In this document: positions 1 through 40,500 of the stretch, piece after piece
How the letters are laid out: the number at the start of each line of letters is the position of its first letter
How positions within the stretch are numbered: position 1 is the stretch's first letter
DNA from: Candidatus Bathyarchaeia archaeon
Lineage (GTDB): Bacteria > Patescibacteriota > Microgenomatia > UBA1400
Assembly (NCBI GenBank): GCA_035529355.1
Contig: DATKWX010000008.1
Location: forward strand, 1 to 40,500
DNA length: 40,500 nt
Direction of reading: 5' to 3'
The notes under the pieces: generated by a model
Databases searched by the model: none
What the model saw: only the letters and a program-made list of their open reading frames with translations
What the model was told of the DNA's origin: nothing
Made by a program: the position numbers and the translations under genes

Positions 1-153
1 GTGGAATTCTGGCAGCAAGTTTACTCCCGAATAGTTTCTTCTTTCAAGCTGATTCCTTTGGAAAATGAAAGTGAAGCAGATTTTTCCGAGTGGTTGGGAG
101 GATTTGAAACTTCGGGAATGGACGTGGTTGAAGCAGTTGAGGTAATAGAATGA
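1..153 (+). CDS. 3' end of an upstream ORF (partial, function unknown)
   Basis: Frame 1 is open from the window edge (VEFWQQVYSR...EAVEVIE). It stops at TGA 151-153, overlapping the next start as ATGA. No recognisable motif. Confidence 0.35.
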   Translation: MEFWQQVYSRIVSSFKLIPLENESEADFSEWLGGFETSGMDVVEAVEVIE

Positions 154-1163
154 ATAAAAGGATCCTTATTATTCTTTTGATTTTTTTAGGGTTAATTGCT
201 CTCGCTGCGGGAATTTGGGCAAAAATGAGGTGGGAAAATAATGGGTGGATACTGCTGTCTCCTTTGGGAAAAATTGAGCAGGAAAAGGAAAAACCTTTAG
301 CCAAATATGAATTGGAAAGACTAAAGGATAGGGAAGCTCAACCAAGCCAAATTGTTTGGGACAAAGAAATAAATAAAGGTACCAGATTTACATCCTATAT
401 TTTTTCTTATAAGTCTGAGGGAAAGAAAATCAGCGGTTTGGCTAATGTGCCGGCCGGGAACGGGCCTTTTCCGGTAATTATCATGTTAAGAGGTTGGGTT
501 GATCCGGGAGTGTACGAAACCGGCGTAGGAACCCAGCGGGCAGGAGAGGTGTTGGCGGACAATGGCTATTTAACCTTAGCCCCTGATTTTTTAGGTTACG
601 GTGAGTCAGACATGCCGCCTAATGATGTTTGGGAAGAAAGATTTTTGAAAAATATCAGTATTTTAGACCTTTTAGCTTCAATCGGCCCTTCTACTTCGCT
701 CAGGGCAGATTCCAACAGAGTTGGAATCTGGGCACATAGCAACGGCGGCCTAAGCGCTTTAACTATTTTGGAATTAACAGGTAAAAACTATCCAACAACT
801 TTATGGGCACCGGTAAGCCAGTTTTTTCCTTATGATGTGCTTTACTATATTTTTGAAGCTGATGATAAAGGCAAGGCTTTAAGAAAGTCTTTGGCGGAGT
901 TTGAGAAAGATTATGATACGGAAAAATATTCATATGACAATTACCTTTCCTGGATTAAAGCTCCGATCCAGTTACATCAGGGACTTTTAGACCCTTATAT
1001 TCCTGTTTCCTGGTCTGATCAACTGGTGGAAAAATTAGAAGGACTGGAAAATGAGGTTTACTACTTTAAGTATGTTTCGGCTGGTCATCATATGGAAGGC
1101 AGTTGGGAGCTTGTGGTCCAAAGAGATTTGGAGTTTTTTAAAAAAGAGCTGGGGAAAAATTAG
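150..1163 (+). CDS. membrane-anchored alpha/beta-hydrolase (S9 peptidase / dienelactone-hydrolase-like serine hydrolase)
   Basis: 337-aa ORF with an N-terminal hydrophobic anchor (ILIILLIFLGLIALAAGIW). Nucleophile elbow WAHSNGG, then LLDPYIP and SAGHHMEG, in Ser-Asp-His order. Confidence 0.75.
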   Translation: MNKRILIILLIFLGLIALAAGIWAKMRWENNGWILLSPLGKIEQEKEKPLAKYELERLKDREAQPSQIVWDKEINKGTRFTSYIFSYKSEGKKISGLANVPAGNGPFPVIIMLRGWVDPGVYETGVGTQRAGEVLADNGYLTLAPDFLGYGESDMPPNDVWEERFLKNISILDLLASIGPSTSLRADSNRVGIWAHSNGGLSALTILELTGKNYPTTLWAPVSQFFPYDVLYYIFEADDKGKALRKSLAEFEKDYDTEKYSYDNYLSWIKAPIQLHQGLLDPYIPVSWSDQLVEKLEGLENEVYYFKYVSAGHHMEGSWELVVQRDLEFFKKELGKN

Positions 1164-1235
1164 TTTAATTTGAGGCGCCAGGTAATCTTAGGGCTTGAAG
1201 TTGAATCAGAAAATCAATTATAGTGATTTTAAAGC

Positions 1236-1886
1236 ATGAGAACTCAAAACATTATTTGGATATTTTGTGTTTTAATTTTAATCCAGATAGGCTGGGTTTG
1301 GTTTAGGCTGGAGAAATTAAAGCAAAAAAGACAAGAAGTATGGCAAGCACAGCAGGAAAGACAGCTTCAGCAGGAAGCGGCGGCTAAAGAGGAACTTTTG
1401 GGTGTTGTTGAGCCGGAAATTGAAGAAAAATTGGCTTCTGGAGGCAAACTGTGGTTTGAGCTTGGTGAAGGAGTTTTCAGCGGTGAATTTACGCTGGCGG
1501 TTTGGGGAGAGACCAAAAAACCGGTGAATAAAATAGATTTGCGCCTTTTTTACCCGAGCGGGTTTTTGGAATTAGTCGGTGATGAATGGGAAAAAGAAGC
1601 GCAAGGGACAGCTTTTTGGTCGGGGAATTTAGTTTCAGACCAGGATCGTCAAGATCCGCCAGCTGGCGGAGCTCCAGGAACAGAAGAAGAAAAGAAAGAA
1701 ACAGTGGGAAAATTTTTGGTTAAGACGATATCTTTTAAGGTAAAAAAGAGCAGTTCAGCAGAGGTAAGAGAAGCGGTCATTGATTTTGACTTTTCCAAAG
1801 AAAGCAAACTGGATTGCAATTTGTGGGATGACGAGGGAAATGATGTGTTGGAGGAAGTTTCCGGAGCAAGGCTGAATTTGAAATAA
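1236..1886 (+). CDS. hypothetical membrane-anchored protein (coiled-coil plus beta-rich, possibly cohesin-like, module)
   Basis: 216-aa ORF with an N-terminal TM (IIWIFCVLILIQIGWVWF) and a Q/E-rich stretch. The segment FTLAVWGETKKPVNKIDLRLFYPSGFLELV is reminiscent of cohesin-type modules. No catalytic motif. Confidence 0.5.
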   Translation: MRTQNIIWIFCVLILIQIGWVWFRLEKLKQKRQEVWQAQQERQLQQEAAAKEELLGVVEPEIEEKLASGGKLWFELGEGVFSGEFTLAVWGETKKPVNKIDLRLFYPSGFLELVGDEWEKEAQGTAFWSGNLVSDQDRQDPPAGGAPGTEEEKKETVGKFLVKTISFKVKKSSSAEVREAVIDFDFSKESKLDCNLWDDEGNDVLEEVSGARLNLK

Positions 1887-1905
1887 AACAGCGGGGGAGT
1901 TTTAA

Positions 1906-3300
1906 ATGGATAAATACAAATTTTGGCAAGTTACGCTGATAACCATTTTTTTGCTTCTTTTCGTACCTTTATGGTGGGTAGAAAGAGAACTTAGGATTAG
2001 GGTGGCCGAGGTTTATTTGGCGGTTCCTTTCCGGCAGGCAGACATAAAGGTTAATGTGAACCGCAGTTTCGGAACAATGCCTCGGGTTTGGCGGGCTTTT
2101 GCCCAGGGCGGCGAAGAAGGAGCAGGAATAAGAATGTTGCAGCCTACTGTTGCTCTGATGAAAAAAATAGGACCTGATTATATCCGTCTGGACCATATTT
2201 TTGATGATGATTATTATGGGGTAATGAAAGCCAAGGGTGATTATGATTGGTCAAAACTAGATGCGACGGTTGAAGATATTGTTGCCATGGGAGCCAAGCC
2301 GTTTTTTTCCTTATCTTATATGCCTTCAGCTGTGGCCTCATCAAAAATAGAGGTGCCTGCAAATTGGGCTGACTGGCAGGATTTAACCCGGGCGATAGTA
2401 GAACATTATTCAGGGAAAATTGATGGCGTGTATTATGAAGTTTGGAACGAGCCGTCTTTGGATCAATTTGGAGGCTGGAAAATGTATGGCAACAAGGATT
2501 ACCGGTTGTTGTATAAACATGCGGTTTTAGGAGCTATGCAAGCGCGAGGAGCAAGGAATTTTAAAATCGGCGGGCCGGCAATACCGATTTTGGATTCTAC
2601 TTGGGTAAAACTGCTTTTTGACTTTTGTCTTAGCAATAATTTGCGTTTGGACTTTATTTCCTGGCATCGTTATGGATTTTCTCCTGATATTTTTTTAAAT
2701 GACGTTTATCAAATAAATATTTTGACCGGCCAGGCAAGATATCAAAAATTTGCCGGGGCAGAGCTGGTAATTACCGAATGGGGGCCAAATTCGGAAAAAG
2801 ATACGGTTTATTCCAGCAATGTGGCAGCCAGTCATGCCGTGGCCGTGATTCGGAAATTGTTGGATAAAACTGCTTTAATTTTTGCTTTTGAGGTTAAGGA
2901 CGGTCCGGGTCAAGGCAGCGAAGCTTGGGGTCTTTTAACTCACGAAGGCACAGGCGAAGTTAAGGAAAAACCGAGGTTTTACCTTTATGATTGGTTGGGG
3001 GAACTTGAGGGAGAAAGGTTAGAAGTATTGGGGGAAGGAACCCAGATTACCGGTTTTGCGGGCAGCGACAACCGCACGGTAACCTTAGTTTTAGCCAATT
3101 ATCAACCGGGTGGCGGCCATGAGGAGAGTTTTAATATTACTTTTAATGGTTTAAAGGATGGCCAATACCGCTTATTTGAACAAAAACTTTTCGGTCAACC
3201 TCAAGAAAAAGAAGTGATGGTGCAAGGTGGAAGTGTGGTTTTAAATGAGAACCTCAAAAGTTATGAGGTAATGAGAATCAGGTTAATAAAGGTTAGCTAA
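1906..3300 (+). CDS. clan GH-A glycoside hydrolase (GH39/GH5-like), N-terminally anchored
   Basis: 464-aa ORF with an N-terminal TM. YYEVWNEPS (acid/base NEP) and LVITEWG (nucleophile) occur in the expected order. GGGGGAG Shine-Dalgarno lies just upstream of the ATG. Confidence 0.7.
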   Translation: MDKYKFWQVTLITIFLLLFVPLWWVERELRIRVAEVYLAVPFRQADIKVNVNRSFGTMPRVWRAFAQGGEEGAGIRMLQPTVALMKKIGPDYIRLDHIFDDDYYGVMKAKGDYDWSKLDATVEDIVAMGAKPFFSLSYMPSAVASSKIEVPANWADWQDLTRAIVEHYSGKIDGVYYEVWNEPSLDQFGGWKMYGNKDYRLLYKHAVLGAMQARGARNFKIGGPAIPILDSTWVKLLFDFCLSNNLRLDFISWHRYGFSPDIFLNDVYQINILTGQARYQKFAGAELVITEWGPNSEKDTVYSSNVAASHAVAVIRKLLDKTALIFAFEVKDGPGQGSEAWGLLTHEGTGEVKEKPRFYLYDWLGELEGERLEVLGEGTQITGFAGSDNRTVTLVLANYQPGGGHEESFNITFNGLKDGQYRLFEQKLFGQPQEKEVMVQGGSVVLNENLKSYEVMRIRLIKVS

Positions 3301-3555
3301 TTAAACTTAATTTTATTTGGTTCTTGACGGAACTTTGGCTTTATTGTAAAAAGAAAATACTCCTGCCGTTTTCCTGCCTTCAGATTTTAAATTTCCCGAG
3401 CTCTGCCCAGAAAGAGAATTAGATGCTTCTTTACTGGGGTATGTTTACTGCCGGTTATTTGCTGGGAGCCATTTTTGCTACCGCTGTTTTTTCCAAAAAA
3501 GACAAAGAGAACTTCTAAATTGGTAATTTCAAAGCAGGTTAGCTAAAATAAAAAT

Positions 3556-4101
3556 ATGACTCAAAAAAGAGTTTTTCAGATGATTTTAGTGGCCCTAGTT
3601 ATCATGTTGATGATTTTGCCTTTTGTGGTTTCGATTAACGACCTTTTGACGCGGGTAGTGGAGAAGTTTGGTTGGTATATGTGGGTCCAAAAAAAAATAG
3701 TTCCTTGGGAAGTAAAAATGGTAGGCGTAATGGTTAGACCATTTAAGATTGAATTTGTGGCTTATCCTGACGGCTTTTTGGCCAATGGCATTTATGCCAG
3801 AATTTCTTGGAACTGTATTGGTTGGCAAAGCCTGCTTTTGTTTTTTTTAAGCCTGCCATTTGGCTTTAAAACAGCTAATTATACTTTTTTTTCTAAAATT
3901 GAGGCTTTTTTAATTGGCATTTTAGGAACTTTTTTAATTAATTTATTAAGAATTACTTTTACGGTGATTTTACTGGTGGTTTCCCGGCCTTTATTTGCCG
4001 TTGTCTTCCATGATTACCTGGCGGCAATCATGACCATTATTTGGCTGATTTTCTTTTGGTGGTTTTGCTATGGATTTGTTTTAGTGGAGAAAACAGAGTA
4101 G
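3556..4101 (+). CDS. minimal exosortase/archaeosortase-family protein (putative sorting transpeptidase)
   Basis: 181 aa and almost entirely TM helices. Cys87 lies in WNCIGWQSLL (tgt 3814-3816), Arg132 in INLLRITF and His152 in VFHDYL. Order and context match the Cys/Arg/His signature of the EpsH/ArtA-type domain. Confidence 0.7.
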   Translation: MTQKRVFQMILVALVIMLMILPFVVSINDLLTRVVEKFGWYMWVQKKIVPWEVKMVGVMVRPFKIEFVAYPDGFLANGIYARISWNCIGWQSLLLFFLSLPFGFKTANYTFFSKIEAFLIGILGTFLINLLRITFTVILLVVSRPLFAVVFHDYLAAIMTIIWLIFFWWFCYGFVLVEKTE

Positions 4102-4133
4102 TCGGGAATAATTCTTATTTATCCCGCACCAGA

Positions 4134-4240
4134 GAAAACTCCGCGGCTTTAGCCCGGAGATGGACTGGGATAATGTTTTCCCAGTACGGGATGAAAACTA
4201 GACCTTGAAGAAACCGCGGTCTTTAGACCGCGGAGTTTTC
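4134..4240 (+). promoter_or_regulatory. structured intergenic RNA-like element with mutually exclusive helices (attenuator/terminator-like)
   Basis: GAAAACTCCGCGG (4134-4146) is the perfect reverse complement of CCGCGGAGTTTTC (4228-4240). A local hairpin CCGCGGTC-TTTA-GACCGCGG (4214-4233) uses the same 3' arm and is followed by AGTTTTCATTT. An inner hairpin is ACTGGGA/TCCCAGT (4164-4185). Confidence 0.3.
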
Positions 4241-4278
4241 ATTTGACAGAGAGGTTGATTTTGCAATAAAGTAAAGCA

Positions 4279-5715
4279 ATGTATCCCGGCCAGACATCAT
4301 TGATTCCCGTTCAGGTCGCTTTGGCCAGGTTTTTAGAATCTCAAGGCCCAAAAGCAATATTTAGTCATTATCCTTATTGGTATTTAGGGAGCACACCTTT
4401 TCGTTACCTTACCGGGCCGGTTCTACCCGGAGGACTTGTTCTTCTTCATAAACTAATACCTGGATTAAATTTTTTTGAACTGTTTTTTGGCTTGATGGTC
4501 GTTTGCTGGCTTTTTTCCGGGGTAGGGGTATATTTTTTAGTTCGTTTGTTATCCAGGCCAAAAGAAGCCGAGCAGTCAGCGAAAAACAGCCTTACTCCTT
4601 TTTTAACCGCCTTTTTTTATTTGCTGGGACCATTTGTTTTCTTTCTTTTCCCTTTTTCCGACGGCCTATCTTTAATTGCTTTTACTTTTCTACCTTGGTT
4701 TTTTATCTTATATACAAAATCTCTTCAACAACCAAAAGCTAAGTATGATATATTACTTTGTATTTTGATATGCTTCATTATACTTACTCATACTTTGATA
4801 ATGCCTTCTCTTTTTTTGGGAATGATGGCCGTGTTGCTGGCGGTTTCCGGCTGGAAAAAAATTGAGCTAAAAATCAAAAAAACCTTGAGGATTATTTTGT
4901 ATGCCTTGCTTTTTGCTACTATTTGGTACATGCCCGGTTATTGGGTTAGGGTTTTACTGGCACCTTCTTTTGCAGGCAAACCATTTTTTAAAGTTGTTTT
5001 TGAGGTAGGGCAGCTTTTGCCCTTGGGTTTGGCGTTTTACCTTGGGGTTCATAAGCTCAAGTCAAAAAACCCGCTTTTTAAGTTTTGCTTTTACTGGCTT
5101 TTTAGCTTCGGTTTTTTAACCTTTTTAAGATTTATTGCTGATCCTGATTTTTGGCTTGATTGGTCTGCTTACGGGATGGAGTTACAGCTAGGGATGAGTA
5201 TACTTTTGGGTTTACTGATTGATCGGTTCAGGCAAAGATATAGAAACCAGCTGATTTTAGTTCCGGTTTTAGCTTTTTACTTATTGCTTTTTTGCCTAAT
5301 ATTTAAAAAGTGGGTTTTAGGAACTTTGCAAAAAGAAATCAATCAATCGATAGAATATAAAATTGGCAGTCAGTTAGTAAAAATTGCCAAGCGAGATGAG
5401 ACTGTTTTTCTCTCAGGAACCAGTGTTTTTTGGCTAAATGCTTTTTATGATATTCCTCAAGTTAGAGGTGGGGTTGATCAGGCATCAGCTAATGCTGATT
5501 GGAGAAAAGCGGCCTGGGAGATAAGAGAAGGCCAAGATCCGGAGAAATCAAGGGAATGGTTGAGGAAACTAGGGGTTAGATACTTAGTGGTTCATACTTT
5601 CAAGTCAGGTGAGTTTTACCATGATTTTAAATTTCCGGACAAATTTGAAGGCTTTCCCGGTATGCAAAAAATTTTGGATTATGAAGGAGACCGAATTTAT
5701 CAGGTTTCTGAGTAG
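4279..5715 (+). CDS. polytopic membrane protein with C-terminal soluble domain (possible GT-C-type glycosyltransferase; family not assignable by eye)
   Basis: 478-aa ORF with about 10 hydrophobic helices, then a hydrophilic tail of about 120 aa. An in-frame TAA at 4267-4269 prevents upstream extension. Confidence 0.6.
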   Translation: MYPGQTSLIPVQVALARFLESQGPKAIFSHYPYWYLGSTPFRYLTGPVLPGGLVLLHKLIPGLNFFELFFGLMVVCWLFSGVGVYFLVRLLSRPKEAEQSAKNSLTPFLTAFFYLLGPFVFFLFPFSDGLSLIAFTFLPWFFILYTKSLQQPKAKYDILLCILICFIILTHTLIMPSLFLGMMAVLLAVSGWKKIELKIKKTLRIILYALLFATIWYMPGYWVRVLLAPSFAGKPFFKVVFEVGQLLPLGLAFYLGVHKLKSKNPLFKFCFYWLFSFGFLTFLRFIADPDFWLDWSAYGMELQLGMSILLGLLIDRFRQRYRNQLILVPVLAFYLLLFCLIFKKWVLGTLQKEINQSIEYKIGSQLVKIAKRDETVFLSGTSVFWLNAFYDIPQVRGGVDQASANADWRKAAWEIREGQDPEKSREWLRKLGVRYLVVHTFKSGEFYHDFKFPDKFEGFPGMQKILDYEGDRIYQVSE

Positions 5716-5732
5716 AAAAAAGAATCCCCAGT

Positions 5733-6050
5733 TTAGGAAAAAAAGAAATAAATGATTAATAAAGCGATAAGAACACCGCTACCGAAAGTAAGGGTAGTGA
5801 TAAGAATAAACTGAATGATTTTGGTTAGCCTTTTGGTTTTAGAACTGCCAAGTTTTCCTTTAATAAACCTTTTTTTTCTGGATTTACCCACCTTCATAAG
5901 GTTTACTAACTGTTTTTCGGTGTAGAAACGGCGGTTGGTTGGCGAACGAAAAGGCTTGATTTCCTTAGTTTTTTCCCATCTTCGTAAAGTATCTCTGGAG
6001 ATGCTTAGGTAACGGCTGGCTTTACCAATGGAAAACCACTTAGTTTTCAT
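5733..6050 (-). CDS. small HTH DNA-binding protein (MerR/excisionase-type) with C-terminal TM anchor
   Basis: 105 aa. N-terminal SIGKASRYLSISRDTLRRWEKTKEIKPFRSPTNRRFYTEKQL is typical of excisionase/MerR-type HTH. It is followed by a basic linker and a C-terminal hydrophobic helix (IIQFILITTLTFGSGVLIALLIIYFFF). Confidence 0.7.
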   Translation of the reverse strand: MKTKWFSIGKASRYLSISRDTLRRWEKTKEIKPFRSPTNRRFYTEKQLVNLMKVGKSRKKRFIKGKLGSSKTKRLTKIIQFILITTLTFGSGVLIALLIIYFFFS

Positions 6051-6060
6051 ATTTTTAATA

Positions 6061-6113
6061 TACTTGCATATATTTATATATAATCAAAAATATTGTATGC
6101 AAGTATATGCAAG
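6061..6113. promoter_or_regulatory. operator-like inverted/direct repeats in the 5' region of the 5733-6050 gene
   Basis: TACTTGCATA (6061-6070) and its exact reverse complement TATGCAAGTA (6096-6105) are 25 bp apart. An extra direct half-site TATGCAAG lies at 6106-6113. All lie between the putative -10 and the start codon. Confidence 0.4.
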
Positions 6114-6117
6114 CATG

Positions 6118-6126
6118 ATTATATCA
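6118..6126 (-). promoter_or_regulatory. extended -10 promoter element (TGATATAAT on - strand)
   Basis: The + strand reads ATTATATCA, which is TGATATAAT on the - strand (TGnTATAAT form). It lies about 70 nt upstream of the 6050 start. No good -35. Confidence 0.4.
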
Positions 6127-6150
6127 CAAAAAGCTTAATAAAATAGAAAA

Positions 6151-6180
6151 AGGGTCGGACCCTGTCAAGGGTCTGACCCT
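6151..6180. repeat. REP-like palindromic hairpin, copy 1; probable intrinsic terminator of the MerR-like gene on the - strand
   Basis: AGGGTCGGACCCT-GTCA-AGGGTCTGACCCT: 13-nt arms with one G.T wobble. On the - strand it is followed by TTTTCTATTTT. It lies directly after the stop of the 6185-6490 gene. Confidence 0.6.
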
Positions 6181-6184
6181 TTTG

Positions 6185-6490
6185 TCAAATTAACTTTTTG
6201 AGTTTGAAGGAGGGGAAAAGACGGCGTCGGAGTCTTAAGCCGCTTTCTTCAGCAATACTCACTGCTTCCAACAAAAGTTTGACGCCTTTGAGATTTATGC
6301 CTTCTTTTTGGGTGAGGAAAGTAATAAATTGGAGCTGGTTTAAGTCTTCAATAGAAAAGAGGCGTCTGTTAGTGCTTGTTCGGTGTGGTTCAATAAGCCC
6401 GGCTTGTTCATAAAACATTAATGTTCTTGAGTGTAACCCAAGTAGTTTTGCCGCGACTGAGATAGTTAAAATCGGTTCTTTATCAGACAT
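6185..6490 (-). CDS. MerR-family transcriptional regulator, HspR-like
   Basis: 101 aa. LTISVAAKLLGLHSRTLMFYEQAGLIEPHRTSTNRRLFSIEDLNQLQFITFLTQKEGINLKGVKLLLE follows the MerR HTH-wing pattern and the EGINLxGxK motif seen in HspR-type regulators. Confidence 0.8.
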   Translation of the reverse strand: MSDKEPILTISVAAKLLGLHSRTLMFYEQAGLIEPHRTSTNRRLFSIEDLNQLQFITFLTQKEGINLKGVKLLLEAVSIAEESGLRLRRRLFPSFKLKKLI

Positions 6491-6522
6491 AAACAGGCGA
6501 GATGAAAATGTTGTATTGCTTA

Positions 6523-6551
6523 AGTATAAAACCTGATAAAACCATTGTCAA
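6523..6551 (-). promoter_or_regulatory. sigma70-type promoter for the MerR/HspR-like gene
   Basis: On the - strand: TTGACA (6551-6546), a 17-nt spacer, then TATACT (6528-6523). It lies about 33 nt upstream of the ATG at 6490. Confidence 0.6.
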
Positions 6552-6985
6552 GATCGAAAAAAAGAGAAATTTTTTTGTGGTAGTTAGTCCGAATAAAAAA
6601 GTAGTCACAGAATAATGCTTTGCTATGTTTGACTTAGATGAAAAACTTATAATAAAATATAAATTTAATATACACAAAAAAAGGTATAAAAATTATAATA
6701 GAATTGAAGACCTATAAATAGTATAAATAATAGTAAATTTGTAATATTAATTAAAAAAACCTTTTTAACAGATTTCTTTTATTGTAGGCGTTAAATCTTA
6801 CTAATTTAGCAACTAAAAGGTTTTTAAAGAGTAAGTTACCACATTTTTATTGCACAAAAAAATTGATCAAAAACATAAAATTAGAATTTAACCCGGAAAA
6901 ACGTTTTATCCTCTAAACTAGAAGTCCATTTATCCTATAGAATTGCTCTTCGCCTGTAAACTGATATTTTTGGTTTTAATCCGCT

Positions 6986-7001
6986 TTTTTCTTGAGAAAA
7001 A
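6986..7001. promoter_or_regulatory. palindromic motif TTTTTCT-TG-AGAAAAA upstream of giant gene 1 (shared with giant gene 2)
   Basis: The 15-mer TTTTCTTGAGAAAAA at 6987-7001 recurs exactly at 15708-15722. Arms TTTTCT/AGAAAA are reverse complements. Confidence 0.35.
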
Positions 7002-7138
7002 TCATTAAAAACAGTAATTAGAAGATAAAGGTAACACTTTATAGAGTAAATTTAATTTCAAGTAAATAATCCGTCACTGACAATGTTTTTTTAGGTTTTT
7101 ATTTATATCTGTTAGGTTGAAAAAATTATAACTAACAC

Positions 7139-7167
7139 TTGACATAGTACCCATAATAGGTAACAAT
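7139..7167 (+). promoter_or_regulatory. candidate promoter of giant gene 1
   Basis: TTGACA at 7139-7144, with a weak -10 (AACAAT 7162-7167, 17-nt spacer). The context ACTTGACA is shared with the paralog upstream region. Confidence 0.3.
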
Positions 7168-7195
7168 ATCTATTGCAGGCAAACAAGATCGAACT

Positions 7196-10100
7196 ATGTC
7201 AAAATTCACTGCCCATGCCAGTAAAGTTATTGAAAAGGTCGCTTTGGGGCGCCTTAAAAAGGCGGAAGCGAGCCGTTTGCTCAAGGTTTCCCGTAAAACC
7301 GTTTATCAGTGGTTAGCCAAATATAAAAAGGCTAGAGAGAATAGGCTTCGCCACGGAAAAAAAAGAGAATTATTTAAACAAGATGTTTTAAGAATTGGTT
7401 TGGCTAATTCCGGCTTCGGACCGAAGAAAATCTCAGAAGAACTTCGTAAAAGAGAAAAATATCTTAGCCCTAAAAGTGTTTGGCTTTTGCTTAAAGATTT
7501 AGATCTGGGGACGCAGAAAAAGCGTTGGAGTTATACTTTCAACTTCAGGAAACCTCAACAGGTCAAAGATGCTAACTTTCCTGGTTATTTAAGGCTCATT
7601 CCGGAAACAAGGAAGCAGCTTTTGGAAGAAGTATTGATTGGAGATGAACCGGTTTCCCATGTCTGTCAGCGCTACCATATTTCCCGAAAGACTTTCTATA
7701 AATGGTTAAAGCGCTACCAAGAGGCACAAGCTAAAGATACGGTTCTTGTAAAGGCCATGGCAGATAACAATCCTTTGGGTTTTGCTCATCCCCGGGCAAT
7801 TTCTGAAGAACTGCAGGAAAAGATACTATATATAGTAAGAGAGCATCCGGAGTACTCGACTCACAAAGTGGCCCAGGTATTAGCTAAAGTAGGTAACCAT
7901 GGGGTGCAAAATGTTTTTCAAAGGTTTAACCTTAGTACCTATGAGAAAAGATTGGTTTACAGCCAAGCTTATCAGCCAGTAACACTGCCTCCTTTTGCCC
8001 GGATCCTGGATTTCCTCAAACCCGTTTTTGGCAGACTGCCTACCTTGTCTGCTATTCCTCCGCCTCTTATAGCTCTATTAGCAAATCTTCTGGTAAAACT
8101 TCGAAGACTTAGTCTGTCTTCTTTAAAAGAGATTAATTTAAAACAGATTAATTTCAAAAAAATCAAGCCTCTTTTACCCTATTCCTTCCTCAGTTTCCTT
8201 GCCGCTGTTGTTTTCTCCTCAGGCTTTATTTACTGGACTAAAATGTTATCTCAGGCTCCCAATCTGAGTGCTAAGATAGGCTTGGTCATGGCCAGCAGCG
8301 CTTTGTTCTTCGGTTCCATCTTCTTTGTCTATTCCCTCAAGTATTACTTTAGCCTCATCCTGGTTTTGTCTTTTTCCCGGCATTCCCCTGAAGAAGGCGG
8401 AGGTCTGAGCATTGCTTTGAATGGGAGGGTTAATGGTAATAGGAATGGTTATGGTAATGGTAGCAGTAATGCTAATGGCAATACTACTATTAATAGTCAT
8501 ACCGGGTTTTTAGGTTTCCTTAAGAAGGTCTTTGGGATTGAGGTTACTGCTAATGGGAATGGAGAAGGCAATGGTTATTCTAATGGTGAAGGTAGTACCA
8601 CCAGCCAAAACCCCAAACAGTCTTTCCTGGAAAATGGCGGAGAGCATCAGGGAAATGGTCTTCAGCCCAACCTTGACCATATCTTTCTTACCCGTCATCC
8701 TTTCATCTCCATCCAGATTCCTTTGTACAACGAGAAGAGAGTAGCCAAAAGAGTCATCAAAGCCTGCATGGCGATGAAGTATGGCCCGGATTGGCCAGAC
8801 CAACCCCAGTTTGAAGTGATTGTTTGTGATGACTCCAATGACGAAACCAGTAAACTCATCTCAGACCTCCAAAGAACCTATGGCAAGGTTAAGGTCATCA
8901 TGGGAGAAGACGGAGAAAAGATCTCCCAGGTCTCAGCCATCGGTAAACCTACCCTCAAGGTAATCCACCGGGAGAACAGGGAAGGTTTCAAAGGCAAAGC
9001 CCTGTCTTATGCCCTCAAATACATGGATTCCCAAACTGAGTTTTGTTGTGTCTTTGATGCTGACTTTGTTCCTTACCCCGATACCCTTACTCAGTTCATC
9101 AAGTATTTCAAAGCCACCGGCGGCTGGGAAGAGAAACAGAGATTTGTAACAGGAAGCATTAGTTCGATACCTTCTGATATATTGGGAAGGACAAGGCTTA
9201 ACCGCAGTCAGGAGCAAGCCTACCAAGTCCAGGAAGCAGGACTTAAGACCAAGTCCAATATCGCCTGTATTGCCGGCTACCAATGGCATGTCTTAAACAA
9301 ATCAGAAAACTGGATTACCCGGGGAGTAAGATCAGAATATGCCGGATCCTACGTCATTGAAAGACCAAGCCAGGAAATCCTGGGCAGTCTAAAACTCATC
9401 CATGGTTCTTCATACTGCATGAGAGCTGATGTCCTAAAGCACTTTGGCTGGGGAACAAGTATCACTGAAGACTTTGAACTTACCCTAAGACTATATGAAA
9501 AAGGCTTCAAGGTTGTCTACACTCCCTATGTCCAAGCTCCGGCTGAGTGTGTGAGTACCATCAAAAGACTCATCAGGCAGAGAATGAGGTGGGCTGAAGG
9601 CCACTCCTTTAATATCAAGAAGATGTTTGGGAGACTGATGTTTGGTAGGTGGCAAGAGCTTCAACCTTGTCATTCTGAATTTATTTCAGAATCTTCTCCC
9701 AAAACCGTCATACTGAATTTATTCCAGCATCTTTTTCATCTTAGAAAGGTAGGGATCCTGAAACAAGTTCAGGATGACGTTGGACGTCAAGTCCAAAGCC
9801 TGTCCCGAATTCATTTCGGGAATGACGCGGTAGAAGGTAGTGCTAGACGCTTCATCCCCAGCCCTCTTACTTTCCCTGAAAAAGTGGAATTCCTTTACTT
9901 ATCTCCCTACTACCTCCAGGCTTTCTTTTTCCTTTTAGGCACCTTTTCCTGGTTAATTGCCGAAACCGTCTTCAAAGCAAGGCTGCCTTTTTGGACAGCC
10001 TTATGGGGTTGGTCTCTGGTTTTGACCAACTTCTTTGCCTTACCTTTGCTTAATGCTGTTGGCCTCTTTCTTGAAGAAGCAGAAGAAAAAGACTATTCAG

Positions 10101-13100
10101 GTTTAGCTTCCTTCATTATCCTTTCCTACATCCTTGTTCCTTTCCAAGCCTATGCTTCGGTTAAAGGCTTCATGGAGAAAAAAGAAGGTCCTTGGTTCAG
10201 AACTCCCAAGACTGGAAAGATTACTGATGTTTTCAAAAGAGGTAGTTTTTATCGCTGGGTATCAGGAATACTGCCGGGAAGGAAACTGCCTTCTTTTGGT
10301 TTCTCTTTTCAGTCCCGTGACCTGGCCCTAAACTACCTTCATGATATTACTACCAGTAACAATCCTTTTAGCAACTTCAGGATCAGAAAAAGACATTACC
10401 GGGGTTTTATGGCAACCATGCTTGTTTTCCTGATCATTTGTTCTTCCACCATCTTCAGCATGCTGCCTTCAGTTCCCCAAAACAAGATTCCCTATGCCCA
10501 GGCTCAGGGACAGCTGGGGATTAGTCCTACATCAGCAGAGAACAAAGACACAGCAGACAATGGGAACACCAAGCTGGCCTTAAACTCCATCCCACCTTCT
10601 GGTAATGGAAAACCACCAGTGATTCTGACAGACAACAGAGAGAAGAATTCAGAATCAGCTCAGACCTACCTGCCCGGCAGGCAGGATTCAGAACTGGAAG
10701 AAACAGCCATGAGCGGGAATCAAACCCCAAGTCTTAAAGTTGAAGAACATAGTCCTGATAAAACTCCCCAGGACTTTTACCTTAAAGTCGTAGATCCTGA
10801 GTCCGCAGAAGGAAATGATAAAGGTAACTTTGTTCCTTACAGACTGACTAAGAAAGACAACACCATTGAAGTAGAAACCAGATCAGAAAAAGGCATCCAG
10901 AAGATAGTGATGGATAAAAACTCAACAGAAGTTAGACTTTATGAAAAAACCACAGCCCCAGACACCCCCGAGGTGAATTCTGCAGACACCTCGGGGGTGA
11001 ATCAGGAAGCAACTGACTTTGTTTTTAAGGCAGTCTCGGTACCTATCTTTGAGTACCTTCCTAATGATCACCTCCAAGGTGATTCTTCCTGGCAGGATTA
11101 CACTCCTTTAGTACCGGGAACTTTATCTTCCCAAGACAATGAGGATTACGCTATAGTAAGGTTAGACTTTGACCTTGTTTCCCAGGATCCCTTTGTTTCT
11201 ATCCCAGCTTCCATAGAACTTAAGATAGGCTACAGCAAAGACCAGGGAAGCATTAACAAACTTTCCTTTAGCCTTCAAGATAATCCTAATACCAATAGAC
11301 TAAGGTGGGAGACTAAGATAATTCAGAATTCACCTGCCAGCAATGCTTCGCCCGCCAGCAATGCTTCGCAAAACGATGCGGGCTGGCAAAGCGAGGCAGA
11401 CGGGGAATTCAGAATTCAGAATGATAATTTCAACCTGACAGAACAAAGGAATGAAGACCTGGAACAGCTTTACCAGGCTTCCATCATAAACCCTCCGCTG
11501 GTAAAACAAGACTTTGATAACCTCAACCTAAACTGGTTTGATTTCTTCAAACAGTATTCCTACCCTCCTTATTTAGGAAACAGCGTCAGGGTAGAACAAA
11601 ACGCAGAGGATAATACCAATACGGTTATCTTTTATCCGGAAGGAAAACCAGGCAGGTTGGAGGTGGACCCGACGGTAACTACGACGGTGGCTGTTTCAAC
11701 AATCACGGTTCAAAGTTCAGACTTTGATAACTCCGGCTCAACAGGTTTCAAGATAATCTTTGACAATACTAAAGGTGGCACCATTGATGAGTTTTACCAT
11801 GATTCAATTGGTGTCGGAGCTACTAATATTGTTTCTGGTAATGCTGTTTATGATGCTTTGTTTGATATTGAATATGATGACGCATATCTTTCTGGTGATG
11901 CGACTGGTTCTTTAACCTTAATTGAAGCTAGCCCCAATAGGGCAGTAGTGAAGGCAGTTGGTAATGTGACTACAAATGATGTAGCGACGATTGACTACAC
12001 CATTTATCCTGATGGTCAAGTTTTTATGAAAGTGGCTTTAGAGATTAAAGACGGAGAAAGGAATGGTGAAGGTGATATGTTCTTTCTGATTCAGGACTAT
12101 GACGGTTATAAAGAAACTTACTCAAGCGTGGATGATACTAACAAAGCGGTTGTTTTATTGCCTGACGCCAGCGGTTTTGATACAGCTTTAATTCCTTACT
12201 CAAGTTCTTATGTGGGAACAGTTGATAACGCTGCCAGTGAAGCTAATGACAATATCATGGTCAAATACGATTCAGCGGCTTCAGGCTATGATGATGAAAC
12301 CACGGTTGAAAGTTACTGGTTTTTGGATCTTTCCGAAAGCGCTTATGATGCCACGCTTTTGACCAACAGAAGAAACGAATACCGGAATTTGGAAAATCCT
12401 GATGTTTTGCAAAACCTAAGTCCGACGGTAGTTTCTCCATCTGATTCTTCACCTCCAATTCAGTTATCAAAAGGCTCAATCCAGGTTGATGTGCCTAACA
12501 GATACCGGGCAGTGATGCAGACAGGGGATACGGAGGACTATATGTTAATCTATGACCGGGCGCAGAATGACAGCAGTCCTCTTAATACTTATGAATTTAT
12601 GGGGCCATATATTTATGAAGATAGTGCTGCCTATATGTTAAGGTATCATAACTTGAGAAAGACAACTATTCTGGAGTCTTCCAGTGTAAGAGTGAGAGTG
12701 AGAGTTGAGGGTTGTTTTGACACTGTCGCCGGCGGCGCCTGTCTCGGCGGGACTGATTTTACGGTGATTGAAGATTACACTTTTACCACCGAAGGCATCT
12801 ATGTTTCCAACATTACCGACTTTAATAGCGGCGGCGTGGCTTTAGATACACCGGGAGCCAATGAAAACGGCTACAACTTCCTGATGATTGATGGTGATAT
12901 TCAGGATGATGCTTTTGCTGGTACTTTATATTACGGAGACGGCAATACCGAAGCTAGTTCAGCTGTAGACGCGACTTTTGAGGAAACTAACATTTATGCG
13001 ACTTTTCCGGCGGTTGACGCTTCCGGCTATCAGTCGGCTATTGTCGGTATCCAAAGAGATGGTTGGCTTGACCAAGCAGGAGGAACAGAAGACTGGCGGA

Positions 13101-15637
13101 TTGATATCGGCGTCGGCACCACCGACCGGCTCCACGCCCGAGAGGGCAATGTTACGCCAACAGGCCTTCTCTATGCCAAATGGTATTTTTTGCTCCAGCC
13201 CGAGAACGACTTGGATGCTGAAGCCGAAAGAGAGAGCTTTAACAACGATAATCGTAATCCCGACACTCTCACTTTTGCCACCGGTAACCAATGGAGTTTT
13301 GAGGACGATTCGGACTTGGAGGGACTGTGGTATATGGAGAGCGATGGCTCAACTGCTGAAACCGATCAATCCACTAGGGGTAATAACTTAACGGTTAGTA
13401 CAGACGACACTATACCGCGAACCACCGATGCCAGAGAAGGAACCTACTCCAGGGATTTTGAAAGAAGTGACACTGATTCTTTAGGTATTGCCGATGCCAG
13501 CCAGAAAGGACTGGATTTTACCGCTGTTTTTACTCTTTCCGCTTGGGTGAATCTTGAAACAAACACAAGCGCAGGCGATATAATTTGTAAAGGCAGTTCC
13601 GGAGTGGCAGCCGTCGGTGCTTACAGTATGTACTACAGCGCTGGAAATGGCCTTGGAGCTAGATTAAGTAATGGAAGCGCTTTTAGCTGGCTTGAAACAG
13701 CAGGATCGGTATTGCCTGATGGAAGTTGGAGTCACGTGGCACTTACTTTCAACGGCGCTACAGTCAGAGCTTATATCAACGGTTCGGAAAACCGGACCGG
13801 CAGTTTTCCGGCAAGTTACGCCAATACGTTAGCCAACAGTTCTTACTATTTTTGTATCGGCGGCACTGGCGGAAGTACAAGTTGTAGTGGAACCTTTGAT
13901 GGTTTAATTGATGAGGCCGCTGTTTTTTCCCGCGTCCTATTCCCTGCAGAAATTGAGCAGATTTATAAAGCCGGAGTCAAAGAACACTACAACGAAGCTG
14001 AAGGAGCTTATACGGTTGACGCTTCAGGTTCGCAGGTGAATTTGGATATTGATGGAGGGAGTAACGCTTCGACAGCTGTTGCGACGACAGCAGTTACGGT
14101 TGGAGTAACCTCTATCACCGTTGGTTCAACCACAGGCTTTCCCGCCGCTCCCAGTCTAGCCTATATTGACGGCGACAAGTTTTCCTATACCGGTACAACC
14201 GCGACTACCTTTACCGGTATCCCTGCCAACGGAGAACTCTCTGTTACCGATCATGCTATCGGCAGCGTGGTTTCTTCTATGAACCGGTACAAGCCTAACT
14301 TTAAAATCCGTAACTACCGCCAAAACAGCAAGCCAAGTTCCGTGACCATGGAAGGAGCCGCGCTGGTTGAAGGCACAAATTATAATGTTGACTATAAACC
14401 GGTCTCCGACGCCTATTTTGCCGATGAGTTGCTTTGGGCTTCGACATTAGAAAGCGCCGCGGTGGTGACTAGTCCAGATATAGGTGGCGCCGGTTCAGAA
14501 TGCGGTACTAAACCGAGCTATACTACTGGGAAGTATGGAAATGGGGTTAAGTTTGATGCCAGTGGTGAATGCCTGTATTTTGCCACTACGGGTAACTTTG
14601 ATAAGGCAAAAGGGGCGATTGAATTTTGGTATAAACCAACATTAGTCTATAGTGATGCAGCAACCCATTATTTTATTCAATTATACCAAGACGCTAATAA
14701 TTACTTCCAATTTTACAAAGCAAGTAGTAACAATTTGATTTTCATAATCGATGCCAGCAGTACTCAAAGTGGTGTTCGAGTTGTAAGCACTAACTATTCC
14801 TGGGCCGCTGGCGATTGGGTTCATTTACGAATCCAGTGGGACGATACTGATCTCAGTACCGAAACCCAGATGAAAATTTACATTAATGGAGTGGAGTCGG
14901 CCCATGATCATCCTGCAGCCAACGACTATAACTCAGCTAATTTGACTCTTCCAACTAATATAGGAATTAGTAATTCTGCTGCTGGACTCCATGCTGATGG
15001 GATTATCGATGAATTTCGCGTCTACGGTGGTGCTGCCGCCACTCCAATTACTCTGGCCGATGGCGGCGATATTGCTGATACTGACGAATATCTTTTTGAC
15101 GAAGAAAATGATTATCAATTAGACTTTGATCCGGTTGATGCTGATGCTACAGAAAGAGGAGAATATCTTTTCTTGGGTGCTGACACGATGTTTGCGGGGG
15201 TTAATATTGATCTAGCTACCAATGGGGCAACAGCCGGAAGCTTGAACCTTGTTTGGGAATACTGGAATGGGTCTTCTTGGGCTGATCTTGAGAGTATCTC
15301 CGGGTTTACTGATGGTACCAGCAACCTCACCACTGATGGAGCGATTTACTGGAATGCCAATCCTACCAACTGGAGGCCATACTCAGTTAATGGCTCAAGC
15401 GATCTTTACTATATCCGTACCTCTCTGAAGGATGATTCGGGAACTTATTCCACTGATCCAATTGAAAACTTTATTAAAACTGATATCCTAATCCTCCAAT
15501 ACCTGAGCAACGTTGTTTCAGACAGCCAGACCTTGGTGGTCGTACCGGAATACCTCTGGCCATTCCTGGCAATCATTCCTTTTATCCCAGGGTTTTTGAA
15601 GAAAAGAAAAAAGGGTCAGACCCTGTTAAGGATCTGA
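7196..15637 (+). CDS. giant multidomain membrane protein: 2x transposase-type HTH modules + processive GT2 synthase + LamG-containing ectodomain + C-terminal sorting signal
   Basis: Uninterrupted 8442-nt ORF. 7196-7960: two HTH+winged-HTH modules of IS630/IS481 N-terminal type (SRKTVYQWLAKYKK; SPKSVWLLLKDLDL; ISRKTFYKWLKRYQEAQ; HPEYSTHKVAQVL) with no DDE domain. About 8170-8390: TM helices. 8408-8670: Asn/Gly linker. 8695-9625: GT2 core with DD 8828-8833, DAD 9056-9064, TED 9464-9472 and QRMRW 9578-9592. About 9630-9860: 71 extra codons absent from the paralog. 9890-10160: TM helices, then PWFRTPKTGK. 10411-10467: TM anchor. 10470-15544: ectodomain with two LamG/ConA-like modules (about 13315-13970 FDGLIDEAAVFSRVL; about 14425-15030 ADGIIDEFRVYGG). 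15545-15634: PEY-TM-KKRKK tail. Confidence 0.85.
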   Translation: MSKFTAHASKVIEKVALGRLKKAEASRLLKVSRKTVYQWLAKYKKARENRLRHGKKRELFKQDVLRIGLANSGFGPKKISEELRKREKYLSPKSVWLLLKDLDLGTQKKRWSYTFNFRKPQQVKDANFPGYLRLIPETRKQLLEEVLIGDEPVSHVCQRYHISRKTFYKWLKRYQEAQAKDTVLVKAMADNNPLGFAHPRAISEELQEKILYIVREHPEYSTHKVAQVLAKVGNHGVQNVFQRFNLSTYEKRLVYSQAYQPVTLPPFARILDFLKPVFGRLPTLSAIPPPLIALLANLLVKLRRLSLSSLKEINLKQINFKKIKPLLPYSFLSFLAAVVFSSGFIYWTKMLSQAPNLSAKIGLVMASSALFFGSIFFVYSLKYYFSLILVLSFSRHSPEEGGGLSIALNGRVNGNRNGYGNGSSNANGNTTINSHTGFLGFLKKVFGIEVTANGNGEGNGYSNGEGSTTSQNPKQSFLENGGEHQGNGLQPNLDHIFLTRHPFISIQIPLYNEKRVAKRVIKACMAMKYGPDWPDQPQFEVIVCDDSNDETSKLISDLQRTYGKVKVIMGEDGEKISQVSAIGKPTLKVIHRENREGFKGKALSYALKYMDSQTEFCCVFDADFVPYPDTLTQFIKYFKATGGWEEKQRFVTGSISSIPSDILGRTRLNRSQEQAYQVQEAGLKTKSNIACIAGYQWHVLNKSENWITRGVRSEYAGSYVIERPSQEILGSLKLIHGSSYCMRADVLKHFGWGTSITEDFELTLRLYEKGFKVVYTPYVQAPAECVSTIKRLIRQRMRWAEGHSFNIKKMFGRLMFGRWQELQPCHSEFISESSPKTVILNLFQHLFHLRKVGILKQVQDDVGRQVQSLSRIHFGNDAVEGSARRFIPSPLTFPEKVEFLYLSPYYLQAFFFLLGTFSWLIAETVFKARLPFWTALWGWSLVLTNFFALPLLNAVGLFLEEAEEKDYSGLASFIILSYILVPFQAYASVKGFMEKKEGPWFRTPKTGKITDVFKRGSFYRWVSGILPGRKLPSFGFSFQSRDLALNYLHDITTSNNPFSNFRIRKRHYRGFMATMLVFLIICSSTIFSMLPSVPQNKIPYAQAQGQLGISPTSAENKDTADNGNTKLALNSIPPSGNGKPPVILTDNREKNSESAQTYLPGRQDSELEETAMSGNQTPSLKVEEHSPDKTPQDFYLKVVDPESAEGNDKGNFVPYRLTKKDNTIEVETRSEKGIQKIVMDKNSTEVRLYEKTTAPDTPEVNSADTSGVNQEATDFVFKAVSVPIFEYLPNDHLQGDSSWQDYTPLVPGTLSSQDNEDYAIVRLDFDLVSQDPFVSIPASIELKIGYSKDQGSINKLSFSLQDNPNTNRLRWETKIIQNSPASNASPASNASQNDAGWQSEADGEFRIQNDNFNLTEQRNEDLEQLYQASIINPPLVKQDFDNLNLNWFDFFKQYSYPPYLGNSVRVEQNAEDNTNTVIFYPEGKPGRLEVDPTVTTTVAVSTITVQSSDFDNSGSTGFKIIFDNTKGGTIDEFYHDSIGVGATNIVSGNAVYDALFDIEYDDAYLSGDATGSLTLIEASPNRAVVKAVGNVTTNDVATIDYTIYPDGQVFMKVALEIKDGERNGEGDMFFLIQDYDGYKETYSSVDDTNKAVVLLPDASGFDTALIPYSSSYVGTVDNAASEANDNIMVKYDSAASGYDDETTVESYWFLDLSESAYDATLLTNRRNEYRNLENPDVLQNLSPTVVSPSDSSPPIQLSKGSIQVDVPNRYRAVMQTGDTEDYMLIYDRAQNDSSPLNTYEFMGPYIYEDSAAYMLRYHNLRKTTILESSSVRVRVRVEGCFDTVAGGACLGGTDFTVIEDYTFTTEGIYVSNITDFNSGGVALDTPGANENGYNFLMIDGDIQDDAFAGTLYYGDGNTEASSAVDATFEETNIYATFPAVDASGYQSAIVGIQRDGWLDQAGGTEDWRIDIGVGTTDRLHAREGNVTPTGLLYAKWYFLLQPENDLDAEAERESFNNDNRNPDTLTFATGNQWSFEDDSDLEGLWYMESDGSTAETDQSTRGNNLTVSTDDTIPRTTDAREGTYSRDFERSDTDSLGIADASQKGLDFTAVFTLSAWVNLETNTSAGDIICKGSSGVAAVGAYSMYYSAGNGLGARLSNGSAFSWLETAGSVLPDGSWSHVALTFNGATVRAYINGSENRTGSFPASYANTLANSSYYFCIGGTGGSTSCSGTFDGLIDEAAVFSRVLFPAEIEQIYKAGVKEHYNEAEGAYTVDASGSQVNLDIDGGSNASTAVATTAVTVGVTSITVGSTTGFPAAPSLAYIDGDKFSYTGTTATTFTGIPANGELSVTDHAIGSVVSSMNRYKPNFKIRNYRQNSKPSSVTMEGAALVEGTNYNVDYKPVSDAYFADELLWASTLESAAVVTSPDIGGAGSECGTKPSYTTGKYGNGVKFDASGECLYFATTGNFDKAKGAIEFWYKPTLVYSDAATHYFIQLYQDANNYFQFYKASSNNLIFIIDASSTQSGVRVVSTNYSWAAGDWVHLRIQWDDTDLSTETQMKIYINGVESAHDHPAANDYNSANLTLPTNIGISNSAAGLHADGIIDEFRVYGGAAATPITLADGGDIADTDEYLFDEENDYQLDFDPVDADATERGEYLFLGADTMFAGVNIDLATNGATAGSLNLVWEYWNGSSWADLESISGFTDGTSNLTTDGAIYWNANPTNWRPYSVNGSSDLYYIRTSLKDDSGTYSTDPIENFIKTDILILQYLSNVVSDSQTLVVVPEYLWPFLAIIPFIPGFLKKRKKGQTLLRI
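9669..9826. mobile_element. cluster of four small palindromic (GTCATTC..GAATGAC family) hairpin units embedded in frame in the giant CDS
   Basis: 9669-9693: GTCATTCTGAA-TTTAT-TTCAGAATC. 9707-9731: degenerate copy. 9755-9778: ATCCTGAA-ACAAG-TTCAGGATGAC. 9802-9826: GTCCCGAA-TTCAT-TTCGGGAATGAC. The segment is missing from the paralog at the homologous position. The same unit family is intergenic at 23913-24002. Confidence 0.6.
11333..11368 (+). repeat. 18-bp tandem duplication (PASNAS x2) inside the giant CDS
   Basis: cctgccagcaatgcttcg / cccgccagcaatgcttcg, 17 of 18 identical. It is flanked by ATTCAGAAT(TCA) repeats at 11321-11332 and 11407-11422. Confidence 0.7.
15545..15634 (+). other. C-terminal tripartite sorting signal (PEY - hydrophobic helix - KKRKK)
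   Basis: PEYLWPFLAIIPFIPGFLKKRKKGQTLLRI. The layout matches PEP-CTERM/PEF-CTERM-type signals. The motif PFIP and the basic cluster are shared with the paralog tail. Confidence 0.55.
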
Positions 15638-15640
15638 CCT
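15612..15640. repeat. REP-like palindromic hairpin, copy 2 (degenerate), containing the stop codon of giant gene 1
   Basis: AGGGTCAGACCCT-GTTA-AGGATCTGACCT. It is followed by CCTAACGAA (15638-15646) and CCCTAACGAA (15652-15661), whose reverse complement flanks copy 4. Confidence 0.55.
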
Positions 15641-15707
15641 AACGAATTAAACCCTAACGAACTAAAGAAGCAAAAATACCTTAAGCAAAAATAGTCTTTT
15701 TACCTCA

Positions 15708-15722
15708 TTTTCTTGAGAAAAA
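15708..15722. promoter_or_regulatory. palindromic motif TTTTCTTGAGAAAAA upstream of giant gene 2
   Basis: Exact 15-mer match to 6987-7001. A second shared 13-mer, TTGATCAAAAACA, lies at 15739-15751 (also 6863-6875). Confidence 0.35.
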
Positions 15723-15897
15723 CTGCCGGGTATAAAGTTTGATCAAAAACAGGCAAACTTCAGCTAATTGATTTTAAGATTTTCTTGGATCTTAGTCTCC
15801 AGTCACATAGAACAGAATATTTTTCTTCTTAAAAATGATTTTGATAGCTAATTTTCTTCTACTACAGAAAAAAAGCCAAGAAAGTGAAAATTATTAC

Positions 15898-15928
15898 TTG
15901 ACAGATTATATCCAATTAATGTTAACAT
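15898..15928 (+). promoter_or_regulatory. candidate promoter of giant gene 2
   Basis: TTGACA at 15898-15903 in the same ACTTGACA context as 7139. Only a weak -10 (TAACAT 15923-15928, 19-nt spacer). TATAAT at 15930-15935 is too far away for this -35. Confidence 0.25.
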
Positions 15929-15980
15929 ATATAATATTAGACAGAAAATCAAAAAGAAGTACCCAAAATCTGTTAACAAA

Positions 15981-18900
15981 ATGACTACCAAACTGTCTGT
16001 TCAGCAAAGAATAAGGTTGATAAATAAGGTTACTAAAGAGGGAAGGTCTGTTTCTGAGGTTTGCAAAAAAGCCGGTATTTCCCGTGTCCTTTTTTACCGC
16101 TTACTAAAACGGTATCAGGAAGAGGGAACAGTTAGGCCTAAAAAAAACAAAGGAAAAAGGCCAACCCGGAGAGTCAGCGAAGAAAATGTTATCAAAATAA
16201 TTAGCTTGGTTAAGAAACATCCCCGGTGGTCTTCTCATCAGTTAAGCCAACATGTTTCCACAGGCAATCATGGGGTATGGAATGTTTTAGCCAGGTTGCA
16301 CCTAAATACCGTTAAGAAAAGGGAGTATTTCAGCAAGCAAAGCCGCAATTTAACCTTTGGCCGGTTGCGCAAACTGGCAAGAGGAGAGATTAAAAGTCCC
16401 AAGCCAACAGCTTTAAAACTCAAGGCCAGCAGGCGTTTGGCCATGATTAAGCAAATAGAAGAAGGGCAAAAGCCGGTAGCCCAGGCTTGCCGGGAGTTTG
16501 GTATTTCCCGGCCAGTCTTTTATAAATGGTATCAGCGTTATCTTGAAGCTCCGAGAGGGCAGAAATTGGTGGCCATGAAAGATAAAGAACGGAAAATTGA
16601 ACGCTTTAGCCGCCAGATTCCGGTTAAATACGAAAAAGCGGTGTTGCAGGCAGTGGTTAGGCATCCCGAATACGGGATTAAGAAAATAATGGTTTGTTTA
16701 CCCCAAATAGCGGCTAAGCCAATTGTAGGTTATCATGGCGTTCAGCGGGTTTTGGAAAGGAATAAACTAAACACTTATGAGTTGAGAAAAGCTTATGCTC
16801 AAACTCAGCTAACTCCCGTCATTAGAATCATTAGCATTCTTGAAGATAGCTTTGCCAAAATAGCTTACCTACCTCTTCTTGTCAGACAGAAATTTATCAT
16901 ATTAGGCAGTCTTGCGGTCTTTTCCTGCTTTTTGACCGTGGTAGGATTGGGAGCCTTAGGCTACTTTGGCAGTTTACTAAAACAAGTGCCAGGAAATGCT
17001 AAAATTGGTATTATTTTGGCTGGTAACGCCTTGGTTATTGGTTCAATCTTTTTTTGCTACTCTTTAAAGTACTATTTTAATTTGGCTTTAGTGCTTTCTT
17101 TTTCCAGGCATTCTCCGGAAGAAGGCGGAGGTCTAAGCCTATCCTTAAATGGGATAGTAAATAACAACAGGGCGGGTAATGGTAAAGGCAACGGTAAGCC
17201 TGGGTTTTTAGGTTTCCTTAAAAAGGTCTTTGGGGTTGACCTAGGCGCTAATGAGGGCGGTAACGGTTTTAAGAATGGCAAAAAGACATTTTTAGGTAAT
17301 GGTTTACGAATGCAGGATGGTGGTTTACAGATTAATATGGAGAGGATTGACCTTAACCGTCATCCTTTCATTTCCGTCCAGATCCCTTTGTACAATGAGA
17401 AGAGAGTAGCCAAAAGAGTCATCAAGGCCTGCATGGCCATGAAGTATGGCCCTGACTGGCCAGATAAACCCCAGTTTGAGGTAATCGTTTGTGATGACTC
17501 CAATGATGAAACCAGTAAACTCATCTCAGACCTCCAGCAAACCTATGGCAAGGTTAAGGTAGTTAGGGGAGAAGACGGAGAAAAGATCTCCCAAGTCTCA
17601 GCCATCGGTAAACCTACCCTCAAGGTAATCCATCGGGAGAACAGGGAAGGTTTCAAAGGCAAAGCTTTATCTTATGCCCTGAAGCACATGGATCCTCAAA
17701 CCGAGTTTGTTTGTGTCTTTGATGCTGACTTTGTTCCTTACCCCGATACCTTAATCCAGTTTATCAAGTATTTTAAGGCTACCGGTGGCTTTGAAGAAAA
17801 ACAGAGTTTTGTAACAAAGAATATTAGTTCGATACCATATGATATATTGGCAAGGAATAATCCACAGGGAAATACCAACCTAACCAGAGATCAGAAGCAA
17901 GCCTATCAAACCCAGGAAGCAAGACTTAAGAACAAGTCCAATATAGCCTGTATTGCCGGCTACCAATGGCATGTCTTAAACAAATCAGAAAACTGGATTA
18001 CTAGGGGAGTCAGATCAGAATATGCCGGATCCTACGTCATTGAAAGACCAAGCCAGGAAATCCTAGGCAGTTTAAAGCTTATCCATGGCTCTTCATACTG
18101 CATGAGAGCTGATGTCCTAAAGCACTTTGGCTGGGGTAGTAGTATTACTGAAGACTTTGAACTTACCCTAAGACTATATGAAAAAGGTTTCAAGGTTGTC
18201 TACACTCCCTATGTCCAAGCTCCGGCTGAGTGTGTGAGTACCATCAAAAGACTGGTTAGACAGAGAATGAGATGGGCTGAAGGCCACTCGTTTAATATCA
18301 AGAAGATGTTCTGGTTGCTGATAAAAAGTCCAGGGATGAACTTAATGGAGAAAACAGAGCTTTTATATTACACACCCTATTACCTCCAGGCATTTTTATT
18401 TTTAGTTGGCACTTTTTCCTGGTTGTTGGCAGAAACCGTCTTTAAAGCCCATCTGCCTTTCTGGACCTCACTTTGGGGTTGGAGTCTAATTTTGACCAAC
18501 TTTTTCAGCCTGCCTTTACTTAATGCCGTGGGTTTATTCCTTGAGGAAGCGGAGGAAAAAGATTATTCAGGCCTGATTTCCTTTATTATCCTTTCCTACA
18601 TCCTTGTTCCTTTTCAAGCTTATGCTTCGGTCAAAGGATTCCTGGAGAAAGAAGAAGGTCCCTGGTTCAGAACTCCCAAGACTGGAAAGATTACTGATAT
18701 TTTTAAAAGAGGTCAATTTTACCGTTGGATAGCAGGAATTTTGCCCAGGCGGGAACCAGCATTGCAAGGAGTGATGGGAAGCGGCTTGGTTCCTGCTTAT
18801 GCTTATCAGCAAAACCCTTATTTGGTCCGGCAAACAGCCACAGGCTGGTTTAACAATTTTCGCGTCCAACCCAAGCGTTTGCGTTGGGTTTCAAAAATGG

Positions 18901-19595
18901 CCTTGTCTCTTTTACTGGCTTTTTCCGTGACTCTTTTAAGTTTAAGTCAAGGGGTAAGAGAAGTTCAGGCAAGCCCTTGGAACAATTTATACTTACATGA
19001 AGATAATGGGGTATGCAGCACTTTGGATACCATGACGACTTCAGTCGGAACAACAGGCCAACAGCAAATAGTGATTTCCGCCTCAAATACGGGTCCTTTT
19101 AACTGGTATTCAAACTCCTTGCCTACCGGTACTCTTGATGCTTCAACAACCGCTGGCAACTGGAATTTCCATTGGGAGGGAGTATTTTATGCTGCCGCTG
19201 GTGGAGCCAAGGTGGTACTTAATATTGTGATTAGTTTGGTTGATGCTTCAGATTGTAGCAGCAGTGCCGATAATTTATATAGCGGAACTTACCAGTTTAG
19301 CTCCAATGGTCCGATAACGATTACTACTGCTGTTCCAGCACGAACAATCACTACGGCTGCTCCCAAAAGAGTCAGGTGGCAGACTTCTTGGAGTAGTACC
19401 AATAAGGCCGGTTCGACAATGAGCATTAAATACAATGATACGGTGGTCAGTGGTTTTGATTCCAATCTTCAGCCAGCGACTTTAACGATTCCGGAAAGAC
19501 TAGTTTTACTGCTGGTGGTAGCGCCCTTTATTCCCATACTTGCAAGTTGGCTTAAGAAGAAAAGAGAAAAGGGTCAGACCCTTGACAGGGTCTGA
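15981..19595 (+). CDS. paralogous multidomain membrane protein: 2x HTH modules + processive GT2 synthase + short ectodomain + C-terminal sorting signal
   Basis: 1204-aa ORF. 15981 to about 16800: two HTH modules (GISRVLFYRLLKRYQEEG; GISRPVFYKWYQRYLEAPRG; HPEYGIKKIM). TM helices and an NG linker follow. 17361-18300: GT2 core nearly identical in DNA to copy 1, with QRMRW at 18261-18275. More TM helices and PWFRTPKTGK follow. 18897-18955: TM anchor. The ectodomain is about 180 aa. 19491-19592: PER-TM-KKKREK tail. Confidence 0.85.
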   Translation: MTTKLSVQQRIRLINKVTKEGRSVSEVCKKAGISRVLFYRLLKRYQEEGTVRPKKNKGKRPTRRVSEENVIKIISLVKKHPRWSSHQLSQHVSTGNHGVWNVLARLHLNTVKKREYFSKQSRNLTFGRLRKLARGEIKSPKPTALKLKASRRLAMIKQIEEGQKPVAQACREFGISRPVFYKWYQRYLEAPRGQKLVAMKDKERKIERFSRQIPVKYEKAVLQAVVRHPEYGIKKIMVCLPQIAAKPIVGYHGVQRVLERNKLNTYELRKAYAQTQLTPVIRIISILEDSFAKIAYLPLLVRQKFIILGSLAVFSCFLTVVGLGALGYFGSLLKQVPGNAKIGIILAGNALVIGSIFFCYSLKYYFNLALVLSFSRHSPEEGGGLSLSLNGIVNNNRAGNGKGNGKPGFLGFLKKVFGVDLGANEGGNGFKNGKKTFLGNGLRMQDGGLQINMERIDLNRHPFISVQIPLYNEKRVAKRVIKACMAMKYGPDWPDKPQFEVIVCDDSNDETSKLISDLQQTYGKVKVVRGEDGEKISQVSAIGKPTLKVIHRENREGFKGKALSYALKHMDPQTEFVCVFDADFVPYPDTLIQFIKYFKATGGFEEKQSFVTKNISSIPYDILARNNPQGNTNLTRDQKQAYQTQEARLKNKSNIACIAGYQWHVLNKSENWITRGVRSEYAGSYVIERPSQEILGSLKLIHGSSYCMRADVLKHFGWGSSITEDFELTLRLYEKGFKVVYTPYVQAPAECVSTIKRLVRQRMRWAEGHSFNIKKMFWLLIKSPGMNLMEKTELLYYTPYYLQAFLFLVGTFSWLLAETVFKAHLPFWTSLWGWSLILTNFFSLPLLNAVGLFLEEAEEKDYSGLISFIILSYILVPFQAYASVKGFLEKEEGPWFRTPKTGKITDIFKRGQFYRWIAGILPRREPALQGVMGSGLVPAYAYQQNPYLVRQTATGWFNNFRVQPKRLRWVSKMALSLLLAFSVTLLSLSQGVREVQASPWNNLYLHEDNGVCSTLDTMTTSVGTTGQQQIVISASNTGPFNWYSNSLPTGTLDASTTAGNWNFHWEGVFYAAAGGAKVVLNIVISLVDASDCSSSADNLYSGTYQFSSNGPITITTAVPARTITTAAPKRVRWQTSWSSTNKAGSTMSIKYNDTVVSGFDSNLQPATLTIPERLVLLLVVAPFIPILASWLKKKREKGQTLDRV
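19491..19592 (+). other. C-terminal tripartite sorting signal (PER - hydrophobic helix - KKKREK)
   Basis: PERLVLLLVVAPFIPILASWLKKKREKGQTLDRV. It shares (V/I)PE-x-L, PFIP and a Lys-rich cluster with the 15545-15634 signal, although the two ectodomains are unrelated. Confidence 0.55.
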
Positions 19596-19598
19596 CCC
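19571..19598. repeat. REP-like palindromic hairpin, copy 3, containing the stop codon of giant gene 2 and lying 5' of the RAYT gene
   Basis: GGGTCAGACCCT-TGAC-AGGGTCTGACCC, a 12-bp perfect stem. The loop TGAC is the reverse complement of the copy 1 loop GTCA. Confidence 0.65.
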
Positions 19599-19615
19599 TC
19601 ATGTTAGCCTGAGCT

Positions 19616-20275
19616 ATGCCCAGAAAGAATGTGGTGAAAATTTACGTTGAAGACGGCTATTACCATCTCTATAACAGAGGTGTAGAGAAAAGAGTGATTT
19701 TTAGCGACAAAAGGGATTATAAAACTTTCCTTTACTTTTTAAAAAGCTACCTCACACCTGTGCCAAAAAAGATTCCTCCTTTTGACAGGCGGCAAGTAAG
19801 GAGTTTATCAAAGGATATTGATTTGCTTGTTTACTGCCTTATGCCTAACCATTTCCATTTATTAGTTAAACAGAAAAGCGAAAGGGGAATAACTAAATTT
19901 ATGCGCGCCTTATGTACTAATTACGTGATGTATTTTAATCAAAGGTATCAGCGTTTGGGAGGTTTATTTCAAAGTGCTTATAAAGCGGTTTTGGTAGAAA
20001 CTGATGAGCAACTATTGCATCTTTCCCGGTATATTCATTTGAATCCATCAGAATTACTTGGGAAACATCAATTATTAGAAGATTACCTTTATTCAAGCTA
20101 CGATGACTATATGGGAAAAAGAAAGACAAATTGGCTTAAAACAGAAACGATTTTGGATTATTTTAAAACTGCTCGTAAAACCAGCCTTAATGATTTTCTT
20201 TCTTATCAAGGTTTTGTGGAATCTTATAAAGAAGACGAGAAGGAATTCAGTTTTAAAGGAGTAACGTTAGAATAA
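19616..20275 (+). CDS. REP-associated tyrosine transposase (RAYT; IS200/IS605-like Y1 HUH transposase)
   Basis: 219 aa. YHLYNRGVEKRVIF; HUH motif in LVYCLMPNHFHLLVKQ; GGLFQSAYKAVLV with the catalytic-type Tyr; LSRYIHLNP. The gene is bracketed by REP hairpins at 19571-19598 and 20297-20330. Confidence 0.85.
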   Translation: MPRKNVVKIYVEDGYYHLYNRGVEKRVIFSDKRDYKTFLYFLKSYLTPVPKKIPPFDRRQVRSLSKDIDLLVYCLMPNHFHLLVKQKSERGITKFMRALCTNYVMYFNQRYQRLGGLFQSAYKAVLVETDEQLLHLSRYIHLNPSELLGKHQLLEDYLYSSYDDYMGKRKTNWLKTETILDYFKTARKTSLNDFLSYQGFVESYKEDEKEFSFKGVTLE

Positions 20276-20296
20276 TTATTATTTGTTTTTTATTCG

Positions 20297-20330
20297 TTAG
20301 GGTCTGACCCTGTTAAGGGTCAGACCCTAA
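20297..20330. repeat. REP-like palindromic hairpin, copy 4 (3' of RAYT)
   Basis: TTAGGGTCTGACCCT-GTTA-AGGGTCAGACCCTAA, a 15-bp perfect stem. The central A-T pair is flipped relative to copies 1-3, which preserves pairing. The 5' flank TTCGTTAGGG is the reverse complement of CCCTAACGAA next to copy 2. Confidence 0.65.
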
Positions 20331-20340
20331 CATAGGAAAA

Positions 20341-21660
20341 ATGCCATTTAAGCGTCCGAAAAAAGAAGAAACCTTAGCCAAAAAAGCAGTCAAAAGAAAC
20401 TATCGTCTTTTTTTTAACAACCGGCTTATGACAATTTTACCCCGGTGGTGGGTAGGGACAGCAGAGATTTTGGGTTTAACGCTTCTTTTTTTGCTAAACT
20501 TCCTTTTGCTTTTGCCCTTTTTTGGCCAGGAAGATAAGTCTAATATTTTTTCTGCGCCCTTAATCCCGGTTTTAAGTAAACTGTTTTTTTTAATGTCTTT
20601 TCCCGTGGCAATTCGTTTTTGGTTGCTGTTTTTTATTCTTTTTCTGCCGGTTACGTTCTATTTTTTTGTCCGGGAGATTTCCGGCCGGAGAATAACGGCT
20701 TTTTTGGCCTCCTTGATTATTAGCTTGCCGTTGGGCATTTTTCTACCTTTAAGATTAAAACTGGCTCTTTTTACTGAAGACGGCAACCATATTGCTTCCT
20801 TGACTTTAGGCATTTTAGCTTGCTTGTTTTTGTTAAGATTTTTGCGCAGCGGTAATTTTAAAATGGGTGTAAGTTCCAGCTTACTTATAAGCCTGGTGGC
20901 TTTAACTTCGCCTTTGGGGTTGTTTATCCTCGGCTGTTTTAGCTTGGCGATTAGTTTTTCCGAGATGCTTTTAAGTCAAGGAAGATTAAAGTTTTTCCGT
21001 TTTTTAACGGTTTTTATGCTGGCTGCGGGATTAGTATCTTTTTGGTACAATCCCGGTTTTGTTTTTCTGATTGTTGCTTCACCCCAAGGAGAGTTGATAA
21101 AAGGAACTTTGGCCAGTTTGTTCCCTTTGTCCTTTTTTTTGGTGCCTTTGCTGGGCGCTTTCGGTTTTTTGCTTTTTGAAAACCGTCCTCGCCTCCAACC
21201 GCTTTTTTTAGCCGTGTTTTTAAGCATTGGTTTTGGCCTTTTGTCTTTAGGCGCTGGCATGCAACTTTCCAGCCCCTACCGTTTTTTGCCCAGTTTAGGG
21301 ATGGCTTTGGCCTTTTTAGGAAGCATTGTCCTGGCAAGAATTTTTGATTTTTTGAAAAGAAGGCGCAGTTTCCGGCAGTTTAGCGGCATAAGCCGATACA
21401 GAAAACAGATTTTGTTTTTCTCAATTACTTTGTTTTTTACCATCATTACTTCTATTATTATGGCTTCAGCTAAAAATTTCGGACAACTGGAGCAAGAAGA
21501 GGTTTTAGGCTTGGTTGACTCCAAAACAACGGGAATTTGGGAGGCTAGGAACGCTATTGGCTGGTTTCACCACATTATAGGTGGTAGCATTAGTTTTTCG
21601 ACCGCAGGTTTGCTTATCTTTATCAGAAAACAGCTTGCTAAGCAAAAAAATGAGGAATAA
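20341..21660 (+). CDS. polytopic integral membrane protein (possible polymerase/GT-C-like; unassigned)
   Basis: 439-aa ORF, hydrophobic throughout (more than 10 predicted helices) with a basic N-terminus. It is the first gene of a same-strand, overlapping gene string. Confidence 0.6.
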   Translation: MPFKRPKKEETLAKKAVKRNYRLFFNNRLMTILPRWWVGTAEILGLTLLFLLNFLLLLPFFGQEDKSNIFSAPLIPVLSKLFFLMSFPVAIRFWLLFFILFLPVTFYFFVREISGRRITAFLASLIISLPLGIFLPLRLKLALFTEDGNHIASLTLGILACLFLLRFLRSGNFKMGVSSSLLISLVALTSPLGLFILGCFSLAISFSEMLLSQGRLKFFRFLTVFMLAAGLVSFWYNPGFVFLIVASPQGELIKGTLASLFPLSFFLVPLLGAFGFLLFENRPRLQPLFLAVFLSIGFGLLSLGAGMQLSSPYRFLPSLGMALAFLGSIVLARIFDFLKRRRSFRQFSGISRYRKQILFFSITLFFTIITSIIMASAKNFGQLEQEEVLGLVDSKTTGIWEARNAIGWFHHIIGGSISFSTAGLLIFIRKQLAKQKNEE

Positions 21661-22657
21661 AGTTCTAATCATCGGCGGAGCTGGCTTTATCGGCGTTAAT
21701 TTAGCCGATTTTTATCTTAAAAATGGTTGGCAAGTGAGTTTAGTGGATAATCTCAGCCGTTTGGGTTCAAAGAAAAACTTGGACTGGCTTTTGAAAAAAT
21801 GGGGTAGTGGGTTTAAGTTTCAAAGAATAGACTTAGGTCAGCTTGAACAATTAAAAAACGAATTAGAAAAAGCTGACGTTGTTTTTCATTTAGCAGCTCA
21901 GGTGGCAGTAACCAGTTCCTTAAAAAATCCAGCTTTGGATTTTGAAGTTAACTTAAAGGGTAGTTTTGAGCTTTTGGAAATGGTTAGGAAATTAAAACGC
22001 AGGCCGGTTTTAATTTATGCCTCAACCAACAAAGTCTATGGTGATTTGAAAAATATTAAGATAAATGAAAAGGCTAAAAGGTATGTTTTTGGCGTCTCCT
22101 TCAAAGGAATTTCCGAAGACCAACCGCTTGATTTTCGTTCGCCCTATAGCTGTTCCAAAGGCGGAGCTGATGCCTATTTTCAGGATTATGGCCGTTTATT
22201 TGGTTTAAAAACCGTGGTTTTTCGCCAATCTTGTATTTACGGCCCTCATCAGTACGGCAACGAAGATCAAGGCTGGCTTAGTCATTTTCTGAAGCAGGCA
22301 ATTTCGGGCCTGCCGATTAGTATTTATGGTAATGGTAAGCAAGTTAGAGATGTTTTATGGATAGAAGATTTAATTGAGGCTTACGACTTGGCAGTTAGAA
22401 ACATTACTAAAGTTAAAGGAGAAGTTTTTAATATTGGTGGCGGCTATAAGAATAGCCTTTCTTTATTGGAGCTTACTGACATACTGGAAAAAAAGCTTGG
22501 GAAAAAGATTAGGCTTAAATTTGAAAAGGAGAGAGTAGCAGACCAAAAGATTTTTATCAGCGATAACCGCAAGTTGGAAAAGAGACTTGGTTGGCAGCCA
22601 GAGACCAGTTACACTCAAGGGATTGGAAGGATGCTAAAATGGCTAAAAGAAAGATAA
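21650..22657 (+). CDS. NAD-dependent sugar-nucleotide epimerase/dehydratase (extended SDR)
   Basis: Rossmann motif VLIIGGAGFIGVNL directly after ATG 21650. The ORF track begins at an upstream GTG at 21581. Also STNKVYGD and the YSCSK (YxxxK) catalytic motif. The start overlaps the stop of the previous gene. Confidence 0.8.
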   Translation: MRNKVLIIGGAGFIGVNLADFYLKNGWQVSLVDNLSRLGSKKNLDWLLKKWGSGFKFQRIDLGQLEQLKNELEKADVVFHLAAQVAVTSSLKNPALDFEVNLKGSFELLEMVRKLKRRPVLIYASTNKVYGDLKNIKINEKAKRYVFGVSFKGISEDQPLDFRSPYSCSKGGADAYFQDYGRLFGLKTVVFRQSCIYGPHQYGNEDQGWLSHFLKQAISGLPISIYGNGKQVRDVLWIEDLIEAYDLAVRNITKVKGEVFNIGGGYKNSLSLLELTDILEKKLGKKIRLKFEKERVADQKIFISDNRKLEKRLGWQPETSYTQGIGRMLKWLKER

Positions 22658-23877
22658 AAATTGCTGTTTTCCAATGTAGTTTTGTTTATTCCGGAGGTGG
22701 CGAAAGGATTGTTTTGGAGGAGGTTAAAGGGTTGCGGAAAAGGGGATATAAAGTCTTTTGCTGGGCGCCAGCTTTGGAGGAAAAAAAATCTTTTCCCGGA
22801 ATGATCAAAAAAGTTAAAGTTAAAACCTTTTTACCCCAACTGCCTTCCTGGTTTCCCGCAAGACATGCTTTTTCTATGATTGCCTCAAGCATCTTTGCTC
22901 CTTTTCTAAGCTGGCGTTTTAAAGATGTTGATCTTTTTTTGACCGCCGGCCAACCCAGTGCCTGGATTGCTTTTTGCTGCGCCAAAATTTTAGGCAAGCC
23001 CTATATTACTTACCTTAACCAGCCGAACCGCTTGCTTTACCAGCGCGAGGTAGACAAAGAGAGCCGGTGGCAAACAGAGAAAAGCTACTATTTTTTAAAC
23101 CGTGTCATTCAGAATTTCCGAAGTATAGTTAACATCCTTGATAAGATTTCTTTTCAAAAAGCAAACCAAATGCTTGTCAACGGCGCTTATATGGCTGGAG
23201 TAGTGGAACAAGTTTATCAGAGAAAACCGCAGCTTTGTCCGGCCGGCGCTTATCTTAAACCTTTTGCCAAGCTGAAGTTGAACCCGACGACCAATTATAA
23301 AGGTTTGCTAAAATTAGGCAGGGTTTTAATTCCGAAGCCATTTATCTTGATTACCAATCGGCATGAACCGCAAAAAAAGTTTGAATATGTAATCCAAGCC
23401 CTAAAGCGAGTTTTAGCAAAATATCCTCATGTTTTTTTAGTCATTCCCGGGCCGTTTACCAGCTATACACCAGGGCTGATTAGCCTGGCCAAAAAACTTA
23501 AGGTAGAGGAAAGAGTTTTGTTCTTAGGAGAAATTTCCGAAGCCAAACTGCAAAAACTTTATCAGCAGGCGGCCGTCTATTGTTATCCGGCGCCGGAAGA
23601 GGATTTTGGTTTAGGGCCATTGGAAGCTGGCGCTTGGGGGGTGCCCACAGTCGCTTGGAATAAAGCCGGACCGACAGTCACGGTCAAAAACGGAGTGACC
23701 GGTTTTTTAGTCAGGCCTTTTAAGGTTGGGGACTATGCGGAGAAAATAATAAGGTTGCTAAAAAATCCTAAGTTGCGGGCCAAAATGGGCAAAGCCAGCT
23801 GGCAAAGGGTAAAAAACCAGTTTGTTTGGGAGAAACATATTGATATCCTGGAAAAAGAAATAAAAAAATTAATCTAA
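22639..23877 (+). CDS. GT4-family (GT-B fold) glycosyltransferase
   Basis: The N-terminus KIAVFQCSFVYSGGGERIVLEE begins from ATG 22639 (the track starts at TTG 22591). E-x7-E motif EDFGLGPLE. It is a paralog of the 30376-31638 gene. Confidence 0.8.
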   Translation: MAKRKIKIAVFQCSFVYSGGGERIVLEEVKGLRKRGYKVFCWAPALEEKKSFPGMIKKVKVKTFLPQLPSWFPARHAFSMIASSIFAPFLSWRFKDVDLFLTAGQPSAWIAFCCAKILGKPYITYLNQPNRLLYQREVDKESRWQTEKSYYFLNRVIQNFRSIVNILDKISFQKANQMLVNGAYMAGVVEQVYQRKPQLCPAGAYLKPFAKLKLNPTTNYKGLLKLGRVLIPKPFILITNRHEPQKKFEYVIQALKRVLAKYPHVFLVIPGPFTSYTPGLISLAKKLKVEERVLFLGEISEAKLQKLYQQAAVYCYPAPEEDFGLGPLEAGAWGVPTVAWNKAGPTVTVKNGVTGFLVRPFKVGDYAEKIIRLLKNPKLRAKMGKASWQRVKNQFVWEKHIDILEKEIKKLI

Positions 23878-23912
23878 CGTGAATTACGAAATAGTTAGCC
23901 TTATTGTTCAAT

Positions 23913-24002
23913 GTCATTCCCGATCCGATCGGGAATCTATAGACGTCATTCCCATGAAAATGGGAAACTATATAAATAGATTCCCGCCTACGCGGGAATG
24001 AC
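23913..24002. repeat. intergenic cluster of three GTCATTCC..GGAATGAC-family hairpin units
   Basis: 23913-23937: GTCATTCCCGAT-CCG-ATCGGGAATC. 23945-23968: GTCATTCCCAT-GAAA-ATGGGAAAC. 23980-24002: ATTCCCGC-CTAC-GCGGGAATGAC. The first two units carry the 5' GTCAT flank and the last carries the 3' ATGAC flank. Confidence 0.6.
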
Positions 24003-24054
24003 AGAGGTAGATTTTGTAACTCAAGCTAATTTAATGATCTAAAACCTTGCATTT

Positions 24055-24076
24055 CTGACTAACGGCTGTTAGTCAG
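24055..24076 (+). promoter_or_regulatory. 5'-UTR hairpin abutting the Shine-Dalgarno of the 24090 gene
   Basis: CTGACTAAC-GGCT-GTTAGTCAG, a 9-bp perfect stem. It is followed directly by AAAGGAGAGG and ATG 24090. Confidence 0.3.
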
Positions 24077-24089
24077 AAAGGAGAGGATT

Positions 24090-25712
24090 ATGAAAGAAAA
24101 AAATATTGAAGCTCTGAGGGTTAATAACCCTCAAGGCGTCGGTTTTTCGCGAAGGCGGAATAAAAAAACCGGGGTAAAAGAAGATTTAAAAAAGATGGGC
24201 ACGCTGTTATTATTGGTTTTTTTATTTATGATGGCTTTAGCACCGAGACTTTGGTTTATTTTCCGGATTAGCGAGCCGATTGACATTCCTATGTGGTACG
24301 GAGATGTTTTTCATCACTGGCAGATTGCTTATTTATCCAAAGAAATCGGTTTTAAACAAGGTTTTTTGCGGTTATGGGACTTAAAAGGGATGGAATTTTT
24401 TTGGGGTTTAATCCATCCTTTGGTTTTGGTAATTCTTTTTACCTTGACCGGTTCCAGCAATATTTTAGTGCCTCGATTGTTAAGCGTTGTTTGTGGTTCT
24501 TTAAACATTGTTCTTCTCTACCTGATTCTGAAAAGAGAATTTAATTGGCAGACCGGTTTGGCCGCGGCTATTTTGGCCAGCTTTTTTCCGATTACCCTTT
24601 TTTCCAATACCGTGGGAATGCAGGAGGAACTGGGGATGTTTTTTATTTTCTTGGGAATTTTCTTCTGGCCAAAAAGTCCTGCAGGAACAGGATTGCTTTT
24701 TGGTCTGGCGGCTATGGAAAGAACGGAGTATTGGTTATTTACTTGCGGTTTAGTGCTGGCGCTTATTTTAAGAAGCAAAAATTTTGACAAAAAAATAATC
24801 TTAGGCTTAAGTTATTTGGTGGTTAATTTGTTTTACATGAAGTATTTGGATTTCTGGACCGGCAATGCTATTTATCCTATTTATTGGAATTTTATTTCCT
24901 CCGTTAAAGGAGAATGGTTCGTGGAACTGCCGATTAATGGGGCTAAATTAGTTGCCCAGCAGATTAACAGGGTTGTTTTCTTTTTTGGCCTAATTGGTGG
25001 ACTTTTGACTTTCTGGAAAAAACCAAAAGGCTTTTTATTGCTGTTGTTTGGTTTCAGCAATCTGGTTTTTATCGGCTTTATGCTCGGTTTTGGCGCTTAT
25101 GTCAAGGGTTTTGCGCCGCGGGTTTGGACGGACAGGCTTTTTAACTGGCCTTACCTCTTTAGCCTGATTTTGATATTAATTTTTTTGTTTTGGGTAGTAC
25201 CAAATAAAGCTCGGTTTTGGGCAAAAATCAAACTTAACTGGCTGATTTTTTTTGGGATTTTGGTTCTTTCCTGGCAATTATGGCAGCCGATAATTTATTT
25301 TTGGAATGATGTTGGCAAGTTTAATTATGAAGCGGAAAAGGAAAAAGCGGGAATGATTGCTAAACATTATCAAAAAGGAAGTGTTTTAATTCCGGAAGAT
25401 AGACCAATTTTAACTTATTTTTTAACTAACGATTTTGCTATAAAAGGAGAAAATATAAGAGGCCAGATGTTTGACCCTTTTTTTTATGCTAAAACTGAAC
25501 CTTTAGATAATTGGGGAGAGTTTAGAAAAGAATTTAGGGATTGGTTAGAAACACAGAAAATAGAACTTTTATTTATCAGTAGTGGTGAACATAGAGCCTT
25601 ATACCAACAAGCGGCTTTAAAAGAACCGGATTGGTTTGAATTATTGGAGGAAAAAGAAGGAAGCAAGGTTTATCGCGTTATTTTACCTCCGGATAGCCAG
25701 AGTTTTGATTAA
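24090..25712 (+). CDS. polytopic membrane protein with C-terminal soluble domain (ArnT/PMT-like GT-C candidate)
   Basis: 540 aa with a basic N-terminus, about 11 hydrophobic helices and a hydrophilic C-terminal domain of about 130 aa. A strong SD precedes it. The family call is by architecture only. Confidence 0.55.
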   Translation: MKEKNIEALRVNNPQGVGFSRRRNKKTGVKEDLKKMGTLLLLVFLFMMALAPRLWFIFRISEPIDIPMWYGDVFHHWQIAYLSKEIGFKQGFLRLWDLKGMEFFWGLIHPLVLVILFTLTGSSNILVPRLLSVVCGSLNIVLLYLILKREFNWQTGLAAAILASFFPITLFSNTVGMQEELGMFFIFLGIFFWPKSPAGTGLLFGLAAMERTEYWLFTCGLVLALILRSKNFDKKIILGLSYLVVNLFYMKYLDFWTGNAIYPIYWNFISSVKGEWFVELPINGAKLVAQQINRVVFFFGLIGGLLTFWKKPKGFLLLLFGFSNLVFIGFMLGFGAYVKGFAPRVWTDRLFNWPYLFSLILILIFLFWVVPNKARFWAKIKLNWLIFFGILVLSWQLWQPIIYFWNDVGKFNYEAEKEKAGMIAKHYQKGSVLIPEDRPILTYFLTNDFAIKGENIRGQMFDPFFYAKTEPLDNWGEFRKEFRDWLETQKIELLFISSGEHRALYQQAALKEPDWFELLEEKEGSKVYRVILPPDSQSFD

Positions 25713-25737
25713 ATTGGGATAATGCCAGTTTTTAAAA

Positions 25738-26583
25738 GTGGTTAGTCGAGAAAAAAAGTTGCAGCGTGATTTTTTTGATCAAAGACCAGCACAAATAAGC
25801 TGGCAAAGTCTTTTAGTGGAAAAAGGCTTTTTAAGACTGGTTAAGCCAAGAGAAAAAAAACACTTTGATTTAATTAAAAAGTTAAAAATAAAACCTTATG
25901 ATAAAGTTTTGGATGTTGGTTGCGGTACAGGTCATTTTTTAGCCAGGTTGGAGAAAGAGTTTGGCATAAAAGGAACAGGTATAGATTTTTCTTCAAATTC
26001 AATCAAACTGGCAAAAAAACGGGAAAAAAAGAACTTGAAATTTTTTATTACTGAAGCAGAGGAACTTGGTTTTAAAAATAAAAGTTTTGATTATGTTTTC
26101 TGCTTTGATGTTTTGGAACATATTGAAAATCAGAATAAAGCGTTACAAGAAATGGTGAGGGTATTAAAGCCAAAAGCCAGGCTTCTAATTTATACGATCA
26201 ATAAAAGAAGAAGATTTACTTGGGACTGGTGCCTTGAAAAACTTGGTTTTCCTCTTGCAAAATGGACGGCCCATTATAAAAAGGTGCTTTTTTCAGAACC
26301 CGAAGATCTAATTAATAAATTAAAAAAATTAGGAATGAAAAAGGAGCAGCTGACGTTTTACGATAGTTTTTTTTGTTTAGGACTAAATGAGCTAATGACT
26401 CTTTTTGGCAATTTAATGATTAAATTAAAACTGGATAAAAATAGATTTTTAGGGAGGATAGTTCTTTGGTTTACGACAGGGGTCTCTAAAAGCTTAGGTC
26501 AGGTTTTTGATTGGCTTGACTGGCCATGGAAAATAAACGGAGTTTCAAACAGTTTTTATTTATTGGTTAAAAAAAATAATTGA
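25738..26583 (+). CDS. class I SAM-dependent methyltransferase
   Basis: Motif I VLDVGCGTGHF, then acidic loop GIDFS and FCFDVLEHI. GTG start, with no in-frame upstream ATG. Confidence 0.8.
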   Translation: MVSREKKLQRDFFDQRPAQISWQSLLVEKGFLRLVKPREKKHFDLIKKLKIKPYDKVLDVGCGTGHFLARLEKEFGIKGTGIDFSSNSIKLAKKREKKNLKFFITEAEELGFKNKSFDYVFCFDVLEHIENQNKALQEMVRVLKPKARLLIYTINKRRRFTWDWCLEKLGFPLAKWTAHYKKVLFSEPEDLINKLKKLGMKKEQLTFYDSFFCLGLNELMTLFGNLMIKLKLDKNRFLGRIVLWFTTGVSKSLGQVFDWLDWPWKINGVSNSFYLLVKKNN

Positions 26584-27395
26584 TGATAAATACTCAAAAT
26601 AAAGTTTTCGGTTTAGGAAAAGTAAGCACCAAACCTTGGGTAATTCCCGCCTTAGGTATTAAGTATTGTTTTAATGATCTGAAAGGACGTTTTAAAAAAG
26701 GTGACCAGGTTTTGGATATCGGTTGCGGCGGCGGTTCATTGACTAAGTTTTTTAAGAAAAGATTTCCTCAGATTAAAGTGTGGGGTTGTGATCTAGATAA
26801 GATGGCAATTAGAACAGCCAAGGAAAATTGTGAAGGCGTAAAGTTTGTGGCTGGAAATATATTGAATTTACCGTTTAAAGATAAAGAGTTTAAAGTAGTA
26901 ATAGGGTTTCATATCTGGGAACATTTAACTGATTTGGAGAAAGCAGCCCAAGAAATAGGAAGAATTCTTAGAAAAGACGGGATTTTTCATTTAGCAGTGC
27001 CGATTGAGGGTGATTTTTGGACTTTACACGGTTGGTTGACGAAACTTGGTTGGCAGGCAAAAAAAAAGTTCTGCGGCCATATTCACTATTTCAGTAGAAA
27101 TAAGTTGATCGTTGATTTGGAAAAACAAGGCTTTAAATTAATAAAAAAAAGGAATTCAGGTTATCTTCTTTTCCAATTAGCCGATGTGATTTTTTTTGCT
27201 TTGGCAACTTTGAGGAAAAAGGCTTTTGCCTGGACAGTTGAAGGTTATTTGGAAAAAGGAAAAAAGAATTTGAAATATTATTTAACCTTGTTTTTAAGGA
27301 TAATTTTCGCTTTATTAACTTATACAGAAAGTCGGATTTTCCGCTTTATACCAGGATATATTTGTCATCTTACTTTTGTAAAAAAGAGAAAATGA
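26583..27395 (+). CDS. class I SAM-dependent methyltransferase
   Basis: Motif I VLDIGCGGGSL and FHIWEHL. ATG 26583 overlaps the previous TGA (TGATG). The track start at 26580 is a TTG. Confidence 0.8.
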   Translation: MINTQNKVFGLGKVSTKPWVIPALGIKYCFNDLKGRFKKGDQVLDIGCGGGSLTKFFKKRFPQIKVWGCDLDKMAIRTAKENCEGVKFVAGNILNLPFKDKEFKVVIGFHIWEHLTDLEKAAQEIGRILRKDGIFHLAVPIEGDFWTLHGWLTKLGWQAKKKFCGHIHYFSRNKLIVDLEKQGFKLIKKRNSGYLLFQLADVIFFALATLRKKAFAWTVEGYLEKGKKNLKYYLTLFLRIIFALLTYTESRIFRFIPGYICHLTFVKKRK

Positions 27396-28558
27396 AAATC
27401 TTAATTATTCAGCCCTGGATTAAACAGGGTGGGGCAGAGAACATCAGTGTCTATCTTGCCTACTATTTAAAAAAAAGAGGCGAGGAGGTGAAGATTACTG
27501 CTCTTTTTACTGACTTGAAGAAAAGTCCACCTATAGCCTCTCAAGTTGATTATCTTTTACCTAATAAGAGATTAAGTCAGTTATTCAAGAAAAGCAAGCT
27601 CTTTTTTTTACTCTTTGGGCCTTTAGTTTTGTTCTGGCTTACTTTTATTCATTCCAAGGAAGTAGGGCTTTTGAATCCTCATAATTTTCCTTCTTGCTGG
27701 GTAGCAGTTTTAGTGGGAAAACTACGTCGAGTCCCCGTGGTTTGGCACTGTCATGAACCTCCCACTAGAATTTCTTTTAAAGAAGCTAAAAGCCTGGGTT
27801 GGCTTGATTTTTTGGGATGGTTTTTTGCCTCTAGTTTAGTTGATAAACTATTGGTAAAGGGTGTGAAAAAGATTATCGTTCCCTCAAAAAAAACTCAGAA
27901 AGAAGTTAAACAAAGATATGGAAGAAGTTCCCGAGTGATTAATTTGGGAGTTGATTTTAATTTTTATCAACAGAGAGGTAGGGAAAAACTAAAGTGTAGA
28001 TATAATTTAAGTAATAAGTTTATTCTTATTAATGTTGGTAAACTTAGTCCACAGAAGAATCAGGTTGTTTGTTTAGAAGCTTTTAAGCTAGTTTCTAAGC
28101 AGATTTCAGAAGGCATTTTAGTTTTAATCGGTGAAGGGCAGGATAGAAAAAGACTTAGGGCTTTAATCAGAAACAAATCATCTTCCGGCCGGAAAAATTG
28201 GAGAGTTTTTTTTACAGGTTTTCTCTCTCCTGAAGAGGTAAGAAACTGGTATCAGGTAGCCGACATTAATCTATTTTCGCCTGTAAATCAAAGTTGGGGC
28301 TTTACGCCAATTGAGGCTTTATGCTGTCGAGTAGTTTCTATTGTATCAGATGACTGCGGAGTGGCCTCGGTTTTAAAAAAAGAAAGAATTGGTCTTGTTT
28401 GCCCGGCTAAAGCAAAACCCTTTGCCGAAAATATTATAAGGGTTTATAGGCAAAGAAGTAAATTCGAGCAAATGGGTCAAAAGGGACATCTTTGGGTGAA
28501 GAAAAATTTAACCTGGGAAGAGTATGCAGAAAAAACCCTGCAAGTAATTACTGGTTAA
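27392..28558 (+). CDS. GT4-family glycosyltransferase
   Basis: MKILIIQPWIKQGGAENIS begins from ATG 27392, an ATGA overlap with the previous stop (the track starts at TTG 27362). GKLSPQKN, and a C-terminal GFTPIEAL segment at the EX7E position. Confidence 0.8.
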   Translation: MKILIIQPWIKQGGAENISVYLAYYLKKRGEEVKITALFTDLKKSPPIASQVDYLLPNKRLSQLFKKSKLFFLLFGPLVLFWLTFIHSKEVGLLNPHNFPSCWVAVLVGKLRRVPVVWHCHEPPTRISFKEAKSLGWLDFLGWFFASSLVDKLLVKGVKKIIVPSKKTQKEVKQRYGRSSRVINLGVDFNFYQQRGREKLKCRYNLSNKFILINVGKLSPQKNQVVCLEAFKLVSKQISEGILVLIGEGQDRKRLRALIRNKSSSGRKNWRVFFTGFLSPEEVRNWYQVADINLFSPVNQSWGFTPIEALCCRVVSIVSDDCGVASVLKKERIGLVCPAKAKPFAENIIRVYRQRSKFEQMGQKGHLWVKKNLTWEEYAEKTLQVITG

Positions 28559-28562
28559 TCTT

Positions 28563-30371
28563 ATGAAAATGAAAAAAGTCAGCGTTATCATTCCTATTAC
28601 CAGAGAAAAACTAGTACTAAAGACAACAAAATCTGTCCGAAAACAGGACTATCCCGAATTGGAGATCGTAAAGGTCAAAGCCAAAAGACTAAACCCTGCT
28701 CAGGCTCGGAACAAAGGGGTTCAAAAAGCCAAAGGTGAGATTTTGCTTTTTTTAGACGATGATTGTCAGGTACGGAAAGGTTGGATAAAGGAAAATCTAA
28801 AAGCATTGGCTGGTGATAAAATTGGCGCTGTTGGAGCCAAAATTGAAGGTAAATCAGAGAAATATTGGGCCAAAGTGGCTGATTTTGCCAACTTCACTTT
28901 TACTCAAGCTGATAAGAAAAGGGAGATGCCTCTTTGCGCCGCCAGCTTGGGAATAAGAAAAGAAGTTTTTAAAAAACTGGGGGGATTTGACGAAAGTTTA
29001 ATCATTGGCGAGGATGTTGATTTGTGTTTTCGTTTAAATCGGCTGGGACTGAAAACACTTTATGAGCCGAAAATTAAAGTCTGGCATGAGCATAAAAGAG
29101 AGAGTTTACTTGCACTTTTAAGATATCAATACAGCAATGGGAAGGTAAAAGGTCTCACAATTGAAAAGCGCTATCCCGACAACTTCTGGTTTATTTTTTT
29201 AAAAACAATTGCCAGACCTTGGTTTTATTGGATTTTTGTTTTACCTTTTGCTGTTTTAGCTACCTTGATAGCCGTAGGAGTCAATTGGCAGGACAGACTA
29301 GAGGTTTTTTATTTAATTCCCGGAATTTTTTCAGCCAAATTAGCCTGTCAGCTGGGAATTTTGGCAAACTTAATTTCTCATCGAAATCACAGACTGCGTT
29401 ATTTGACTCTTTTTGTAACCAATCAATGCAATCTTCATTGTCGGCATTGTTTTTATTGGCAAGTAATAAAAAGGCAAAAAAAAGAATTGAGCCTTAGGCA
29501 GATTGAGGCCTTAAGTCACGATTTAGGGAAGTTAAAACTACTATCAATCAGCGGCGGCGAACCCTTTTTACGTTCAGATTTAGCTGACATTATTCAACCA
29601 TTTGTGGCCAATAATAGGTTGAGAGTAGTTTCTATTGTTACCAATGGTAGTTTGCCCGGGAAGATTCAAAAAGAAGTGGAAAAAATCCTTAAAATCTCCA
29701 GCAGGTTGTTGGTGGTGGTTTGTCTTTCGGTTGACGGCACTGAAAAAATACATGACAAAATAAGAGGCTTTAAAGGTTCATTTAAAAAAATGGTCAAGAC
29801 ACATCGGAGATTGAGGCTTTTGAAGGAAAAATATAAAAATCTAAGAATCCGCCAGAATGCGACCGTCTTTAACTTAAATTATAAAAATCTTTATCGGCTG
29901 ATTGGTCAAGCACCTAAGCTTTTTCCCGACAATTACCTTTTTTCTTTATCTTTGCTTCGGGGTAGACCGAGAGACAAAGACTTAAAACTACCCGCCGTGG
30001 ATAAGCTTAAGAAGCTTTTTGCTTATAAAAATAAACGGCTTAAAGGAAATAGAAGTTGGTTGAGCAGGTTGGTGGAAAAAATAGTTTTTAGGGCTCAAAT
30101 CAAAACTTTAACTATTAAAAAGCAGATTATCCCTTGCCAGGCAGGGAAATTAATGGCCGTGATTTTAGAGGACGGTCGAGTGGCTCCTTGTGAACTTTTA
30201 ACTCCGGTCGGCAATATTAAAAAGCAGTCTTTTAATGAAATTTGGCAGGGGAAAAAGATGCAAGATGCCAGAAAAAGAATTTCTCAGGGAAAATGTTTTT
30301 GTACTCAGGAAGGATTTTTATATCTTAGTTTATTAAACCAACCCTTAGCGTTGTTAAATTTGTTTAGATAG
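28563..30371 (+). CDS. fusion protein: GT2 glycosyltransferase - TM helices - radical SAM/SPASM domain
   Basis: N-terminus VSVIIPITRE...LLFLDDDCQV (GT2, DxD). TM helices at about aa 205-275. CNLHCRHC (CxxxCxxC, 29427-29450) with SISGGEPFL. The C-terminal Cys-rich segment IPCQAGK...VAPCE...GKCFC is of SPASM/twitch type. Confidence 0.8.
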   Translation: MKMKKVSVIIPITREKLVLKTTKSVRKQDYPELEIVKVKAKRLNPAQARNKGVQKAKGEILLFLDDDCQVRKGWIKENLKALAGDKIGAVGAKIEGKSEKYWAKVADFANFTFTQADKKREMPLCAASLGIRKEVFKKLGGFDESLIIGEDVDLCFRLNRLGLKTLYEPKIKVWHEHKRESLLALLRYQYSNGKVKGLTIEKRYPDNFWFIFLKTIARPWFYWIFVLPFAVLATLIAVGVNWQDRLEVFYLIPGIFSAKLACQLGILANLISHRNHRLRYLTLFVTNQCNLHCRHCFYWQVIKRQKKELSLRQIEALSHDLGKLKLLSISGGEPFLRSDLADIIQPFVANNRLRVVSIVTNGSLPGKIQKEVEKILKISSRLLVVVCLSVDGTEKIHDKIRGFKGSFKKMVKTHRRLRLLKEKYKNLRIRQNATVFNLNYKNLYRLIGQAPKLFPDNYLFSLSLLRGRPRDKDLKLPAVDKLKKLFAYKNKRLKGNRSWLSRLVEKIVFRAQIKTLTIKKQIIPCQAGKLMAVILEDGRVAPCELLTPVGNIKKQSFNEIWQGKKMQDARKRISQGKCFCTQEGFLYLSLLNQPLALLNLFR

Positions 30372-30375
30372 ATTA

Positions 30376-31638
30376 ATGCCTGAAAAGAAATTAAAAATTG
30401 CTTTTTTTCATTTCGGCTTCTTTTACGAGGGAGGTGGTGAGCGTTTGCTTTTGGAACAAATGAGAGGTTTAGAACAAAGAGGTCATAAGGTAGTTTGTTT
30501 TACCCCGATTTATGAACCTAAAGTTTGCTATCCGGACTGGATTGGACAGTTTAAAATTAGAACCTTAGTACCACAATGGTTAACCTGGTTCCCGGATGGT
30601 TTAATAATTCAGATGCTAACTTCAAGCTGGCTGATTATATTCCAGTTTTGGCGGTTTTTTAAATTTGATGTTCTTGTGGGAATCGGCCAACCCGGAGCCT
30701 GGATGGCCTTTTGTTTAAGCAGGATTTTAGGAAAGCCTTATTTAGTTTGGATGAACCAGCCAACCAGGTTTTTATATCCCAGGAAAATTGACCATAAAGA
30801 AGGCCTAAGGATTAGCGATAAAAAGAGCCTATCCACGACAATTATCAATATCTTAAAACCACTAATATCATACTTGGATAAAATAAGTGTAAGCCGGGCA
30901 GATGTTTTAATGTGTAACAGCAGAATCATTGCTCGGTGGTTGAGCAGGATTTACAAAAGAAAAGTGGTTCAGAATTATCCCGGAGCAAATTTAGGTTTTC
31001 CTAAGAAAGATTTTACTTGGCAGGATTATAAAAAAAGGCTTAAAGGAGAATCGAGAGTGAAAACAAAGATAATTAAAAAACCTTTTCTTTTGGTAAGCAA
31101 CCGTCATTTTCCCCAAAAAAGATTTGAATATGCGATTGGCATCATGCCTTTTTTAATTGACAAAATACCTGGTTTAAACCTGGTGATTACCGGCGGAGAA
31201 AACAATTATACCAAGTCATTGAAGACTCTGGTTTACCAGTTGGGCTTGCGGCAAAGAGTGGTTTTTACCGGTTCAGTAGCAGAAAAAGAATTAAGCAGAC
31301 TTTATCAACAAACAGTAGTTTATCTTTATACTGCTCCTCAGGAAGATTTTGGGATGGGAATCGTAGAGGCAATGGCTCATGGAATACCTGTGGTAGCCTG
31401 GGAAAATGCCGGACCAGGGGAAATTGTGATTAATGGCCAGACTGGTTTTTTGATCAAGCCTTACGATTTAGTTGATTTTGGAAAAAAAGCGCTCGAACTT
31501 TTGACAAATAAGAAATTGAATAAAAAAATGGGACAGGCCGGTTTTAGCCGAGTGGAAGAAAAGTTTACTTGGAAAAGGCACATTGACATGCTGGAACTTA
31601 AGATAAATCGTTGTAAAGAAAAATGCAGCTTAAGTTAA
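30376..31638 (+). CDS. GT4-family glycosyltransferase (paralog of 22639-23877)
   Basis: KIAFFHFGFFYEGGGERLLLEQ, E-x7-E motif EDFGMGIVE, and the same overall layout as the 22639 gene. Confidence 0.8.
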   Translation: MPEKKLKIAFFHFGFFYEGGGERLLLEQMRGLEQRGHKVVCFTPIYEPKVCYPDWIGQFKIRTLVPQWLTWFPDGLIIQMLTSSWLIIFQFWRFFKFDVLVGIGQPGAWMAFCLSRILGKPYLVWMNQPTRFLYPRKIDHKEGLRISDKKSLSTTIINILKPLISYLDKISVSRADVLMCNSRIIARWLSRIYKRKVVQNYPGANLGFPKKDFTWQDYKKRLKGESRVKTKIIKKPFLLVSNRHFPQKRFEYAIGIMPFLIDKIPGLNLVITGGENNYTKSLKTLVYQLGLRQRVVFTGSVAEKELSRLYQQTVVYLYTAPQEDFGMGIVEAMAHGIPVVAWENAGPGEIVINGQTGFLIKPYDLVDFGKKALELLTNKKLNKKMGQAGFSRVEEKFTWKRHIDMLELKINRCKEKCSLS

Positions 31639-32345
31639 TCGCAAGACTGATTATCATTACTCCCTTGTTTTTAAGAAGATTTTTAAGACGTTTGGGATTA
31701 ACACCTATTATTGATATTTTTTTAACCAAAGAAGAAGGGGAATTAATTTTCCAGCTTACTTGGGTTAATAAATTCAGGAAAAATAAAAATAAGCTTTTGC
31801 AGTATTGGAATAAAAGCCGGAGTTTAGAACAAATAAAAAAAATCTGCCAGTTTAAAAAGAAAACCAAGGTTTTAGATGTTGGTTGCGGCATCATGACAGT
31901 TTTGCATTTCATTAAAGGAAGAAGATACGGGATAGATCCTTTAATTGATGAGTACAAGAAAATATATTCTTATCCTAAAGGAATAAATGTTATCAAGGCT
32001 GGCGCGGAAAAGACCCCTTTCCCCGCAAACTTTTTTGATGTTGTTTTTTGCACCAATGCTTTGGACCACGTTAATGATATAAAACAGGCAGTGGCGGAAA
32101 TCACCCGAGTGTTAAAAACGAAGGGCTATTTTGTTTTAATAGTGGATATTTTTAAAAAAAAGCATAGAAGAGATGTTCCTCATCCTTATACTTTAACTAA
32201 AAAAGATGTCCTTTTTTTGATTAAGAAAAATTTCAAGATTATTTTTGAGAATAAATCTACTCAGTCTAGGTCAGATTTATATATGAAAAATAAACCATCT
32301 AAGCGCAAATTTCAGGAACTGGTTTTAATATTAAAAAAGGAATAA
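31623..32345 (+). CDS. class I SAM-dependent methyltransferase
   Basis: Motif I VLDVGCGIMTV, FCTNALDHV and LKTKGYFVL. The start overlaps the end of the previous gene. Confidence 0.7.
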   Translation: MQLKLIARLIIITPLFLRRFLRRLGLTPIIDIFLTKEEGELIFQLTWVNKFRKNKNKLLQYWNKSRSLEQIKKICQFKKKTKVLDVGCGIMTVLHFIKGRRYGIDPLIDEYKKIYSYPKGINVIKAGAEKTPFPANFFDVVFCTNALDHVNDIKQAVAEITRVLKTKGYFVLIVDIFKKKHRRDVPHPYTLTKKDVLFLIKKNFKIIFENKSTQSRSDLYMKNKPSKRKFQELVLILKKE

Positions 32346-32347
32346 TA

Positions 32348-33152
32348 ATGAAAGAAAAAAAGTATATTTTTGGTTGGAAGGGCTATGGTTTGAATTTATT
32401 TTCGCCCGGAAGGCTGGTTTTAAAGTTTATCCTGGAAAGTTTGGAGTCGGTTTCCGGCCGAGTTTCTAGATCTGGGTTGTGGCGCTGGGGCCTTATCAAG
32501 GGCGATTAAAATTTTTTATCCTGAGCTTGAAATTATCGGTTTAGATCCAGACAAAAGAGCGATTTCAATGGCAAACAAGCAAGCTAAGGAAATTAAAGGT
32601 CTTAAATACAGGGTTGGAAGAGCTGAAAACTTGCCTTTTAAAGCTAATTTTTTTGATGCGGTTCTGGCCTCATCTGTTTTAGAACATACTAATGATTATA
32701 AAAAAACCCTTCGGGAAATCAGCCGGGTGCTAAAGCCGAGAGGTGTTTTTCATTCAGCCACGCCTTTAGAGGGAGACTTTTTGGTCTTGCATAGTTGGTT
32801 TAAAGGTTGGATTTGGCCAAAGACAAGTTATTACATGATGCACAAGCATCATTTTAAAAGAAAGCAATTACTAAGGGAAATAGAAAGATTAGGTTTTATG
32901 ATTGAGAGAAAATGGTCAAGCCAATTTTTCTTTTTTCAATTGAGCGAGTTGATTTATTATAAGTTATTGGAGATACTAAAGGCACCTTATGGTTTTACTA
33001 TTAGGGGAACGGTAAGGAAAAAAAGAAAAGGAGTTTGGTTTGGTTTTTTGAATTTATTTATTAAGCTTAACGCTTTTTTTGTTAATGCTGAGTGGTTTTT
33101 TTTAAGATTTTTACCCGGTCACATTTTACATATTAGGGCAAGAAAAAGCTAG
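32348..33152 (+). pseudogene. class I SAM-dependent methyltransferase interrupted by a frameshift (or assembly error)
   Basis: ATG 32348 opens a 53-codon frame that ends at TAA 32507-32509. The next frame is open from 32424. It encodes motif I FLDLGCGAGALS and runs continuously into the 32568-33152 ORF. The C-terminal half is paralogous to the 26583-27395 gene (PLEGDF..LH.W). Confidence 0.55.
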
Positions 33153-33162
33153 AATAAAGAAG

Positions 33163-36100
33163 ATGATAAAAAGTGTTTTAAAATTTTTTGGCTGGTTACT
33201 CGTCTCGTTAATTGTTTATTTGGAGAGGTTTATTTTTTTAATTTTTAGTTTAAGCTTATTTTTTATTATTACTTTATTTTTTGGTCATGGATTTTTGACA
33301 AGCGAAGACTTGCTGGGGAATGATATTTACAATGTTTTTTCTCATATTAACTGGATCAACCGCTATTTTCCCAAGATTCCCTTTTGGTACCCAGTTGAAG
33401 GAACAGGAACTTCCCTGCAGTATGGCTATCCGATTCTTAGCCATCTAATTACTGTTTTTGCTTCCCGATTATTTGGCTTATCAATTATTGAGAGTTTTCG
33501 CTGGCTGGGATTTTTGTCAATTTTTTTAACCGGAGCAGGCATTTATTTCTATGGTTGGTTAAGGCTTAAATCTCAAATAATTGGTTTAATGGCAGGCTTT
33601 TTTTATTTAGTTTCAACAATCGCTTATTGCTGGCTTTTTCAATTTGGTTTTTATGCTGAAAGCATAGGCTTGGTATTTATGCCTTGGGCAATTATTTGTT
33701 TTGAATTTTTCTTGGAAAAATTACAGAAGAAGCAGGGGAAAGCATTTTTTTGGCTATTTTTAAGTGCCTTGCTTTGGGGGATGGCGTTCTTTTGCCATTA
33801 TGTTCTTGGCATCGGTTTACTGACTTATTTTTTCTTTTTAACCATAAATTCTTTTTGGAAAAAGAGGAAACTTTCAAGAAAAAGGATAAAAAGAGGAATT
33901 TTGGCAATTTTAATTTTTGGCTTGGCGATTTTTGGCCTATGGAGTTTTAGATTTATACCTTCGGCAAGATTTTTAATGATTGCTGACCGTGAAGGCTTGG
34001 AAACCAAGCATTCTTTTGAGCAGCTTGACTACAGCGCCCCTCAATTAAAAACACTTTTCGCTATGGTAGCACCAATACTGGAAACAGAAGAGTTTAAAGA
34101 TGCTGATTATTTTTGGAAAGAATACCATTTTGTTTTACCGGTAATTTTGCTTTTTTTCCTCGGTTCTTTAGTTTGCTTATTTATTCCAAATCTTAGGTTA
34201 TTTGTTATTTTTTCATGGTGGGCATTTATAATTTTTTCCTTACCTCATCTGCGTTATTTTTTGATGAAAAAATTGCCTTTTGGCCTTTTTTTCTTTTTTG
34301 ATATCCGGACGTTTTTTAGTGTCGTAAGATTAATGATTCCTATAGTGACTGGAGCAGGAATATGGAAGTTGCTAACTGGAGTTCATGAATTAGTGGTCAG
34401 GATTTTTACGGGTAAAAGAAAGAAAAGCTGGTCGGAGAGACTGATTAAAGAAACTATGGCACTTCCTTTACTGCTGGGATTACTGATGTTTTTGTTTTAT
34501 TTTGGCCGTAAACTGCCTGAGGACCCTTCTTGGGTTTTGCGTTATGGCTGGAATAGCCTTGGTGAACGTGGAGCTTTTGATTTGCGGGACATTTGGCATA
34601 AAAGAAACGATGACATTTGCCCTCTTAGTATTGAAGGAAAGAAAGAATTGGAGGAAAAACTTTGTCAATTTCCTCAAGTAAGGAGCAAGTTTAATGTAAT
34701 TGAATTAAGCACTTTTTGTGTGCAAGAAAGAGATGCCCAAAAAGAATTGCCTGATTTTTGTTTAGCGGAAAGGATTGATCAGCAAACAGTTGATCAGCTT
34801 TTAGAGTGGTGTGATAAAAGCCCTGATTCTGTTTATTGCCAAGCAAGATTTGACAGCCCGGCTGTGCAGATTGCTAAATTCCTGCCTGAACTAAAACTAA
34901 ACAGGCAAGTTAATTTTTTAGAAGAGCAAGAACGAGGTTTTTTAAAAAATTTAAAAGAGCAAGAAGTAAATCGCTATGATGTTTCTCCAAAACTAGCCAG
35001 ATTTATTAACGGCAGCACTTATTATACTGATGTTTCTAGGTTTACTTTTTCTACGCATCAGCTTTCTTTAAATCATAGTTTTTGGAGTTATTTGCAGGGA
35101 CTTTATTATACTGATGATCCAGTTAATCGTACTCCCGGAGTGGTGGAGGAATTAGCCAAATGGTTTGGAATTAAAAAGGTTTTTTTAAATATAGATGATC
35201 CGATTGAAAATTTTGATGGAAATTTTTGGTTTAAGGATGATGAAACATCCAAGCTGGTAAGCCTAAAAACAAAGGAAGCTTTAAAATTGGCTGTTTTAAG
35301 CAATCGGCCGACCTTTTTGGTAATCGGCGATTTTAAAAAAGGAGTTCTTCATGACCTTTTTAAGTTATCAAATAGAGGGGTTCTTCCTTATGATGATTTT
35401 TGGTTGGTAGAAGGAAGTAAAAATGTTGATGATTATAGTTTAAATGAGCTTAAGAATTTTGACGGATTAATCTTGCACGGTTATGGTTATAAAAGCCGGC
35501 AAAGGGGATGGGAAAGGTTGGATCAATATATAAAAGAAGGAGGATTAGTTTTTCTTAATGCTGGTTGGCAATATACAGTGCCTGATTGGGAAATGGAAGA
35601 GGCACCGAAATTTTTACCGGTTAAGCAAACAAAATGGACTGATTACGGCAAAACAGGCGATTTTTTAGTTAATGAAAATCTTTTAGGAAAAGGAGTAGAA
35701 GAGGATAAATTTGCAGATTTAGTTTGGGATGGAAAACCATGGAGCGTTTCTGGAGTAAAATCAAATGATTTAAGAGATTGGGCTCAAATAATACTTTCAT
35801 TTAAAGACAATCCTTTAATGGTAGGAGGTAATTACGGAAAAGGAAAGGTGATTTGGTCTGGAGTAAATCTTTTGGCTCATGCTTTGGAAAATAAAAATGA
35901 AGAAGAAATAAAATTTTTAGGAACGGTATTTAAGTGGTTGGCAAAAGATAAAGAAAAAAAAGATGTTGACTTGGAAATTTTAAGGTCAAATCCAGATAAG
36001 GTAGAGTTTATTTTTCATGGTGACCTAAAAAGGGGTTGGTTGTTGTGGAAAGAAGCTTATTTTACTGATTGGCGGGCAAAGATTTATCAAAATGGCGAGG

Positions 36101-36390
36101 TAGAGAAAATTAAAATTTACCGTGGTGGACCTAGCCTTATGATTATGCCTCTTAAAGAAATTAAAGAAGGTGATAGATTGAAGCTTTATTATCAAGAGCC
36201 GGTTTTATTTAAGTTTTTAAAAATTTTAGCAGTAATGACTTTTTTAGTTCTTTTTACTTTGATGTTTGGCTGTGGGCGAAAGTTTAGTAGATCAGCTATA
36301 GCGAGGTTAAGCAGACTTAGGCCAAAAAGTTTAAACTTTAACTTTTTTAAAAGTTTAAAAGAAAAATGGGGGAAAGAAGAAGATTATTAA
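33163..36390 (+). CDS. large polytopic membrane protein with about 550-aa extracytoplasmic domain and C-terminal TM (GT-C/YfhO-like candidate)
   Basis: 1075 aa with about 13 N-terminal helices, a long hydrophilic domain and a terminal helix (ILAVMTFLVLFTLMF) followed by a basic tail. The family call is by architecture only. Confidence 0.6.
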   Translation: MIKSVLKFFGWLLVSLIVYLERFIFLIFSLSLFFIITLFFGHGFLTSEDLLGNDIYNVFSHINWINRYFPKIPFWYPVEGTGTSLQYGYPILSHLITVFASRLFGLSIIESFRWLGFLSIFLTGAGIYFYGWLRLKSQIIGLMAGFFYLVSTIAYCWLFQFGFYAESIGLVFMPWAIICFEFFLEKLQKKQGKAFFWLFLSALLWGMAFFCHYVLGIGLLTYFFFLTINSFWKKRKLSRKRIKRGILAILIFGLAIFGLWSFRFIPSARFLMIADREGLETKHSFEQLDYSAPQLKTLFAMVAPILETEEFKDADYFWKEYHFVLPVILLFFLGSLVCLFIPNLRLFVIFSWWAFIIFSLPHLRYFLMKKLPFGLFFFFDIRTFFSVVRLMIPIVTGAGIWKLLTGVHELVVRIFTGKRKKSWSERLIKETMALPLLLGLLMFLFYFGRKLPEDPSWVLRYGWNSLGERGAFDLRDIWHKRNDDICPLSIEGKKELEEKLCQFPQVRSKFNVIELSTFCVQERDAQKELPDFCLAERIDQQTVDQLLEWCDKSPDSVYCQARFDSPAVQIAKFLPELKLNRQVNFLEEQERGFLKNLKEQEVNRYDVSPKLARFINGSTYYTDVSRFTFSTHQLSLNHSFWSYLQGLYYTDDPVNRTPGVVEELAKWFGIKKVFLNIDDPIENFDGNFWFKDDETSKLVSLKTKEALKLAVLSNRPTFLVIGDFKKGVLHDLFKLSNRGVLPYDDFWLVEGSKNVDDYSLNELKNFDGLILHGYGYKSRQRGWERLDQYIKEGGLVFLNAGWQYTVPDWEMEEAPKFLPVKQTKWTDYGKTGDFLVNENLLGKGVEEDKFADLVWDGKPWSVSGVKSNDLRDWAQIILSFKDNPLMVGGNYGKGKVIWSGVNLLAHALENKNEEEIKFLGTVFKWLAKDKEKKDVDLEILRSNPDKVEFIFHGDLKRGWLLWKEAYFTDWRAKIYQNGEVEKIKIYRGGPSLMIMPLKEIKEGDRLKLYYQEPVLFKFLKILAVMTFLVLFTLMFGCGRKFSRSAIARLSRLRPKSLNFNFFKSLKEKWGKEEDY

Positions 36391-37535
36391 AAAAGCCAAT
36401 TTTAGCTGTTATTAGAGGCTTAGGGCCAAGAATGGCCCAAATTTATTTTTATAGCCAATTTAAGCATTTTCAGATTAGGCTGATTGCTAATAGTTTTCCG
36501 AAAGAAGCAGACAAGTTTAAAACTAAGATTGAGTTTATTAAGCTGGGGTTAAAACCTTTTTACGGTTTTGACCCTTTCAGTTTAAAGGGAGTTAATCATC
36601 GCTCCTGGGTGGGATTTGACGGCTTAGAAAAGTGTTTAAAAGATGTTAAGGTAATAGAAACCCTTACTAGTTTTTATTTTTATTCTCGGCAGGCGGCGAT
36701 TTTGGCTGAGAAACTTCATAAACCTTTAGTAGTGAGTATTTGGGAAATTAATCCCTTTCATCCCGCCACTTGGTTGCCTCCTTATTGTTTTAATGTACGA
36801 AAGGTCTTGCGTCAGGGAGACTTGTTTATTTTAAAGAGTAAAAAATCAGGCGAGTTTTTAGACAGATTTAAAATAGAAGAAAAAAGAAGAAAGCAAATCT
36901 ACATGGGGATTGATTTAAAGCTTTTTAAACCTGGGAAAGGAGGAGGGGGCAGCCGAATTTTGTATGTTGGCCGTTTGGTTAAATCAAAAGGAGTAGAAGA
37001 TTTAATTGAAGCTTTTAGGATTCTGAGCATGAGAAGGAGGGAAACCGAGCTTTGGTTAGTGGGTGAAGGACCGTTAAAGGAAAGATTAAAAAAATTGACC
37101 CGGGGGTTACCGGTTAAAGTTTTGGGAAGATTGAGTTATAAAAAAATGCCGGCTTTATATCAAAAAGCAGACTTAGTTTGCTTGCCCAGCAAAACTGGTA
37201 GATACTTTGGTCTTATAAAAAGAGAAGAAATGTTTCCCTATGTAGGAATGGAAGCAATGGCCAGTGGTTTAGCGGTGGTAGGTACCAGAACAGGAGGGAT
37301 TCCTGAAGCAGTTGGCCCGGCAAATACTTTAGTAAAAGCAGGTGATATTAAGGCTTTGGTAAAAGGAATAGAAAAATTTTTAAGCAATAAAGTTCTAAGA
37401 AGAAAAACAGGGATGTTAAATAGAAAATTCGCTTTAAAGAACTATGACCTGAAACGACAAGCCAGAAAAACAGAGGAAGCAATTTTGGCCTTATTGTCTG
37501 CGCCAAAGCGGGAGGAAGTGAAGAAGACGCCTTAA
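36366..37535 (+). CDS. GT4-family glycosyltransferase
   Basis: VGRLVKSKGVEDLIEAF and E-x7-E motif EMFPYVGME, followed by AMASGLAVVGTRTGGIPE. The start overlaps the previous gene. Confidence 0.75.
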   Translation: MGERRRLLKKPILAVIRGLGPRMAQIYFYSQFKHFQIRLIANSFPKEADKFKTKIEFIKLGLKPFYGFDPFSLKGVNHRSWVGFDGLEKCLKDVKVIETLTSFYFYSRQAAILAEKLHKPLVVSIWEINPFHPATWLPPYCFNVRKVLRQGDLFILKSKKSGEFLDRFKIEEKRRKQIYMGIDLKLFKPGKGGGGSRILYVGRLVKSKGVEDLIEAFRILSMRRRETELWLVGEGPLKERLKKLTRGLPVKVLGRLSYKKMPALYQKADLVCLPSKTGRYFGLIKREEMFPYVGMEAMASGLAVVGTRTGGIPEAVGPANTLVKAGDIKALVKGIEKFLSNKVLRRKTGMLNRKFALKNYDLKRQARKTEEAILALLSAPKREEVKKTP

Positions 37536-38468
37536 TTGGGGAACAGCCTTTTTTATAGTCAGTTCAGGAAAAAAAGATATAGCAATCGTACTAAGCAAAG
37601 AAGGTTGAGAAAGAGTACAGGAGCGGCAAAGAGGTTTCAACCGGCGTTTCTTAAAACTGGCGCGCAGATTCTGCCAGACTGGACCATTCCAGATAGCTTG
37701 AAAAGACTGATTTTTAATATTGCCGAGTTTGAAGCGGCAATTTGTATCCAAACAACAGGGATAGACTTCTCCCTGCCAACTGACCAAAAAAGTGCGCCAA
37801 GGAGAAAGGCAATACAAAGGCTTGCTGGATCTATTTTTTATATTAGTTGTCTGCGTTACTGGTTTAATATAGACAATAGAGGCGCGTTTATTGCTCCAGT
37901 ATTTTTTAAAATCAGCGACTTCGTTTTGATTTAGTTCCTGTTTAACGAGCTGAATAACGGTGAAGCTGGGTGAGCCTTTTTCTTGAGCCTTTTTCAAAAA
38001 GTAAGCAACATTCTTCCGCACCTGAGTAAAATTGCCTCCGCGCCTGATTTTTTGGTAGGTTTTAGCATTAAAGGCATCAATGGCAAAAATAAGATGGTCA
38101 GGGGGGTGGTTAATTAGTTGTTCCGTCATTTTCTTGTCCAAAATAGTAGCATTAGTAGAAAGAGCAACCGGGACGCCTTTTTGGTGGCAGTAGTCAATCA
38201 TCTTAAACAAAAAAGGGCATAACAAAGGTTCCCCCCGGCCGTATAAACCGTACATTTCCGCTGTAGAACAGGTTTGATCGATAATTTTGGTAAATAATTT
38301 CCAGCTCATATGTCCAAGATGCCGAGTCATTTCCTGGCGAGCGCACATTACACAATTCAGATTGCAGTGATTAGTTATTTCAATGCCGACTTCTACCGGA
38401 CCGTGAGAGGCGTAGGGATATTGGTTTAGAAAGTTATTTAGTAGTTTGAGACGATTAATAAAAGACAT
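37491..38468 (-). CDS. radical SAM protein with C-terminal SPASM-type domain
   Basis: ITNHCNLNCVMC (CxxxCxxC) near the N-terminus and GRGEPLL. C-terminal cysteines in CLSPW...YPCCLD...CRSC. Confidence 0.8.
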   Translation of the reverse strand: MSFINRLKLLNNFLNQYPYASHGPVEVGIEITNHCNLNCVMCARQEMTRHLGHMSWKLFTKIIDQTCSTAEMYGLYGRGEPLLCPFLFKMIDYCHQKGVPVALSTNATILDKKMTEQLINHPPDHLIFAIDAFNAKTYQKIRRGGNFTQVRKNVAYFLKKAQEKGSPSFTVIQLVKQELNQNEVADFKKYWSNKRASIVYIKPVTQTTNIKNRSSKPLYCLSPWRTFLVSWQGEVYPCCLDTNCRFKLGNIKNQSFQAIWNGPVWQNLRASFKKRRLKPLCRSCTLSQPSLLSTIAISFFPELTIKKAVPQLRRLLHFLPLWRRQ

Positions 38469-38513
38469 AAAGGAAACTAAAACCAGGTCTTAGACAATAA
38501 TTTTTAAAACTAT

Positions 38514-40013
38514 TCATAATTTAATTTTAGCATTTTCAGCCTTTACTAACCACCGTCCCGGAGAAATAATTTTAGCCAAGGTTAAATCAAGCCGGTAAAG
38601 AAAGGAAAAACATTTTTCGGCAAATTTTTTAGGTAGAAGATTAAGCCAGATAGGGATGGTTACTTCTAAAGGTAGCTTTTTTATGAGTTTAAACTTATTC
38701 TTTTCAAGGATTTTGTTTAGCTTTTCAAGAGAAAGAGGGTAGGTATCTTTAAGAAGTTGAGGAGAAAAAATCCTGTGGAAACGATTAGGATTCCCGCTAT
38801 CAAAAACAAGGCTCTTTTGGGTAACGCGGGCCATTTCTTTGATGGCCAGATTATTGTTTTTAATATGCCAGATAACCCGGAGGCTGAATGTTTGCGGGAA
38901 GCTTTTTGAAGGAAAAGGAAGTTTTTCTGCTTTTGCCTTGATTCCTAGAGGAAGATTTTTTTTCTTTTGGTATTCATGAAGCATAGCCAAAGACGGTTCA
39001 GTAGGAATTATTTTAAAGCCGTGCTCAGTTAATTTTTGCGTTATTCTTCCGGTGCCGGCCCCTATTTCCAGGGTTTTTAAACAAGGATTAAGAAGAGCCA
39101 AAAGAGCCTTGGTTTCAGCATAGTCTTTATAAAGATCATAGTTTTTAGTTAGGCGTTGGGTTTCATAGAAATGGGCTTGATGGAAAGAAGCGTAGGAAGC
39201 AGTTCTTTGATAGGGGAAAAACCGGCCAAGATTGAAAAAGACAAGATCAAATGGCTTTAAACTAAAAAGAAGTAAACTGGCAGAGGGAAAAGCTAAAAGC
39301 AGGTTAATATTTTTGGTGAGGAGTTTAAGTCTAAAGCTTAGTTTGGTTTGGTTGATTTGTTGGTACTTTCTTTTAAGGTAAGAATAGACGCGGCCTCTTT
39401 GAAAATAACGTTTCCAAGTAAGAAAAACACTGCTGGATTGGAAAGACTTTATGGGGTAAGGGAAAAAGGTGATTTTAATCTTTTCTTTTTCCAGTGAGAG
39501 CCGGAGATCCCAATCATCAAGAGGATTAGCATTGGGGTCAAAACCGCCAATTTTTCTAAAAAGGCTTTTTTTAATTACCCTGGGCGATTCTAAAACAGTA
39601 TTTTTTAATAACCTTTTTTCTAAAAATCTGGCTTTTTGGATAAGGGTTTTTGGTTTAGGAAAGACTTCGGGGATAATAAGAGAGTCAACAGGATGGTGAA
39701 GAAAATTTACTAGTTTTGCTAAAAAGTTTTTCTCTAATCGAAGATCGGCATCAAGATGAAAAAGATATTTTCCTTTAGCTTCTTGGGCGCCGAGATTTCT
39801 GGCGACTGATTTATTCCAATTTCCGGTAATGATTTTAACAAATGGATATTTTTTAAAAATACAGGCGTTTTTTTTAGCAAAGTCAGGAAAGGTGACAATA
39901 ATTACCTCAAAATTTATATAATTTTGATGGGCTAGGGAATCAAGACAGCGCTTAATTTTTACTTTGCTTTCTTGTCTGGATAAAGGAAGAATAATAGAGA
40001 TAATCATTTGCAT
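38514..40013 (-). CDS. fusion protein: GT2 glycosyltransferase + class I SAM methyltransferase
   Basis: N-terminus ISIILPLSRQ...FHLDADLRL (GT2, DxD). The C-terminal half has LEIGAGTGRITQKL (motif I) and EKLPFPSKSF. Confidence 0.75.
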   Translation of the reverse strand: MQMIISIILPLSRQESKVKIKRCLDSLAHQNYINFEVIIVTFPDFAKKNACIFKKYPFVKIITGNWNKSVARNLGAQEAKGKYLFHLDADLRLEKNFLAKLVNFLHHPVDSLIIPEVFPKPKTLIQKARFLEKRLLKNTVLESPRVIKKSLFRKIGGFDPNANPLDDWDLRLSLEKEKIKITFFPYPIKSFQSSSVFLTWKRYFQRGRVYSYLKRKYQQINQTKLSFRLKLLTKNINLLLAFPSASLLLFSLKPFDLVFFNLGRFFPYQRTASYASFHQAHFYETQRLTKNYDLYKDYAETKALLALLNPCLKTLEIGAGTGRITQKLTEHGFKIIPTEPSLAMLHEYQKKKNLPLGIKAKAEKLPFPSKSFPQTFSLRVIWHIKNNNLAIKEMARVTQKSLVFDSGNPNRFHRIFSPQLLKDTYPLSLEKLNKILEKNKFKLIKKLPLEVTIPIWLNLLPKKFAEKCFSFLYRLDLTLAKIISPGRWLVKAENAKIKL

Positions 40014-40079
40014 TTTATTATATCAATTTTATGACTCTAAAGAAGCATTATTGGGGAATCAATGTATAATATAGAGATT

Positions 40080-40500
40080 ATGTTGAAGAAAATAATAATT
40101 TTTTTTGTTGTTTTATTGTTGAATTGTTACATTGTTGGAAGAGTTTTTGCTTCTAATAATAAAGTCGGCATCCATATTTTGGAAACAGCTGAAGTAGAGC
40201 AAGCAGGCCGGTTGGTAAATTCTTCAGGTGGTGATTGGGGTTATGCGACCATTGTCTTGCGGGATGATGATATGGATAAAGAGAAATGGCAGAAATTTAT
40301 GGATGACTGCCGCAGGTTGCACTTAATTCCTATTGTGCGTTTAGGGACTCACACAACTCCGGCTGGTTGGGCAAAACCGGAAAGCCTTAGTAAGTGGCCG
40401 GATTTTTTGGATTCCCTAAATTGGCCGGTCAAAGAACAATGGGTAGTTTTATTTAACGAACCCAATCACACTTCAGAATGGGCTGGAGAAATAAACCCTT
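40080..40500 (+). CDS. 5' part of a secreted/anchored GH-A-like glycosidase (partial, runs off window)
   Basis: ATG 40080 opens a frame that stays open to the window end. It has a signal-like N-terminus (IIIFFVVLLLNCYIVG) and the motif VVLFNEPNH (NEP), as in clan GH-A enzymes. Confidence 0.5.
   Translation, partial: MLKKIIIFFVVLLLNCYIVGRVFASNNKVGIHILETAEVEQAGRLVNSSGGDWGYATIVLRDDDMDKEKWQKFMDDCRRLHLIPIVRLGTHTTPAGWAKPESLSKWPDFLDSLNWPVKEQWVVLFNEPNHTSEWAGEINP

Follow-up and report, generated by a model that had tools for sequence, protein, structure and literature searches.

We conclude that the gene at 3556-4101 probably encodes a dedicated intramembrane cysteine (trans)peptidase, one of a small, distinct clade whose members come mainly from Microgenomates-type Patescibacteria, and that its cognate signal ends the HTH-GT2 synthase fusions, two of which lie in the window (the whole stretch of 40,500 nucleotides analysed here). 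The superfamily of this sortase is known, while its pairing with synthase-borne tails seems to be new, and no curated subfamily or CTERM model covers either partner. In the literature on exosortases and archaeosortases in CPR, Patescibacteria or Microgenomates we found nothing relevant, and no description of this pairing. The window itself is a large glycan locus, and tRNA and Rfam scans across it were empty. Its features are collected in Table 1.

Table 1. Features of the window discussed in the text
Feature	Position	Strand	Description and basis
Mini exosortase/archaeosortase-family protein	3556..4101	+	181 aa, ATG start, four membrane helices; ORF and translation
Candidate catalytic codons	3814-3816 (Cys87), 3949-3951 (Arg132), 4009-4011 (His152)	+	
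Conserved third gene	4279..5715	+	478 aa, polytopic, GT-C oligosaccharyltransferase-like fold predicted; AF2 and Foldseek
Synthase fusion 1 (P1)	7196..15637	+	2813 aa; Pfam, NCBIfam, motifs, hydropathy and charge distribution
Helix of fusion 1 equivalent to that of fusion 2	10397..10504	+	residues 1068-1103; candidate A1101-Q-A1103 / Q1104 site
Fusion 1 C-terminal sorting signal (putative)	15542..15634	+	V2783-P-E-Y, helix LWPFLAIIPFIPGFL, KKRKK, GQTLLRI; fits family pattern
Synthase fusion 2 (P2)	15981..19595	+	1204 aa; plan as P1; Ser/Thr-rich ectodomain of ~180 aa
Internal signal-peptide-like helix, fusion 2	18885..18971	+	residues 969-997; after basic PKRLR; ends V995-Q-A997 / S998
Fusion 2 C-terminal sorting signal (putative)	19488..19592	+	I1170-P-E-R, helix LVLLLVVAPFIPILASWL, KKKREK, GQTLDRV; fits family pattern
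IS200-like Y1 transposase	19616..20275	+	Pfam Y1_Tnp
Distant relative of the GT-C gene	20341..21660	+	439 aa; hhalign probability 90%, E=1.5e-6

A small sortase and its superfamily

The start at 3556 is favoured over a shorter gene call (P0001, 173 aa), because M1, K4 and F7 are kept among the homologs. The first-pass annotation had placed the product in the exosortase/archaeosortase family, with Cys87, Arg132 and His152 as its signature, and had proposed a search with the exo_archaeo core model and with the models of the named subfamilies. Both the family and the residues are borne out. NCBIfam TIGR04178 (exo_archaeo) scores 33.1 bits, above its curated cutoff of 23 (E=5e-8), and the match spans residues 82-171, which correspond to model positions 2-92 of 97; the same model matches 49 of 50 diverse relatives, the best at E=7.9e-13. 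The translation contains the three residues in WNCIGWQSLL (Cys87), INLLRITF (Arg132) and VFHDYL (His152). They are invariant in 20 homologs and retained in 49 of the 50 diverse relatives, whose identity is only 23-50%.

The subfamily search turned out otherwise, as the window sortase reaches no curated cutoff of any named model (XrtA-Y, ArtA-G, CrtA-C, thaumarchaeosortase, pacearchaeosortase). Only two of them give any score, XrtK with 17.3 bits (cutoff 55) and XrtM with 13.3 bits (cutoff 125), both so far below their cutoffs that the protein is a member of neither, although they resemble it in size. Indeed, "minimal" was a correct description but not a unique one, since the curated XrtK and XrtM models, with 163 and 150 positions, are equally short. 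The relatives give only weak matches as well, to ArtC, CrtC, XrtX, XrtG and ArtF (best E=2e-8). A family profile searched against 1.84 billion proteins found only 298 representatives at E<=1e-3 and did not reach the classical exosortases directly; the superfamily link therefore rests on the signature model of 97 positions. A Pfam scan of the 181 residues gave no match, and the family profile found nothing among PDB sequences at E<=10.

The protein had also been described as essentially only transmembrane helices. Four membrane helices are indeed predicted, where the XrtA-type model has eight in its name, and they would embed the protein deeply in the membrane. The AlphaFold2 model (pLDDT 78.9) adds a segment of about 55 residues (31-84), which forms an amphipathic helix and a three-stranded sheet, so this part of the description holds only approximately. 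Foldseek found no meaningful match of the model in the PDB (best E=0.4), where no solved exosortase fold was found for comparison. Judged by its score, by the conserved Cys, Arg and His, by its predicted embedding and by the cognate signal described below, the product is a member of the exosortase/archaeosortase superfamily.

The synthase fusions and their C-terminal tails

In P1, two transposase-like HTH domains are followed by membrane helices, a processive GT2 domain, more membrane helices, an acidic ectodomain of about 1690 aa with a Laminin_G_3 domain, and the tail signal. P2 is 62% identical to it across the GT2/membrane part. Both proteins carry DAD, TED and QRMRW, both match Pfam GT2 families and have flanking membrane helices, and the nearest solved relative of P2 is BcsA (E=1.4e-5). 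By these motifs, P1 and P2 are processive membrane GT2 synthases of the BcsA-like type.

P1 ends in ...VVVPEYLWPFLAIIPFIPGFLKKRKKGQTLLRI and P2 in ...LTIPERLVLLLVVAPFIPILASWLKKKREKGQTLDRV. When all window ORFs of at least 100 aa were scanned for [VI]-P-E-x followed by a helix and a Lys/Arg cluster, none qualified beyond these two, just as the first-pass annotation had stated. Chance is excluded as the source of such tails, because a single one of 1319 reversed (decoy) sequences sets off the detector, compared with 67 real proteins. In the family, the distance from the Pro to the end of the protein has a median of 31 residues, the helix and the K/R cluster occur in all tails, and V or I precedes P-E in 54 of 65. 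In some fusions of the sortase with an ectodomain, Ser or Asp replaces the Pro and the Glu alone stays constant. The probable cognate signal has three parts: the [VI]-P-E-x motif, a membrane helix with a conserved A-P-F-x-P core, and the Lys/Arg cluster.

The motif abuts the helix without a spacer, and residues inside the helix are conserved; Haft names both as traits of signals that are cut by deeply embedded enzymes (bioRxiv 10.1101/2023.06.07.544157). The tails also agree with the tripartite signal as set out in section 5 of the same work in their location near the C-terminus, their hydrophobic helix and their basic cluster. The N-terminal signal peptide listed there for target proteins is absent, as the synthase N-terminus is a predicted cytoplasmic HTH and GT2 module. 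Among the NCBIfam CTERM models (PEP-CTERM, PEF-CTERM, PGF-CTERM and others) nothing relevant matches the two window tails. Of 35 family tails, two touch PEP_CTERM (E=0.035) and three touch MYXO-CTERM (E=0.005); none fits.

Pairing across related loci and other explanations

We compared 80 related genome loci, and the counts that follow are limited to the available flanks of the sortase genes. For 37 of 80 testable sortases a signal-bearing gene, as found by the PE detector, lies directly upstream; in 15 further cases one lies no more than 5 kb upstream, and in another 11 it is found at some other place in the locus. Independently of any PE preselection, 65 sortase genes have a co-directional ORF at most 200 nt upstream; 40 of these ORFs end in a helix and a basic cluster, and in 37 of the 40 a P-E stands just before the helix. 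The stop and start codons of the two genes often overlap. Many upstream ORFs in the related loci are split or cut by contig ends.

The signal-bearing proteins are nearly all homologs of the window synthases, with 33-63% identity across the GT2/membrane part. Conversely, of the 87 homologs of P2 in the database, 62 have the signal and most of the others are truncated, and in a reverse look-up from synthases the sortase was the next gene in two cases out of three. A tail subclass, VPEIPKP...LDELPV, was checked in one locus, where no sortase adjoins it. Some lineages even have the sortase within the synthase polypeptide (synthase-signal-sortase fusions P0295, P0314 and P0294), and it also occurs joined to the cargo (sortase-ectodomain-signal fusions P0271, P0272, P0274, P0281, P0310 and P0321). 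Both architectures require that the N- and C-termini of the sortase be intracellular, which would put Cys87 and His152 at the outer face, near the PE motif. In many of the related loci, enzyme and putative target are encoded by consecutive or nearby genes, as Haft's criteria expect of a dedicated system. The conserved adjacency in dozens of genomes, together with the natural fusions, strongly supports the first-pass proposal that the two synthase fusions are the likely substrates. On all three points where that annotation had looked for contrary evidence, the outcome is in its favour: the HMM matches, Cys, Arg and His are conserved, and tail-bearing proteins accompany the gene in related loci.

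In the window the sortase adjoins neither synthase, being 3.1 kb from one and 11.9 kb from the other, and one sortase faces two targets; a second homolog was sought in the window and none was found. The transposase lies between P2 and the gene for the membrane protein of 439 aa, in the place that a sortase holds in related loci. We considered a degraded second sortase beneath this element (19616-20275) and rejected it, as no remnant was detected. The gene at 4279..5715 has homologs in 27 loci, often directly 3' of the sortase, and the gene at 20341..21660 has homologs directly downstream of the sortase in 11. The AlphaFold2 model of the former (pLDDT 86.1) matches STT3/AglB/PglB, DPY19 and AftA in Foldseek with probability 1.0 and a query-normalised TM of 0.46-0.64. 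By its predicted structure, this product is an oligosaccharyltransferase-like protein of the GT-C fold. NCBIfam models gave no matches to the neighbouring membrane proteins, and PF10131, which we take to be a component of XrtG loci, matched them weakly and below threshold.

One may ask whether the tails are just ordinary terminal membrane anchors, with the sortase acting on unlinked proteins elsewhere in the genome. The window covers only about 40 kb of that genome, so other tail-bearing proteins may exist beyond it, and for 17 of the 80 testable sortase genes the flank that is available shows no signal-bearing ORF. In our opinion this is nevertheless extremely unlikely: direct adjacency with overlapping codons is frequent, two kinds of natural fusion exist, PE is near-invariant before the helix although the ectodomains are unrelated, and genomes with two sortases tend to hold two synthases (L040 and L057 are examples). 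We also think it very unlikely that the mini-sortase is non-catalytic, a subunit or chaperone that binds the synthase at its terminal helix without cutting it. The protein is indeed very small and has no close relative of known activity, and one family member (P0353) is without all three candidate residues. But a binding partner would have no use for the near-invariant WNC.GWQ / R / H[DN]Y set, which is kept across such divergent relatives, and the homologous Cys173 and Arg214 of ArtA are needed for activity (PMC9263693).

A more serious question is whether the ectodomain ever leaves the synthase. It had been claimed that the target of the sortase would be the C-terminal end of a polytopic enzyme and not a secreted protein of the usual kind, and this we cannot regard as secured, because a conserved Sec-like site precedes the ectodomain. 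The helix at this place is built like a Sec signal peptide, with n, h and c regions: a basic stretch is followed by a hydrophobic core and then by the conserved site [VI]-P-x-[VA]-x-A / [STA]. Among 86 distinct homologs, position -1 is A, S or G in 67, position -3 is V, A, G, S or T in 74, and position -5 is Pro in 42. Such a motif would be needless in an uncleaved anchor, and the V-x-A site recurs in the independent sortase-ectodomain fusions, after the helix that follows the sortase domain. Signal peptidase may therefore release the ectodomain from the synthase first; what then reached the sortase would be an ordinary secreted protein, and the fusion would be no more than the way in which it is encoded. 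Against this stands the possibility that the ectodomain stays and that the sortase trims or re-anchors the intact polytopic enzyme, for example to switch the synthase on or to link the ectodomain to the envelope. In every homolog the ectodomain is read in frame with the synthase, the c-region, at about 9 residues, is on the long side, and the best A-x-A candidate of P1 does not line up with the site in the family alignment and so is less certain. Cleaved internal signal peptides are, moreover, unusual in bacteria. We consider processing of the intact enzyme possible but, given the position preferences and the recurrence of the site, rather doubtful.

Proposed mechanism, known relatives and significance

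In our preferred reading, that of a dedicated (trans)peptidase, the charge distribution suggests that the GT2 module sits in the membrane with the HTH and catalytic domains in the cytoplasm. The following helix would export the ectodomain, and the tail helix would anchor it again with the basic cluster inside, as charge and the fusion architectures suggest. Signal peptidase I would probably cut after the conserved V-x-A and free the N-terminus of the ectodomain; here the conservation of the motif is our guide. More speculatively, the ectodomain, which is rich in Ser/Thr/Asn, may be a glycosylation target of the neighbouring GT-C enzyme. By analogy with ArtA, Cys87, Arg132 and His152, at the outer ends of their helices, would cut at or next to PE on the outer membrane face. 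The same analogy suggests that the helix and the basic tail are removed and that the new C-terminus is either released or passed to a lipid or cell-envelope acceptor. One could go further and imagine a polyprotein coat module, in which synthase and cargo surface protein are co-translated, the sortase, beyond clipping the tail, joins the new C-terminus of the cargo either to a lipid or to the glycan that the attached synthase makes, the resulting protein-polysaccharide conjugate forms the envelope of these ultra-small bacteria, and the HTH pair couples the machine to DNA or gene control. This we regard as unlikely.

Among the closest known systems, the mini-sortase can be compared with ArtA and PGF-CTERM of Haloferax volcanii. 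The two share the superfamily signature and a tripartite signal, in which the motif abuts the helix and basic residues follow. Cys173 and Arg214 are required for ArtA activity, and ArtA also processes signals away from the very C-terminus (PMC9263693), as the synthase-signal-sortase fusions would require. The ArtA substrate is a glycosylated surface protein, and the ArtA-associated oligosaccharyltransferase of NCBIfam TIGR04154 is paralleled here by the GT-C neighbour. The differences are equally plain: the motif is PGF there and [VI]PE here; the residue numbers of ArtA (Cys173, Arg253) imply a longer protein than this four-helix one of about 180 aa; up to dozens of substrates belong to ArtA, whereas a mini-sortase is gene-linked to one or a few, each encoded fused to a GT2 synthase; the host is a bacterium (Patescibacteria); and none of the models ArtA-G matches the window protein.

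With XrtA/XrtB and PEP-CTERM the mini-sortase shares the superfamily, P-E within the motif and a setting in a glycan locus, XrtA and XrtB being found in exopolysaccharide loci (bioRxiv 10.1101/2023.06.07.544157). However, PEP-CTERM proteins are numerous per genome and have N-terminal signal peptides, XrtA-type enzymes have eight transmembrane helices (model name 8TM_EpsH), their hosts have an outer membrane, and the PEP_CTERM model hardly touches the tails described above. XrtG of Firmicutes, too, is a homolog of the exosortases; its host is monoderm, and it is linked to GT2 glycosyltransferases (PMC12854382). Its model is weakly matched by 16 of 50 members of the mini-sortase family, with scores far below curated cutoffs, and P2 weakly matches the XrtG- and XrtP-associated GT2 models, also far below cutoffs. 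In XrtG systems Firmicu-CTERM is carried by a protein of its own, and the glycosyltransferases have their own genes (PMC12854382); in our case the synthase polypeptide itself bears the signal.

Exosortases are widespread and their biochemistry is little known. A 2018 review noted that no exosortase had been analysed experimentally, and the acceptor, as well as the choice between transfer and mere cutting, are still open questions (bioRxiv 10.1101/2023.06.07.544157). The mini-sortase clade could make these questions easier to test, because the enzyme has only about 180 aa, its substrate is single and gene-linked, and enzyme-substrate fusions exist in some lineages; such a compact and defined pair could be expressed in a laboratory host. 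Current annotation names the sortase generically, leaves the tail signal unnamed and calls the synthases "glycosyltransferase" or even "transposase". The finding further bears on the construction of the cell surface in Microgenomates-type Patescibacteria, which is largely obscure because these bacteria are uncultured. What recurs in them is a cassette of three genes, for an HTH-GT2 synthase with an exported domain, a mini-sortase and an oligosaccharyltransferase-like GT-C enzyme, and this cassette resembles the maturation of archaeal S-layer glycoproteins by ArtA and AglB, in a bacterial setting.

The sortase and its family

The reading frame of 181 amino acids described in the first-pass annotation is indeed present, and its translation contains Cys87 (WNCIGWQSLL), Arg132 (INLLRITF) and His152 (VFHDYL). 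Its start codon is right, since homologs conserve M1, K4 and F7. The assignment to the exosortase/archaeosortase family also stands: the NCBIfam signature TIGR04178 matches residues 82-171 (E=5e-8), its 33.1 bits lying above the curated cutoff of 23. A Pfam search of the protein returned no match, and among the NCBIfam subfamily models only XrtK (17.3 bits, cutoff 55) and XrtM (13.3 bits, cutoff 125) responded, both far below threshold. The sortase is a member of the superfamily, yet it falls in no named subfamily.

In a database search, 394 homologs scored E<=1e-3. Almost all of the best 120 are 170-220 residues long; the named ones among these 120 come from Patescibacteria, Microgenomates or Gottesmanbacteria, and several carry the generic label 'exosortase/archaeosortase family protein'. 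The family profile, run against 1.84 billion representatives, retrieved only 298 proteins at E<=1e-3. This is a small and isolated clade, tied to the superfamily by the signature model and by the weak ArtC, CrtC, XrtX, XrtG and ArtF matches of its members.

Conservation of the three residues, which the annotation had taken for the catalytic signature, is borne out: 20 homologs at 58-76% identity show no variation in them, 49 of 50 representatives (23-50% identity) keep them, and TIGR04178 matches 49 of the 50 individually (best E=7.9e-13). The sole exception, P0353, lacks Cys, Arg and His and may be an inactive paralog. Another relative, P0211, joins the sortase domain to a SAM-methyltransferase-like C-terminal half. 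Cys, Arg and His are the suspected triad of the family (Haft), and experiments on Haloferax ArtA (PMC9263693) show that it needs Cys173, Arg214 and Arg253.

The description of the protein as only transmembrane helices is broadly, though not exactly, right. The AlphaFold2 model (pLDDT 78.9, pTM 0.69) has helices at residues 2-38, 40-63, 85-105, 111-142 and 153-175 and a small sheet at 67-82, which we read as four membrane helices plus a predicted extracellular segment of some 55 residues. Neither sequence nor fold search found a solved structure that resembles it.

The tail and its pairing with the sortase

Two giant synthase fusions, P1 (ending ...VVVPEYLWPFLAIIPFIPGFLKKRKKGQTLLRI) and P2 (ending ...LTIPERLVLLLVVAPFIPILASWLKKKREKGQTLDRV), were thought to be the only proteins in the window with a C-terminal tail of [VI]-P-E-x, helix and Lys/Arg cluster, and no other window ORF indeed ends so. 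A second sortase homolog was not found within the window.

The tail is specific. Among 65 tails anchored on PE (about four of them false positives), position -1 is Val or Ile in 54; after P-E-x comes a hydrophobic helix, in which 33 tails have Pro at +11 and 43 have it at +14 (an A-P-F-x-P core). The K/R cluster begins at about +18, and the Pro of P-E stands a median of 31 residues from the C-terminus of the protein. The PE motif adjoins the helix without a spacer and helix positions are conserved, and both features mark signals cut by deeply embedded enzymes (Haft). None of the curated CTERM models recognises these tails, which belong to no named signal class. The tail qualifies as the signal of a dedicated system under Haft's criteria (bioRxiv 10.1101/2023.06.07.544157), with the exception that its targets have no N-terminal signal peptide.

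The enzyme and the tail are linked as genes. We fetched 80 genome loci encoding sortase relatives, mostly from Woese-, Gottesman-, Curtiss-, Levy-, Davies- or Chisholmbacteria, with a few labelled Chloroflexi, Dormibacterota or Bathyarchaeota. Searching for PE tails (reversed proteins trigger this detector in 1 of 1319 cases), we found a tail-bearing gene directly upstream of 37 of the 80 testable sortase genes, often so close that stop and start codons overlap, within 5 kb upstream of 15 more, elsewhere in the locus for a further 11, and none in the available flank for 17. Without the PE requirement the counts are these: 65 sortase genes have a co-directional ORF at most 200 nt upstream, 40 of these ORFs terminate in a helix and basic cluster, and in 37 of the 40 P-E lies just ahead of the helix. 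Almost all proteins with the tail are homologous to the window synthases (33-63% identity over the GT2/membrane part); those from Patescibacteria include the HTH part, and those of about 785 aa on Chloroflexi- or Dormibacterota-labelled contigs lack it. The tail is present in 62 of 87 database homologs of P2, most of the others being cut by contig ends. In the reverse direction, the sortase is the very next gene for two of three synthases (loci L082 and L083); the third (L081) has no adjoining sortase.

The synthase at L081, the one locus of its kind that was examined, belongs to a tail subclass ending LDELPV (P0124, P0132, P0134, P0135, P0143, P0146-P0149, P0152) in which VPEIPKP..., a helix and SGRF[RK]K are followed by a longer conserved cytoplasmic end, ...LD.LPV. 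Its genome has a sortase on another contig (L005).

The two partners are sometimes one protein. The family profile search found P0295 (946 aa), P0314 (1227 aa) and a fragment, P0294, in which a single chain runs from GT2 synthase through ectodomain, 'IEVPEN...' helix and basic linker to sortase; this is not a single assembly artefact, because P0295 and P0314 are 45-55% identical to one another. In P0271, P0272, P0274, P0281, P0310 and P0321 (428-474 aa) the sortase domain comes first, followed by a helix, some 200 aa of ectodomain and the tail; in some of these tails Ser or Asp replaces the Pro and the Glu is kept. Two such architectures are classic evidence for a functional link. Together with the gene adjacency, they support the proposal that P1 and P2 are likely substrates.

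Topology and the nature of the likely substrate

P1 and P2 share one plan: two HTH domains, membrane helices, GT2 (motifs DAD, TED and QRMRW), membrane helices, an exported region and the tail. Their closest solved relative is the cellulose synthase BcsA. Basic residues prevail in the loop preceding the last synthase helix (K/R versus D/E 15 to 5 in P2, 16 to 5 in P1), which puts this loop inside; the long stretch that follows the helix is acidic or rich in Ser/Thr (102 K/R versus 244 D/E in P1) and hence outside. The charge distribution fits a single predicted topology, in which the tail would bring the chain back through the membrane with its basic cluster inside. The two fusion architectures require both sortase termini to be cytoplasmic. 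It follows that Cys87 and His152, with which helices 2 and 4 begin, and Arg132, in the outer part of helix 3, lie at the outer membrane face, as does the PE motif of the tail helix. The computed topologies of enzyme and tail are consistent.

The HTH pair fused to a membrane GT2 enzyme is conserved across the Patescibacteria homologs, and it explains the name 'transposase' on some database copies. The last ~45 nt of the P1 and P2 genes are nearly identical (GAAGAAAAGA.AAAAGGGTCAGACCCT...TCTGA), contain the palindrome GGGTCAGACCC and encode a common K-G-Q-T-L ending not seen in other listed tails, despite unrelated ectodomains; gene conversion or a common 3' element may be responsible.

The first-pass annotation further suggested that the sortase acts on the C-terminus of a polytopic enzyme and not on an ordinary secreted protein. 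Synthase fusions do carry the tail, but an intact polytopic substrate is not secured. The helix that exports the ectodomain is more than a simple anchor: in 86 distinct homologs it combines a stretch of basic residues (consensus F-x-I-K-P-K-R-L-R-W) with a hydrophobic core and [VI]-P-x-[VA]-x-A before [STA]. Position -1 is Ala (55), Ser (9) or Gly (3) in 67 of the 86, position -3 is Val (39), Ala (19), Gly (6), Ser (5) or Thr (5) in 74, and position -5 is Pro in 42. The -3/-1 rule is established for type I signal peptidase sites, and judged by its sequence the helix is built like a Sec signal peptide with such a site. The candidate in P2 is V995-Q-A997 before S998; the best in P1, A1101-Q-A1103 before Q1104, is out of alignment register and less sure. 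V-x-A also follows the post-sortase helix in the sortase-ectodomain fusions (VRA/N, VSA/E, VKA/S, VYA/A). Given this site, the ectodomain may be cut free of the synthase and then held by the tail alone, in which case the substrate would be close to an ordinary secreted protein, merely co-translated with a synthase. The alternative is that the ectodomain stays intact and tethered to the synthase.

A recurrent cassette and its proposed role

Features of the window
Feature	Position	Strand	Remark
Sortase	3556..4101	+	181 aa
Terminator-like strong hairpin	4214-4233		CCGCGGTCTTTAGACCGCGG + T run
Promoter-like site	4243-4272		TTGACA-18-TAAAGT
GT-C gene	4279-5715	+	478 aa, next after sortase; homologs in 27/80 loci
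MerR-family regulator genes	5733-6050, 6185-6490	-	between sortase/GT-C pair and P1
P1	7196..15637	+	2813 aa
P1 tandem HTH pair	7196-8040		IS481/IS630/IS3 transposase N-terminus-like
P1 3' stretch	15592-15637		nearly identical to that of P2
P2	15981..19595	+	1204 aa
P2 tandem HTH pair	15981-16850		IS481/IS630/IS3 transposase N-terminus-like
P2 3' stretch	19550-19595		nearly identical to that of P1
IS200-like Y1 transposase	19616-20275	+	between P2 and 439-aa gene, slot of sortase in related loci
439-aa gene	20341-21660	+	homologs directly downstream of sortase in 11 loci
GT2 + radical SAM/SPASM fusion (602 aa)	28563-30371		glycan locus
Separate radical SAM/SPASM gene	37491-38468	-	glycan locus
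1075-aa protein	33163-36390		homologs in 11 sortase loci

Homologs of the 478-aa gene frequently follow the sortase directly, and the 439-aa membrane protein is a distant relative of the same family (hhalign probability 90%). Pfam finds nothing above threshold in the 478-aa protein. Its well-supported model (pLDDT 86.1) matches GT-C glycosyltransferases (Foldseek probability 1.0, query-normalised TM 0.46-0.64), best the oligosaccharyltransferases STT3, AglB and PglB, then DPY19 and AftA. Because the sortase-neighbour genes recur and this model is GT-C-like, we recognise a recurrent cassette of synthase with cargo, mini-sortase and oligosaccharyltransferase-like GT-C enzyme.

In the window this order is broken: sortase and GT-C gene come first, then two opposite-strand MerR-family genes, then the two synthases. 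Of the related loci, 12 also have MerR homologs. A search for a sortase remnant at the IS200-like element found none. The hairpin and promoter-like site between sortase and GT-C gene imply that the sortase may be transcribed on its own. What remains of the window makes up a large glycan locus, which encodes GH39, several GT4s, a PMT_2-type GT-C, an epimerase, many methyltransferases and radical SAM/SPASM proteins. The 1075-aa protein, which matches no Pfam family above threshold and weakly resembles PF10131 and DUF6541, may be a further large membrane protein of GT-C-like type, since homologs recur in sortase loci.

Our analysis covers 40.5 kb of the source genome, and MAG taxonomy labels are unreliable. 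The identical database proteins P0121 and P0358, that of P2 included, bear the NCBI name 'Candidatus Bathyarchaeia archaeon' (locus tag VMW29), and the nearest sortase homologs among the matches listed are from Patescibacteria (74-78% identity). The contig is probably mis-binned. The whole neighbourhood is Patescibacteria-like, with sigma-70-type promoter and terminator matches, and many related TPA MAGs have implausible labels, e.g. 'uncultured Gammaproteobacteria'.

In genomic terms the nearest analogue is the XrtG system of Firmicutes (PMC12854382): its exosortase lies beside two GT2 enzymes, but the signal, Firmicu-CTERM, is borne by a protein of its own. In function the nearest is ArtA with PGF-CTERM, together with the ArtA-associated oligosaccharyltransferase. 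Within limited literature coverage, we found no paper linking exosortases/archaeosortases to Patescibacteria or to synthase-borne signals. The whole mechanism that we infer for the present system is as follows. Signal peptidase might separate the cargo from the synthase, to judge from the V-x-A site, and the GT-C enzyme might glycosylate it, both steps being speculative. The sortase would cut at or beside PE on the outer face and so take off the helix together with the basic tail. The C-terminus exposed in this way would then be released or, by analogy with ArtA, whose substrates become lipid-anchored, and with rhombosortase, whose substrates receive glycerophosphoethanolamine (Haft; PMC9263693), transferred to an acceptor.

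Follow-up and report, generated by a model that had tools for sequence, protein, structure and literature searches.

The closest functional analogue of the proteins described here is the BcsA-BcsB pair, which the original prediction for this DNA did not consider. The pair is sometimes encoded as a single polypeptide, and the minimal synthase core comprises six transmembrane (TM) helices (PMC8892547). As to protein sorting, PEP-CTERM-type signals are defined by their tripartite build (PMC1569441), while CadC and ToxR set a precedent for membrane-integrated DNA-binding regulators (PMC6320335, PMC7888679). The window analysed here, a stretch of 40,500 nucleotides from contig DATKWX010000008.1, encodes two tandem paralogs, each of which would consist of a six-helix synthase core and three added modules, i.e. 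a DNA-binding head, an ectodomain and a sorting tail.

Two giant genes of a widespread family

7196 to 15637, + strand: copy 1, HTH-GT2 synthase with ectodomain and PE tail, 2813 aa (ORF and domain matches)
9641 to 9862, + strand: in-frame insert of copy 1, ~74 aa, clustered DNA hairpins (folding z-score -3.8)
15981 to 19595, + strand: copy 2, paralog of copy 1, 1204 aa (ORF, domain matches and model)

Both plus-strand ORFs are present as originally described, and the seven parts that had been assigned to them were found in the proposed sequence in either protein. The architecture had been called unmatched. No characterised family with the same order of domains was found, yet the copies are not a one-off: a species-representative genome collection contained 277 relatives, mostly Microgenomates, and 71 of 75 family genes encode the HTH head; head-less members also exist. 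The copies are genuine members of a widespread, unstudied family, mostly of Patescibacteria (ultrasmall bacteria), which annotation pipelines label generically as 'cellulose synthase/PNAG synthase-like glycosyltransferase/transposase'.

ORFs of this size might be artefacts of a chimeric assembly, of read-through of genuine stops or of pseudogenes in decay, and three observations point in this direction. The protein collection has no exact copy 1 protein; copy 1 carries the repeat-like in-frame insertion, which is located in the loop behind the QRMRW helix and is missing from copy 2; and the MAG of the contig is labelled Bathyarchaeia, yet all relatives are bacterial. Nevertheless, we regard an artefact as extremely improbable. 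A chimera is very unlikely because an ENA assembly has identical bases across 23.6 kb, possibly with the same reads underneath, and, more tellingly, because 71 of 75 family genes, drawn from many genomes with the closed chromosomes CP011214.1 and OY970314.1 among them, have the domain order of the copies. Furthermore, both copies retain every invariant family residue, other family members reach 3592-3725 aa, and the family member L056 is 59% identical to the final 544 aa of copy 1. The tandem paralogs share a homogenised core, while their heads and tails are ancient and divergent. This pattern, the internal signal-like helix with its VxA site and the family-specific promoter with its head-tracking class go beyond the original prediction.

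Catalytic core and predicted fold

8162 to 8377, + strand: copy 1 TM1-TM2 hairpin, aa 323-394, invariant YSLKYY (hydropathy, alignment)
8384 to 8680, + strand: copy 1 Asn/Gly-rich cytoplasmic linker, aa ~397-495 (sequence)
8681 to 9640, + strand: copy 1 GT2 catalytic domain (Pfam, family alignment), with CDDSND 8825-8842, FDADF 9053-9067, YQWHVLNK 9278-9301, ITEDF 9461-9475 and QRMRW 9578-9592
9863 to 10255, + strand: copy 1 TM3, TM4, interface helix, then gating-loop-like WFRTPKTGK at 10193-10219 (alignment, hydropathy, model)
16860 to 17105, + strand: copy 2 TM1-TM2 (hydropathy, AlphaFold model)
17346 to 18323, + strand: copy 2 GT2 domain, QRMRW at 18261-18275 (Pfam, alignment, model)
18324 to 18725, + strand: copy 2 TM3, TM4, interface helix, WFRTPKTGK at 18663-18689 (hydropathy, model)

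Glyco_tranf_2_3, Glyco_trans_2_3 and Glycos_transf_2 (Pfam/NCBIfam) matched both proteins. The GT2 motifs that had been read from the sequence, DD, DAD, TED, QRMRW and FRTPKTGK, correspond to residues that are invariant in an alignment of 66 family sequences, namely D501/D502, D577/D579, T719-E720-D721, Q757-R-M-R-W761 and W891-F-R-T-P-K896-G898 (numbering starts at copy 2 residue 5; the copy 2 residue is the number + 4). According to hydropathy and the AlphaFold model (mean pLDDT 77), two TM helices precede the GT domain and the N/G-rich linker is disordered; then follow another two TM helices with interface helices, a single TM helix ahead of the ectodomain and a last one at the C-terminal end. 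The two TM helices, the Asn/Gly linker, whose copy 2 equivalent is disordered in the model, and the further TM helices after the GT2 domain were thus seen as proposed. Number and sequence of the elements (2 TM, GT, TM/IF, gating loop, 2 TM) agree with the six-TM minimal core (PMC8892547).

The structure comparison that the original prediction had suggested revealed a resemblance to BcsA and to hyaluronan and chitin synthases. With Foldseek the best PDB match of the model was E. coli BcsA (E 2.9e-14); further matches were Chlorella-virus HAS (target TM-score 0.55-0.56, rmsd ~6 Å), Xenopus HAS1, yeast and oomycete chitin synthases and plant CesA. The equivalog models CelA, PgaC and NodC all scored far under their cutoffs and thus gave no polymer assignment. 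Taken together, the copies are probably processive, membrane-integrated GT2 polysaccharide synthases of the BcsA/HAS/chitin-synthase structural class, whose core would polymerise a nucleotide-sugar and extrude the glycan.

The HTH head and the promoters

7217 to 7540, + strand: copy 1 HTH module 1, aa ~8-115 (Pfam HTH_29 aa 11-57; IS3 N-terminal profile aa 18-114)
7592 to 7960, + strand: copy 1 HTH module 2, aa ~133-255 (HTH_28 aa 139-176, HTH_32 aa 166-233, IS481 profile 2-110)
15990 to 16799, + strand: copy 2 tandem HTH head, modules aa 4-122 and 148-273 (Pfam/NCBIfam; pLDDT ~90)
7139 to 7165, + strand: copy 1 promoter, class B, TTGACA (-35 box), TAGTACCCATAATA, GGTAACA (conserved operator-like spacer)
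15898 to 15978, + strand: copy 2 promoter, class A, TTGACA-N19-TAACAT with ATATCCA...TGTTAACA (15898-15927)
15959 to 15978, + strand: copy 2 second motif, GTACCCA-N6-TGTTAACA, 2 nt ahead of the ATG
5733 to 6490, - strand: two divergently oriented MerR-like HTH genes, 5733-6050 and 6185-6490 (translations)

A transposase-type HTH pair without a DDE domain had been predicted and was recovered with HTH_28/23/29/32 and HTH_Tnp_1, which gave two modules per protein (Pfam and NCBIfam). Neither ORF matched an rve/DDE domain in Pfam or NCBIfam, and the match of the head to the IS481 transposase profile was confined to positions 1-113 out of 284, with 67-105 bits vs a cutoff of 224. Among 1.84 billion proteins there were 986 relatives of the head at E<=1e-3, almost all of them synthase N-termini and not transposases; the short matches that were inspected were truncated synthases. 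The head relatives being synthase N-termini, an old domestication is indicated and not a recent IS insertion.

A composite promoter is located upstream of 50 of the 66 family genes. Its conserved operator-like motif is TACCCA-N-TGTTAACA or GGTAACA; 33 of the 50 TGTTAACA sites in 1.12 Mb are located upstream of a synthase start codon at a distance of no more than 300 nt. The promoter class tracks the head lineage (30:3 vs 2:13, Fisher p 2.6e-7), which could be plain linkage because promoter and head are adjacent. The cytoplasmic head, whose two HTH modules derive from transposases, is most likely a DNA binder with the bipartite motif of its own promoter as probable target. The synthase would then be a membrane-tethered autoregulator, and autoregulation via the head is probable.

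Sorting tail, mini-exosortase and ectodomain

15545 to 15637, + strand: copy 1 C-terminal signal, VPEY, hydrophobic stretch with PFIP, KKRKK
19491 to 19595, + strand: copy 2 C-terminal signal, IPER, hydrophobic stretch with APFIP, KKKREK
3556 to 4101, + strand: mini-exosortase/archaeosortase-family membrane protein, 181 aa (TIGR04178, 33.1 bits vs cutoff 23)
10373 to 10504, + strand: copy 1 internal segment resembling a signal peptide, basic n-region and TM helix, AQA|Q after aa 1103
10505 to 15544, + strand: copy 1 ectodomain, aa 1104-2783, acidic, S/T/N-rich
13505 to 13954, + strand: copy 1 LamG/ConA-like module 1, aa 2104-2253 (Laminin_G_3, E 1.4e-24)
14591 to 15034, + strand: copy 1 LamG/ConA-like module 2, aa 2466-2613 (Laminin_G_3, E 3e-15)
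18843 to 18971, + strand: copy 2 internal signal-peptide-like segment, VQA|S after aa 997
18972 to 19490, + strand: copy 2 ectodomain, aa 998-1170, beta-sandwich in the AlphaFold model

The PE/hydrophobic/basic tail of both copies is conserved family-wide with an invariant Pro and Glu in at least 90% of the sequences, and 105 distinct tails gave the consensus (V/I)-P-E-(N/K/R)...P-F-(I/L)-P...(K/R)4. Within the loci examined it occurs on synthases only. In copy 1 the last 7 codons lie within a palindromic repeat. The C-terminal signal of the original prediction thus exists, but its assignment to sortase (LPXTG) was rejected in favor of the exosortase/PEP-CTERM type in view of the tripartite build and of an exosortase-family gene in the window. 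None of the NCBIfam sorting-signal models recognises the tail. Residue 3 of the motif is not Pro, which speaks against a PEP-CTERM reading, as does the fact that classical PEP-CTERM proteins carry a signal peptide at the N-terminus and are otherwise without TM helices (PMC1569441).

The mini-exosortase family has invariant Cys87, Arg132 and His152 and at least 394 clusters of relatives, to which NCBI and JGI give the name exosortase/archaeosortase family. The original prediction had suggested a search for co-occurrence; of 49 synthases, 32 have the gene directly downstream (-200 to +1000 nt) and 44 have it no farther than 10 kb away. This synteny spans phyla and includes an HTH-less relative from a different lineage with high GC, in which both genes overlap each other. 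The product of 3556-4101 is a likely candidate for the processing enzyme of both tails: the (V/I)PE-x, hydrophobic (PFxP) and basic tail would serve as substrate signal for a dedicated mini-exosortase whose gene lies beside the synthase, and this enzyme would cut the ectodomain off its C-terminal anchor.

Extracytoplasmic domains had been proposed for both copies and are present. They are opened by the internal signal-peptide-like helix with a conserved VxA site. In the predicted signal-peptidase site, 53 of 65 sequences have Ala/Ser/Gly at -1 and 52 of 65 have Val/Ala/Gly/Ser at -3, with variable surroundings; a rather long predicted c-region of ~9-11 residues counts against such a site. The ectodomains are rich in S/T/N (25-35% vs 12-17%) and have few basic residues and a low pI (4.1-5.0 vs ~9.8), a composition which fits exported PEP-CTERM cargo. 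They are hypervariable across the family, and the N-terminal ~1000 aa of the copy 1 ectodomain are nearly orphan. Both LamG/ConA-like modules predicted in copy 1 were found as Laminin_G_3, which of the two copies only copy 1 has and in the family only some members. The ectodomain, placed between the last two TM helices and entered via the signal-peptide-like helix, would be exported co-translationally, and signal peptidase perhaps frees it from the synthase. The released domain would be fixed at the cell surface to a presumed acceptor and bind or organise glycan or act as a variable adhesin. Because LamG modules occur in some members only and the ectodomain is hypervariable, a self-contained module for making, binding and displaying a glycan is put forward as a hypothesis only.

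Alternative readings

Alternatively, the ectodomain may be an uncleaved, permanent extracytoplasmic insertion between core TM5 and TM6, which guides or binds the nascent glycan like BcsB does for BcsA. The C-terminal helix would be an integral channel part, and the conserved PE and PFxP residues would be needed for the packing of helices or for the small exosortase-like protein to dock in a non-catalytic role. The six-TM minimal core is indeed reached only when the last helix counts. This helix is at the position of the sixth core helix in BcsA/CesA-type synthases; therefore its removal might harm the enzyme. Also, LamG modules are present in some members, and a subclass has ~35 extra residues behind the basic cluster, i.e. 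a longer cytoplasmic tail, which speaks against cleavage. On the other hand, the invariant Cys/Arg/His triad of the neighbour argues for catalysis, the tail is built like a tripartite sorting signal whose Pro-Glu falls exactly on the outer boundary of the membrane, the family preserves the VxA site, and hypervariability suits an exposed surface protein better than a conserved polymer guide. A domain search detected no BcsB domain in either copy. We consider a permanent loop a possible, though doubtful, explanation.

A similar question concerns the head, which may be a domesticated transposase remnant without action on DNA, for example a cytoplasmic cap that sits on the GT domain at the PilZ position of BcsA and has a role in regulation or protein interaction. 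The conserved promoter motif would then be bound by another factor such as a sigma factor or the MerR-like neighbours, which could be alternative candidates. Divergent MerR-like genes are located upstream in the window and their homologs upstream of synthases at 16 of 48 loci. A 19-nt spacer, as in the class A promoters, is typical for promoters under MerR control. Moreover, some family members have no head, and an HTH-less relative has a similar upstream GTACACCC-N4-GTAACA, which counts against the head as the motif binder. Yet the recognition-helix signature (G/Y)ISRxxFY(R/K)W is preserved in both HTH modules family-wide (66-sequence alignment), the promoter is accompanied far more regularly by the head (71/75) than by MerR, the non-palindromic bipartite motif fits a monomer with tandem HTH, and the two promoter classes match two ancient head lineages. 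A mere remnant is thus unlikely. We favor, as moderately probable, the view that the copies are modular, probably autoregulated synthases which also use a dedicated mini-exosortase to deliver a variable surface domain.

Comparison with known systems

The heads share HTH_28/23/29/32 with the N-terminal DNA-binding region of IS481/IS630/IS3 transposases, but are without a DDE/rve domain and terminal inverted repeats and score below the family cutoffs. Like the synthases, ToxR and CadC have a cytoplasmic N-terminal DNA-binding domain, a membrane tether and an extracytoplasmic part, and they reach chromosomal targets (PMC6320335, PMC7888679). In contrast, they use an OmpR-type winged helix and a single TM helix and contain no enzyme, and DNA binding by the synthases is putative.

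Common to PEP-CTERM/exosortase systems (EpsH, XrtA) and the genes described here are a C-terminus with motif, TM helix and a cluster of basic residues, an exosortase-family enzyme that is polytopic and has Cys/Arg/His, the genomic link to polysaccharide synthesis and an S/T/N-rich cargo (PMC1569441). Here, however, the motif is (V/I)PE-(N/K/R) instead of PEP, the signal resides on the synthase itself instead of separate secreted proteins, and the enzyme has only ~180 aa and belongs to no named Xrt type (XrtK 17 bits vs cutoff 55). GT models associated with XrtP and XrtG scored 20-42 bits vs cutoffs of 364-520. The host organisms are generally regarded as having no outer membrane, which is a further difference.

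HAS (Chlorella virus, Xenopus) and chitin synthases/NodC have a similar overall fold (target TM-score <=0.56, rmsd ~6 Å, ~495 residues) and the same sequence of two N-terminal TM helices, GT domain, interface and TM helices. Yet identity is only 13-16%, the copies score 17-25 bits on the NodC model vs a cutoff of 550, and those enzymes are without head, ectodomain and sorting tail. BcsA is likewise a membrane-integrated GT2 with D, DxD, TED and Q(R/Q)xRW, TM helices on either side of the GT domain and, behind an interface helix, a gating loop with an F-x-(V)-T-x-K-like motif, and the BcsA-BcsB arrangement has its parallel in the copies, namely in their signal-like helix, their ectodomain and their C-terminal anchor. 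Differing from BcsA, the copies contain no PilZ/c-di-GMP module and no detectable BcsB domain, score 54-66 bits on the CelA model (cutoff 699) and have WFRTPKTG instead of FxVTxK as gating motif; the HTH head, the hypervariable ectodomain, the PE sorting motif and the partner exosortase are features of their own family.

Organization of the gene pair

Two giant open reading frames lie in tandem:

7196-15637, + strand: copy 1, 2813 aa
15981-19595, + strand: copy 2, 1204 aa

In both copies Pfam and NCBIfam identified two HTH modules (HTH_28/23/29/32 and HTH_Tnp_1), which form the N-terminal head, and a GT2 domain (Glyco_tranf_2_3, Glyco_trans_2_3, Glycos_transf_2). Copy 1 contains in addition a pair of Laminin_G_3 modules, one at aa 2104-2253 and one at aa 2466-2613. 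According to hydropathy, two TM helices follow the head and three hydrophobic helices follow QRMRW; a further TM helix precedes the ectodomain and another lies at the C-terminus. An N/G-rich linker and the PE/hydrophobic/Lys-rich tails are visible directly in the sequence of both copies. Thus the two ORFs and the order of parts proposed in the original prediction, i.e. head, TM helices, linker, GT2 core, further helices, ectodomain and C-terminal signal, were borne out by Pfam, NCBIfam, hydropathy and sequence, and HMM searches of sub-regions recovered all HTH, GT2 and Laminin_G_3 assignments.

The two copies are 53% identical across the first ~1090 residues and >90% identical in the GT2 core; their ectodomains are unrelated to each other. 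Besides the two LamG modules no further domains were found in pieces of the ectodomains (Pfam, E<=0.1). Within the copy 1 ectodomain the orphan half (aa 1106-2100) had only two available homologs and yielded an unusable model with a mean pLDDT of 33.

The synthase core

Both copies possess the catalytic motifs of processive GT2 enzymes (D, DxD, (T)ED, Q(R/Q)xRW). In an alignment of 66 family sequences including both copies, DD, DxD, TED, QRMRW, YQWHVLNK and WFRTPKTG were invariant. The AlphaFold model of copy 2 (mean pLDDT 77) showed a GT-A domain joined to a TM channel, and its fold resembled solved synthases. The best PDB matches were BcsA of E. coli and Rhodobacter and the hyaluronan synthases of Chlorella virus and Xenopus; fungal and oomycete chitin synthases and plant CesA were other top matches. 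Foldseek gave an E-value of 2.9e-14 to BcsA and a target TM-score of 0.55-0.56 to Cv-HAS. Thus the proposed likeness to BcsA, HAS and chitin synthase was found for all three. Sequence and profile searches against the PDB reached the generic GT-A half alone, and it was only the fold comparison that placed the core among the processive synthases.

The NCBIfam equivalogs scored far under cutoff in both copies, with 54-66 bits for CelA (cutoff 699), 61-68 bits for PgaC/IcaA (cutoff 422) and 17-25 bits for NodC (cutoff 550). BcsA proper also differs by its PilZ domain, which is absent here (Pfam), and a BcsB domain was not found in the synthase family. Because of the fold matches and the equivalog scores far below cutoff we assigned the synthase to the structural class and to no named enzyme.

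Cellulose synthases have a minimal core of six helices (PMC8892547). The helix order of the present synthases, i.e. 2 TM, GT, TM/interface helices, gating loop and 2 TM, is that six-helix minimum. The gating-loop position after the interface helix is occupied by the invariant WFRTPKTG, which differs from the canonical FxVTxK of BcsA and from WGTR/SGRK, the gating-loop motif of HAS. Taken together, the GT2 synthase core has six helices and its catalytic signature is complete.

The C-terminal tail and the mini-exosortase

The C-terminal signal had been taken to be of the sortase type, which was wrong: the tails contain no LPXTG and none of the ORFs in the window matched a sortase family. The tail consensus is (V/I)-P-E-(N/K/R) followed by ~18 hydrophobic residues with P-F-(I/L)-P and by ~4 basic residues. 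The Pro does not vary, and at least 90% of the sequences have the Glu, with an occasional Asp; copy 1 reads VVPEYLW and copy 2 TIPERLV. The tail thus has the three parts of a PEP-CTERM-type signal, in which a short motif at the outer face of the membrane is followed by a TM helix and then by a basic cluster (PMC1569441). It lacks a near-invariant Pro-Glu-Pro motif, as the common third residues after P-E are N, I, K and R and do not include Pro, and isolated 47-aa tails gave no match to the NCBIfam sorting-signal models at E<=1. Judged by its sequence the tail is of the exosortase/PEP-CTERM type and not of the sortase type.

A candidate for the processing of the tail is encoded nearby:

3556-4101, + strand: mini-exosortase, 181 aa

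The protein matched the exosortase/archaeosortase signature TIGR04178 with 33.1 bits (cutoff 23), and no named Xrt type of NCBIfam fitted. C87, R132 and H152 are invariant among its relatives; CxG, NxxR and H are present, the Asn not being invariant. With these residues the neighbouring mini-exosortase looks catalytic. Its family comprises at least 394 clusters (~180-210 aa), which in Patescibacteria bear the name 'exosortase/archaeosortase family protein'.

The suspected co-occurrence of this family with the synthases held up. Of 49 synthases, 32 are directly followed by a homolog and 44 have one within 10 kb. Among these is an HTH-less relative of 781 aa on a high-GC contig, with close relatives that are labelled Dormibacteraeota; here the synthase and exosortase genes overlap. 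In the window a Y1-transposase gene takes the usual downstream slot, and the exosortase gene is located 3 kb upstream of copy 1. In the +/-10 kb covered by the loci, the only carriers of the tail are synthases, one to three per locus.

In a subclass of family proteins (P0004, P0012, P0014, P0015, P0023, P0026-P0029 and P0032) ~35 extra cytoplasmic residues follow the PE/TM/basic tail. This extension, also present in locus L003 (9992-13450), ends in a conserved ...ALDELPV. We considered these tails as a second class without PE and rejected this, as PE is present further upstream. In L003, the sole locus of this subclass examined, an exosortase gene was not found within 10 kb; a correlation between a lack of PE and the missing exosortase of L003 was dropped because the LDELPV tails carry PE upstream.

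The internal signal-peptide-like segment and the ectodomain

About 60-70 residues past the gating loop nearly all family members have a segment that resembles a signal peptide, with a basic stretch, a hydrophobic helix of ~20 residues and a small-x-small site. In the family alignment the -1 column holds Ala in 45 of 65 sequences (Ala, Ser or Gly in 53) and the -3 column Val, Ala, Gly or Ser in 52 of 65, while the flanking sequence is otherwise variable. Cleavage is predicted between AQA and Q after aa 1103 in copy 1 and between VQA and S after aa 997 in copy 2. Signal peptidase may cleave at this internal site, which would make the gene a synthase-plus-cargo polyprotein.

Beyond the site the ectodomains are rich in Ser, Thr and Asn and poor in Lys and Arg, with a pI of 4.1-5.0 versus ~9.8 for the cytoplasmic parts. 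PEP-CTERM cargo is of like composition (PMC1569441). The family has a hypervariable exported domain, which is bounded by the signal-like helix and the PE-type tail.

The HTH head

Both HTH modules were confidently folded in the AlphaFold model of copy 2 (pLDDT ~90), and the recognition-helix signature ISRxxFY(R/K)W is kept in both modules in the family alignment. The proteins carry a cytoplasmic tandem-HTH head. In contrast to IS481/IS630 transposases only positions 1-113 of 284 of the IS481 profile were matched and DDE/rve was absent; the transposase models scored 67-105 bits versus 224 (IS481) and 44-53 bits versus 100 (IS630). An exhaustive scan of 1.84 billion representatives with the head as query returned 986 proteins at E<=1e-3. 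The best matches were synthase N-termini, and the short ones that were inspected break off in TM1-2 at contig ends. Because its close relatives are synthase N-termini, the head goes back to an old domestication rather than to a recent insertion of an IS.

Between the two window paralogs the heads share only ~25-30% identity, as compared with 52-56% to heads in other genomes. The core behaves in the opposite way with 93-100% aa identity within a genome and 60-67% between genomes. The same mosaic was seen in five further tandem-copy loci (L001, L003, L004, L010 and L070). Across tandem pairs the nucleotide identity of the core region (8687-10204 versus 17352-18674 in the window) is 80-92% within a genome, whereas heads and ectodomains of the same pairs are 10-45% identical. 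Because the identity patterns of core and head are opposite, the core has been homogenised between tandem copies, most simply by gene conversion, and the divergence of heads and tails is ancient.

A Site-2 protease (Peptidase_M50) was considered as a conserved neighbour that might free the head and was rejected, as it occurred in one locus only.

The family promoter

In 1.12 Mb of loci there are 50 occurrences of the palindrome TGTTAACA, of which 33 fall within the 19.8 kb just upstream of synthase start codons. The operator-like spacer TACCCA-N-TGTTAACA or GGTAACA is ~37-fold enriched upstream of synthase genes (L001-L079). A composite promoter was identified in 50 of 66 upstream regions, 34 of class A and 16 of class B.

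Promoter classes and their representatives in the window
Class A: TTGACA, N4, (G)TA(C/T)CCA, N5-6, TGTTAACAT; equals TTGACA-N19-TAACAT
Class B: TTGACA, N2-3, AGTACCCATGAAAGGTAACA
7139-7165, + strand: copy 1 promoter, class B
15898-15927 (region 15898-15978), + strand: copy 2 promoter, class A

Copy 2 has a second site, GTACCCA-N6-TGTTAACA, which ends 2 nt before the ATG. Such a site within 60 nt of the ATG was present in 19 of 34 class A regions versus none of 16 class B regions. Class A promoters go with 30 copy-2-like and 3 copy-1-like heads, class B promoters with 2 copy-2-like and 13 copy-1-like heads. Promoter class thus tracks head lineage (Fisher p 2.6e-7), promoter and head being physically linked. 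We concluded that the synthase genes have a dedicated promoter motif. The spacer is conserved across genes for proteins of only ~40% identity, which implies a bound factor.

Short blocks common to both upstream regions, TTTGATCAAAAACA and TTTTCTTGAGAAAAA, were noted at 6866-6880 / 15737-15751 and 6985-7000 / 15710-15725. They are partly palindromic and located well upstream of the promoters.

Distribution of the family

The original prediction could not match the architecture to any named family. It is correct that no named enzyme family fits; the proteins are no singleton, as they belong to a family of hundreds of relatives. A search of 5.8 billion proteins yielded 87 clusters with the HTH+GT2 fusion, from Microgenomates bacterium DG_75 and from Chisholm-, Curtiss-, Woese- and Nomurabacteria; at JGI they go under the name 'cellulose synthase/PNAG synthase-like glycosyltransferase/transposase'. 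A scan with one genome per species gave 277 relatives. A set of 73 loci was fetched, to which the closed genomes CP011214.1 and OY970314.1 contributed. The domain order recurs in public genomes, the head being present in 71 of 75 fetched genes with an intact 5' side. Gene lengths range from ~720 to 3725 aa with one truncated gene of >4540 aa, and two or more synthase copies are found in 12 of 77 loci. A second assembly record is base-identical to window positions 5981-29595. Databases annotate the family with generic names only, and a literature search found no paper on the HTH-synthase fusion or on exosortases in Patescibacteria/CPR. Thus the family is real, widespread and uncharacterised, yet assembled from known modules.

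Locus L030, considered as a natural split with a separate ectodomain gene, looks like a frameshift inside the signal-like helix and was uninformative.

The MAG of the contig is labelled Candidatus Bathyarchaeia archaeon (NCBI protein accessions HUV46556.1 and HUV46561.1). Every synthase and exosortase homolog is from Patescibacteria, and the promoters in the window are sigma-70-like. Because all relatives are bacterial, the label is likely due to mis-binning. Another contig with this label, L007, holds a third paralog.

Repeats and neighbouring genes

The palindrome GGGTCAGACCC-N6-GGGTCTGACCC with an 11-bp stem is present in four copies (6152-6182, 15613-15640, 19570-19600 and 20299-20328). 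Two of them overlap the ends of the giant ORFs, and the last seven residues (GQTLLRI and GQTLDRV) are therefore encoded by the repeat. Two copies flank ORF 19616-20275, an IS200/Y1-transposase-like gene of 219 aa, in a REP/RAYT arrangement; this ORF scored 39.5 bits with the model for REP-associated tyrosine transposases (cutoff 80) and 41.8 bits with Pfam Y1_Tnp.

Copy 1 contains at 9641-9862 (aa ~816-889) an in-frame cluster of small hairpins of ~220 nt including GTCATTCTGAATTTATTTCAGAATC and ATCCTGAAACAAGTTCAGGATGAC, which is missing from copy 2. It is situated in the cytoplasmic loop after the QRMRW helix, where P0068 and P0071 also bear insertions, and has a DNA folding z-score of -3.8. 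The insert looks like a small mobile palindromic element that is tolerated in a coding region. Neither this insert nor the GGGTCAGACCC palindromes were found in other fetched loci, and no Rfam RNA family was found in the window.

Further genes of the window
5733-6050 and 6185-6490, - strand: MerR/HTH_17-like genes, separated from the divergent copy 1 by 700 nt of AT-rich intergenic DNA
4279-5715, 20341-21660 and 33163-36390: polytopic membrane proteins
28563-30371, - strand: GT2 + radical-SAM/SPASM fusion, 602 aa
38514-40013, - strand: GT2 + class I methyltransferase fusion, 499 aa

The MerR-like protein of 5733-6050 has a C-terminal TM helix, and similar genes are located upstream of synthases in L001-L003. 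The three membrane proteins had no significant family match; with faint matches to PTPS_related/DUF6541 they may be GT-C-like. Homologs of 4279-5715 and 20341-21660 are near the synthase in 27 and 14 of 48 loci (>=12 kb), respectively. The two GT2 fusion enzymes belong to the glycan locus of the synthases. The remainder of the window is dense in GT4, GT2, methyltransferase, epimerase, PMT_2 and GH39 genes.

Discussion

The original interpretation, a self-contained module that makes a glycan, binds it and displays it on the surface, is partly supported. The core would make a glycan and extrude it. The exosortase would free the ectodomain from its C-terminal anchor, as signal peptidase perhaps does from the synthase, and the freed ectodomain may be fixed at the surface, either as a glycan binder (LamG in some members) or as a variable adhesin. 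By analogy with CadC and ToxR the head may repress or activate its own promoter from the membrane.

A more far-reaching possibility, which we consider rather unlikely, is a synthase-cargo polyprotein whose cargo is coupled by the exosortase to the product of the synthase or to a lipid, with autoregulation by the head. Signal peptidase would cut the conserved VxA site, and the mini-exosortase would cut at the PE motif and move the freed ectodomain to the glycan chain that the synthase itself makes, or to a lipid. The membrane-tethered head would read TACCCA plus TGTTAACA or GGTAACA in the promoter of its own gene, and the autoregulation of each paralog would depend on its head lineage. The outcome, if true, would be glycan-anchored variable surface proteins in bacteria without a conventional wall-anchoring route, and the first exosortase reaction with acceptor and purpose readable from one gene.

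The main rival to such a release is that the ectodomain is a permanent BcsB-like loop and the last helix is helix 6 of the core. The ectodomain is placed between helices 5 and 6. A similar caveat applies to the head as reader of the promoter, since a MerR-like neighbour may bind the motif: divergent genes of this type are present upstream both in the window and at 16 of 48 loci, a 19-nt promoter spacer is typical of MerR control, and a motif of similar sequence precedes the gene of an HTH-less relative. The constant companion of the promoter is the head, and a tandem-HTH monomer would fit the bipartite, non-palindromic site.

Surface building and host attachment of CPR bacteria are largely unknown, and the family is present in hundreds of CPR species, where its genes are often tandem paralogs and often the largest in the locus. 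The role of exosortases and their constant pairing with polysaccharide genes has been an open question since 2006. With the signal on the synthase and an exosortase of ~180 aa next door, the family offers a compact two-gene system for testing cleavage site, acceptor and function. If confirmed, a synthase that has both a DNA-binding head and a promoter motif to match it would represent a new type of enzyme-coupled gene control. The homogenised core with its ancient, divergent heads and tails is a clean case of modular evolution by gene conversion.

A synthase gene cut at the internal site would be similar to BcsB fused to BcsA, where BcsB has its own cleavable signal peptide and a tail anchor. 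PEP-CTERM cargo is a separate protein with an N-terminal signal peptide, whereas here a polytopic synthase bears the cargo as its C-terminal part and has only the internal signal-peptide-like helix. ToxR and CadC combine an OmpR-type winged helix with one TM helix and a periplasmic sensor; the synthase is polytopic with modules of the HTH_28/32 type, and the resemblance is functional only. Thus the family resembles a BcsA-BcsB fusion, a PEP-CTERM/exosortase system and a membrane-tethered regulator at the same time, and stands outside each of them.

Follow-up and report, generated by a model that had tools for sequence, protein, structure and literature searches.

Tandem transposase-type DNA-binding modules joined to a membrane glycan synthase, and a promoter element specific to their gene family, point to a possible membrane-tethered autoregulator

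Two genes in a 40,500-nt stretch of DNA (contig DATKWX010000008.1 of assembly GCA_035529355.1, positions 1 to 40,500; hereinafter the window) encode proteins that begin with helix-turn-helix (HTH) domains of transposase type and continue as membrane enzymes. The locus raises the question of what DNA-binding domains do on a membrane synthase, and whether they could act on the DNA upstream of their own gene. The ORF of giant protein 1 spans 7196–15637 (2813 aa) and the ORF of its paralog spans 15981–19595 (1204 aa). Both have the same order: two tandem modules, each an HTH plus a winged HTH, then two membrane helices, then a cellulose-synthase-like processive GT2. With module limits taken from the module HMM, the features of the two proteins are as follows.

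7196–7558, + strand: module 1 of giant protein 1 (aa 1–121); HTH_29, HTH_28 and HTH_17 in Pfam, module HMM E 7e-35
7586–7975, + strand: module 2 of giant protein 1 (aa 131–260); HTH_28, HTH_23, HTH_32 and HTH_Tnp_1 in Pfam, module HMM E 5e-63
8174–8332, + strand: two hydrophobic helices of giant protein 1 (aa 327–345 and 361–379) between the HTH region and GT2, by Kyte-Doolittle hydropathy
8699–10285, + strand: processive GT2 catalytic and channel region of giant protein 1; Glyco_tranf_2_3, Glyco_trans_2_3 and Glycos_transf_2 in Pfam, partial PgaC/CelA in NCBIfam
15981–16352, + strand: module 1 of the paralog (aa 1–124), recognition helix GISRVLFYRL; Pfam, module HMM E 4e-55
16407–16820, + strand: module 2 of the paralog (aa 143–280), recognition helix GISRPVFYKW; Pfam, module HMM E 5e-56
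16875–17060, + strand: two hydrophobic helices of the paralog (aa 299–317 and 342–360), by hydropathy scan
17364–18770, + strand: GT2 catalytic and channel region of the paralog, by Pfam

A profile search of the N-terminal region alone, which the earlier note had proposed, returned significant HTH matches. Specifically, in the first 320 aa of both proteins Pfam matches HTH_28, HTH_23 and HTH_29 in two stretches each, along with HTH_32 and HTH_Tnp_1, with E-values of 1e-9 to 1e-17, over the curated cut-offs. Module 1 aligns to module 2 in BLASTP with E 7e-9 in giant protein 1 and E 5e-14 in the paralog, a significant internal duplication in each case. The tandem layout that the note had read in both proteins is thus confirmed by domain matches and duplications. 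All five peptide motifs that it quoted are found in the translations, and the range that it gave, 7196–7960 (aa 1–255), is correct within a few residues, the end of module 2 lying at about 7975.

In giant protein 1, module 1 contains a PAI-like HTH with recognition helix VSRKTVYQW and a RED-like winged HTH (pLDDT 84–97 in the AF2 model), while module 2 contains a second HTH (ISRKTFYKW) and a winged HTH (GNHGVQNV). The pattern S-R..Y.W is kept in both PAI-like helices across family members of about 30% identity, and the N-terminus that carries the modules has a median pI of 10.2 and a net charge of +28. The modules have the appearance of DNA-binding domains that are conserved and very basic.

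The GT2 families match both proteins in Pfam with E 1e-14 to 1e-20. The motifs DD, DAD, TED, QRMRW and FRTPKTG were read in the translation of giant protein 1, whose GT2 region is split by an in-frame palindrome-rich insertion at about 9652–9870. VCDDSND, FDADF, ITEDFE and RQRMRWAEG are present in the translations and invariant in the family alignment (A3). The closest solved relative of the paralog GT2 is the cellulose synthase BcsA (E 1e-6), and NCBIfam scores against PgaC, CelA and NodC are far under the family cut-offs. The proteins resemble processive GT2 synthases (BcsA, PgaC, NodC, chitin and hyaluronan synthases) in a GT-A domain with D, DxD, TED, QxxRW and FxTPK-like motifs and in membrane helices on both sides of that domain. 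Such synthases are controlled via PilZ/c-di-GMP or partner proteins; we know of none with an N-terminal DNA-binding array. The hydropathy scan gives six hydrophobic segments in giant protein 1 and seven in the paralog, two of them between HTH and GT2 and others 3' of the GT2 catalytic domain. Taken with the basic N-terminus, the even number of helices between the two domains suggests that both HTH and GT2 domains are cytoplasmic.

The N-termini of the two proteins are 32–37% identical, whereas the GT2 cores are 85–98% identical in protein blocks and 90–92% identical in DNA over 300-nt blocks, in agreement with the note's description of weakly similar N-termini and near-identical cores. Across the family, GT2 cores are 68–77% identical within genomes versus 43–56% between genomes, and HTH regions within genomes are 33–40% identical. 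Within genomes, then, the GT2 cores have been homogenised and the HTH parts have not.

The homolog survey suggested by the note established that the fusion is real and that it recurs. The family comprises at least 329 clusters (50% identity) at E<=1e-30, largely from MAGs of Microgenomates/Patescibacteria, and its genes are often present as clustered paralogs. HTH and GT2 lie within one ORF in about 75 of 87 homologs; both are covered in 72 of the 80 best GTDB loci; 80 of the 82 HTH ORFs in the retrieved loci also carry the GT2 core; and among the top 150 profile matches, all proteins longer than 430 aa have a GT2 core next to the HTH. In our literature searches we came across no published account of an HTH-GT2 fusion. 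The unit of two HTH modules plus TM segment is also found joined to LysM, and sister synthases in two loci (L079 and L080) have a MerR/HTH_17-type domain at the position of the HTH modules. A search with the N-terminus of the L080 protein gave nothing informative.

The family matches of the modules are the N-terminal HTHs of IS481, IS630 and IS3 (Pfam, NCBIfam). The NCBIfam model transpos_IS481 is matched with E 1e-21 and 1e-31, yet only over model positions 1–112 of 284 and below the 224-bit cut-off. The segments concerned are module 2 of giant protein 1 (positions 2–110) and module 2 of the paralog (positions 1–112, E 1e-31). The closest true transposases among 20 profile matches belong to the IS481 family (rve), with similarity that spans one module only, and a PDB profile search matches the RED subdomain of Sleeping Beauty (E 1.3e-3). 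The AF2 model of the HTH region (pLDDT 89) contains four helical bundles. The bipartite DNA-binding domains of Pax5, Tc3 and Pax6 are among its top five Foldseek matches by E-value, and the highest match probabilities are those of Tc3 (0.95) and Pax5 (0.94). The E-values are weak (0.2–0.5) and TM-scores low, since the search used a single model made up of four flexible subdomains. As judged from this predicted fold, the modules may share with Tc3, Pax5 and Pax6 a bipartite arrangement of PAI- and RED-like three-helix bundles. They also contain the same families (HTH_28/23 plus HTH_29/32) as the N-terminus of IS481/IS630/Tc1-mariner transposases and the Pax paired domain, which is the eukaryotic domesticated form of a transposase DNA-binding domain. 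Unlike transposases, the fusion proteins lack a DDE domain, terminal inverted repeats and signs of mobility, and they carry the module as a tandem duplicate on a membrane enzyme. No DDE/rve domain is matched in either protein (Pfam, NCBIfam) or among the 87 homologs, and a repeat search of 6000–20300 found no terminal inverted repeats flanking either gene, only terminator-like palindromes; the note's statement that this is not an IS element therefore stands.

Upstream of both genes lies a composite promoter element of the form TTGACA / TA(C/T)CCA / N5 / (T/G)GT(T)AACA, a family-specific promoter element that is new here. The window has three sites, which belong to two classes, A and B.

7139–7167, + strand: class B promoter and putative operator of giant gene 1, by sequence reading; sigma-70 scan 10/12 with a 17-nt spacer
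15898–15928, + strand: class A promoter and putative operator O1 of the paralog, by sequence reading; matches the consensus from 18 distinct loci
15959–15978, + strand: putative second operator copy O2 of the paralog (GTACCCA, N5, TGTTAACA), by sequence reading and pattern scan

The class B site consists of a −35 hexamer TTGACA (7139–7144), box 1 GTACCCA (7147–7153), N5, and box 2 GGTAACA (7159–7165), and a −10-like AACAAT overlaps box 2 and ends at 7167. This class B element is found upstream of 20 non-identical family genes, and class B transcripts are expected to have very short leaders. In O1, TTGACA (15898–15903) is followed by box 1 TATCCA (15909–15914), N5, and box 2 TGTTAACA(T) (15920–15928). 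O2 follows O1 at a distance of 51 bp, and 2 nt separate its end from the ATG; most class A loci likewise have a second TGTT(A/T)ACA box 37–51 bp downstream of O1, beside the Shine-Dalgarno sequence. The spacer is 19 nt in class A and 16–17 nt in class B. The pattern box1-N5-box2 has three matches in the window, versus 0.095 expected, all upstream of the genes and on the + strand.

The sites are asymmetric and directly repeated, as seen for GGTAACA, for TGTTTACA, and for O1 and O2 with box1-N5-box2; the spacer between −35 and −10 holds the asymmetric box 1, and no strong dyad is visible by eye. Such asymmetric direct repeats would suit tandem monomeric modules rather than a symmetric dimer or an RNA stem. 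An RNA-stem reading of the two TGTTAACA boxes was rejected: O2 variants (TGTTTACA) are uncompensated in O1, and class B boxes repeat directly. An Rfam scan of the whole window gave no match.

The conserved upstream motifs that the note had placed in 6491–7195 and 15638–15980 did not hold up. An exact 15-mer (TTTTCTTGAGAAAAA) and a 13-mer (TTGATCAAAAACA) are common to both upstream regions, and they were dropped as not colinear and absent elsewhere. They are borderline, with 15 nt being reached in 2 of 200 shuffles, and the upstream regions of the paralog pairs in two other loci (L002 and L003) share no long exact words. The element that is conserved is a different, shorter stretch beside each start codon.

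The element is specific for the gene family. In about 740 kb of loci, 44 of 51 strict regex matches are no more than 400 nt ahead of an HTH-GT2 ORF. Of the remaining seven, five precede either an HTH-GT2 gene whose ORF start was mis-set or is over 400 nt away, or a gene that has been inserted immediately 5' of an HTH-GT2 gene. In loci taken with 4-kb flanks, even a loose regex matches almost nowhere but upstream of family genes, so a reading of the element as a general promoter was discarded. The element is present at about 62 of 80 family genes, while about 18 of 80 have no recognisable copy. A blind scan of all metagenome contigs with one element variant gave 73 matches, 64 of them with enough downstream sequence: 59 directly precede an ORF with the HTH module, and the other five precede a membrane-protein gene just 5' of an HTH module gene. 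The class B regex found no copies on the metagenome loci.

Box 2 is associated with the first recognition helix of the protein encoded downstream. Specifically, GGTAACA goes with SRKT, TGTTAACA with SR[VT][LIV], and TTTTAACA with SRQ. The agreement is 20/20, 22/22 and 4/4, plus 58/58 in the metagenome set, with no exception. A family-specific element that co-varies with the helix gives strong, if indirect, support to the suggestion that the modules act on the upstream region of their own gene. The box/helix classes form few clades in an NJ tree, which means few independent events, and the co-variation could reflect shared descent, because the promoter adjoins the N-terminal coding region.

The best reading of these data, which we consider somewhat better than an even bet, is that the proteins are autoregulators tethered to the membrane, their DNA-binding part having been domesticated from that of a transposase. 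Each protein would be a polytopic membrane glycan synthase with a cellulose-synthase-like processive GT2 and a large surface ectodomain, and its cytoplasmic N-terminus would hold, in tandem, two bipartite (PAI+RED-like) DNA-binding modules of IS481-type transposase origin. The target of these modules is most likely a bipartite operator (box 1 TA(C/T)CCA, 5 nt, box 2 (T/G)GT(T)AACA) in the promoter of the same gene, where it lies between the −35 and −10 and overlaps them; in the paralog there is a putative second copy right beside the start codon. From its place in the membrane, the enzyme would in this way control its own transcription. Because the operator lies between and over −35 and −10, repression is the most likely direction. 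We infer that it is the HTH modules that bind the element, that they repress when bound, and that their action responds to the state of the synthase. Since the paralogs of one genome have different helix/box pairs (SRKT with GGTAACA, SR[VT][LIV] with TGTTAACA), each copy would be under separate control.

A more far-reaching proposal, which we regard as tentative, is that domestication took in both a transposase and its DNA site and yielded a self-reading synthase with a simple recognition code. The 5' end of an IS481-like element (end repeat, promoter and DNA-binding domain) would have been captured by a synthase gene and the module duplicated. The code would read RKT for GGTAACA, R[VT][LIV] for TGTTAACA and RQ[ST] for TTTTAACA; two tandem modules would engage two tandem bipartite operators, and whether the DNA is occupied would be set by the state of the synthase or of the surface ectodomain. 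One IS481-like element, with an RKT helix in its transposase, has GGTAACAC and AGTAACAT boxes in its terminal repeats, and these boxes share the GT(W)(W)ACA type with the promoter boxes described here. Some IS elements have a promoter within the left end, and the predicted operator resembles them in overlapping the gene's own promoter.

Another factor may bind the element instead, while the HTH array acts elsewhere, for example by anchoring the nucleoid or gene cluster to the membrane or by controlling other genes; we give this roughly one chance in five. The most likely such factors are divergent MerR-like proteins, or else a dedicated sigma or other factor. Two MerR-like genes lie upstream of giant gene 1.

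6185–6490, − strand: MerR-like gene of 101 aa ('M2' type), divergent from giant gene 1; MerR_1 E 9e-17 in Pfam
5733–6050, − strand: MerR/HTH_17-like gene of 105 aa ('M1' type) with a C-terminal hydrophobic helix, by Pfam

The M2 gene is a conserved neighbour and a candidate rival regulator. About 28 of 80 loci have a MerR-like gene of either type close to the family gene, and about a third of loci have a divergent one upstream. The M1 type is mostly beside class A genes, and an HTH of its type is fused to the synthase itself in L079 and L080. MerR-regulated promoters have a 19–20-nt spacer with a dyad-symmetric operator; class A promoters, where no canonical promoter is called, have 19 nt between −35 and TAACAT, and TGTTAACA is a perfect palindrome. 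The extremely basic N-terminus is also compatible with low-specificity DNA binding. However, class B boxes and O2 variants are non-palindromic, and box1-N5-box2 is asymmetric and directly repeated. Moreover, the M2 helix HPRTLMLYE is identical beside class A, B and C genes and does not track box 2, which follows the synthase's own helix without exception, and many element-bearing genes, including the paralog in the window, have no MerR gene within 4 kb.

It is rather unlikely that the HTH array no longer binds DNA and serves as a cytoplasmic regulatory or protein-interaction domain, such as an autoinhibitory lid or a module through which the synthase oligomerises, with the element being a strong conserved promoter. 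Other systems use HTH folds for contacts between proteins, and IS481-type N-termini have a leucine-zipper-like dimerisation stretch, to which weak LZ_Tnp_IS481 matches in Pfam correspond. Against this, the helix motif and high positive charge are kept across members of about 30% identity, the sister synthases have another DNA-binding domain, MerR/HTH_17, which is unrelated to the HTH modules, in their place, the conserved sequence of the −35/−10 spacer is unexplained by RNA polymerase alone, and helix and box 2 co-vary.

A fusion that is an artefact or recent accident, by IS481-like insertion, frameshift, mis-assembly or gene-calling error, is effectively refuted by the homolog survey and highly improbable: some fragments are named 'transposase, partial' in databases and an IS200-like gene adjoins the paralog, but this uninterrupted domain order is seen in hundreds of diverged proteins, recovered from many samples with many assemblers, DDE domain and TIRs are absent, and the promoter element lies upstream on the coding strand only, never as an inverted partner downstream.

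The autoregulator reading has parallels in known systems. PutA, BirA and NadR combine an enzyme and the repressor of its own gene in one polypeptide, as the fusion proteins would if they repress. PutA also switches between DNA and membrane; it has a ribbon-helix-helix domain and is associated with the membrane only peripherally, whereas the proteins described here are predicted to be permanently integral to the membrane, with a DNA-binding domain of transposase origin. A transmembrane transcription regulator is defined as a protein with a DNA-binding domain plus at least one TM region (PMC10269533). Both proteins have Pfam HTH domains above cut-offs and TM segments in the hydropathy scan, and by sequence they would belong to this type. 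They resemble ToxR, CadC, TcpP, TfoS and BcrR (PMC10269533) in having, in one polypeptide, a cytoplasmic N-terminal DNA-binding domain held by TM helices. Regulation from the membrane is exerted by ToxR-type regulators and is only proposed for the fusion proteins, which carry a tandem transposase-type paired-like module instead of an OmpR-type winged helix or XRE HTH, and a polytopic processive enzyme plus ectodomain instead of a periplasmic sensor domain. In that survey, HTH_28, HTH_32 and HTH_29 number about 10–13 each among 50,302 regulators (Demey et al. 2023, PMC10269533), and the available supplements contain no GT2 term.

The finding brings to light a widespread, uncharacterised family of giant surface-polymer synthases, each of which seemingly brings along a transcription factor of its own and an operator that can be recognised. 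Classical regulators are few in Candidate Phyla Radiation bacteria, and to our knowledge little is understood of how these bacteria control their surface. If confirmed, the proteins would be membrane-tethered regulators of a new class, with a polytopic enzyme in the role of regulator, would be a bacterial case of domestication of a transposase DNA-binding domain comparable to Pax in animals, and would offer a small, testable protein-DNA recognition code. The operator provides a practical handle to find the regulon in uncultured genomes. If the proposal of a self-reading synthase is true, surface polymer production in tiny symbiotic bacteria would be wired directly to transcription without a soluble regulator.

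Each of two same-strand ORFs, 7196-15637 (giant protein 1, 2813 aa) and 15981-19595 (its paralog, 1204 aa), begins with an array of helix-turn-helix (HTH) domains. In the first 320 residues of each protein, Pfam identifies HTH_28, HTH_23 and HTH_29 on two stretches each, together with HTH_32 and HTH_Tnp_1, at E-values of 1e-9 to 1e-17, above the curated cut-offs. A module HMM resolves each array into two modules of HTH plus winged HTH (PAI-like plus RED-like):

Protein 1, aa 1-121: module 1
Protein 1, aa 131-260: module 2
Paralog, aa 1-124: module 1
Paralog, aa 143-280: module 2

Both searches thus uphold the tandem layout that an earlier note had read from the sequence, and the five peptide strings quoted there are all found in the translations. 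Modules 1 and 2 match each other (E 7e-9 in protein 1, 5e-14 in the paralog), and the layout is evidently a true internal duplication. The note's statement that this is not an IS element also holds, because the defining features are absent: Pfam and NCBIfam find no DDE/rve domain in either protein, and a repeat search of 6000-20300 finds no inverted repeats flanking either gene.

The modules are of transposase type. Each aligns to the first ~110 positions of the NCBIfam IS481 transposase model (E 1e-21 and 1e-31), followed by IS630 and IS3. Among true transposases, the closest are IS481-family proteins carrying rve domains, and the match covers one module only. In the PDB, a profile of 29 N-termini picks up the Sleeping Beauty transposase RED subdomain. 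The AlphaFold2 model built on the 29-sequence alignment has a mean pLDDT of 89 and contains four small helical bundles. Its top Foldseek matches by E-value are the 9a50 RpsB-RpoC integrative model (probability 0.21), Pax5, Tc3 and Pax6; the two highest probabilities belong to the Tc3 bipartite DNA-binding domain (0.95) and the Pax5 paired domain (0.94), with the Pax6 paired domain at 0.84. Comparing four flexibly linked subdomains as a single body makes for weak E-values (0.2-0.5). Across the family, the N-terminal region has a median pI of 10.2 and a median net charge of +28, S-R..Y.W is kept in both PAI-like recognition helices, and each module closes with an invariant arginine.

A hydropathy scan places two helices between the HTH array and the GT2 domain of each protein:

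Protein 1, aa 327-345 and 361-379: hydrophobic helices
Paralog, aa 299-317 and 342-360: hydrophobic helices

The even helix count and the very basic N-terminus put the HTH array on the cytoplasmic side, the same side as the catalytic domain, a placement that draws on hydropathy and charge rather than on topology prediction. The GT2 motifs DD, DAD, TED and QRMRW and a FRTPKTG stretch are present in both proteins and invariant across 12 homologs, and this part looks like an active processive synthase. The nearest solved relative of the core is BcsA cellulose synthase (weak, E 1e-6); scores against the NCBIfam models for PgaC, CelA and NodC are far under the cut-offs. The core is followed by more membrane helices, a large acidic ectodomain (with two Pfam Laminin_G_3 domains in protein 1) and a C-terminal hydrophobic tail. 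Both proteins end (window 15530-15637 and 19490-19595) in a short P-E motif, a P/F/I-rich hydrophobic helix and a KKRKK cluster, which resembles a sorting or anchor signal.

Repetitive DNA touches both genes. Just after the QxxRW motif, giant gene 1 carries an in-frame, palindrome-rich insertion of ~70 codons (9652-9870), which the paralog lacks. It contains several hairpins, including GTCATACTGAATTTATTCCAG...CCTGAAACAAGTTCAGGATGAC, folds far better than shuffled sequences (z = -3.7), and looks like a MITE/REP-type element tolerated within coding sequence. Terminator-like palindromes GGGTCAGACCC..GGGTCTGACCC recur 3' of genes at 6151-6186, 15606-15639 and 19564-19599; both giant ORFs run into one, so that the palindrome encodes the final residues (KKGQTL...) and the stop codon of each. 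The third copy is directly followed by an IS200-like Y1 transposase ORF (19616-20275), possibly REP-associated.

The HTH-GT2 fusion is evidently real and recurrent. Searching with the paralog gave 87 proteins of 33-53% identity, of which ~75 contain both the HTH and GT2 Pfam families and none a DDE domain. The N-terminal profile gave 329 matches at E<=1e-30 among 1.84 billion cluster representatives. Among the top 150, all proteins >430 aa run on into the GT2 core; most of those below this length stop within or just before the membrane helices, and these short ones are most likely contig-end fragments. GTDB species representatives contain 165 relatives; in 72 of the best 80, the match to the query begins no later than residue 24 and extends through the core. 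In the collected loci, 80 of 82 module-bearing ORFs have the core too, and clustered paralogs are common. The earlier note had called for such a survey and allowed for a fusion artefact; this recurrence, with significant HTH matches and fused, DDE-free homologs, speaks against one. The tandem HTH and membrane-helix unit also occurs apart from GT2, in P0205 (428 aa), joined there to an extracytoplasmic LysM domain, and in a 342-aa protein (L036, 4001-5029) adjoining a full-length paralog.

Named hosts are Woese-, Curtiss-, Chisholm-, Gottesman- and Daviesbacteria, CPR3 and Nealsonbacteria. A record identical to the window protein (P0001) is deposited as 'Candidatus Bathyarchaeia archaeon'. Since relatives with lineage-level names are all Patescibacteria/Microgenomates, this label is probably a binning error; the labels "Bathyarchaeia", "Nevskiaceae" and "Gammaproteobacteria" on some MAGs seem to result from errors in binning or naming.

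The main new result is a composite promoter element. In 61 upstream regions, TGTTAACA occurs in 18 loci versus 0.7 expected, and AGTACCCA, TTGACA and TGAAGCTAA are also enriched. The aligned element consists of TTGACA, a few bases, box 1 (G)T(A/T)TA(C/T)CCA, N5 and box 2 (T/G)GT(T)AACA(T/A). The window contains:

7139-7167: element of giant gene 1, TTGACATAGTACCCATAATAGGTAACAAT, scoring 10/12 with a 17-nt spacer in the promoter scan
15898-15928: element of the paralog, TTGACAGATTATATCCAATTAATGTTAACAT
15959-15978: second box1-N5-box2 copy of the paralog, ending two bases before the ATG

In class B (GGTAACA-type box 2, as in giant gene 1), a -10-like hexamer at normal spacing shares bases with box 2, and in most genes the coding sequence begins ~0-25 nt further on. 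In class A (paralog-type, TGTTAACAT), the distance from -35 to TAACAT is 19 nt, and the promoter scan called no canonical promoter. Class A promoters have a further TGTT(A/T)ACA box, 37-51 bp downstream of the first and immediately ahead of the Shine-Dalgarno sequence; it often has its own box 1 in front, at the same 5-nt spacing.

The element is essentially private to the HTH-GT2 gene family. The window has exactly three box1-N5-box2 matches, all upstream of giant gene 1 or the paralog (0.095 expected per shuffled window; 0/200 shuffles reach three). Strict matching over ~740 kb of loci, on both strands, gives 51 matches, 44 of them no more than 400 nt ahead of an HTH-GT2 ORF; of the seven others, five are upstream of one with a mis-set start or >400 nt off, or of a gene inserted directly before one. 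A recognisable copy precedes ~62 of 80 family genes. A general promoter of these organisms is ruled out, as neighbouring genes in the 4-kb flanks lack the element. A blind scan of the whole metagenome-contig collection for TTGACANNNNNTAYCCANNNNNTGTTAACAT, using no protein information, yielded 73 matches on 71 stretches and leads to the same privacy: an HTH module ORF follows 59 of the 64 matches with >=250 nt downstream, mostly 55-65 nt on, and the remaining five are a copy ahead of a 471-aa PTPS_related membrane-protein gene. A class A element precedes this gene in L058 (2119-3629), L120, L132, L092, L095 and L113; in L058 and L120 it lies directly upstream of an HTH-GT2 gene bearing its own copy. 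It is a possible second regulon member.

Small MerR-like proteins are possible alternative ligands of these promoters, especially class A with its 19-nt spacer. Their genes, of two types, lie divergently upstream in ~28 of 80 loci, and the M1 type is mostly beside class A genes. However, the M2 recognition helix is identical beside class A, B and C genes, and many element-bearing genes have no MerR-like neighbour within 4 kb. Two are divergent from giant gene 1:

6185-6490, minus strand: MerR-like gene, 101 aa, M2, the commoner of the two types
5733-6050, minus strand: MerR-like gene, 105 aa, M1, predicted from its C-terminal hydrophobic helix to be a membrane-anchored MerR/HTH_17 protein

The upstream regions of the window genes share an exact 15-mer, TTTTCTTGAGAAAAA (6987-7001, 15708-15722), and a 13-mer, TTGATCAAAAACA, containing the palindrome TTGATCAA (6863-6875, 15739-15751). 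These are genome-specific, differ in order and are of borderline significance; they could be sites of the MerR-like proteins.

Other neighbours include small bAvd/23S_rRNA_IVP-like four-helix-bundle genes (L015, 3525-3939; L002, 14235-14612), in L015 between the element and the HTH-GT2 start. Genes of bAvd type go with diversity-generating retroelements, which could target the giant ectodomains. In the window, ORF 28563-30371 combines GT2, radical SAM and SPASM domains within a glycosylation cluster (20341-37535) of GT4, PMT_2-like, methyltransferase and epimerase genes.

The structure of the sites fits monomeric bipartite modules in tandem, and the two modules may map onto the two sites. Variants of the second class A copy (TGTTTACA) are non-palindromic and uncompensated in the first, and class B boxes are asymmetric, with a direct repeat in L024. 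This pattern speaks against both a symmetric dimer and an RNA stem.

Box 2 sorts with the residues following the conserved S-R of recognition helix 1:

Box 2 [GA]GTAACA: helix 1 RK[TA], 20/20
Box 2 GTTAACA: helix 1 [RKT][VTIA]x, 22/22
Box 2 T[TC]TTAACA: helix 1 RQx, 4/4

The association (uncorrected Fisher p 2e-12) carries a serious caveat, as promoter and N-terminal coding sequence are adjacent and co-inherited. In the metagenome set, the 58 proteins behind class A matches are all of the class A helix type, without a single RKT among them. In a neighbour-joining tree with poorly resolved deep branches, class B is found at about three separate positions and class A at two, so independent events are few. 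Still informative is the fact that helix and box are fixed within each class while nearby non-coding DNA is randomised and N-termini have drifted to ~30% identity.

Three independent observations hint in the same direction, one being the GT2-free occurrence of the tandem HTH unit in P0205 and L036 described above. L153, a bona fide IS481-like element (rve domains, 46-nt terminal repeats), encodes a transposase with an RKT helix, and its ends bear AGTAACAT, GTATACA, TGTAAACA and GGTAACAC boxes, a single case read after the fact. The sister synthases L079 (3470-6121) and L080 (3347-8245), of 50-51% core identity, have a MerR/HTH_17-type N-terminal HTH, no transposase-type pair and no operator element upstream. 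It is difficult to see why a different DNA-binding domain would occupy the identical position if selection did not act on DNA binding.

Within-genome paralogs appear to evolve in two modes. As the earlier note remarked, the window N-termini are only weakly alike (32-37% protein identity), in contrast to the near-identical GT2 cores (8369-10400 vs 17097-18700), with 90-92% DNA identity over 300-nt blocks. In the window, L002 and L003, cores are 68-77% identical within genomes, with blocks of 90-100%, and 43-56% identical between genomes. HTH regions of within-genome paralogs are 33-40% identical, and the window paralog's N-terminus is 51% identical to that of the second gene of L002; ectodomains likewise do not share the likeness of the cores. 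This confinement indicates concerted evolution (gene conversion) of the GT2 core only, with the N-termini representing old, separately maintained lineages.

Sequence comparison establishes the domain layout and its recurrence, the private bipartite element and its sorting with the recognition helix. Beyond these, we lean towards the membrane synthase being an autoregulator of its own gene through the transposase-derived HTH array. The array would bind the bipartite element in its own promoter, and repression is the expected effect, as this element occupies the -35/-10 spacer, the -10 itself and, in class A, the ribosome-binding region as well. Functionally nearest are transmembrane transcription regulators (ToxR, CadC, TfoS) and enzyme-repressor fusions such as PutA. 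A 2023 survey of 50,302 transmembrane regulators (PMC10269533) contains HTH_28, HTH_32 and HTH_29 at very low frequency, and its accessible supplements show no GT2 term; full-text literature searches found no description of the HTH-GT2 fusion. More speculatively, the state of the synthase or ectodomain might modulate DNA binding; alternatively, the gene might be held at the membrane, or the DNA-binding domain freed by proteolysis. Under autoregulation by the array, paralog-specific helix/box pairs would allow the copies to be separately controlled in spite of their homogenised cores.

Follow-up and report, generated by a model that had tools for sequence, protein, structure and literature searches.

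REP-type hairpins are probably the current fill of an old permissive loop in a giant GT2 sugar-polymer synthase of an uncultured Patescibacteria (CPR) bacterium, encoded in the 40.5-kb stretch of DNA that we analysed (the window). Selfish DNA of this kind is already known; what is new is the bacterial group and not the mechanism, and the pattern of a recurrent sink is modestly novel. In the mechanism that we propose, the conserved anchor strands FGRW and RFIPSPLT would delimit the loop, and 71 extra codons would constitute its present fill, with four CGTC/TGTC-tagged REP-type stem-loops arranged as two nested HH dimers. These units would belong to the same widespread superfamily as an intergenic cluster of the window (23912-24003), the Neisseria dRS3 repeats, and the Rickettsia elements RPE-4 and RPE-6. 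The hairpin DNA may have arrived by the propagation route of REPs, via ssDNA hairpin transposition or template switching, and may persist because the loop tolerates any open-frame peptide. Its translation product would be a poorly ordered loop in the cytosol that lacks a specific function.

The loop belongs to the first of two paralogous genes, and the features of both that bear on it are the following:

7196-15637, plus strand, giant gene 1 (copy 1), 2813 aa, from the ORF list, its translation, and Pfam
9578-9592, plus strand, QRMRW, the QxxRW motif of processive GT2 synthases, aligning to QRIRW of E. coli BcsA
9641-9652, plus strand, FGRW (TTT GGT AGG TGG), left protein-level anchor, FG[KRH]W in 31 loop-bearing homologs
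9653-9847, plus strand, hypervariable loop interior of 65 codons (QELQPC...EGSAR, residues 820-884), filled by REP-type units
9848-9871, plus strand, RFIPSPLT, right protein-level anchor, conserved as [RK]x[WF][VI]PS[PKR]L[TS]
15981-19595, plus strand, loop-less paralog (copy 2), 1204 aa, with the equivalent site at 18264-18389

Pfam and the translation assign to copy 1 HTH domains, a TM region, a processive GT2 synthase domain, and Laminin_G_3 domains. Its AF2 model matches the hyaluronan, cellulose, and chitin synthases of the PDB, and its TED and QxxRW motifs align to BcsA. The QxxRW motif lies upstream of the left anchor at a distance of 16 codons, in agreement with the initial annotation of this DNA, which had placed the insert after that motif. 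The segment from FNIKKMF to PYYLQAF is 92 aa long in copy 1 versus 21 aa in copy 2, that is, 71 extra codons, and both the coordinates and the content previously given for it hold. In copy 2, the site (RMRW...YYLQ, 42 aa) has the canonical short form and shows the xSPxLT signature of the loop-less class, while copy 1 shows the FGRW and RFIPSPLT of the loop-bearing class.

In the AF2 model of copy 1, FGRW and the right anchor (residues 395-398 of the model) pair as beta strands, and pLDDT is 39-57 in the insert versus 71-82 in its flanks. The gene frame is open throughout the 195 nt of the loop interior, while the two alternative frames are interrupted by 4 and 6 stops. Folded as RNA, this interior reaches -64 kcal/mol for its 195 nt (z = -5.2), and when the insert was folded as ssDNA the z-score was -4.0, with 0 of 200 shuffles equally stable. 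The conserved frame, on which this point is based, suggests that the loop is translated; the predicted tryptic peptides of the copy 1 insert include VGILK, QVQSLSR, and IHFGNDAVEGSAR. An Rfam scan of the whole window gave 0 matches at the gathering score, and a search of the window for tRNA and tmRNA genes found none.

The hairpin units of the loop, and those of the intergenic cluster located between two plus-strand genes, are the following:

9668-9695, plus strand (forward), H1, TGTC tag, 8-bp stem ATTCTGAA/TTCAGAAT, 5-nt loop, tail CTT
9706-9733, plus strand (forward), H2, CGTC tag, degenerate stem ATACTGAA...TTCCAGCAT, tail CTT
9752-9779, minus strand (reverse), H3, CGTC tag, 8-bp stem ATCCTGAA/TTCAGGAT then GACG, 5-nt loop, tail CCC
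9780-9796, no strand assigned, untagged mini-hairpin with a 6-bp stem, TTGGAC-GTCAA-GTCCAA, within the H3/H4 spacer
9800-9827, minus strand (reverse), H4, CGTC tag plus AT, 7-bp stem TCCCGAA/TTCGGGA (+ ATGACG), 5-nt loop
23912-24003, no strand assigned, intergenic cluster of three units of the same class (I1-I3), two forward and one reverse
within 23912-24003, plus strand, intergenic unit TGTC-ATTCCCGAT..ATCGGGAAT-CTA
within 23912-24003, plus strand, intergenic unit CGTC-A-TTCCCAT..ATGGGAA
within 23912-24003, minus strand, intergenic unit TGTC-ATTCCCGC..GCGGGAAT-CTA

The four hairpin units that the initial annotation had noticed in the extra DNA were thus recovered as H1 to H4 (9668-9827), and the nested symmetry that it had described, with two 5'-flanked and two 3'-flanked units, corresponds to H1 and H2 being forward, H3 and H4 reverse, and the four forming nested HH dimers. 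H2 and H3 constitute a dimer with the tags outside (HH) and a 23-nt spacer, H1 and H4 the outer HH pair, and the spacers of the two arms of the insert are unrelated. The extra codons consist largely of these palindromic units, in frame, and translate as CHSEFISES, VILNLFQHL, GILKQVQDD, and SRIHFGNDA, as had been stated. H2 is a direct repeat of H1 (89% over 27 nt, with a spacing of 38 nt), and their sequences suggest that the pair probably arose by local tandem duplication. The kinship with the intergenic cluster that had been proposed was also borne out, tag and architecture being common to both, and the 5' arm of H4 closely matches that of the intergenic units. All 7 units carry YGTC (TGTC in H1, CGTC in H2, H3, and H4, and TGTC, CGTC, and TGTC in the cluster). 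Stems that start with AT are found in H1 and H3 (both 8 bp with a 5-nt loop), I1 (9 bp, 3 nt), and I3 (8 bp, 4 nt); H4 and I2 have 7-bp stems with a broken AT pair, and H2 is degenerate. I2 and I3 have their tags outside and a 13-nt spacer. The stem subtype is CTGAA in 3 of the 4 loop units versus CCCG in the cluster. With a strict unit defined as YGTCAT, a perfect stem of at least 7 bp, and a loop of 3-6 nt, the window contains 6 units; 200 dinucleotide shuffles gave 0.03 on average and never more than 1. The family amounts to 7 units in 2 clusters in the 40.5-kb window, plus 1 on another contig of the same sample (L102). Protein look-ups from the two ends of the window added no useful DNA to the source contig.

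This architecture fits the CGTC-tagged REPs (Di Nocera, De Gregorio & Rocco 2013, BMC Genomics 14:522), in which the tag CGTC, with the variants TGTC and CCTC, is followed by a stem of 8-9 bp with AT first, a loop of 4-5 nt, and a 3-nt tail with the consensus CCA (PMC3733652). HH dimers with partners 20-100 bp apart predominate among them, and they are mostly extragenic, with in-frame intragenic singles, dimers, and clusters coding for 43-82 aa; they have no flanking transposase gene and reach tens to thousands of copies per genome (PMC3733652). They were reported in Proteobacteria, Chlorobi, Bacteroidetes, Spirochaetes, and Thermotogae and not in Patescibacteria/CPR, and the same work equates RPE-4 with CGTC-4 and both RPE-6 and Neisseria dRS3 with CGTC-1 (PMC3733652). 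The units of the window agree with this class in tag, stem, HH orientation, and the lack of a flanking transposase. They differ from it in that some have 7-bp stems or a 3-nt loop, and in their tails, which are CTA, CTT, or CCC instead of CCA (the 3 nt after the stem read CTT, CTT, CCC, CAG, CTA, ACT, and CTA in the window). CCA does occur in related CPR loci: in 1.0 Mb of these, 15 strict units were counted, most of them paired as HH dimers and ending in the canonical CCA. Long open frames contain 9 of the 15, among them units in the GT2 loops of L006 and L069. HH dimers are present in L023, L024, L033, and L069. The consensus of the intergenic units was found on more than 120 metagenome contigs among the matches listed, with a GC content of 29-66% and most units extragenic, and the base preceding GTC in 131 listed metagenome units was T in 85, C in 42, A in 3, and G in 1.

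Rickettsia palindromic elements (RPE), reportedly described by Ogata et al. in 2000, are palindromic repeats that lie in frame in coding genes and are translated, at tolerant surface regions of the proteins; the classical RPE-1 is an element of 100-150 bp with its own consensus. The initial annotation had named them as the precedent, and the choice was apt because RPE-4 and RPE-6 are themselves CGTC-tagged REPs (PMC3733652), the class into which the units of the window fit. The relatedness proposed here is that given by the published equation of RPE-4 and RPE-6 with CGTC-4 and CGTC-1. The copy 1 loop and the RPEs have in common in-frame palindromic DNA at a structurally tolerant place, and RPE-4 and RPE-6 share the CGTC tag architecture; the phylum and the lifestyle of the host are different, and so is the distribution: many unrelated genes contain RPEs, whereas the palindromes described here are found repeatedly in a single fixed loop of one gene family. 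The Neisseria dRS3 repeats (ATTCCC-N8-GGGAAT, in NIME arrays) resemble the intergenic units of the window, which are ATTCCC-N8/9-GGGAAT with a YGTC tag in a small cluster. dRS3 repeats flank intergenic mosaic elements and act as integration sites for phages or IS, and the window differs in having no such mosaic-element or integration context. MITEs are delimited by IS-derived terminal inverted repeats and target-site duplications, whereas the copy 1 insert has no IS-related terminal inverted repeats and no target-site duplication. The in-frame MITEs of Coxiella burnetii resemble our units in being small non-autonomous palindromic elements, and have implications for protein evolution according to the title of the paper (PMC5896051).

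Around 38 homologous genome loci, mostly named Patescibacteria/Microgenomates MAGs with some records otherwise labelled, carry a loop of 13-72 extra residues at exactly the same site, bounded by the anchors FG[KR]W and [WF][VI]PSPL[TS], with 33 distinct loop sequences. No homolog has an interior homologous to that of copy 1, interiors are unrelated between lineages yet mostly palindromic, and loop-less homologs exist. The synonymous positions of both anchors vary freely among the loop-bearing homologs, which indicates conservation at the protein and not the DNA level and rules out that the anchors are the DNA termini of a homing element. The gene frame is open in 33 of the 33 distinct loops, and the other two frames contain stops in 29 and 27 of them. 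Translational bypass or excision, in the style of T4 gene 60 or the mitochondrial byp elements, was rejected because none of the distinct loops interrupts the gene frame, although stops close the other two frames in most of them. Other genomes likewise contain both forms, with and without the loop, as paralogs. In NJ trees the two forms are interleaved and paralogs of the same genome cluster together, which speaks against the loop-bearing genes being one clade derived from a single ancient gain; because gene conversion is evident, these trees do not choose among gains, losses, and conversion.

Identical palindromic elements of the loops recur elsewhere, also in other genomes, at L053:1019-1113, L016:20465-20533, L027:7705, and L051:3291. 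The L016 copy occupies the first variable site of another GT2 paralog, and the second variable site of the GT2 domain likewise contains REP dimers. A search for copies of each loop in its own 10-20 kb flanks found mostly none, and the cross-genome search was more informative. A tentative extension of our reading, to which we give a rather low probability, is that two fixed loops of HTH-GT2 synthases, one downstream of QxxRW and one in the interval from FDADF to GYQWH, repeatedly take up palindromic mobile DNA in frame, as sinks or as its preferred targets, their turnover being targeted or exploited. If so, selfish hairpins would keep changing the sequence of a cytosolic loop in a synthase that makes a cell-envelope polymer. 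Targeted turnover would imply a site-specific mechanism acting on hairpin-prone DNA, and exploited turnover a diversification of the loop or an mRNA hairpin that modulates translation of the giant membrane protein. It would also be the first described REP/RPE-like colonisation of coding sequence in CPR, with a site specificity unreported for REPs. With these units, both the superfamily of CGTC-tagged REPs and the RPE-like entry into coding sequence are extended to Patescibacteria, for which the searchable literature yielded no earlier description; these bacteria have tiny genomes, in which selfish repeats are not obviously expected. A single protein loop repeatedly refilled, in frame, by unrelated palindromic DNA provides a clean natural case of selfish hairpins becoming protein.

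It is also conceivable, if improbable, that nothing was inserted and that template switching or inverted duplication in a fast-evolving low-complexity segment produced the palindromes in situ, their likeness to REPs being convergent. The tandem duplication of H1 and H2 at 38-nt spacing is of this kind, most lineages have palindromic loops in spite of their unrelated sequences, and in the L009 and L010 paralogs of one genome the L010 palindrome resembles an in-situ inverted duplication, its right arm being absent from L009 as such an origin predicts. However, convergence does not account well for the specific YGTC + AT tag and the tail, which occur also extragenically in the window and on the more than 120 unrelated contigs, nor for the near-identical units with the ATCCTGAA stem and the CCC tail that the L006 ortholog carries in its loop, oriented the other way, nor for the recurrence of loop elements at other loci and in other genomes.

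In another reading, which is clearly unlikely, the synthase gene was duplicated recently and copy 1 then received in frame, in the manner of RPEs, a composite mobile element that is palindromic and about 213 bp long, with copy 2 as the empty site. The initial annotation had proposed a recent in-frame insertion in an otherwise nearly identical block. That description is correct upstream of the insert, where DNA identity between the copies is 88-97%, and not downstream, where it is 72-88%. The break of the upstream identity exactly at the insert, the intact hairpin stems, and the canonical short form kept by copy 2 would all suit a recent event. However, the high identity is restricted to a homogenised GT2 core (79-97%), and identity between the paralogs drops to about 45% in the HTH part at the N terminus and, past nt 10266, to about 40%. 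Past the loop, copy 1 is as near to the genes of other species (distance 0.18-0.21) as to copy 2 (0.21). Copy 1 moreover carries the anchors of the old loop class, present in the ~38 other loci, and copy 2 the xSPxLT of the loop-less class. Nor was a direct repeat flanking the insert (a target-site duplication) found, and there is no direct sign of transposition; the sole nearby direct repeat, GATGTTTGGGAG/GATGTTTGGTAG at 9622-9648, lies wholly to the left of the insert. The paralogs are old, and the mosaic pattern of identity points to gene conversion, so that recency cannot be read from their near-identity as the initial annotation had done. The shared loop site, the anchors, and the age of the paralogs indicate that the loop is an old architectural feature, of which only the present REP content may be young. 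In the permissive-loop reading, gene conversion would halt at the non-homologous loop, leaving the paralogs nearly identical upstream of it. For annotation, near-identity of paralogs at this locus is to be read as gene conversion and not as recency.

It appears very unlikely that a hairpin in the mRNA or DNA is itself selected for a function, be it to make the ribosome pause ahead of the following transmembrane helix, to be cut by an RNase, or to act as a switch for recombination or phase variation, any palindrome being sufficient. Such selection would explain why palindromy is kept at one fixed site over many lineages despite sequence turnover, and the predicted RNA of copy 1 is very stable. 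Strong structure (z < -3) was found in 12 of 30 loops and in 2 of 27 controls from the same genes (p = 5e-5). However, structure is not in excess (z > -2) in about a third of the loops, paralogs and orthologs that lack the loop function all the same, the same elements occur at other, unrelated positions, and the interiors are not homologous between lineages. An artefact of assembly or annotation, either a chimeric join of repeat reads or a pseudogene open by chance, is next to inconceivable: the contigs of this region all end near the same points and two homologous contigs of other genomes break within the loop, which indicates that such repeats disturb assembly, but the identical 2813-aa product is present on 6 contigs, the places listed being three samples and two assembly sources with different pipelines (JGI 3300031565, JGI 3300031539, and ENA ERZ27256827), which excludes the misassembly considered in the initial annotation, and 195 nt stay open in frame despite 4 and 6 stops in the other two. 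Further data sets of the source population are ENA ERZ27256828 and ERZ27256834 and the read sets SRR8554511 and SRR8554512. Repeat-filled loops of this kind break assemblies and inflate the apparent protein novelty of CPR giant genes.

The CGTC class is not known to have a transposase dedicated to it. The window contains a single Y1 gene, with the following surroundings:

19570-19599, no strand assigned, family B hairpin AGGGTCAGACCCT-TGAC-AGGGTCTGACCCT, located 5' of the Y1 gene
19616-20275, plus strand, RAYT-like Y1 (IS200-type) transposase gene, 219 aa, with HUH (HFH) and YIHLNP motifs, Pfam Y1_Tnp E = 1.3e-10
20300-20328, no strand assigned, family B hairpin, located 3' of the Y1 gene, its two arms swapped

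Against the NCBIfam model REP_Tyr_transpos (NF047646), this gene scored 39.5 bits, under the cutoff of 80. GTAG REPs and REPINs with their RAYT (REPtrons) resemble the elements of the window in being short tagged hairpins in inverted pairs, and also in that the Y1 gene is bracketed by inverted family B hairpins. They differ in that the loop units carry YGTC and not GTAG, and in that the Y1 gene is flanked by family B (AGGGTCNGACCCT) and not by the family of the loop units. The gene was therefore ruled out as the cognate transposase of the loop units in the sense of membership, being bracketed by a different hairpin family; its product is a possible candidate for a trans-acting, hairpin-mobilising enzyme of this genome. 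Y1 homologs were found in 6 other loci, and 3 of the 4 inspected are bracketed by their own matching hairpins, L034 being less clear. The family B hairpin at 19570-19599 provides the final codons and the stop codon of copy 2, and further copies of the family lie at 6148-6183 and, in degenerate form, at 15612-15641, which is the 3' end of giant gene 1.

The products of both giant genes of the window have transposase-like HTH domains at the N terminus, together with a TM region and a GT2 synthase domain, and a domain search of both proteins placed Laminin_G_3 domains in the larger paralog:

7196-15637, forward strand: copy 1 (giant gene 1), 2813 aa, HTH domains, TM region, GT2 synthase domain, and Laminin_G_3 domains
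15981-19595, forward strand: copy 2, 1204 aa, HTH domains, TM region, and GT2 synthase domain

As the initial annotation had claimed, the spacing from FNIKKMF to PYYLQAF is 92 residues in copy 1 versus 21 in copy 2. The extra segment is not a misassembly, the error that could have undone this observation, because 6 assembled contigs encode the identical 2813-aa product, and the places shown are from three samples (JGI 3300031565, JGI 3300031539, and ENA ERZ27256827). JGI contig Ga0307379_10001189 is almost entirely covered by the window. Independent assemblies of this region from several samples (L003, L004, L005, L087, and L088) all stop within approximately 1-9 kb of the window ends, and these shared end points suggest repeats or strain variation at both borders. 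In both paralogs, the TM region and the GT2 domain are separated by an Asn/Gly-rich low-complexity stretch (NGNGxxNG...) of unequal length (8400-8660 and 17180-17360). Both proteins end in a sorting-signal-like tail (15530-15637 and 19490-19595) with VPEY or IPER, a hydrophobic helix, and KKRKK or KKKREK in this order, which in sequence resembles PEP-CTERM/exosortase-type anchors.

The four hairpin units that the initial annotation had listed are present in the copy 1 extra DNA, and the intergenic cluster it named consists of units of the same class:

9668-9695, forward strand: H1, TGTC tag, ATTCTGAA-tttat-TTCAGAAT, tail ctt
9706-9733, forward strand: H2, CGTC tag and degenerate copy of H1 (89% over 27 nt, 38-nt spacing)
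9752-9779, reverse strand: H3, CGTC tag, ATCCTGAA-cttgt-TTCAGGAT, tail ccc
9780-9796: mini-hairpin without tag, within the copy 1 extra DNA
9800-9827, reverse strand: H4, CGTC-at, TCCCGAA-atgaa-TTCGGGA
23912-24003: intergenic cluster of three further units (I1-I3), two forward and one reverse

YGTC is followed by AT in 7/7 window units, stems are of 7-9 bp with loops of 3-5 nt, and H2/H3, H1/H4, and I2/I3 form pairs with the tags outside. Under a strict rule (YGTCAT, 3-6-nt loop, perfect stem of 7 bp or more), the window contains 6 units; dinucleotide shuffles (n=200) averaged 0.03 and never exceeded 1. Folding of the copy 1 insert as ssDNA gave z = -4.0. A further coding hairpin of giant gene 1, at 10960-11004, lacks the YGTC tag: it is a perfect inverted repeat of 13 bp (CACCCCCGAGGTG / CACCTCGGGGGTG, 11-nt spacer), in frame (..DTPEVNSADTSGVN..) and with a direct-repeat component (GACACC...GGTGAAT twice). 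An imperfect 22-nt inverted repeat (24042-24089, core TTCTGACTAAC / GTTAGTCAGAA) lies directly upstream of the ATG at 24090; because its 3' arm extends into a GGAGAGG Shine-Dalgarno-like sequence, it may occlude the ribosome-binding site.

The superfamily of CGTC-tagged REPs (short tagged palindromic repeats) was defined by Di Nocera et al. 2013 (PMC3733652). Its members have a terminal CGTC, frequently replaced by TGTC, an 8-9-bp stem that begins with AT, a 4-5-nt loop, and a 3-nt tail; they occur mostly as HH dimers, in which the tags are outside, and no transposase has been linked to them (PMC3733652). Intragenic members exist, including clusters coding 43-82 aa; CGTC-1 corresponds to Neisseria dRS3, and CGTC-1 and CGTC-4 to the Rickettsia palindromic elements (RPE) RPE-6 and RPE-4 (PMC3733652). 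Judged by its tag, stem-loop architecture, HH pairing, and lack of an associated transposase gene, the window element behaves as a member of this superfamily. The in-frame cluster in copy 1 has parallels in previously described RPE and REP clusters. Scanning JGI metagenomes with the pattern GTCATTCCC-N7-13-GGGAATCTA produced matches on at least 120 contigs. Among the matches listed, contig GC was 29-66%, the base before GTC was T in 85 units and C in 42 (T/C in 127/131), and only 38/131 units fell within 100 aa or more without a stop. This contig spread and the few units in open stretches indicate that the YGTC family is widespread and mostly extragenic, as published. Related CPR (Patescibacteria) loci, 1.0 Mb in all, contained 15 strict units, mostly arranged as HH dimers and carrying the canonical CCA tail; 9 of the units are within long open frames. 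The host phylum is new: we found no report of such elements in CPR/Patescibacteria in the searchable literature.

H1-H4 occupy a hypervariable segment (the loop) between the anchors FGRW (9641-9652) and RFIPSPLT (9848-9871). The proteins closest to this region are GT2 proteins of Woesebacteria, Gottesmanbacteria, Curtissbacteria, Chisholmbacteria, and other Patescibacteria. Of the best 120 protein matches, 98 share with copy 2 an anchor-to-anchor segment of 49 residues, and the other 22 have a longer one (62-117) in exactly the same place; at the genome level, approximately 38/77 loci have the loop, with 55-114 residues from RMRW to YYLQ versus 42 without it. In nearly all loop-bearing sequences the left anchor reads FG[KRH]W and the right anchor [RK]x[WF][VI]PS[PKR]L[TS]; two loops, both short (L014 and L015), gave no match to these patterns, and xSPxLT is the signature of loop-less sequences. 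Synonymous positions at the anchors vary freely (GGN; TCN or AGC; CTN or TTR), and conservation is therefore at the protein level and not that of a DNA terminus. In the AF2 model (mean pLDDT 64.5; insert 39-57, flanks 71-82), which matches hyaluronan, cellulose, and chitin synthases, FGRW and RFIP are paired as two short beta strands. TED and QxxRW align by sequence to BcsA, and the loop site lies between the helix that bears QxxRW and the membrane helix predicted next. Many genome records with the HTH-GT2 gene (L014, L024, L027, L028, and other loci) are titled 'uncultured Gammaproteobacteria bacterium', Nevskiaceae, or Bathyarchaeia; apart from these labels the gene is found here in Patescibacteria MAGs, and the records may be mislabelled MAGs.

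The near-identical flanks of the two copies had been taken to indicate a recent insertion, a reading that fails on the history of the paralogs. DNA identity between them starts at approximately 45% over the HTH region and rises to approximately 70% for the TM region and to 79-97% in the part of the GT2 core that precedes the loop; the approximately 360 nt past the loop are at 72-88%, and what follows is at approximately 40%:

8665-10266 versus 17400-18750: putative gene-conversion mosaic, GT2 core 79-97%, N- and C-terminal parts approximately 40-45%, tract breaking at the loop

A mosaic of this kind is the sequence pattern that gene conversion typically leaves in old paralogs. NJ trees of the upstream block place copy 1 and copy 2 as sisters (distance 0.08); past the loop, the distance from copy 1 is 0.18-0.21 to genes of other species and 0.21 to copy 2. 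Loop-bearing and loop-less genes are interleaved in these trees, and other genomes contain within-genome paralog pairs of both types (L009/L010/L080, L014, and L042/L075). The loop architecture is thus old; its present REP content, and that content only, may be young.

Loop interiors are not homologous between lineages. The gene frame is open in 33/33 distinct loops, with stops in the other two frames in 29 and 27 loops (window loop: 0 stops versus 4 and 6). The interiors show strong self-complementarity: fold z was below -3 in 12/30 loops versus 2/27 same-gene control segments (Mann-Whitney p = 5e-5), and many loops are a single long hairpin. YGTC-tagged units of other subtypes occur in several loops (L006, L029, L023, L024, and the homologous proteins P0013, P0047, and P0029), the L006 unit having the stem and tail of H3 in opposite orientation. 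Loop elements also recur elsewhere: 'NYSNYS...LGQLGIRN' (loops of L017, L027, L049, and L011) in frame in another part of the L053 gene, the L016/L018 element at the first variable site of another GT2 gene, the third paralog in the same genome, and the L050 and L021/L068 hairpins at other loci of other genomes. Two homologous contigs stop within the loop, as expected where assemblers meet repeats. The GT2 domain has a second variable site besides the loop, between FDADF and GYQWH (36-97 aa) and first in order along the domain, which in several CPR genomes contains in-frame CGTC-type HH dimers or other palindromes (L069 10463-10531, L082, L034, and L016 20465-20533), with REP dimers in L069, L082, and L034 and other strongly folding fills too. 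In the window this site (9053-9289) is without excess structure and measures 79 aa, against 85 aa in copy 2. A further novelty is that, within one synthase family, two fixed loops recurrently serve as sinks of palindromic DNA. We consider it improbable that such recurrence at particular sites is due to targeting or function and not simply to tolerance.

Altogether, tagged REP-type hairpins sit in frame in a loop tolerant of unrelated sequences of 13-72 residues. The hairpins would have entered it by whatever mechanism propagates CGTC REPs, possibly followed by a local tandem duplication giving H1/H2. They would be retained because any open-frame peptide is tolerated there, and be translated as a poorly ordered cytosolic loop.

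The window also encodes a transposase flanked by a different hairpin family (family B):

19616-20275: RAYT-like Y1 (IS200-type) transposase gene, immediately 3' of copy 2, with HUH and YIHLNP motifs
19570-19599 and 20300-20328: family B hairpins bracketing the Y1 gene, AGGGTCNGACCCT pairs, form AGGGTCAGACCCT-N4-AGGGTCTGACCCT

The Y1 product matched Pfam Y1_Tnp (1.3e-10) and NCBIfam REP_Tyr_transpos with 39.5 bits, below the cutoff of 80. Homologs are present in 6 other loci (L016, L034, L006, L027, L041, and L047); 3 of the 4 inspected (L016, L006, and L027) have their own matching bracketing hairpins, L034 being less clear. A Y1 gene bracketed by hairpins is a REPtron-like arrangement, which shows that predicted hairpin-handling enzymes are present, without a tie to the loop units; this is in line with the published account, in which CGTC REPs have no dedicated transposase (PMC3733652). 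Family B hairpins overlap the 3' ends of both giant genes (15612-15641 and 19570-19599), where they code the last residues (..KGQTLLRI* and ..KGQTLDRV*) and provide the stop codon. Another copy, at 6148-6183 (AAAAGGGTC...GACCCTTTT), looks like a bidirectional terminator.

Follow-up and report, generated by a model that had tools for sequence, protein, structure and literature searches.

The C-terminal tails of two large proteins, ORF A and ORF B, encoded in the DNA stretch analysed here (40,500 nucleotides, hereafter the window) probably act as tripartite recognition and cleavage signals for a dedicated exosortase-family enzyme. A 181-amino-acid (aa) protein encoded at 3556-4101 is the presumed processing enzyme. 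Judged from sequence comparisons, the tails and this sortase would represent a novel and dedicated form of exosortase/PEP-CTERM system. The genes and protein features concerned are the following.

3556-4101, forward strand: exosortase/archaeosortase-family protein, 181 aa, polytopic membrane protein (TIGR04178, 33.1 bits, cutoff 23)
4279-5715, forward strand: 478-aa polytopic membrane protein, a recurrent cassette partner
7196-15637, forward strand: ORF A, 2813 aa (Pfam/NCBIfam domain matches, hydropathy, paralogy to ORF B)
10409-10465, forward strand: internal signal-anchor transmembrane (TM) helix of ORF A, MATMLVFLIICSSTIFSML (hydropathy 2.15), where the ectodomain starts
15539-15613, forward strand: functional core of tail 1, VV-PE-YLWPFLAII-PFIP-GFL-KKRKK (38.9 bits against an HMM of tails from other genomes)
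15981-19595, forward strand: ORF B, 1204 aa (domain matches, hydropathy, paralogy to ORF A)
19485-19571, forward strand: functional core of tail 2, TI-PE-RLVLLLVVA-PFIP-ILASWL-KKKREK (40.1 bits against the same HMM)
20341-21660, forward strand: 439-aa polytopic membrane protein, elsewhere usually encoded just downstream of the sortase

The coordinates and sequences of both tails given in the initial annotation were found to be exact. Tail 1 (15545-15634) reads PEYLWPFLAIIPFIPGFLKKRKKGQTLLRI and forms the C-terminus of ORF A, with the stop codon at 15635-15637, and tail 2 (19491-19592) reads PERLVLLLVVAPFIPILASWLKKKREKGQTLDRV and forms the C-terminus of ORF B. Both consist of a (V/I)-P-E motif, a hydrophobic stretch of about 16-19 residues in which P-F-I-P occupies +11 to +14, and a cluster of Lys and Arg residues. 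With the P of PE numbered 0, prolines occur at +11 and +14 in each tail, and the basic cluster begins at +18 in tail 1 and at +21 in tail 2. A six-frame scan found this tripartite pattern in ORF A and ORF B and in no other window ORF. A profile HMM trained without the window, on 53 tails from other genomes, gave both window tails 39-40 bits (i-E about 1e-11 to 1e-12), and no other of the 340 window ORFs scored above 4.6 bits, so the proposed likeness of the tails exceeds chance.

Among 57 non-redundant family tails, position -1 was V or I in 53, P was present at +11 in 33 and at +14 in 39 (about 60-70%), and the basic cluster began at +18 or +21. P-E was demanded by the pattern that gathered these tails; in a homolog set gathered independently it was invariant (14 of 14), and the two P-x-x-P prolines were at least 90% conserved among these closer relatives. 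The sharply conserved part of the tail is (V/I)-P-E. Of the conserved elements first proposed, (V/I)-P-E was borne out, but PFIP as such is a P-x-x-P feature.

ORF A begins with two HTH domains of the transposase type; TM helices, a GT2 domain carrying a QRMRW motif, a TM module, the internal signal-anchor helix, an ectodomain and the tail follow in that order. The order in ORF B is the same, with the signal-anchor at 18888-18944, and both GT2 domains are of the processive type. The two proteins are paralogous from residue 1 to about 1090 (53% identity overall, the GT2 core being mostly identical). A positive-inside pattern was evident, with RIRKRHYRG and KRLRW ahead of the signal-anchors and KKRKK and KKKREK after the tails. 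The ORF A signal-anchor is followed by ..YAQA|QGQ, and homologs keep its equivalent, followed by an E-V-x-A-(T/S) motif. ORF B represents the canonical short form, with 244 aa past the TM module against a family mode of about 270-290 aa. As originally described, the ectodomains past the last internal TM helix measure about 1700 aa in ORF A and about 180 aa in ORF B by hydropathy, and no similarity between them was detectable. The only significant BLASTP segment was the tail (E=4e-6; next, E=0.74), and a profile HMM made from the ectodomains of 48 short forms matched ORF A in the linker and tail only (tail i-E 1.8e-6). Laminin_G_3 matches were found in two stretches of the ORF A ectodomain; no usable structure came from AF2 modelling of the C-terminal region of ORF B (pLDDT 48). 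The ectodomains are thus unrelated, as first described, but the whole polypeptides are not: given the paralogy over about 1090 residues, the tails are not on independent proteins, and almost all carriers elsewhere belong to one GT2-fusion family.

The sortase passed only the generic TIGR04178 model and fell below every named Xrt/Art subfamily cutoff (for XrtK, 17.3 bits against 55), with no XrtP match in the NCBIfam search. XrtM (TIGR04300) was the closest named exosortase subfamily by score, matched weakly by 13 of 16 sortase homologs (best E=3e-8); assignment of the window sortase to it was rejected at 13.3 bits against a cutoff of 125. Residues C87, R132 and H152 were invariant in the 16 homologs, which share 58-76% identity. 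Hydropathy predicted four TM segments, and the AF2 model was mostly helical (pLDDT 77). The protein database held 394 homologs, named Microgenomates or Patescibacteria. The window gene adjoins neither ORF A nor ORF B; it lies 3 kb upstream, with a membrane-protein gene, two MerR genes and a REP element in between, and in this arrangement a single sortase would have to serve two substrates.

Co-occurrence of the tail with homologs of the sortase gene, proposed at the outset as a check, was found in both directions. A tail-bearing ORF lay just upstream of the sortase gene on the same strand in 48 of 75 sortase-anchored loci, mostly at a gap of 0-100 nt, and the tail pattern was present in 49 of 247 sortase-adjacent ORFs versus 15 of 3862 other ORFs (Fisher p=9e-49). 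In the reverse, GT2-anchored test, of 61 complete metagenomic ORFs with the GT2 module about 58 carried the tail. Where enough downstream DNA was available (57 ORFs), a sortase gene was present somewhere in the locus in 51 and followed the GT2-module ORF directly in 41, starting -22 to +1500 nt after the stop; the gap was at most 10 nt in half of these 41, and several gene pairs overlap. Substrates per genome and absence of the tail without a sortase were examined locally, over 10 kb on either side. Uncultured Microgenomates bacteria repeatedly show the pairing, as do a few further phyla. The length past the TM module spans about 230 to 2535 aa of unrelated sequence, with the tail retained. 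The tail thus behaves as a module independent of the ectodomain, and this, together with the linkage in both directions, supports the original suggestion of a sorting signal under its own selection.

Two further membrane-protein genes recur at these loci, and neither product matched any Pfam or NCBIfam model. Homologs of the 478-aa protein occurred in 62 of 159 fetched loci, usually adjoining the GT2-fusion or sortase gene, and those of the 439-aa protein in 41 of 159, starting 19-821 nt past the sortase gene in 10 of 64 sortase-anchored loci. The locus is also rich in glycan-synthesis genes.

Because the carriers are, with few exceptions, members of a single protein family, the tail could owe its conservation to a structural role there. 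The tail would then be a TM helix of the GT2-synthase family that re-anchors the ectodomain loop and packs on the TM module without ever being cleaved, and the neighbouring exosortase homolog would act elsewhere or non-proteolytically in glycan export. This explanation, which we consider unlikely, fits the finding that all complete carriers adjoining sortase genes in Microgenomates have the GT2 and TM module, or have the module split off immediately upstream, and that the system is dedicated rather than multi-substrate. However, the tail layout is exactly that of sortase signals: a motif, a short Pro-containing hydrophobic stretch and a basic cluster. The most conserved element, V/I-P-E, lies outside the membrane span, where helix packing would not select. 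The tail also persists on proteins without GT2 (the signal-peptide protein of L065, and L073 and L078 ORF2) and where the ectodomain is a separate ORF (L003, L025, L057), and the stop codon of the tail-bearing gene can overlap the start of the sortase gene, which speaks for the two being functionally paired.

The suggestion that the tails differ from named classes and may be new was supported by model searches. Neither window tail matched any NCBIfam/Pfam sorting-signal model at E<=10, and among 49 family tails none matched the PGF, PEF or PEFG models and one matched PFE-CTERM once (E=0.054). Three of the 49 weakly matched PEP-CTERM (TIGR02595; best E=0.0096), and an ordinary PEP-CTERM/XrtA-type signal diverged past model detection would share P-E with the Pro-Glu-Pro triad, a sortase homologous to EpsH/XrtA and a locus with many glycan-synthesis genes, like those of PEP-CTERM systems (PMC1569441). 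Such an origin is nevertheless improbable. Besides the lack of a model match for the window tails, Pro is not among the six commonest residues following P-E in the 57 tails (N, R, K, Y, A, F), and P-x-x-P at +11/+14 is absent from the PEP-CTERM features described in 2006 (PMC1569441). The sortase has only 181 aa and scores below every Xrt subfamily cutoff, and the carriers have an internal signal-anchor past the GT2 module, not an N-terminal signal peptide. The PEP-CTERM class, moreover, was by definition a system with many substrates (median 8 per genome), confined to outer-membrane bacteria (PMC1569441).

Part of the likeness between the window tails has a different source. A repeated hairpin, GGGTCAGACCC..GGGTCTGACCC, encodes the common 'GQTL' and the stop codons of both ORFs, and the copies are linked to an IS200-like transposase gene.

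6153-6178, no strand: REP-like hairpin copy, GGGTCGGACCC tgtcaa GGGTCTGACCC
15614-15639, no strand: REP-like hairpin providing the ORF A codons GQTLLRI and stop
19572-19597, no strand: REP-like hairpin with a 12-bp perfect stem, providing the ORF B codons GQTLDRV and stop; left flank of the Y1 transposase gene
19616-20275, forward strand: IS200-like Y1 transposase, RAYT-like (PF01797, 41.8 bits), with inverted REP hairpins on both sides
20301-20326, no strand: REP-like hairpin, right flank of the Y1 transposase gene

The last seven codons and the stop are hairpin-derived in both ORFs, so this share of the similarity is at the DNA level and not at the protein level. That the whole likeness is a functionless by-product of recent duplication or gene conversion of these tandem paralogs plus REP insertion is hardly credible and was rejected, because the motif is kept across a GT2-fusion family with TM modules 40-87% identical to that of ORF B (members include Chloroflexi, Dormibacterota and Bathyarchaeota), the window-free HMM still scores both tails near 40 bits, and the DNA of the two tail cores, read side by side without alignment, appears diverged.

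If the tails are sorting signals, each carrier would be one polypeptide with a cytoplasmic processive-type GT2 synthase on a TM module, from which the internal signal-anchor helix would export the variable ectodomain. The final helix would re-insert with its Lys/Arg cluster in the cytoplasm, placing (V/I)-P-E on the external side of the membrane. Exosortases and archaeosortases have been described as Cys endopeptidases acting on signals made of a motif, a TM segment and basic residues (PMC11980579; PMC1569441). Sortase Cys87, with Arg132 and His152, would cut at or near P-E, removing the helix and basic cluster, and the new C-terminus would be transferred to an acceptor, perhaps a membrane lipid or a locus-made glycan. 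Signal peptidase may additionally separate the ectodomain and the synthase, as suggested by a conserved V/A-x-A site past the internal signal-anchor.

Among known systems, XrtG/Firmicu-CTERM of Firmicutes comprises exosortase G, one Firmicu-CTERM protein and two XrtG-associated GT2 glycosyltransferases (PMC12854382). It is likewise a compact dedicated cassette in bacteria without an outer membrane, with one exosortase, one or two tagged proteins and one or more GT2s (PMC12854382). Here, in contrast, a single polypeptide combines the GT2 with the tagged protein, and the signature is (V/I)-P-E...P-x-x-P; Firmicu-CTERM and XrtG were absent from the NCBIfam matches of the tails (E<=10) and sortases (E<=0.1), and ORF B matched the XrtG-associated glycosyltransferase model TIGR03111 weakly (20.5 bits, far under the cutoff of 364). 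ORF B also matched the C-terminal part of the XrtP-associated glycosyltransferase model NF053846 (42 bits, E=4.7e-11, cutoff 520) over a segment of only some 90 residues that surrounds QxxRW, another precedent for an exosortase-linked GT2.

PEP-CTERM, described in 2006 as a Pro-Glu-Pro triad, a TM region and a basic segment (PMC1569441), and its sortase XrtA (EpsH) share with the present system the enzyme superfamily, a tripartite signal with P-E first, a TM stretch and a basic cluster, and adjoining polysaccharide-synthesis genes (PMC1569441). The tails described here lack the third Pro and have the extra P-x-x-P, the enzyme is much smaller (181 aa), and each sortase has one or two synthase-fused substrates instead of numerous proteins with signal peptides. 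The present system is hosted by Patescibacteria, Chloroflexi, Dormibacterota and Bathyarchaeota, whereas PEP-CTERM was defined in outer-membrane bacteria. ArtA/PGF-CTERM, with PEF-CTERM and PEFG-CTERM, belongs to the same superfamily and follows the same tripartite logic; C-terminal cleavage and lipid attachment by ArtA are experimentally supported (summarised in PMC11980579). Its signature motif differs, and ArtA acts on secreted proteins, those of the S-layer among them, that carry N-terminal signals. In the present family the tail is almost always found on one GT2-synthase fusion family with a hypervariable ectodomain, and the system is therefore a dedicated one. Its unusual aspect is that a sugar-polymer synthase forms one protein with the tagged surface domain.

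Both open reading frames that end in the tail, ORF A (7196-15637, 2813 aa) and ORF B (15981-19595, 1204 aa), share an N-terminal architecture in which two transposase-type HTH domains (HTH_28/HTH_23/HTH_29; IS481- and IS630-like) are followed by two or three TM helices and then by a GT2 domain with the processive-synthase motif QRMRW. The conserved TM module of both proteins ends in PWFRTPKTGKITD and is followed by a strongly hydrophobic internal helix with basic residues before it. Past this helix lie about 1700 aa in ORF A, with Laminin_G_3 matches in two stretches, and about 180 aa in ORF B, after which each protein closes with its tail. Over residues 1 to about 1090 the two are paralogs, with 53% identity overall and most residues identical through the GT2 core. 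Beyond the internal helix, alignment is confined to the tails (E=4e-6; the next segment has E=0.74), in agreement with the dissimilarity of the ectodomains reported in the initial annotation. The tail coordinates reported there were exact, and the observation of similar tails on dissimilar ectodomains stands; the carriers, however, are tandem paralogs with swapped ectodomains and not unrelated proteins. Remote homology of the two ectodomains, considered on account of the weak BLAST segment, was unsupported by a profile search. An AF2 model of the C-terminal 325 aa of ORF B, predicted with 13 homologs, had a pLDDT of 47.8, and of this model the secondary structure alone, an all-beta ectodomain and a helical tail, is indicative. 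The tails and the repeated elements near them are as follows.

15545-15634, tail 1, encoding PEYLWPFLAIIPFIPGFLKKRKKGQTLLRI, the C-terminus of ORF A
19491-19592, tail 2, encoding PERLVLLLVVAPFIPILASWLKKKREKGQTLDRV, the C-terminus of ORF B
6153-6178, 15614-15639, 19572-19597 and 20301-20326, REP-like hairpin copies of the form GGGTCAGACCC-loop-GGGTCTGACCC
19616-20275, Y1 IS200-like transposase (PF01797, 41.8 bits)

The last seven codons of each reading frame, GQTLLRI in A and GQTLDRV in B, together with both stops, are encoded inside hairpin copies, so that the protein-level signal ends at KKRKK (A) and KKKREK (B). The similarity of the two window tails is partly at the DNA level. With one mismatch allowed, the hairpin 9-mer gave 20 matches against 3.4 expected, and two of the copies flank the transposase gene in opposite orientation. 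Hairpins and Y1 transposase together form a REP/RAYT arrangement, with inverted palindromic flanks and further copies dispersed nearby.

Three other features of the carriers were observed. The HTH-coding N-termini (7196-8020 in A, 15981-16850 in B) consist of tandem IS481-, IS630- and IS3-like N-terminal regions fused to a membrane GT2 synthase; this fusion is kept in many Microgenomates homologs and is absent from the members in Chloroflexi and Dormibacterota and from those of the type seen at locus L050. A membrane-tethered DNA-binding function is possible for it. ORF A also has an in-frame insertion of about 70 aa between QxxRW and the TM module (residues ~815-885, window ~9638-9850) that is absent from paralog B. 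The DNA of this insertion contains several short palindromes like GATCCTGAAACAAGTTCAGGATGAC, translated ..HSEFISESS..ILNLFQHL..ILKQVQDD.., and looks like a small hairpin-rich mobile element with the reading frame preserved. The internal signal-anchor regions (10409-10501 in A, 18888-18980 in B) have a conserved E-V-x-A-(T/S) after the helix (AQA/QG in A, VQA/SP in B), which resembles a signal-peptidase I site within a polytopic protein and suggests that processing of the fusion may yield a synthase and a separate surface protein.

The anatomy of the motif was described from 57 non-redundant tails aligned at P-E, whose P counts as position 0; the search pattern itself required P-E. Position -1 is V or I in 53 of the 57 tails, position +2 is most often N (20 tails), R (9), K (6), Y (5), A (5) or F (4), with Pro outside these six commonest residues, and positions +3 to +10 are hydrophobic. 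Pro is found at +11 in 33/57 tails and at +14 in 39/57, which corresponds to the 'PFIP' of the initial annotation. The basic cluster starts at +18 or +21 (+18 in the tail of ORF A, +21 in that of ORF B), and in both window tails it lies at the extreme C-terminus, after the hydrophobic TM stretch. Because the search pattern had required P-E, its invariance was checked independently: P-E is invariant in 14 homologs that were collected by similarity over the whole region, and conservation of each of the two prolines is at least 90%. This independent set and an unbiased extension of ORFs containing the GT2 module rule out that the invariance is an artefact of the search pattern. Rare variants were seen, namely S-E in the second ORF of locus L078 and I-P-I-N in locus L119. 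The GT2-fusion of L119 (L119:328-1632) has a tail reading ..NWIPINIWVILPSIPFIIWFIRKRKKK, without P-E, yet two tandem sortase genes come next; this tail is possibly a natural variant of the signature motif.

The tail also proved to be modular. An HMM of the tail built from other genomes only gave 40.1 bits for ORF B and 38.9 for ORF A, the next best of the 340 window ORFs scoring 4.6. Length past the TM module has a mode of about 270-290 aa and extends up to 2535 aa, and a profile of the short forms matches long forms at the linker and tail only (in ORF A, linker E=1.6e-3 and tail i-E 1.8e-6). The tripartite tail is conserved independently of the ectodomain. A search of the tail profile (A3) against a 5.8-billion-protein database, run with a word index (E<=10) that is ill-suited to a 35-residue motif, returned 8 short Chloroflexi-type C-terminal fragments.

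The putative processing enzyme of the tails is the 181-aa product of the gene at 3556-4101 (plus strand), hereafter the sortase, which belongs to the exosortase/archaeosortase superfamily. It matches TIGR04178 over residues 82-171 with 33.1 bits (cutoff 23), and all 16 homologs compared with it match this model too. Residues C87, R132 and H152 are invariant in the alignment of these homologs (A1; 58-76% identity) and match the invariant Cys, Arg and His by which EpsH was characterized (PMC1569441). Four TM segments were indicated by hydropathy, and the AF2 model is mostly helical. A polytopic membrane protein with these invariant residues is consistent with a transpeptidase. None of the cutoffs for named subfamilies (XrtA-XrtX, ArtA-ArtG, pacearchaeosortase) was reached, the best scores for the window protein being XrtK 17.3 (cutoff 55) and XrtM 13.3 (cutoff 125). 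Weak matches to XrtM, far under its cutoff, were found for 13 of the 16 homologs (best E=3e-8), and matches of homologs to ArtC, XrtX, XrtT and pacearchaeosortase were likewise only weak. Searches gave no Pfam match at E<=0.01, no PDB sequence match to the sortase profile at E<=1, and no Foldseek match of the AF2 model to the PDB better than E=1. A large protein database held 394 homologs, which, where named, belong to Microgenomates, Gottesmanbacteria or Patescibacteria. A second sortase gene was sought in the window with tblastn, which found 3556-4101 alone.

The initial annotation had proposed a test of co-occurrence of the tail with homologs of this gene, and the two were found to be linked whichever was used as the anchor. 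For the sortase, GTDB species representatives yielded 170 relatives, of which 80 loci were fetched; the hosts include Gottesman-, Woese-, Curtiss-, Levy-, Davies- and Chisholmbacteria, with some Chloroflexi, Dormibacterota and Bathyarchaeota. In 48 of the 75 sortase loci with upstream DNA, a same-strand ORF stops no more than 1500 nt (mostly 0-100 nt) before the sortase start and encodes (V/I)-P-E together with a hydrophobic stretch and a basic cluster. The tail pattern occurs in 49 of 247 sortase-adjacent ORFs and in 15 of 3862 others (p=9e-49), and about 9 of the latter 15 are additional genuine tails at other positions in these loci. For the carrier, the anchor was the conserved TM module of the GT2 part (A4), and 79 metagenome loci were fetched out of at least 509 relatives. 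The tail was recognized by pattern in 52 of the 61 non-redundant GT2-module ORFs that reach a stop, and by eye in 6 more. Where at least 700 nt of downstream sequence was present, a sortase gene begins -22 to +1500 nt past the stop in 41 of 57 ORFs, with half of the gaps at 10 nt or less, and lies somewhere in the locus in 51 of 57. The same unbiased extension of GT2-module ORFs in genome loci gave the same picture. In both directions of search, the gene of the tail carrier shows tight operon linkage, often with overlap of the two genes, to an exosortase-family gene with the Cys/Arg/His residues.

In the DNA analysed for each locus, one or two carriers stand beside a sortase gene. A contig or genome often has two or three copies of the cassette (L036, L040, L108, L120, L135, L150, L116, L119 and L127, and several MAGs with two or three separate loci). 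Each copy has its own sortase paralog and a different ectodomain, which suggests a diversified repertoire of surface proteins. One locus, L090 (Ga0111213_119), has a sortase gene with a 100%-identity tblastn match to the query set (the window protein and 15 homologs), followed, as in the window, by a gene like 4279-5715, and probably comes from the same population as the source of the window or a very close one.

Almost all complete carriers include the GT2 and TM module, and where tail ORFs lack it in L003, L013, L025 and L057, GT2 is encoded directly upstream in another frame or ORF. A structural helix specific to the synthase could account for a tail so regularly found at the end of GT2 proteins. 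A few carriers, however, have no GT2 at all. That of L065 (Bathyarchaeota) has an N-terminal signal peptide, two repeats and a VPEL tail, and its gene directly precedes the sortase gene; that of L073 is a 425-aa two-TM protein; the third is the second ORF of L078. Since these proteins bear the tail, it is portable, and this speaks for a recognition signal rather than a structural helix specific to the synthase. The L078 ORF (L078:5081-6469, Bathyarchaeota QMXQ01000033.1) itself consists of an exosortase-family domain (ISWNCVGWQS..NLLR..FHDH), a TM helix, an ectodomain and a tail in which S-E replaces P-E, and would place enzyme and substrate in one polypeptide. A second, stand-alone sortase gene follows it at 6573-7109.

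The order usual in other genomes is GT2-fusion, sortase, then polytopic proteins like 4279-5715 and 20341-21660, in that order (as in L024 and L058). The window has, in sequence, the sortase, 4279-5715, two MerR genes (minus strand), REP, ORF A, REP, ORF B, REP-RAYT-REP and 20341-21660. The window cassette is rearranged, and REP copies mark each of its junctions. The two small MerR-family regulators (5733-6050 and 6185-6490, minus strand) are encoded divergently between the sortase/4279 genes and ORF A and are separated from each other by a REP copy. Of 159 loci, 62 have a homolog of the polytopic protein 4279-5715 and 41 one of 20341-21660, recurring beside sortase or GT2-fusion genes; neither protein has a Pfam or NCBIfam match, and both probably belong to the system as additional parts, for instance as a glycan polymerase, flippase or ligase. 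The remainder of the window forms a glycan-synthesis island with GH39, an epimerase, four GT4s, four methyltransferases, PMT_2 and a GT2-radical SAM/SPASM fusion. The last of these is an unusual 602-aa ORF (28563-30371) with GT2, radical SAM and SPASM domains. A 1075-aa ORF without a Pfam match (33163-36390) lies among the GT4 and methyltransferase genes.

Comparison with the PEP-, PEF- and PGF-CTERM models, suggested in the initial annotation, which saw a resemblance to PEP- and PEF-CTERM without an exact fit, was extended to all sorting-domain models in NCBIfam and Pfam, and the window tails matched none at E<=10. Across 49 tails of the family the best models were MYXO-CTERM (3 tails, E=0.0013) and PEP-CTERM (3 tails, weakly, E=0.0096). 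Synerg-CTERM was matched by two tails, and PTPA-, Heimdall-, PFE- (E=0.054) and GlyGly-CTERM and LPXTG gave single marginal matches, that to LPXTG (TIGR01167) at E=0.81; LPXTG is absent from both window tails. PEF-, PGF-, PEFG- and Firmicu-CTERM were not among the matches listed for the 49 tails (E<=10). PEP-CTERM (TIGR02595 / PF07589) is a Pro-Glu-Pro triad with a TM stretch and a basic segment; it belongs to bacteria that have an outer membrane, each genome encoding many substrates with signal peptides (median 8; PMC1569441). The present tails share P-E with it, and at their extreme C-terminus they likewise have a basic cluster after a TM stretch, but they lack the third Pro (PEY and PER in the window). 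They differ further in belonging to a dedicated system, as seen locally beside the sortase genes, with one or two carriers per locus; in carriers that are synthase fusions with an internal signal-anchor after the GT2 module instead of an N-terminal signal peptide; and in their hosts, Patescibacteria and related groups.

The closest known logic is that of the XrtG system of Firmicutes, in which one Firmicu-CTERM protein, XrtG and two associated GT2s occur together (PMC12854382). The components, a tagged protein, an exosortase and a GT2, are the same in kind but are fused here, and neither XrtG (TIGR03110) nor Firmicu-CTERM was among the matches listed. ORF B weakly matches the GT2 models linked to XrtP (42 bits, cutoff 520) and XrtG (TIGR03111, 20.5 bits, cutoff 364). 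A literature search on XrtM, XrtG, XrtP and XrtK returned nothing beyond the L. plantarum XrtG paper, and one on exosortases with Microgenomates, Patescibacteria, candidate phyla radiation or Chloroflexi returned nothing relevant.

The interpretation of the tails as a sorting signal is supported by these results, although in corrected form. The system represents a new, dedicated variant of the exosortase/C-terminal-signal type, and what is most unusual about it is that the tagged surface domain is fused to a glycosyltransferase of the processive type. We consider it likely that the tail is the recognition signal of the sortase. The distribution of charge fits an ectodomain that is exported and held by a helix on either side. 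By analogy with the exosortase family (PMC11980579), the sortase would act on the outer face and cut at or close to P-E; this would remove the helix together with the basic cluster, and the C-terminus of the ectodomain would be passed to an acceptor. The E-V-x-A-(T/S) sequence after the internal signal-anchor may be a signal-peptidase site at which ectodomain and synthase are split. Because the carrier is fused to GT2, the locus's own glycan is an attractive but unproven candidate acceptor. The more specific proposal, that the exosortase joins the C-terminus of the exported ectodomain to the nascent polysaccharide being synthesized by the GT2 part of that polypeptide, or to a lipid-linked intermediate of this polysaccharide, is speculative and we regard it as rather improbable. 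If it were true, each cassette would be a self-contained machine building a protein-glycan surface conjugate, and would provide the first direct access to the question of what exosortases link their substrates to.

Exosortases are widespread, and their link to exopolysaccharide has long been suspected. What follows signal recognition, namely the cleavage site, the acceptor and the connection to exopolysaccharide, is still unsettled; even for ArtA the exact site and lipid are still unclear (PMC11980579). The clade described here offers a minimal case, with a 181-aa enzyme, one or two neighbouring substrates and a substrate fused to a processive-type GT2 synthase. A system this small and genetically defined lends itself to reconstitution in a heterologous host, where cleavage and the kind of acceptor could be tested. 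In the source annotation the carriers are labelled 'hypothetical protein' and the sortases just 'exosortase/archaeosortase family protein'; a tail model and a sortase-subfamily model for annotation could come from the present alignments. For Microgenomates of the candidate phyla radiation, the finding also describes a hypervariable set of envelope proteins, with ectodomains from about 100-150 to more than 2000 aa on a constant scaffold of synthase and tail.
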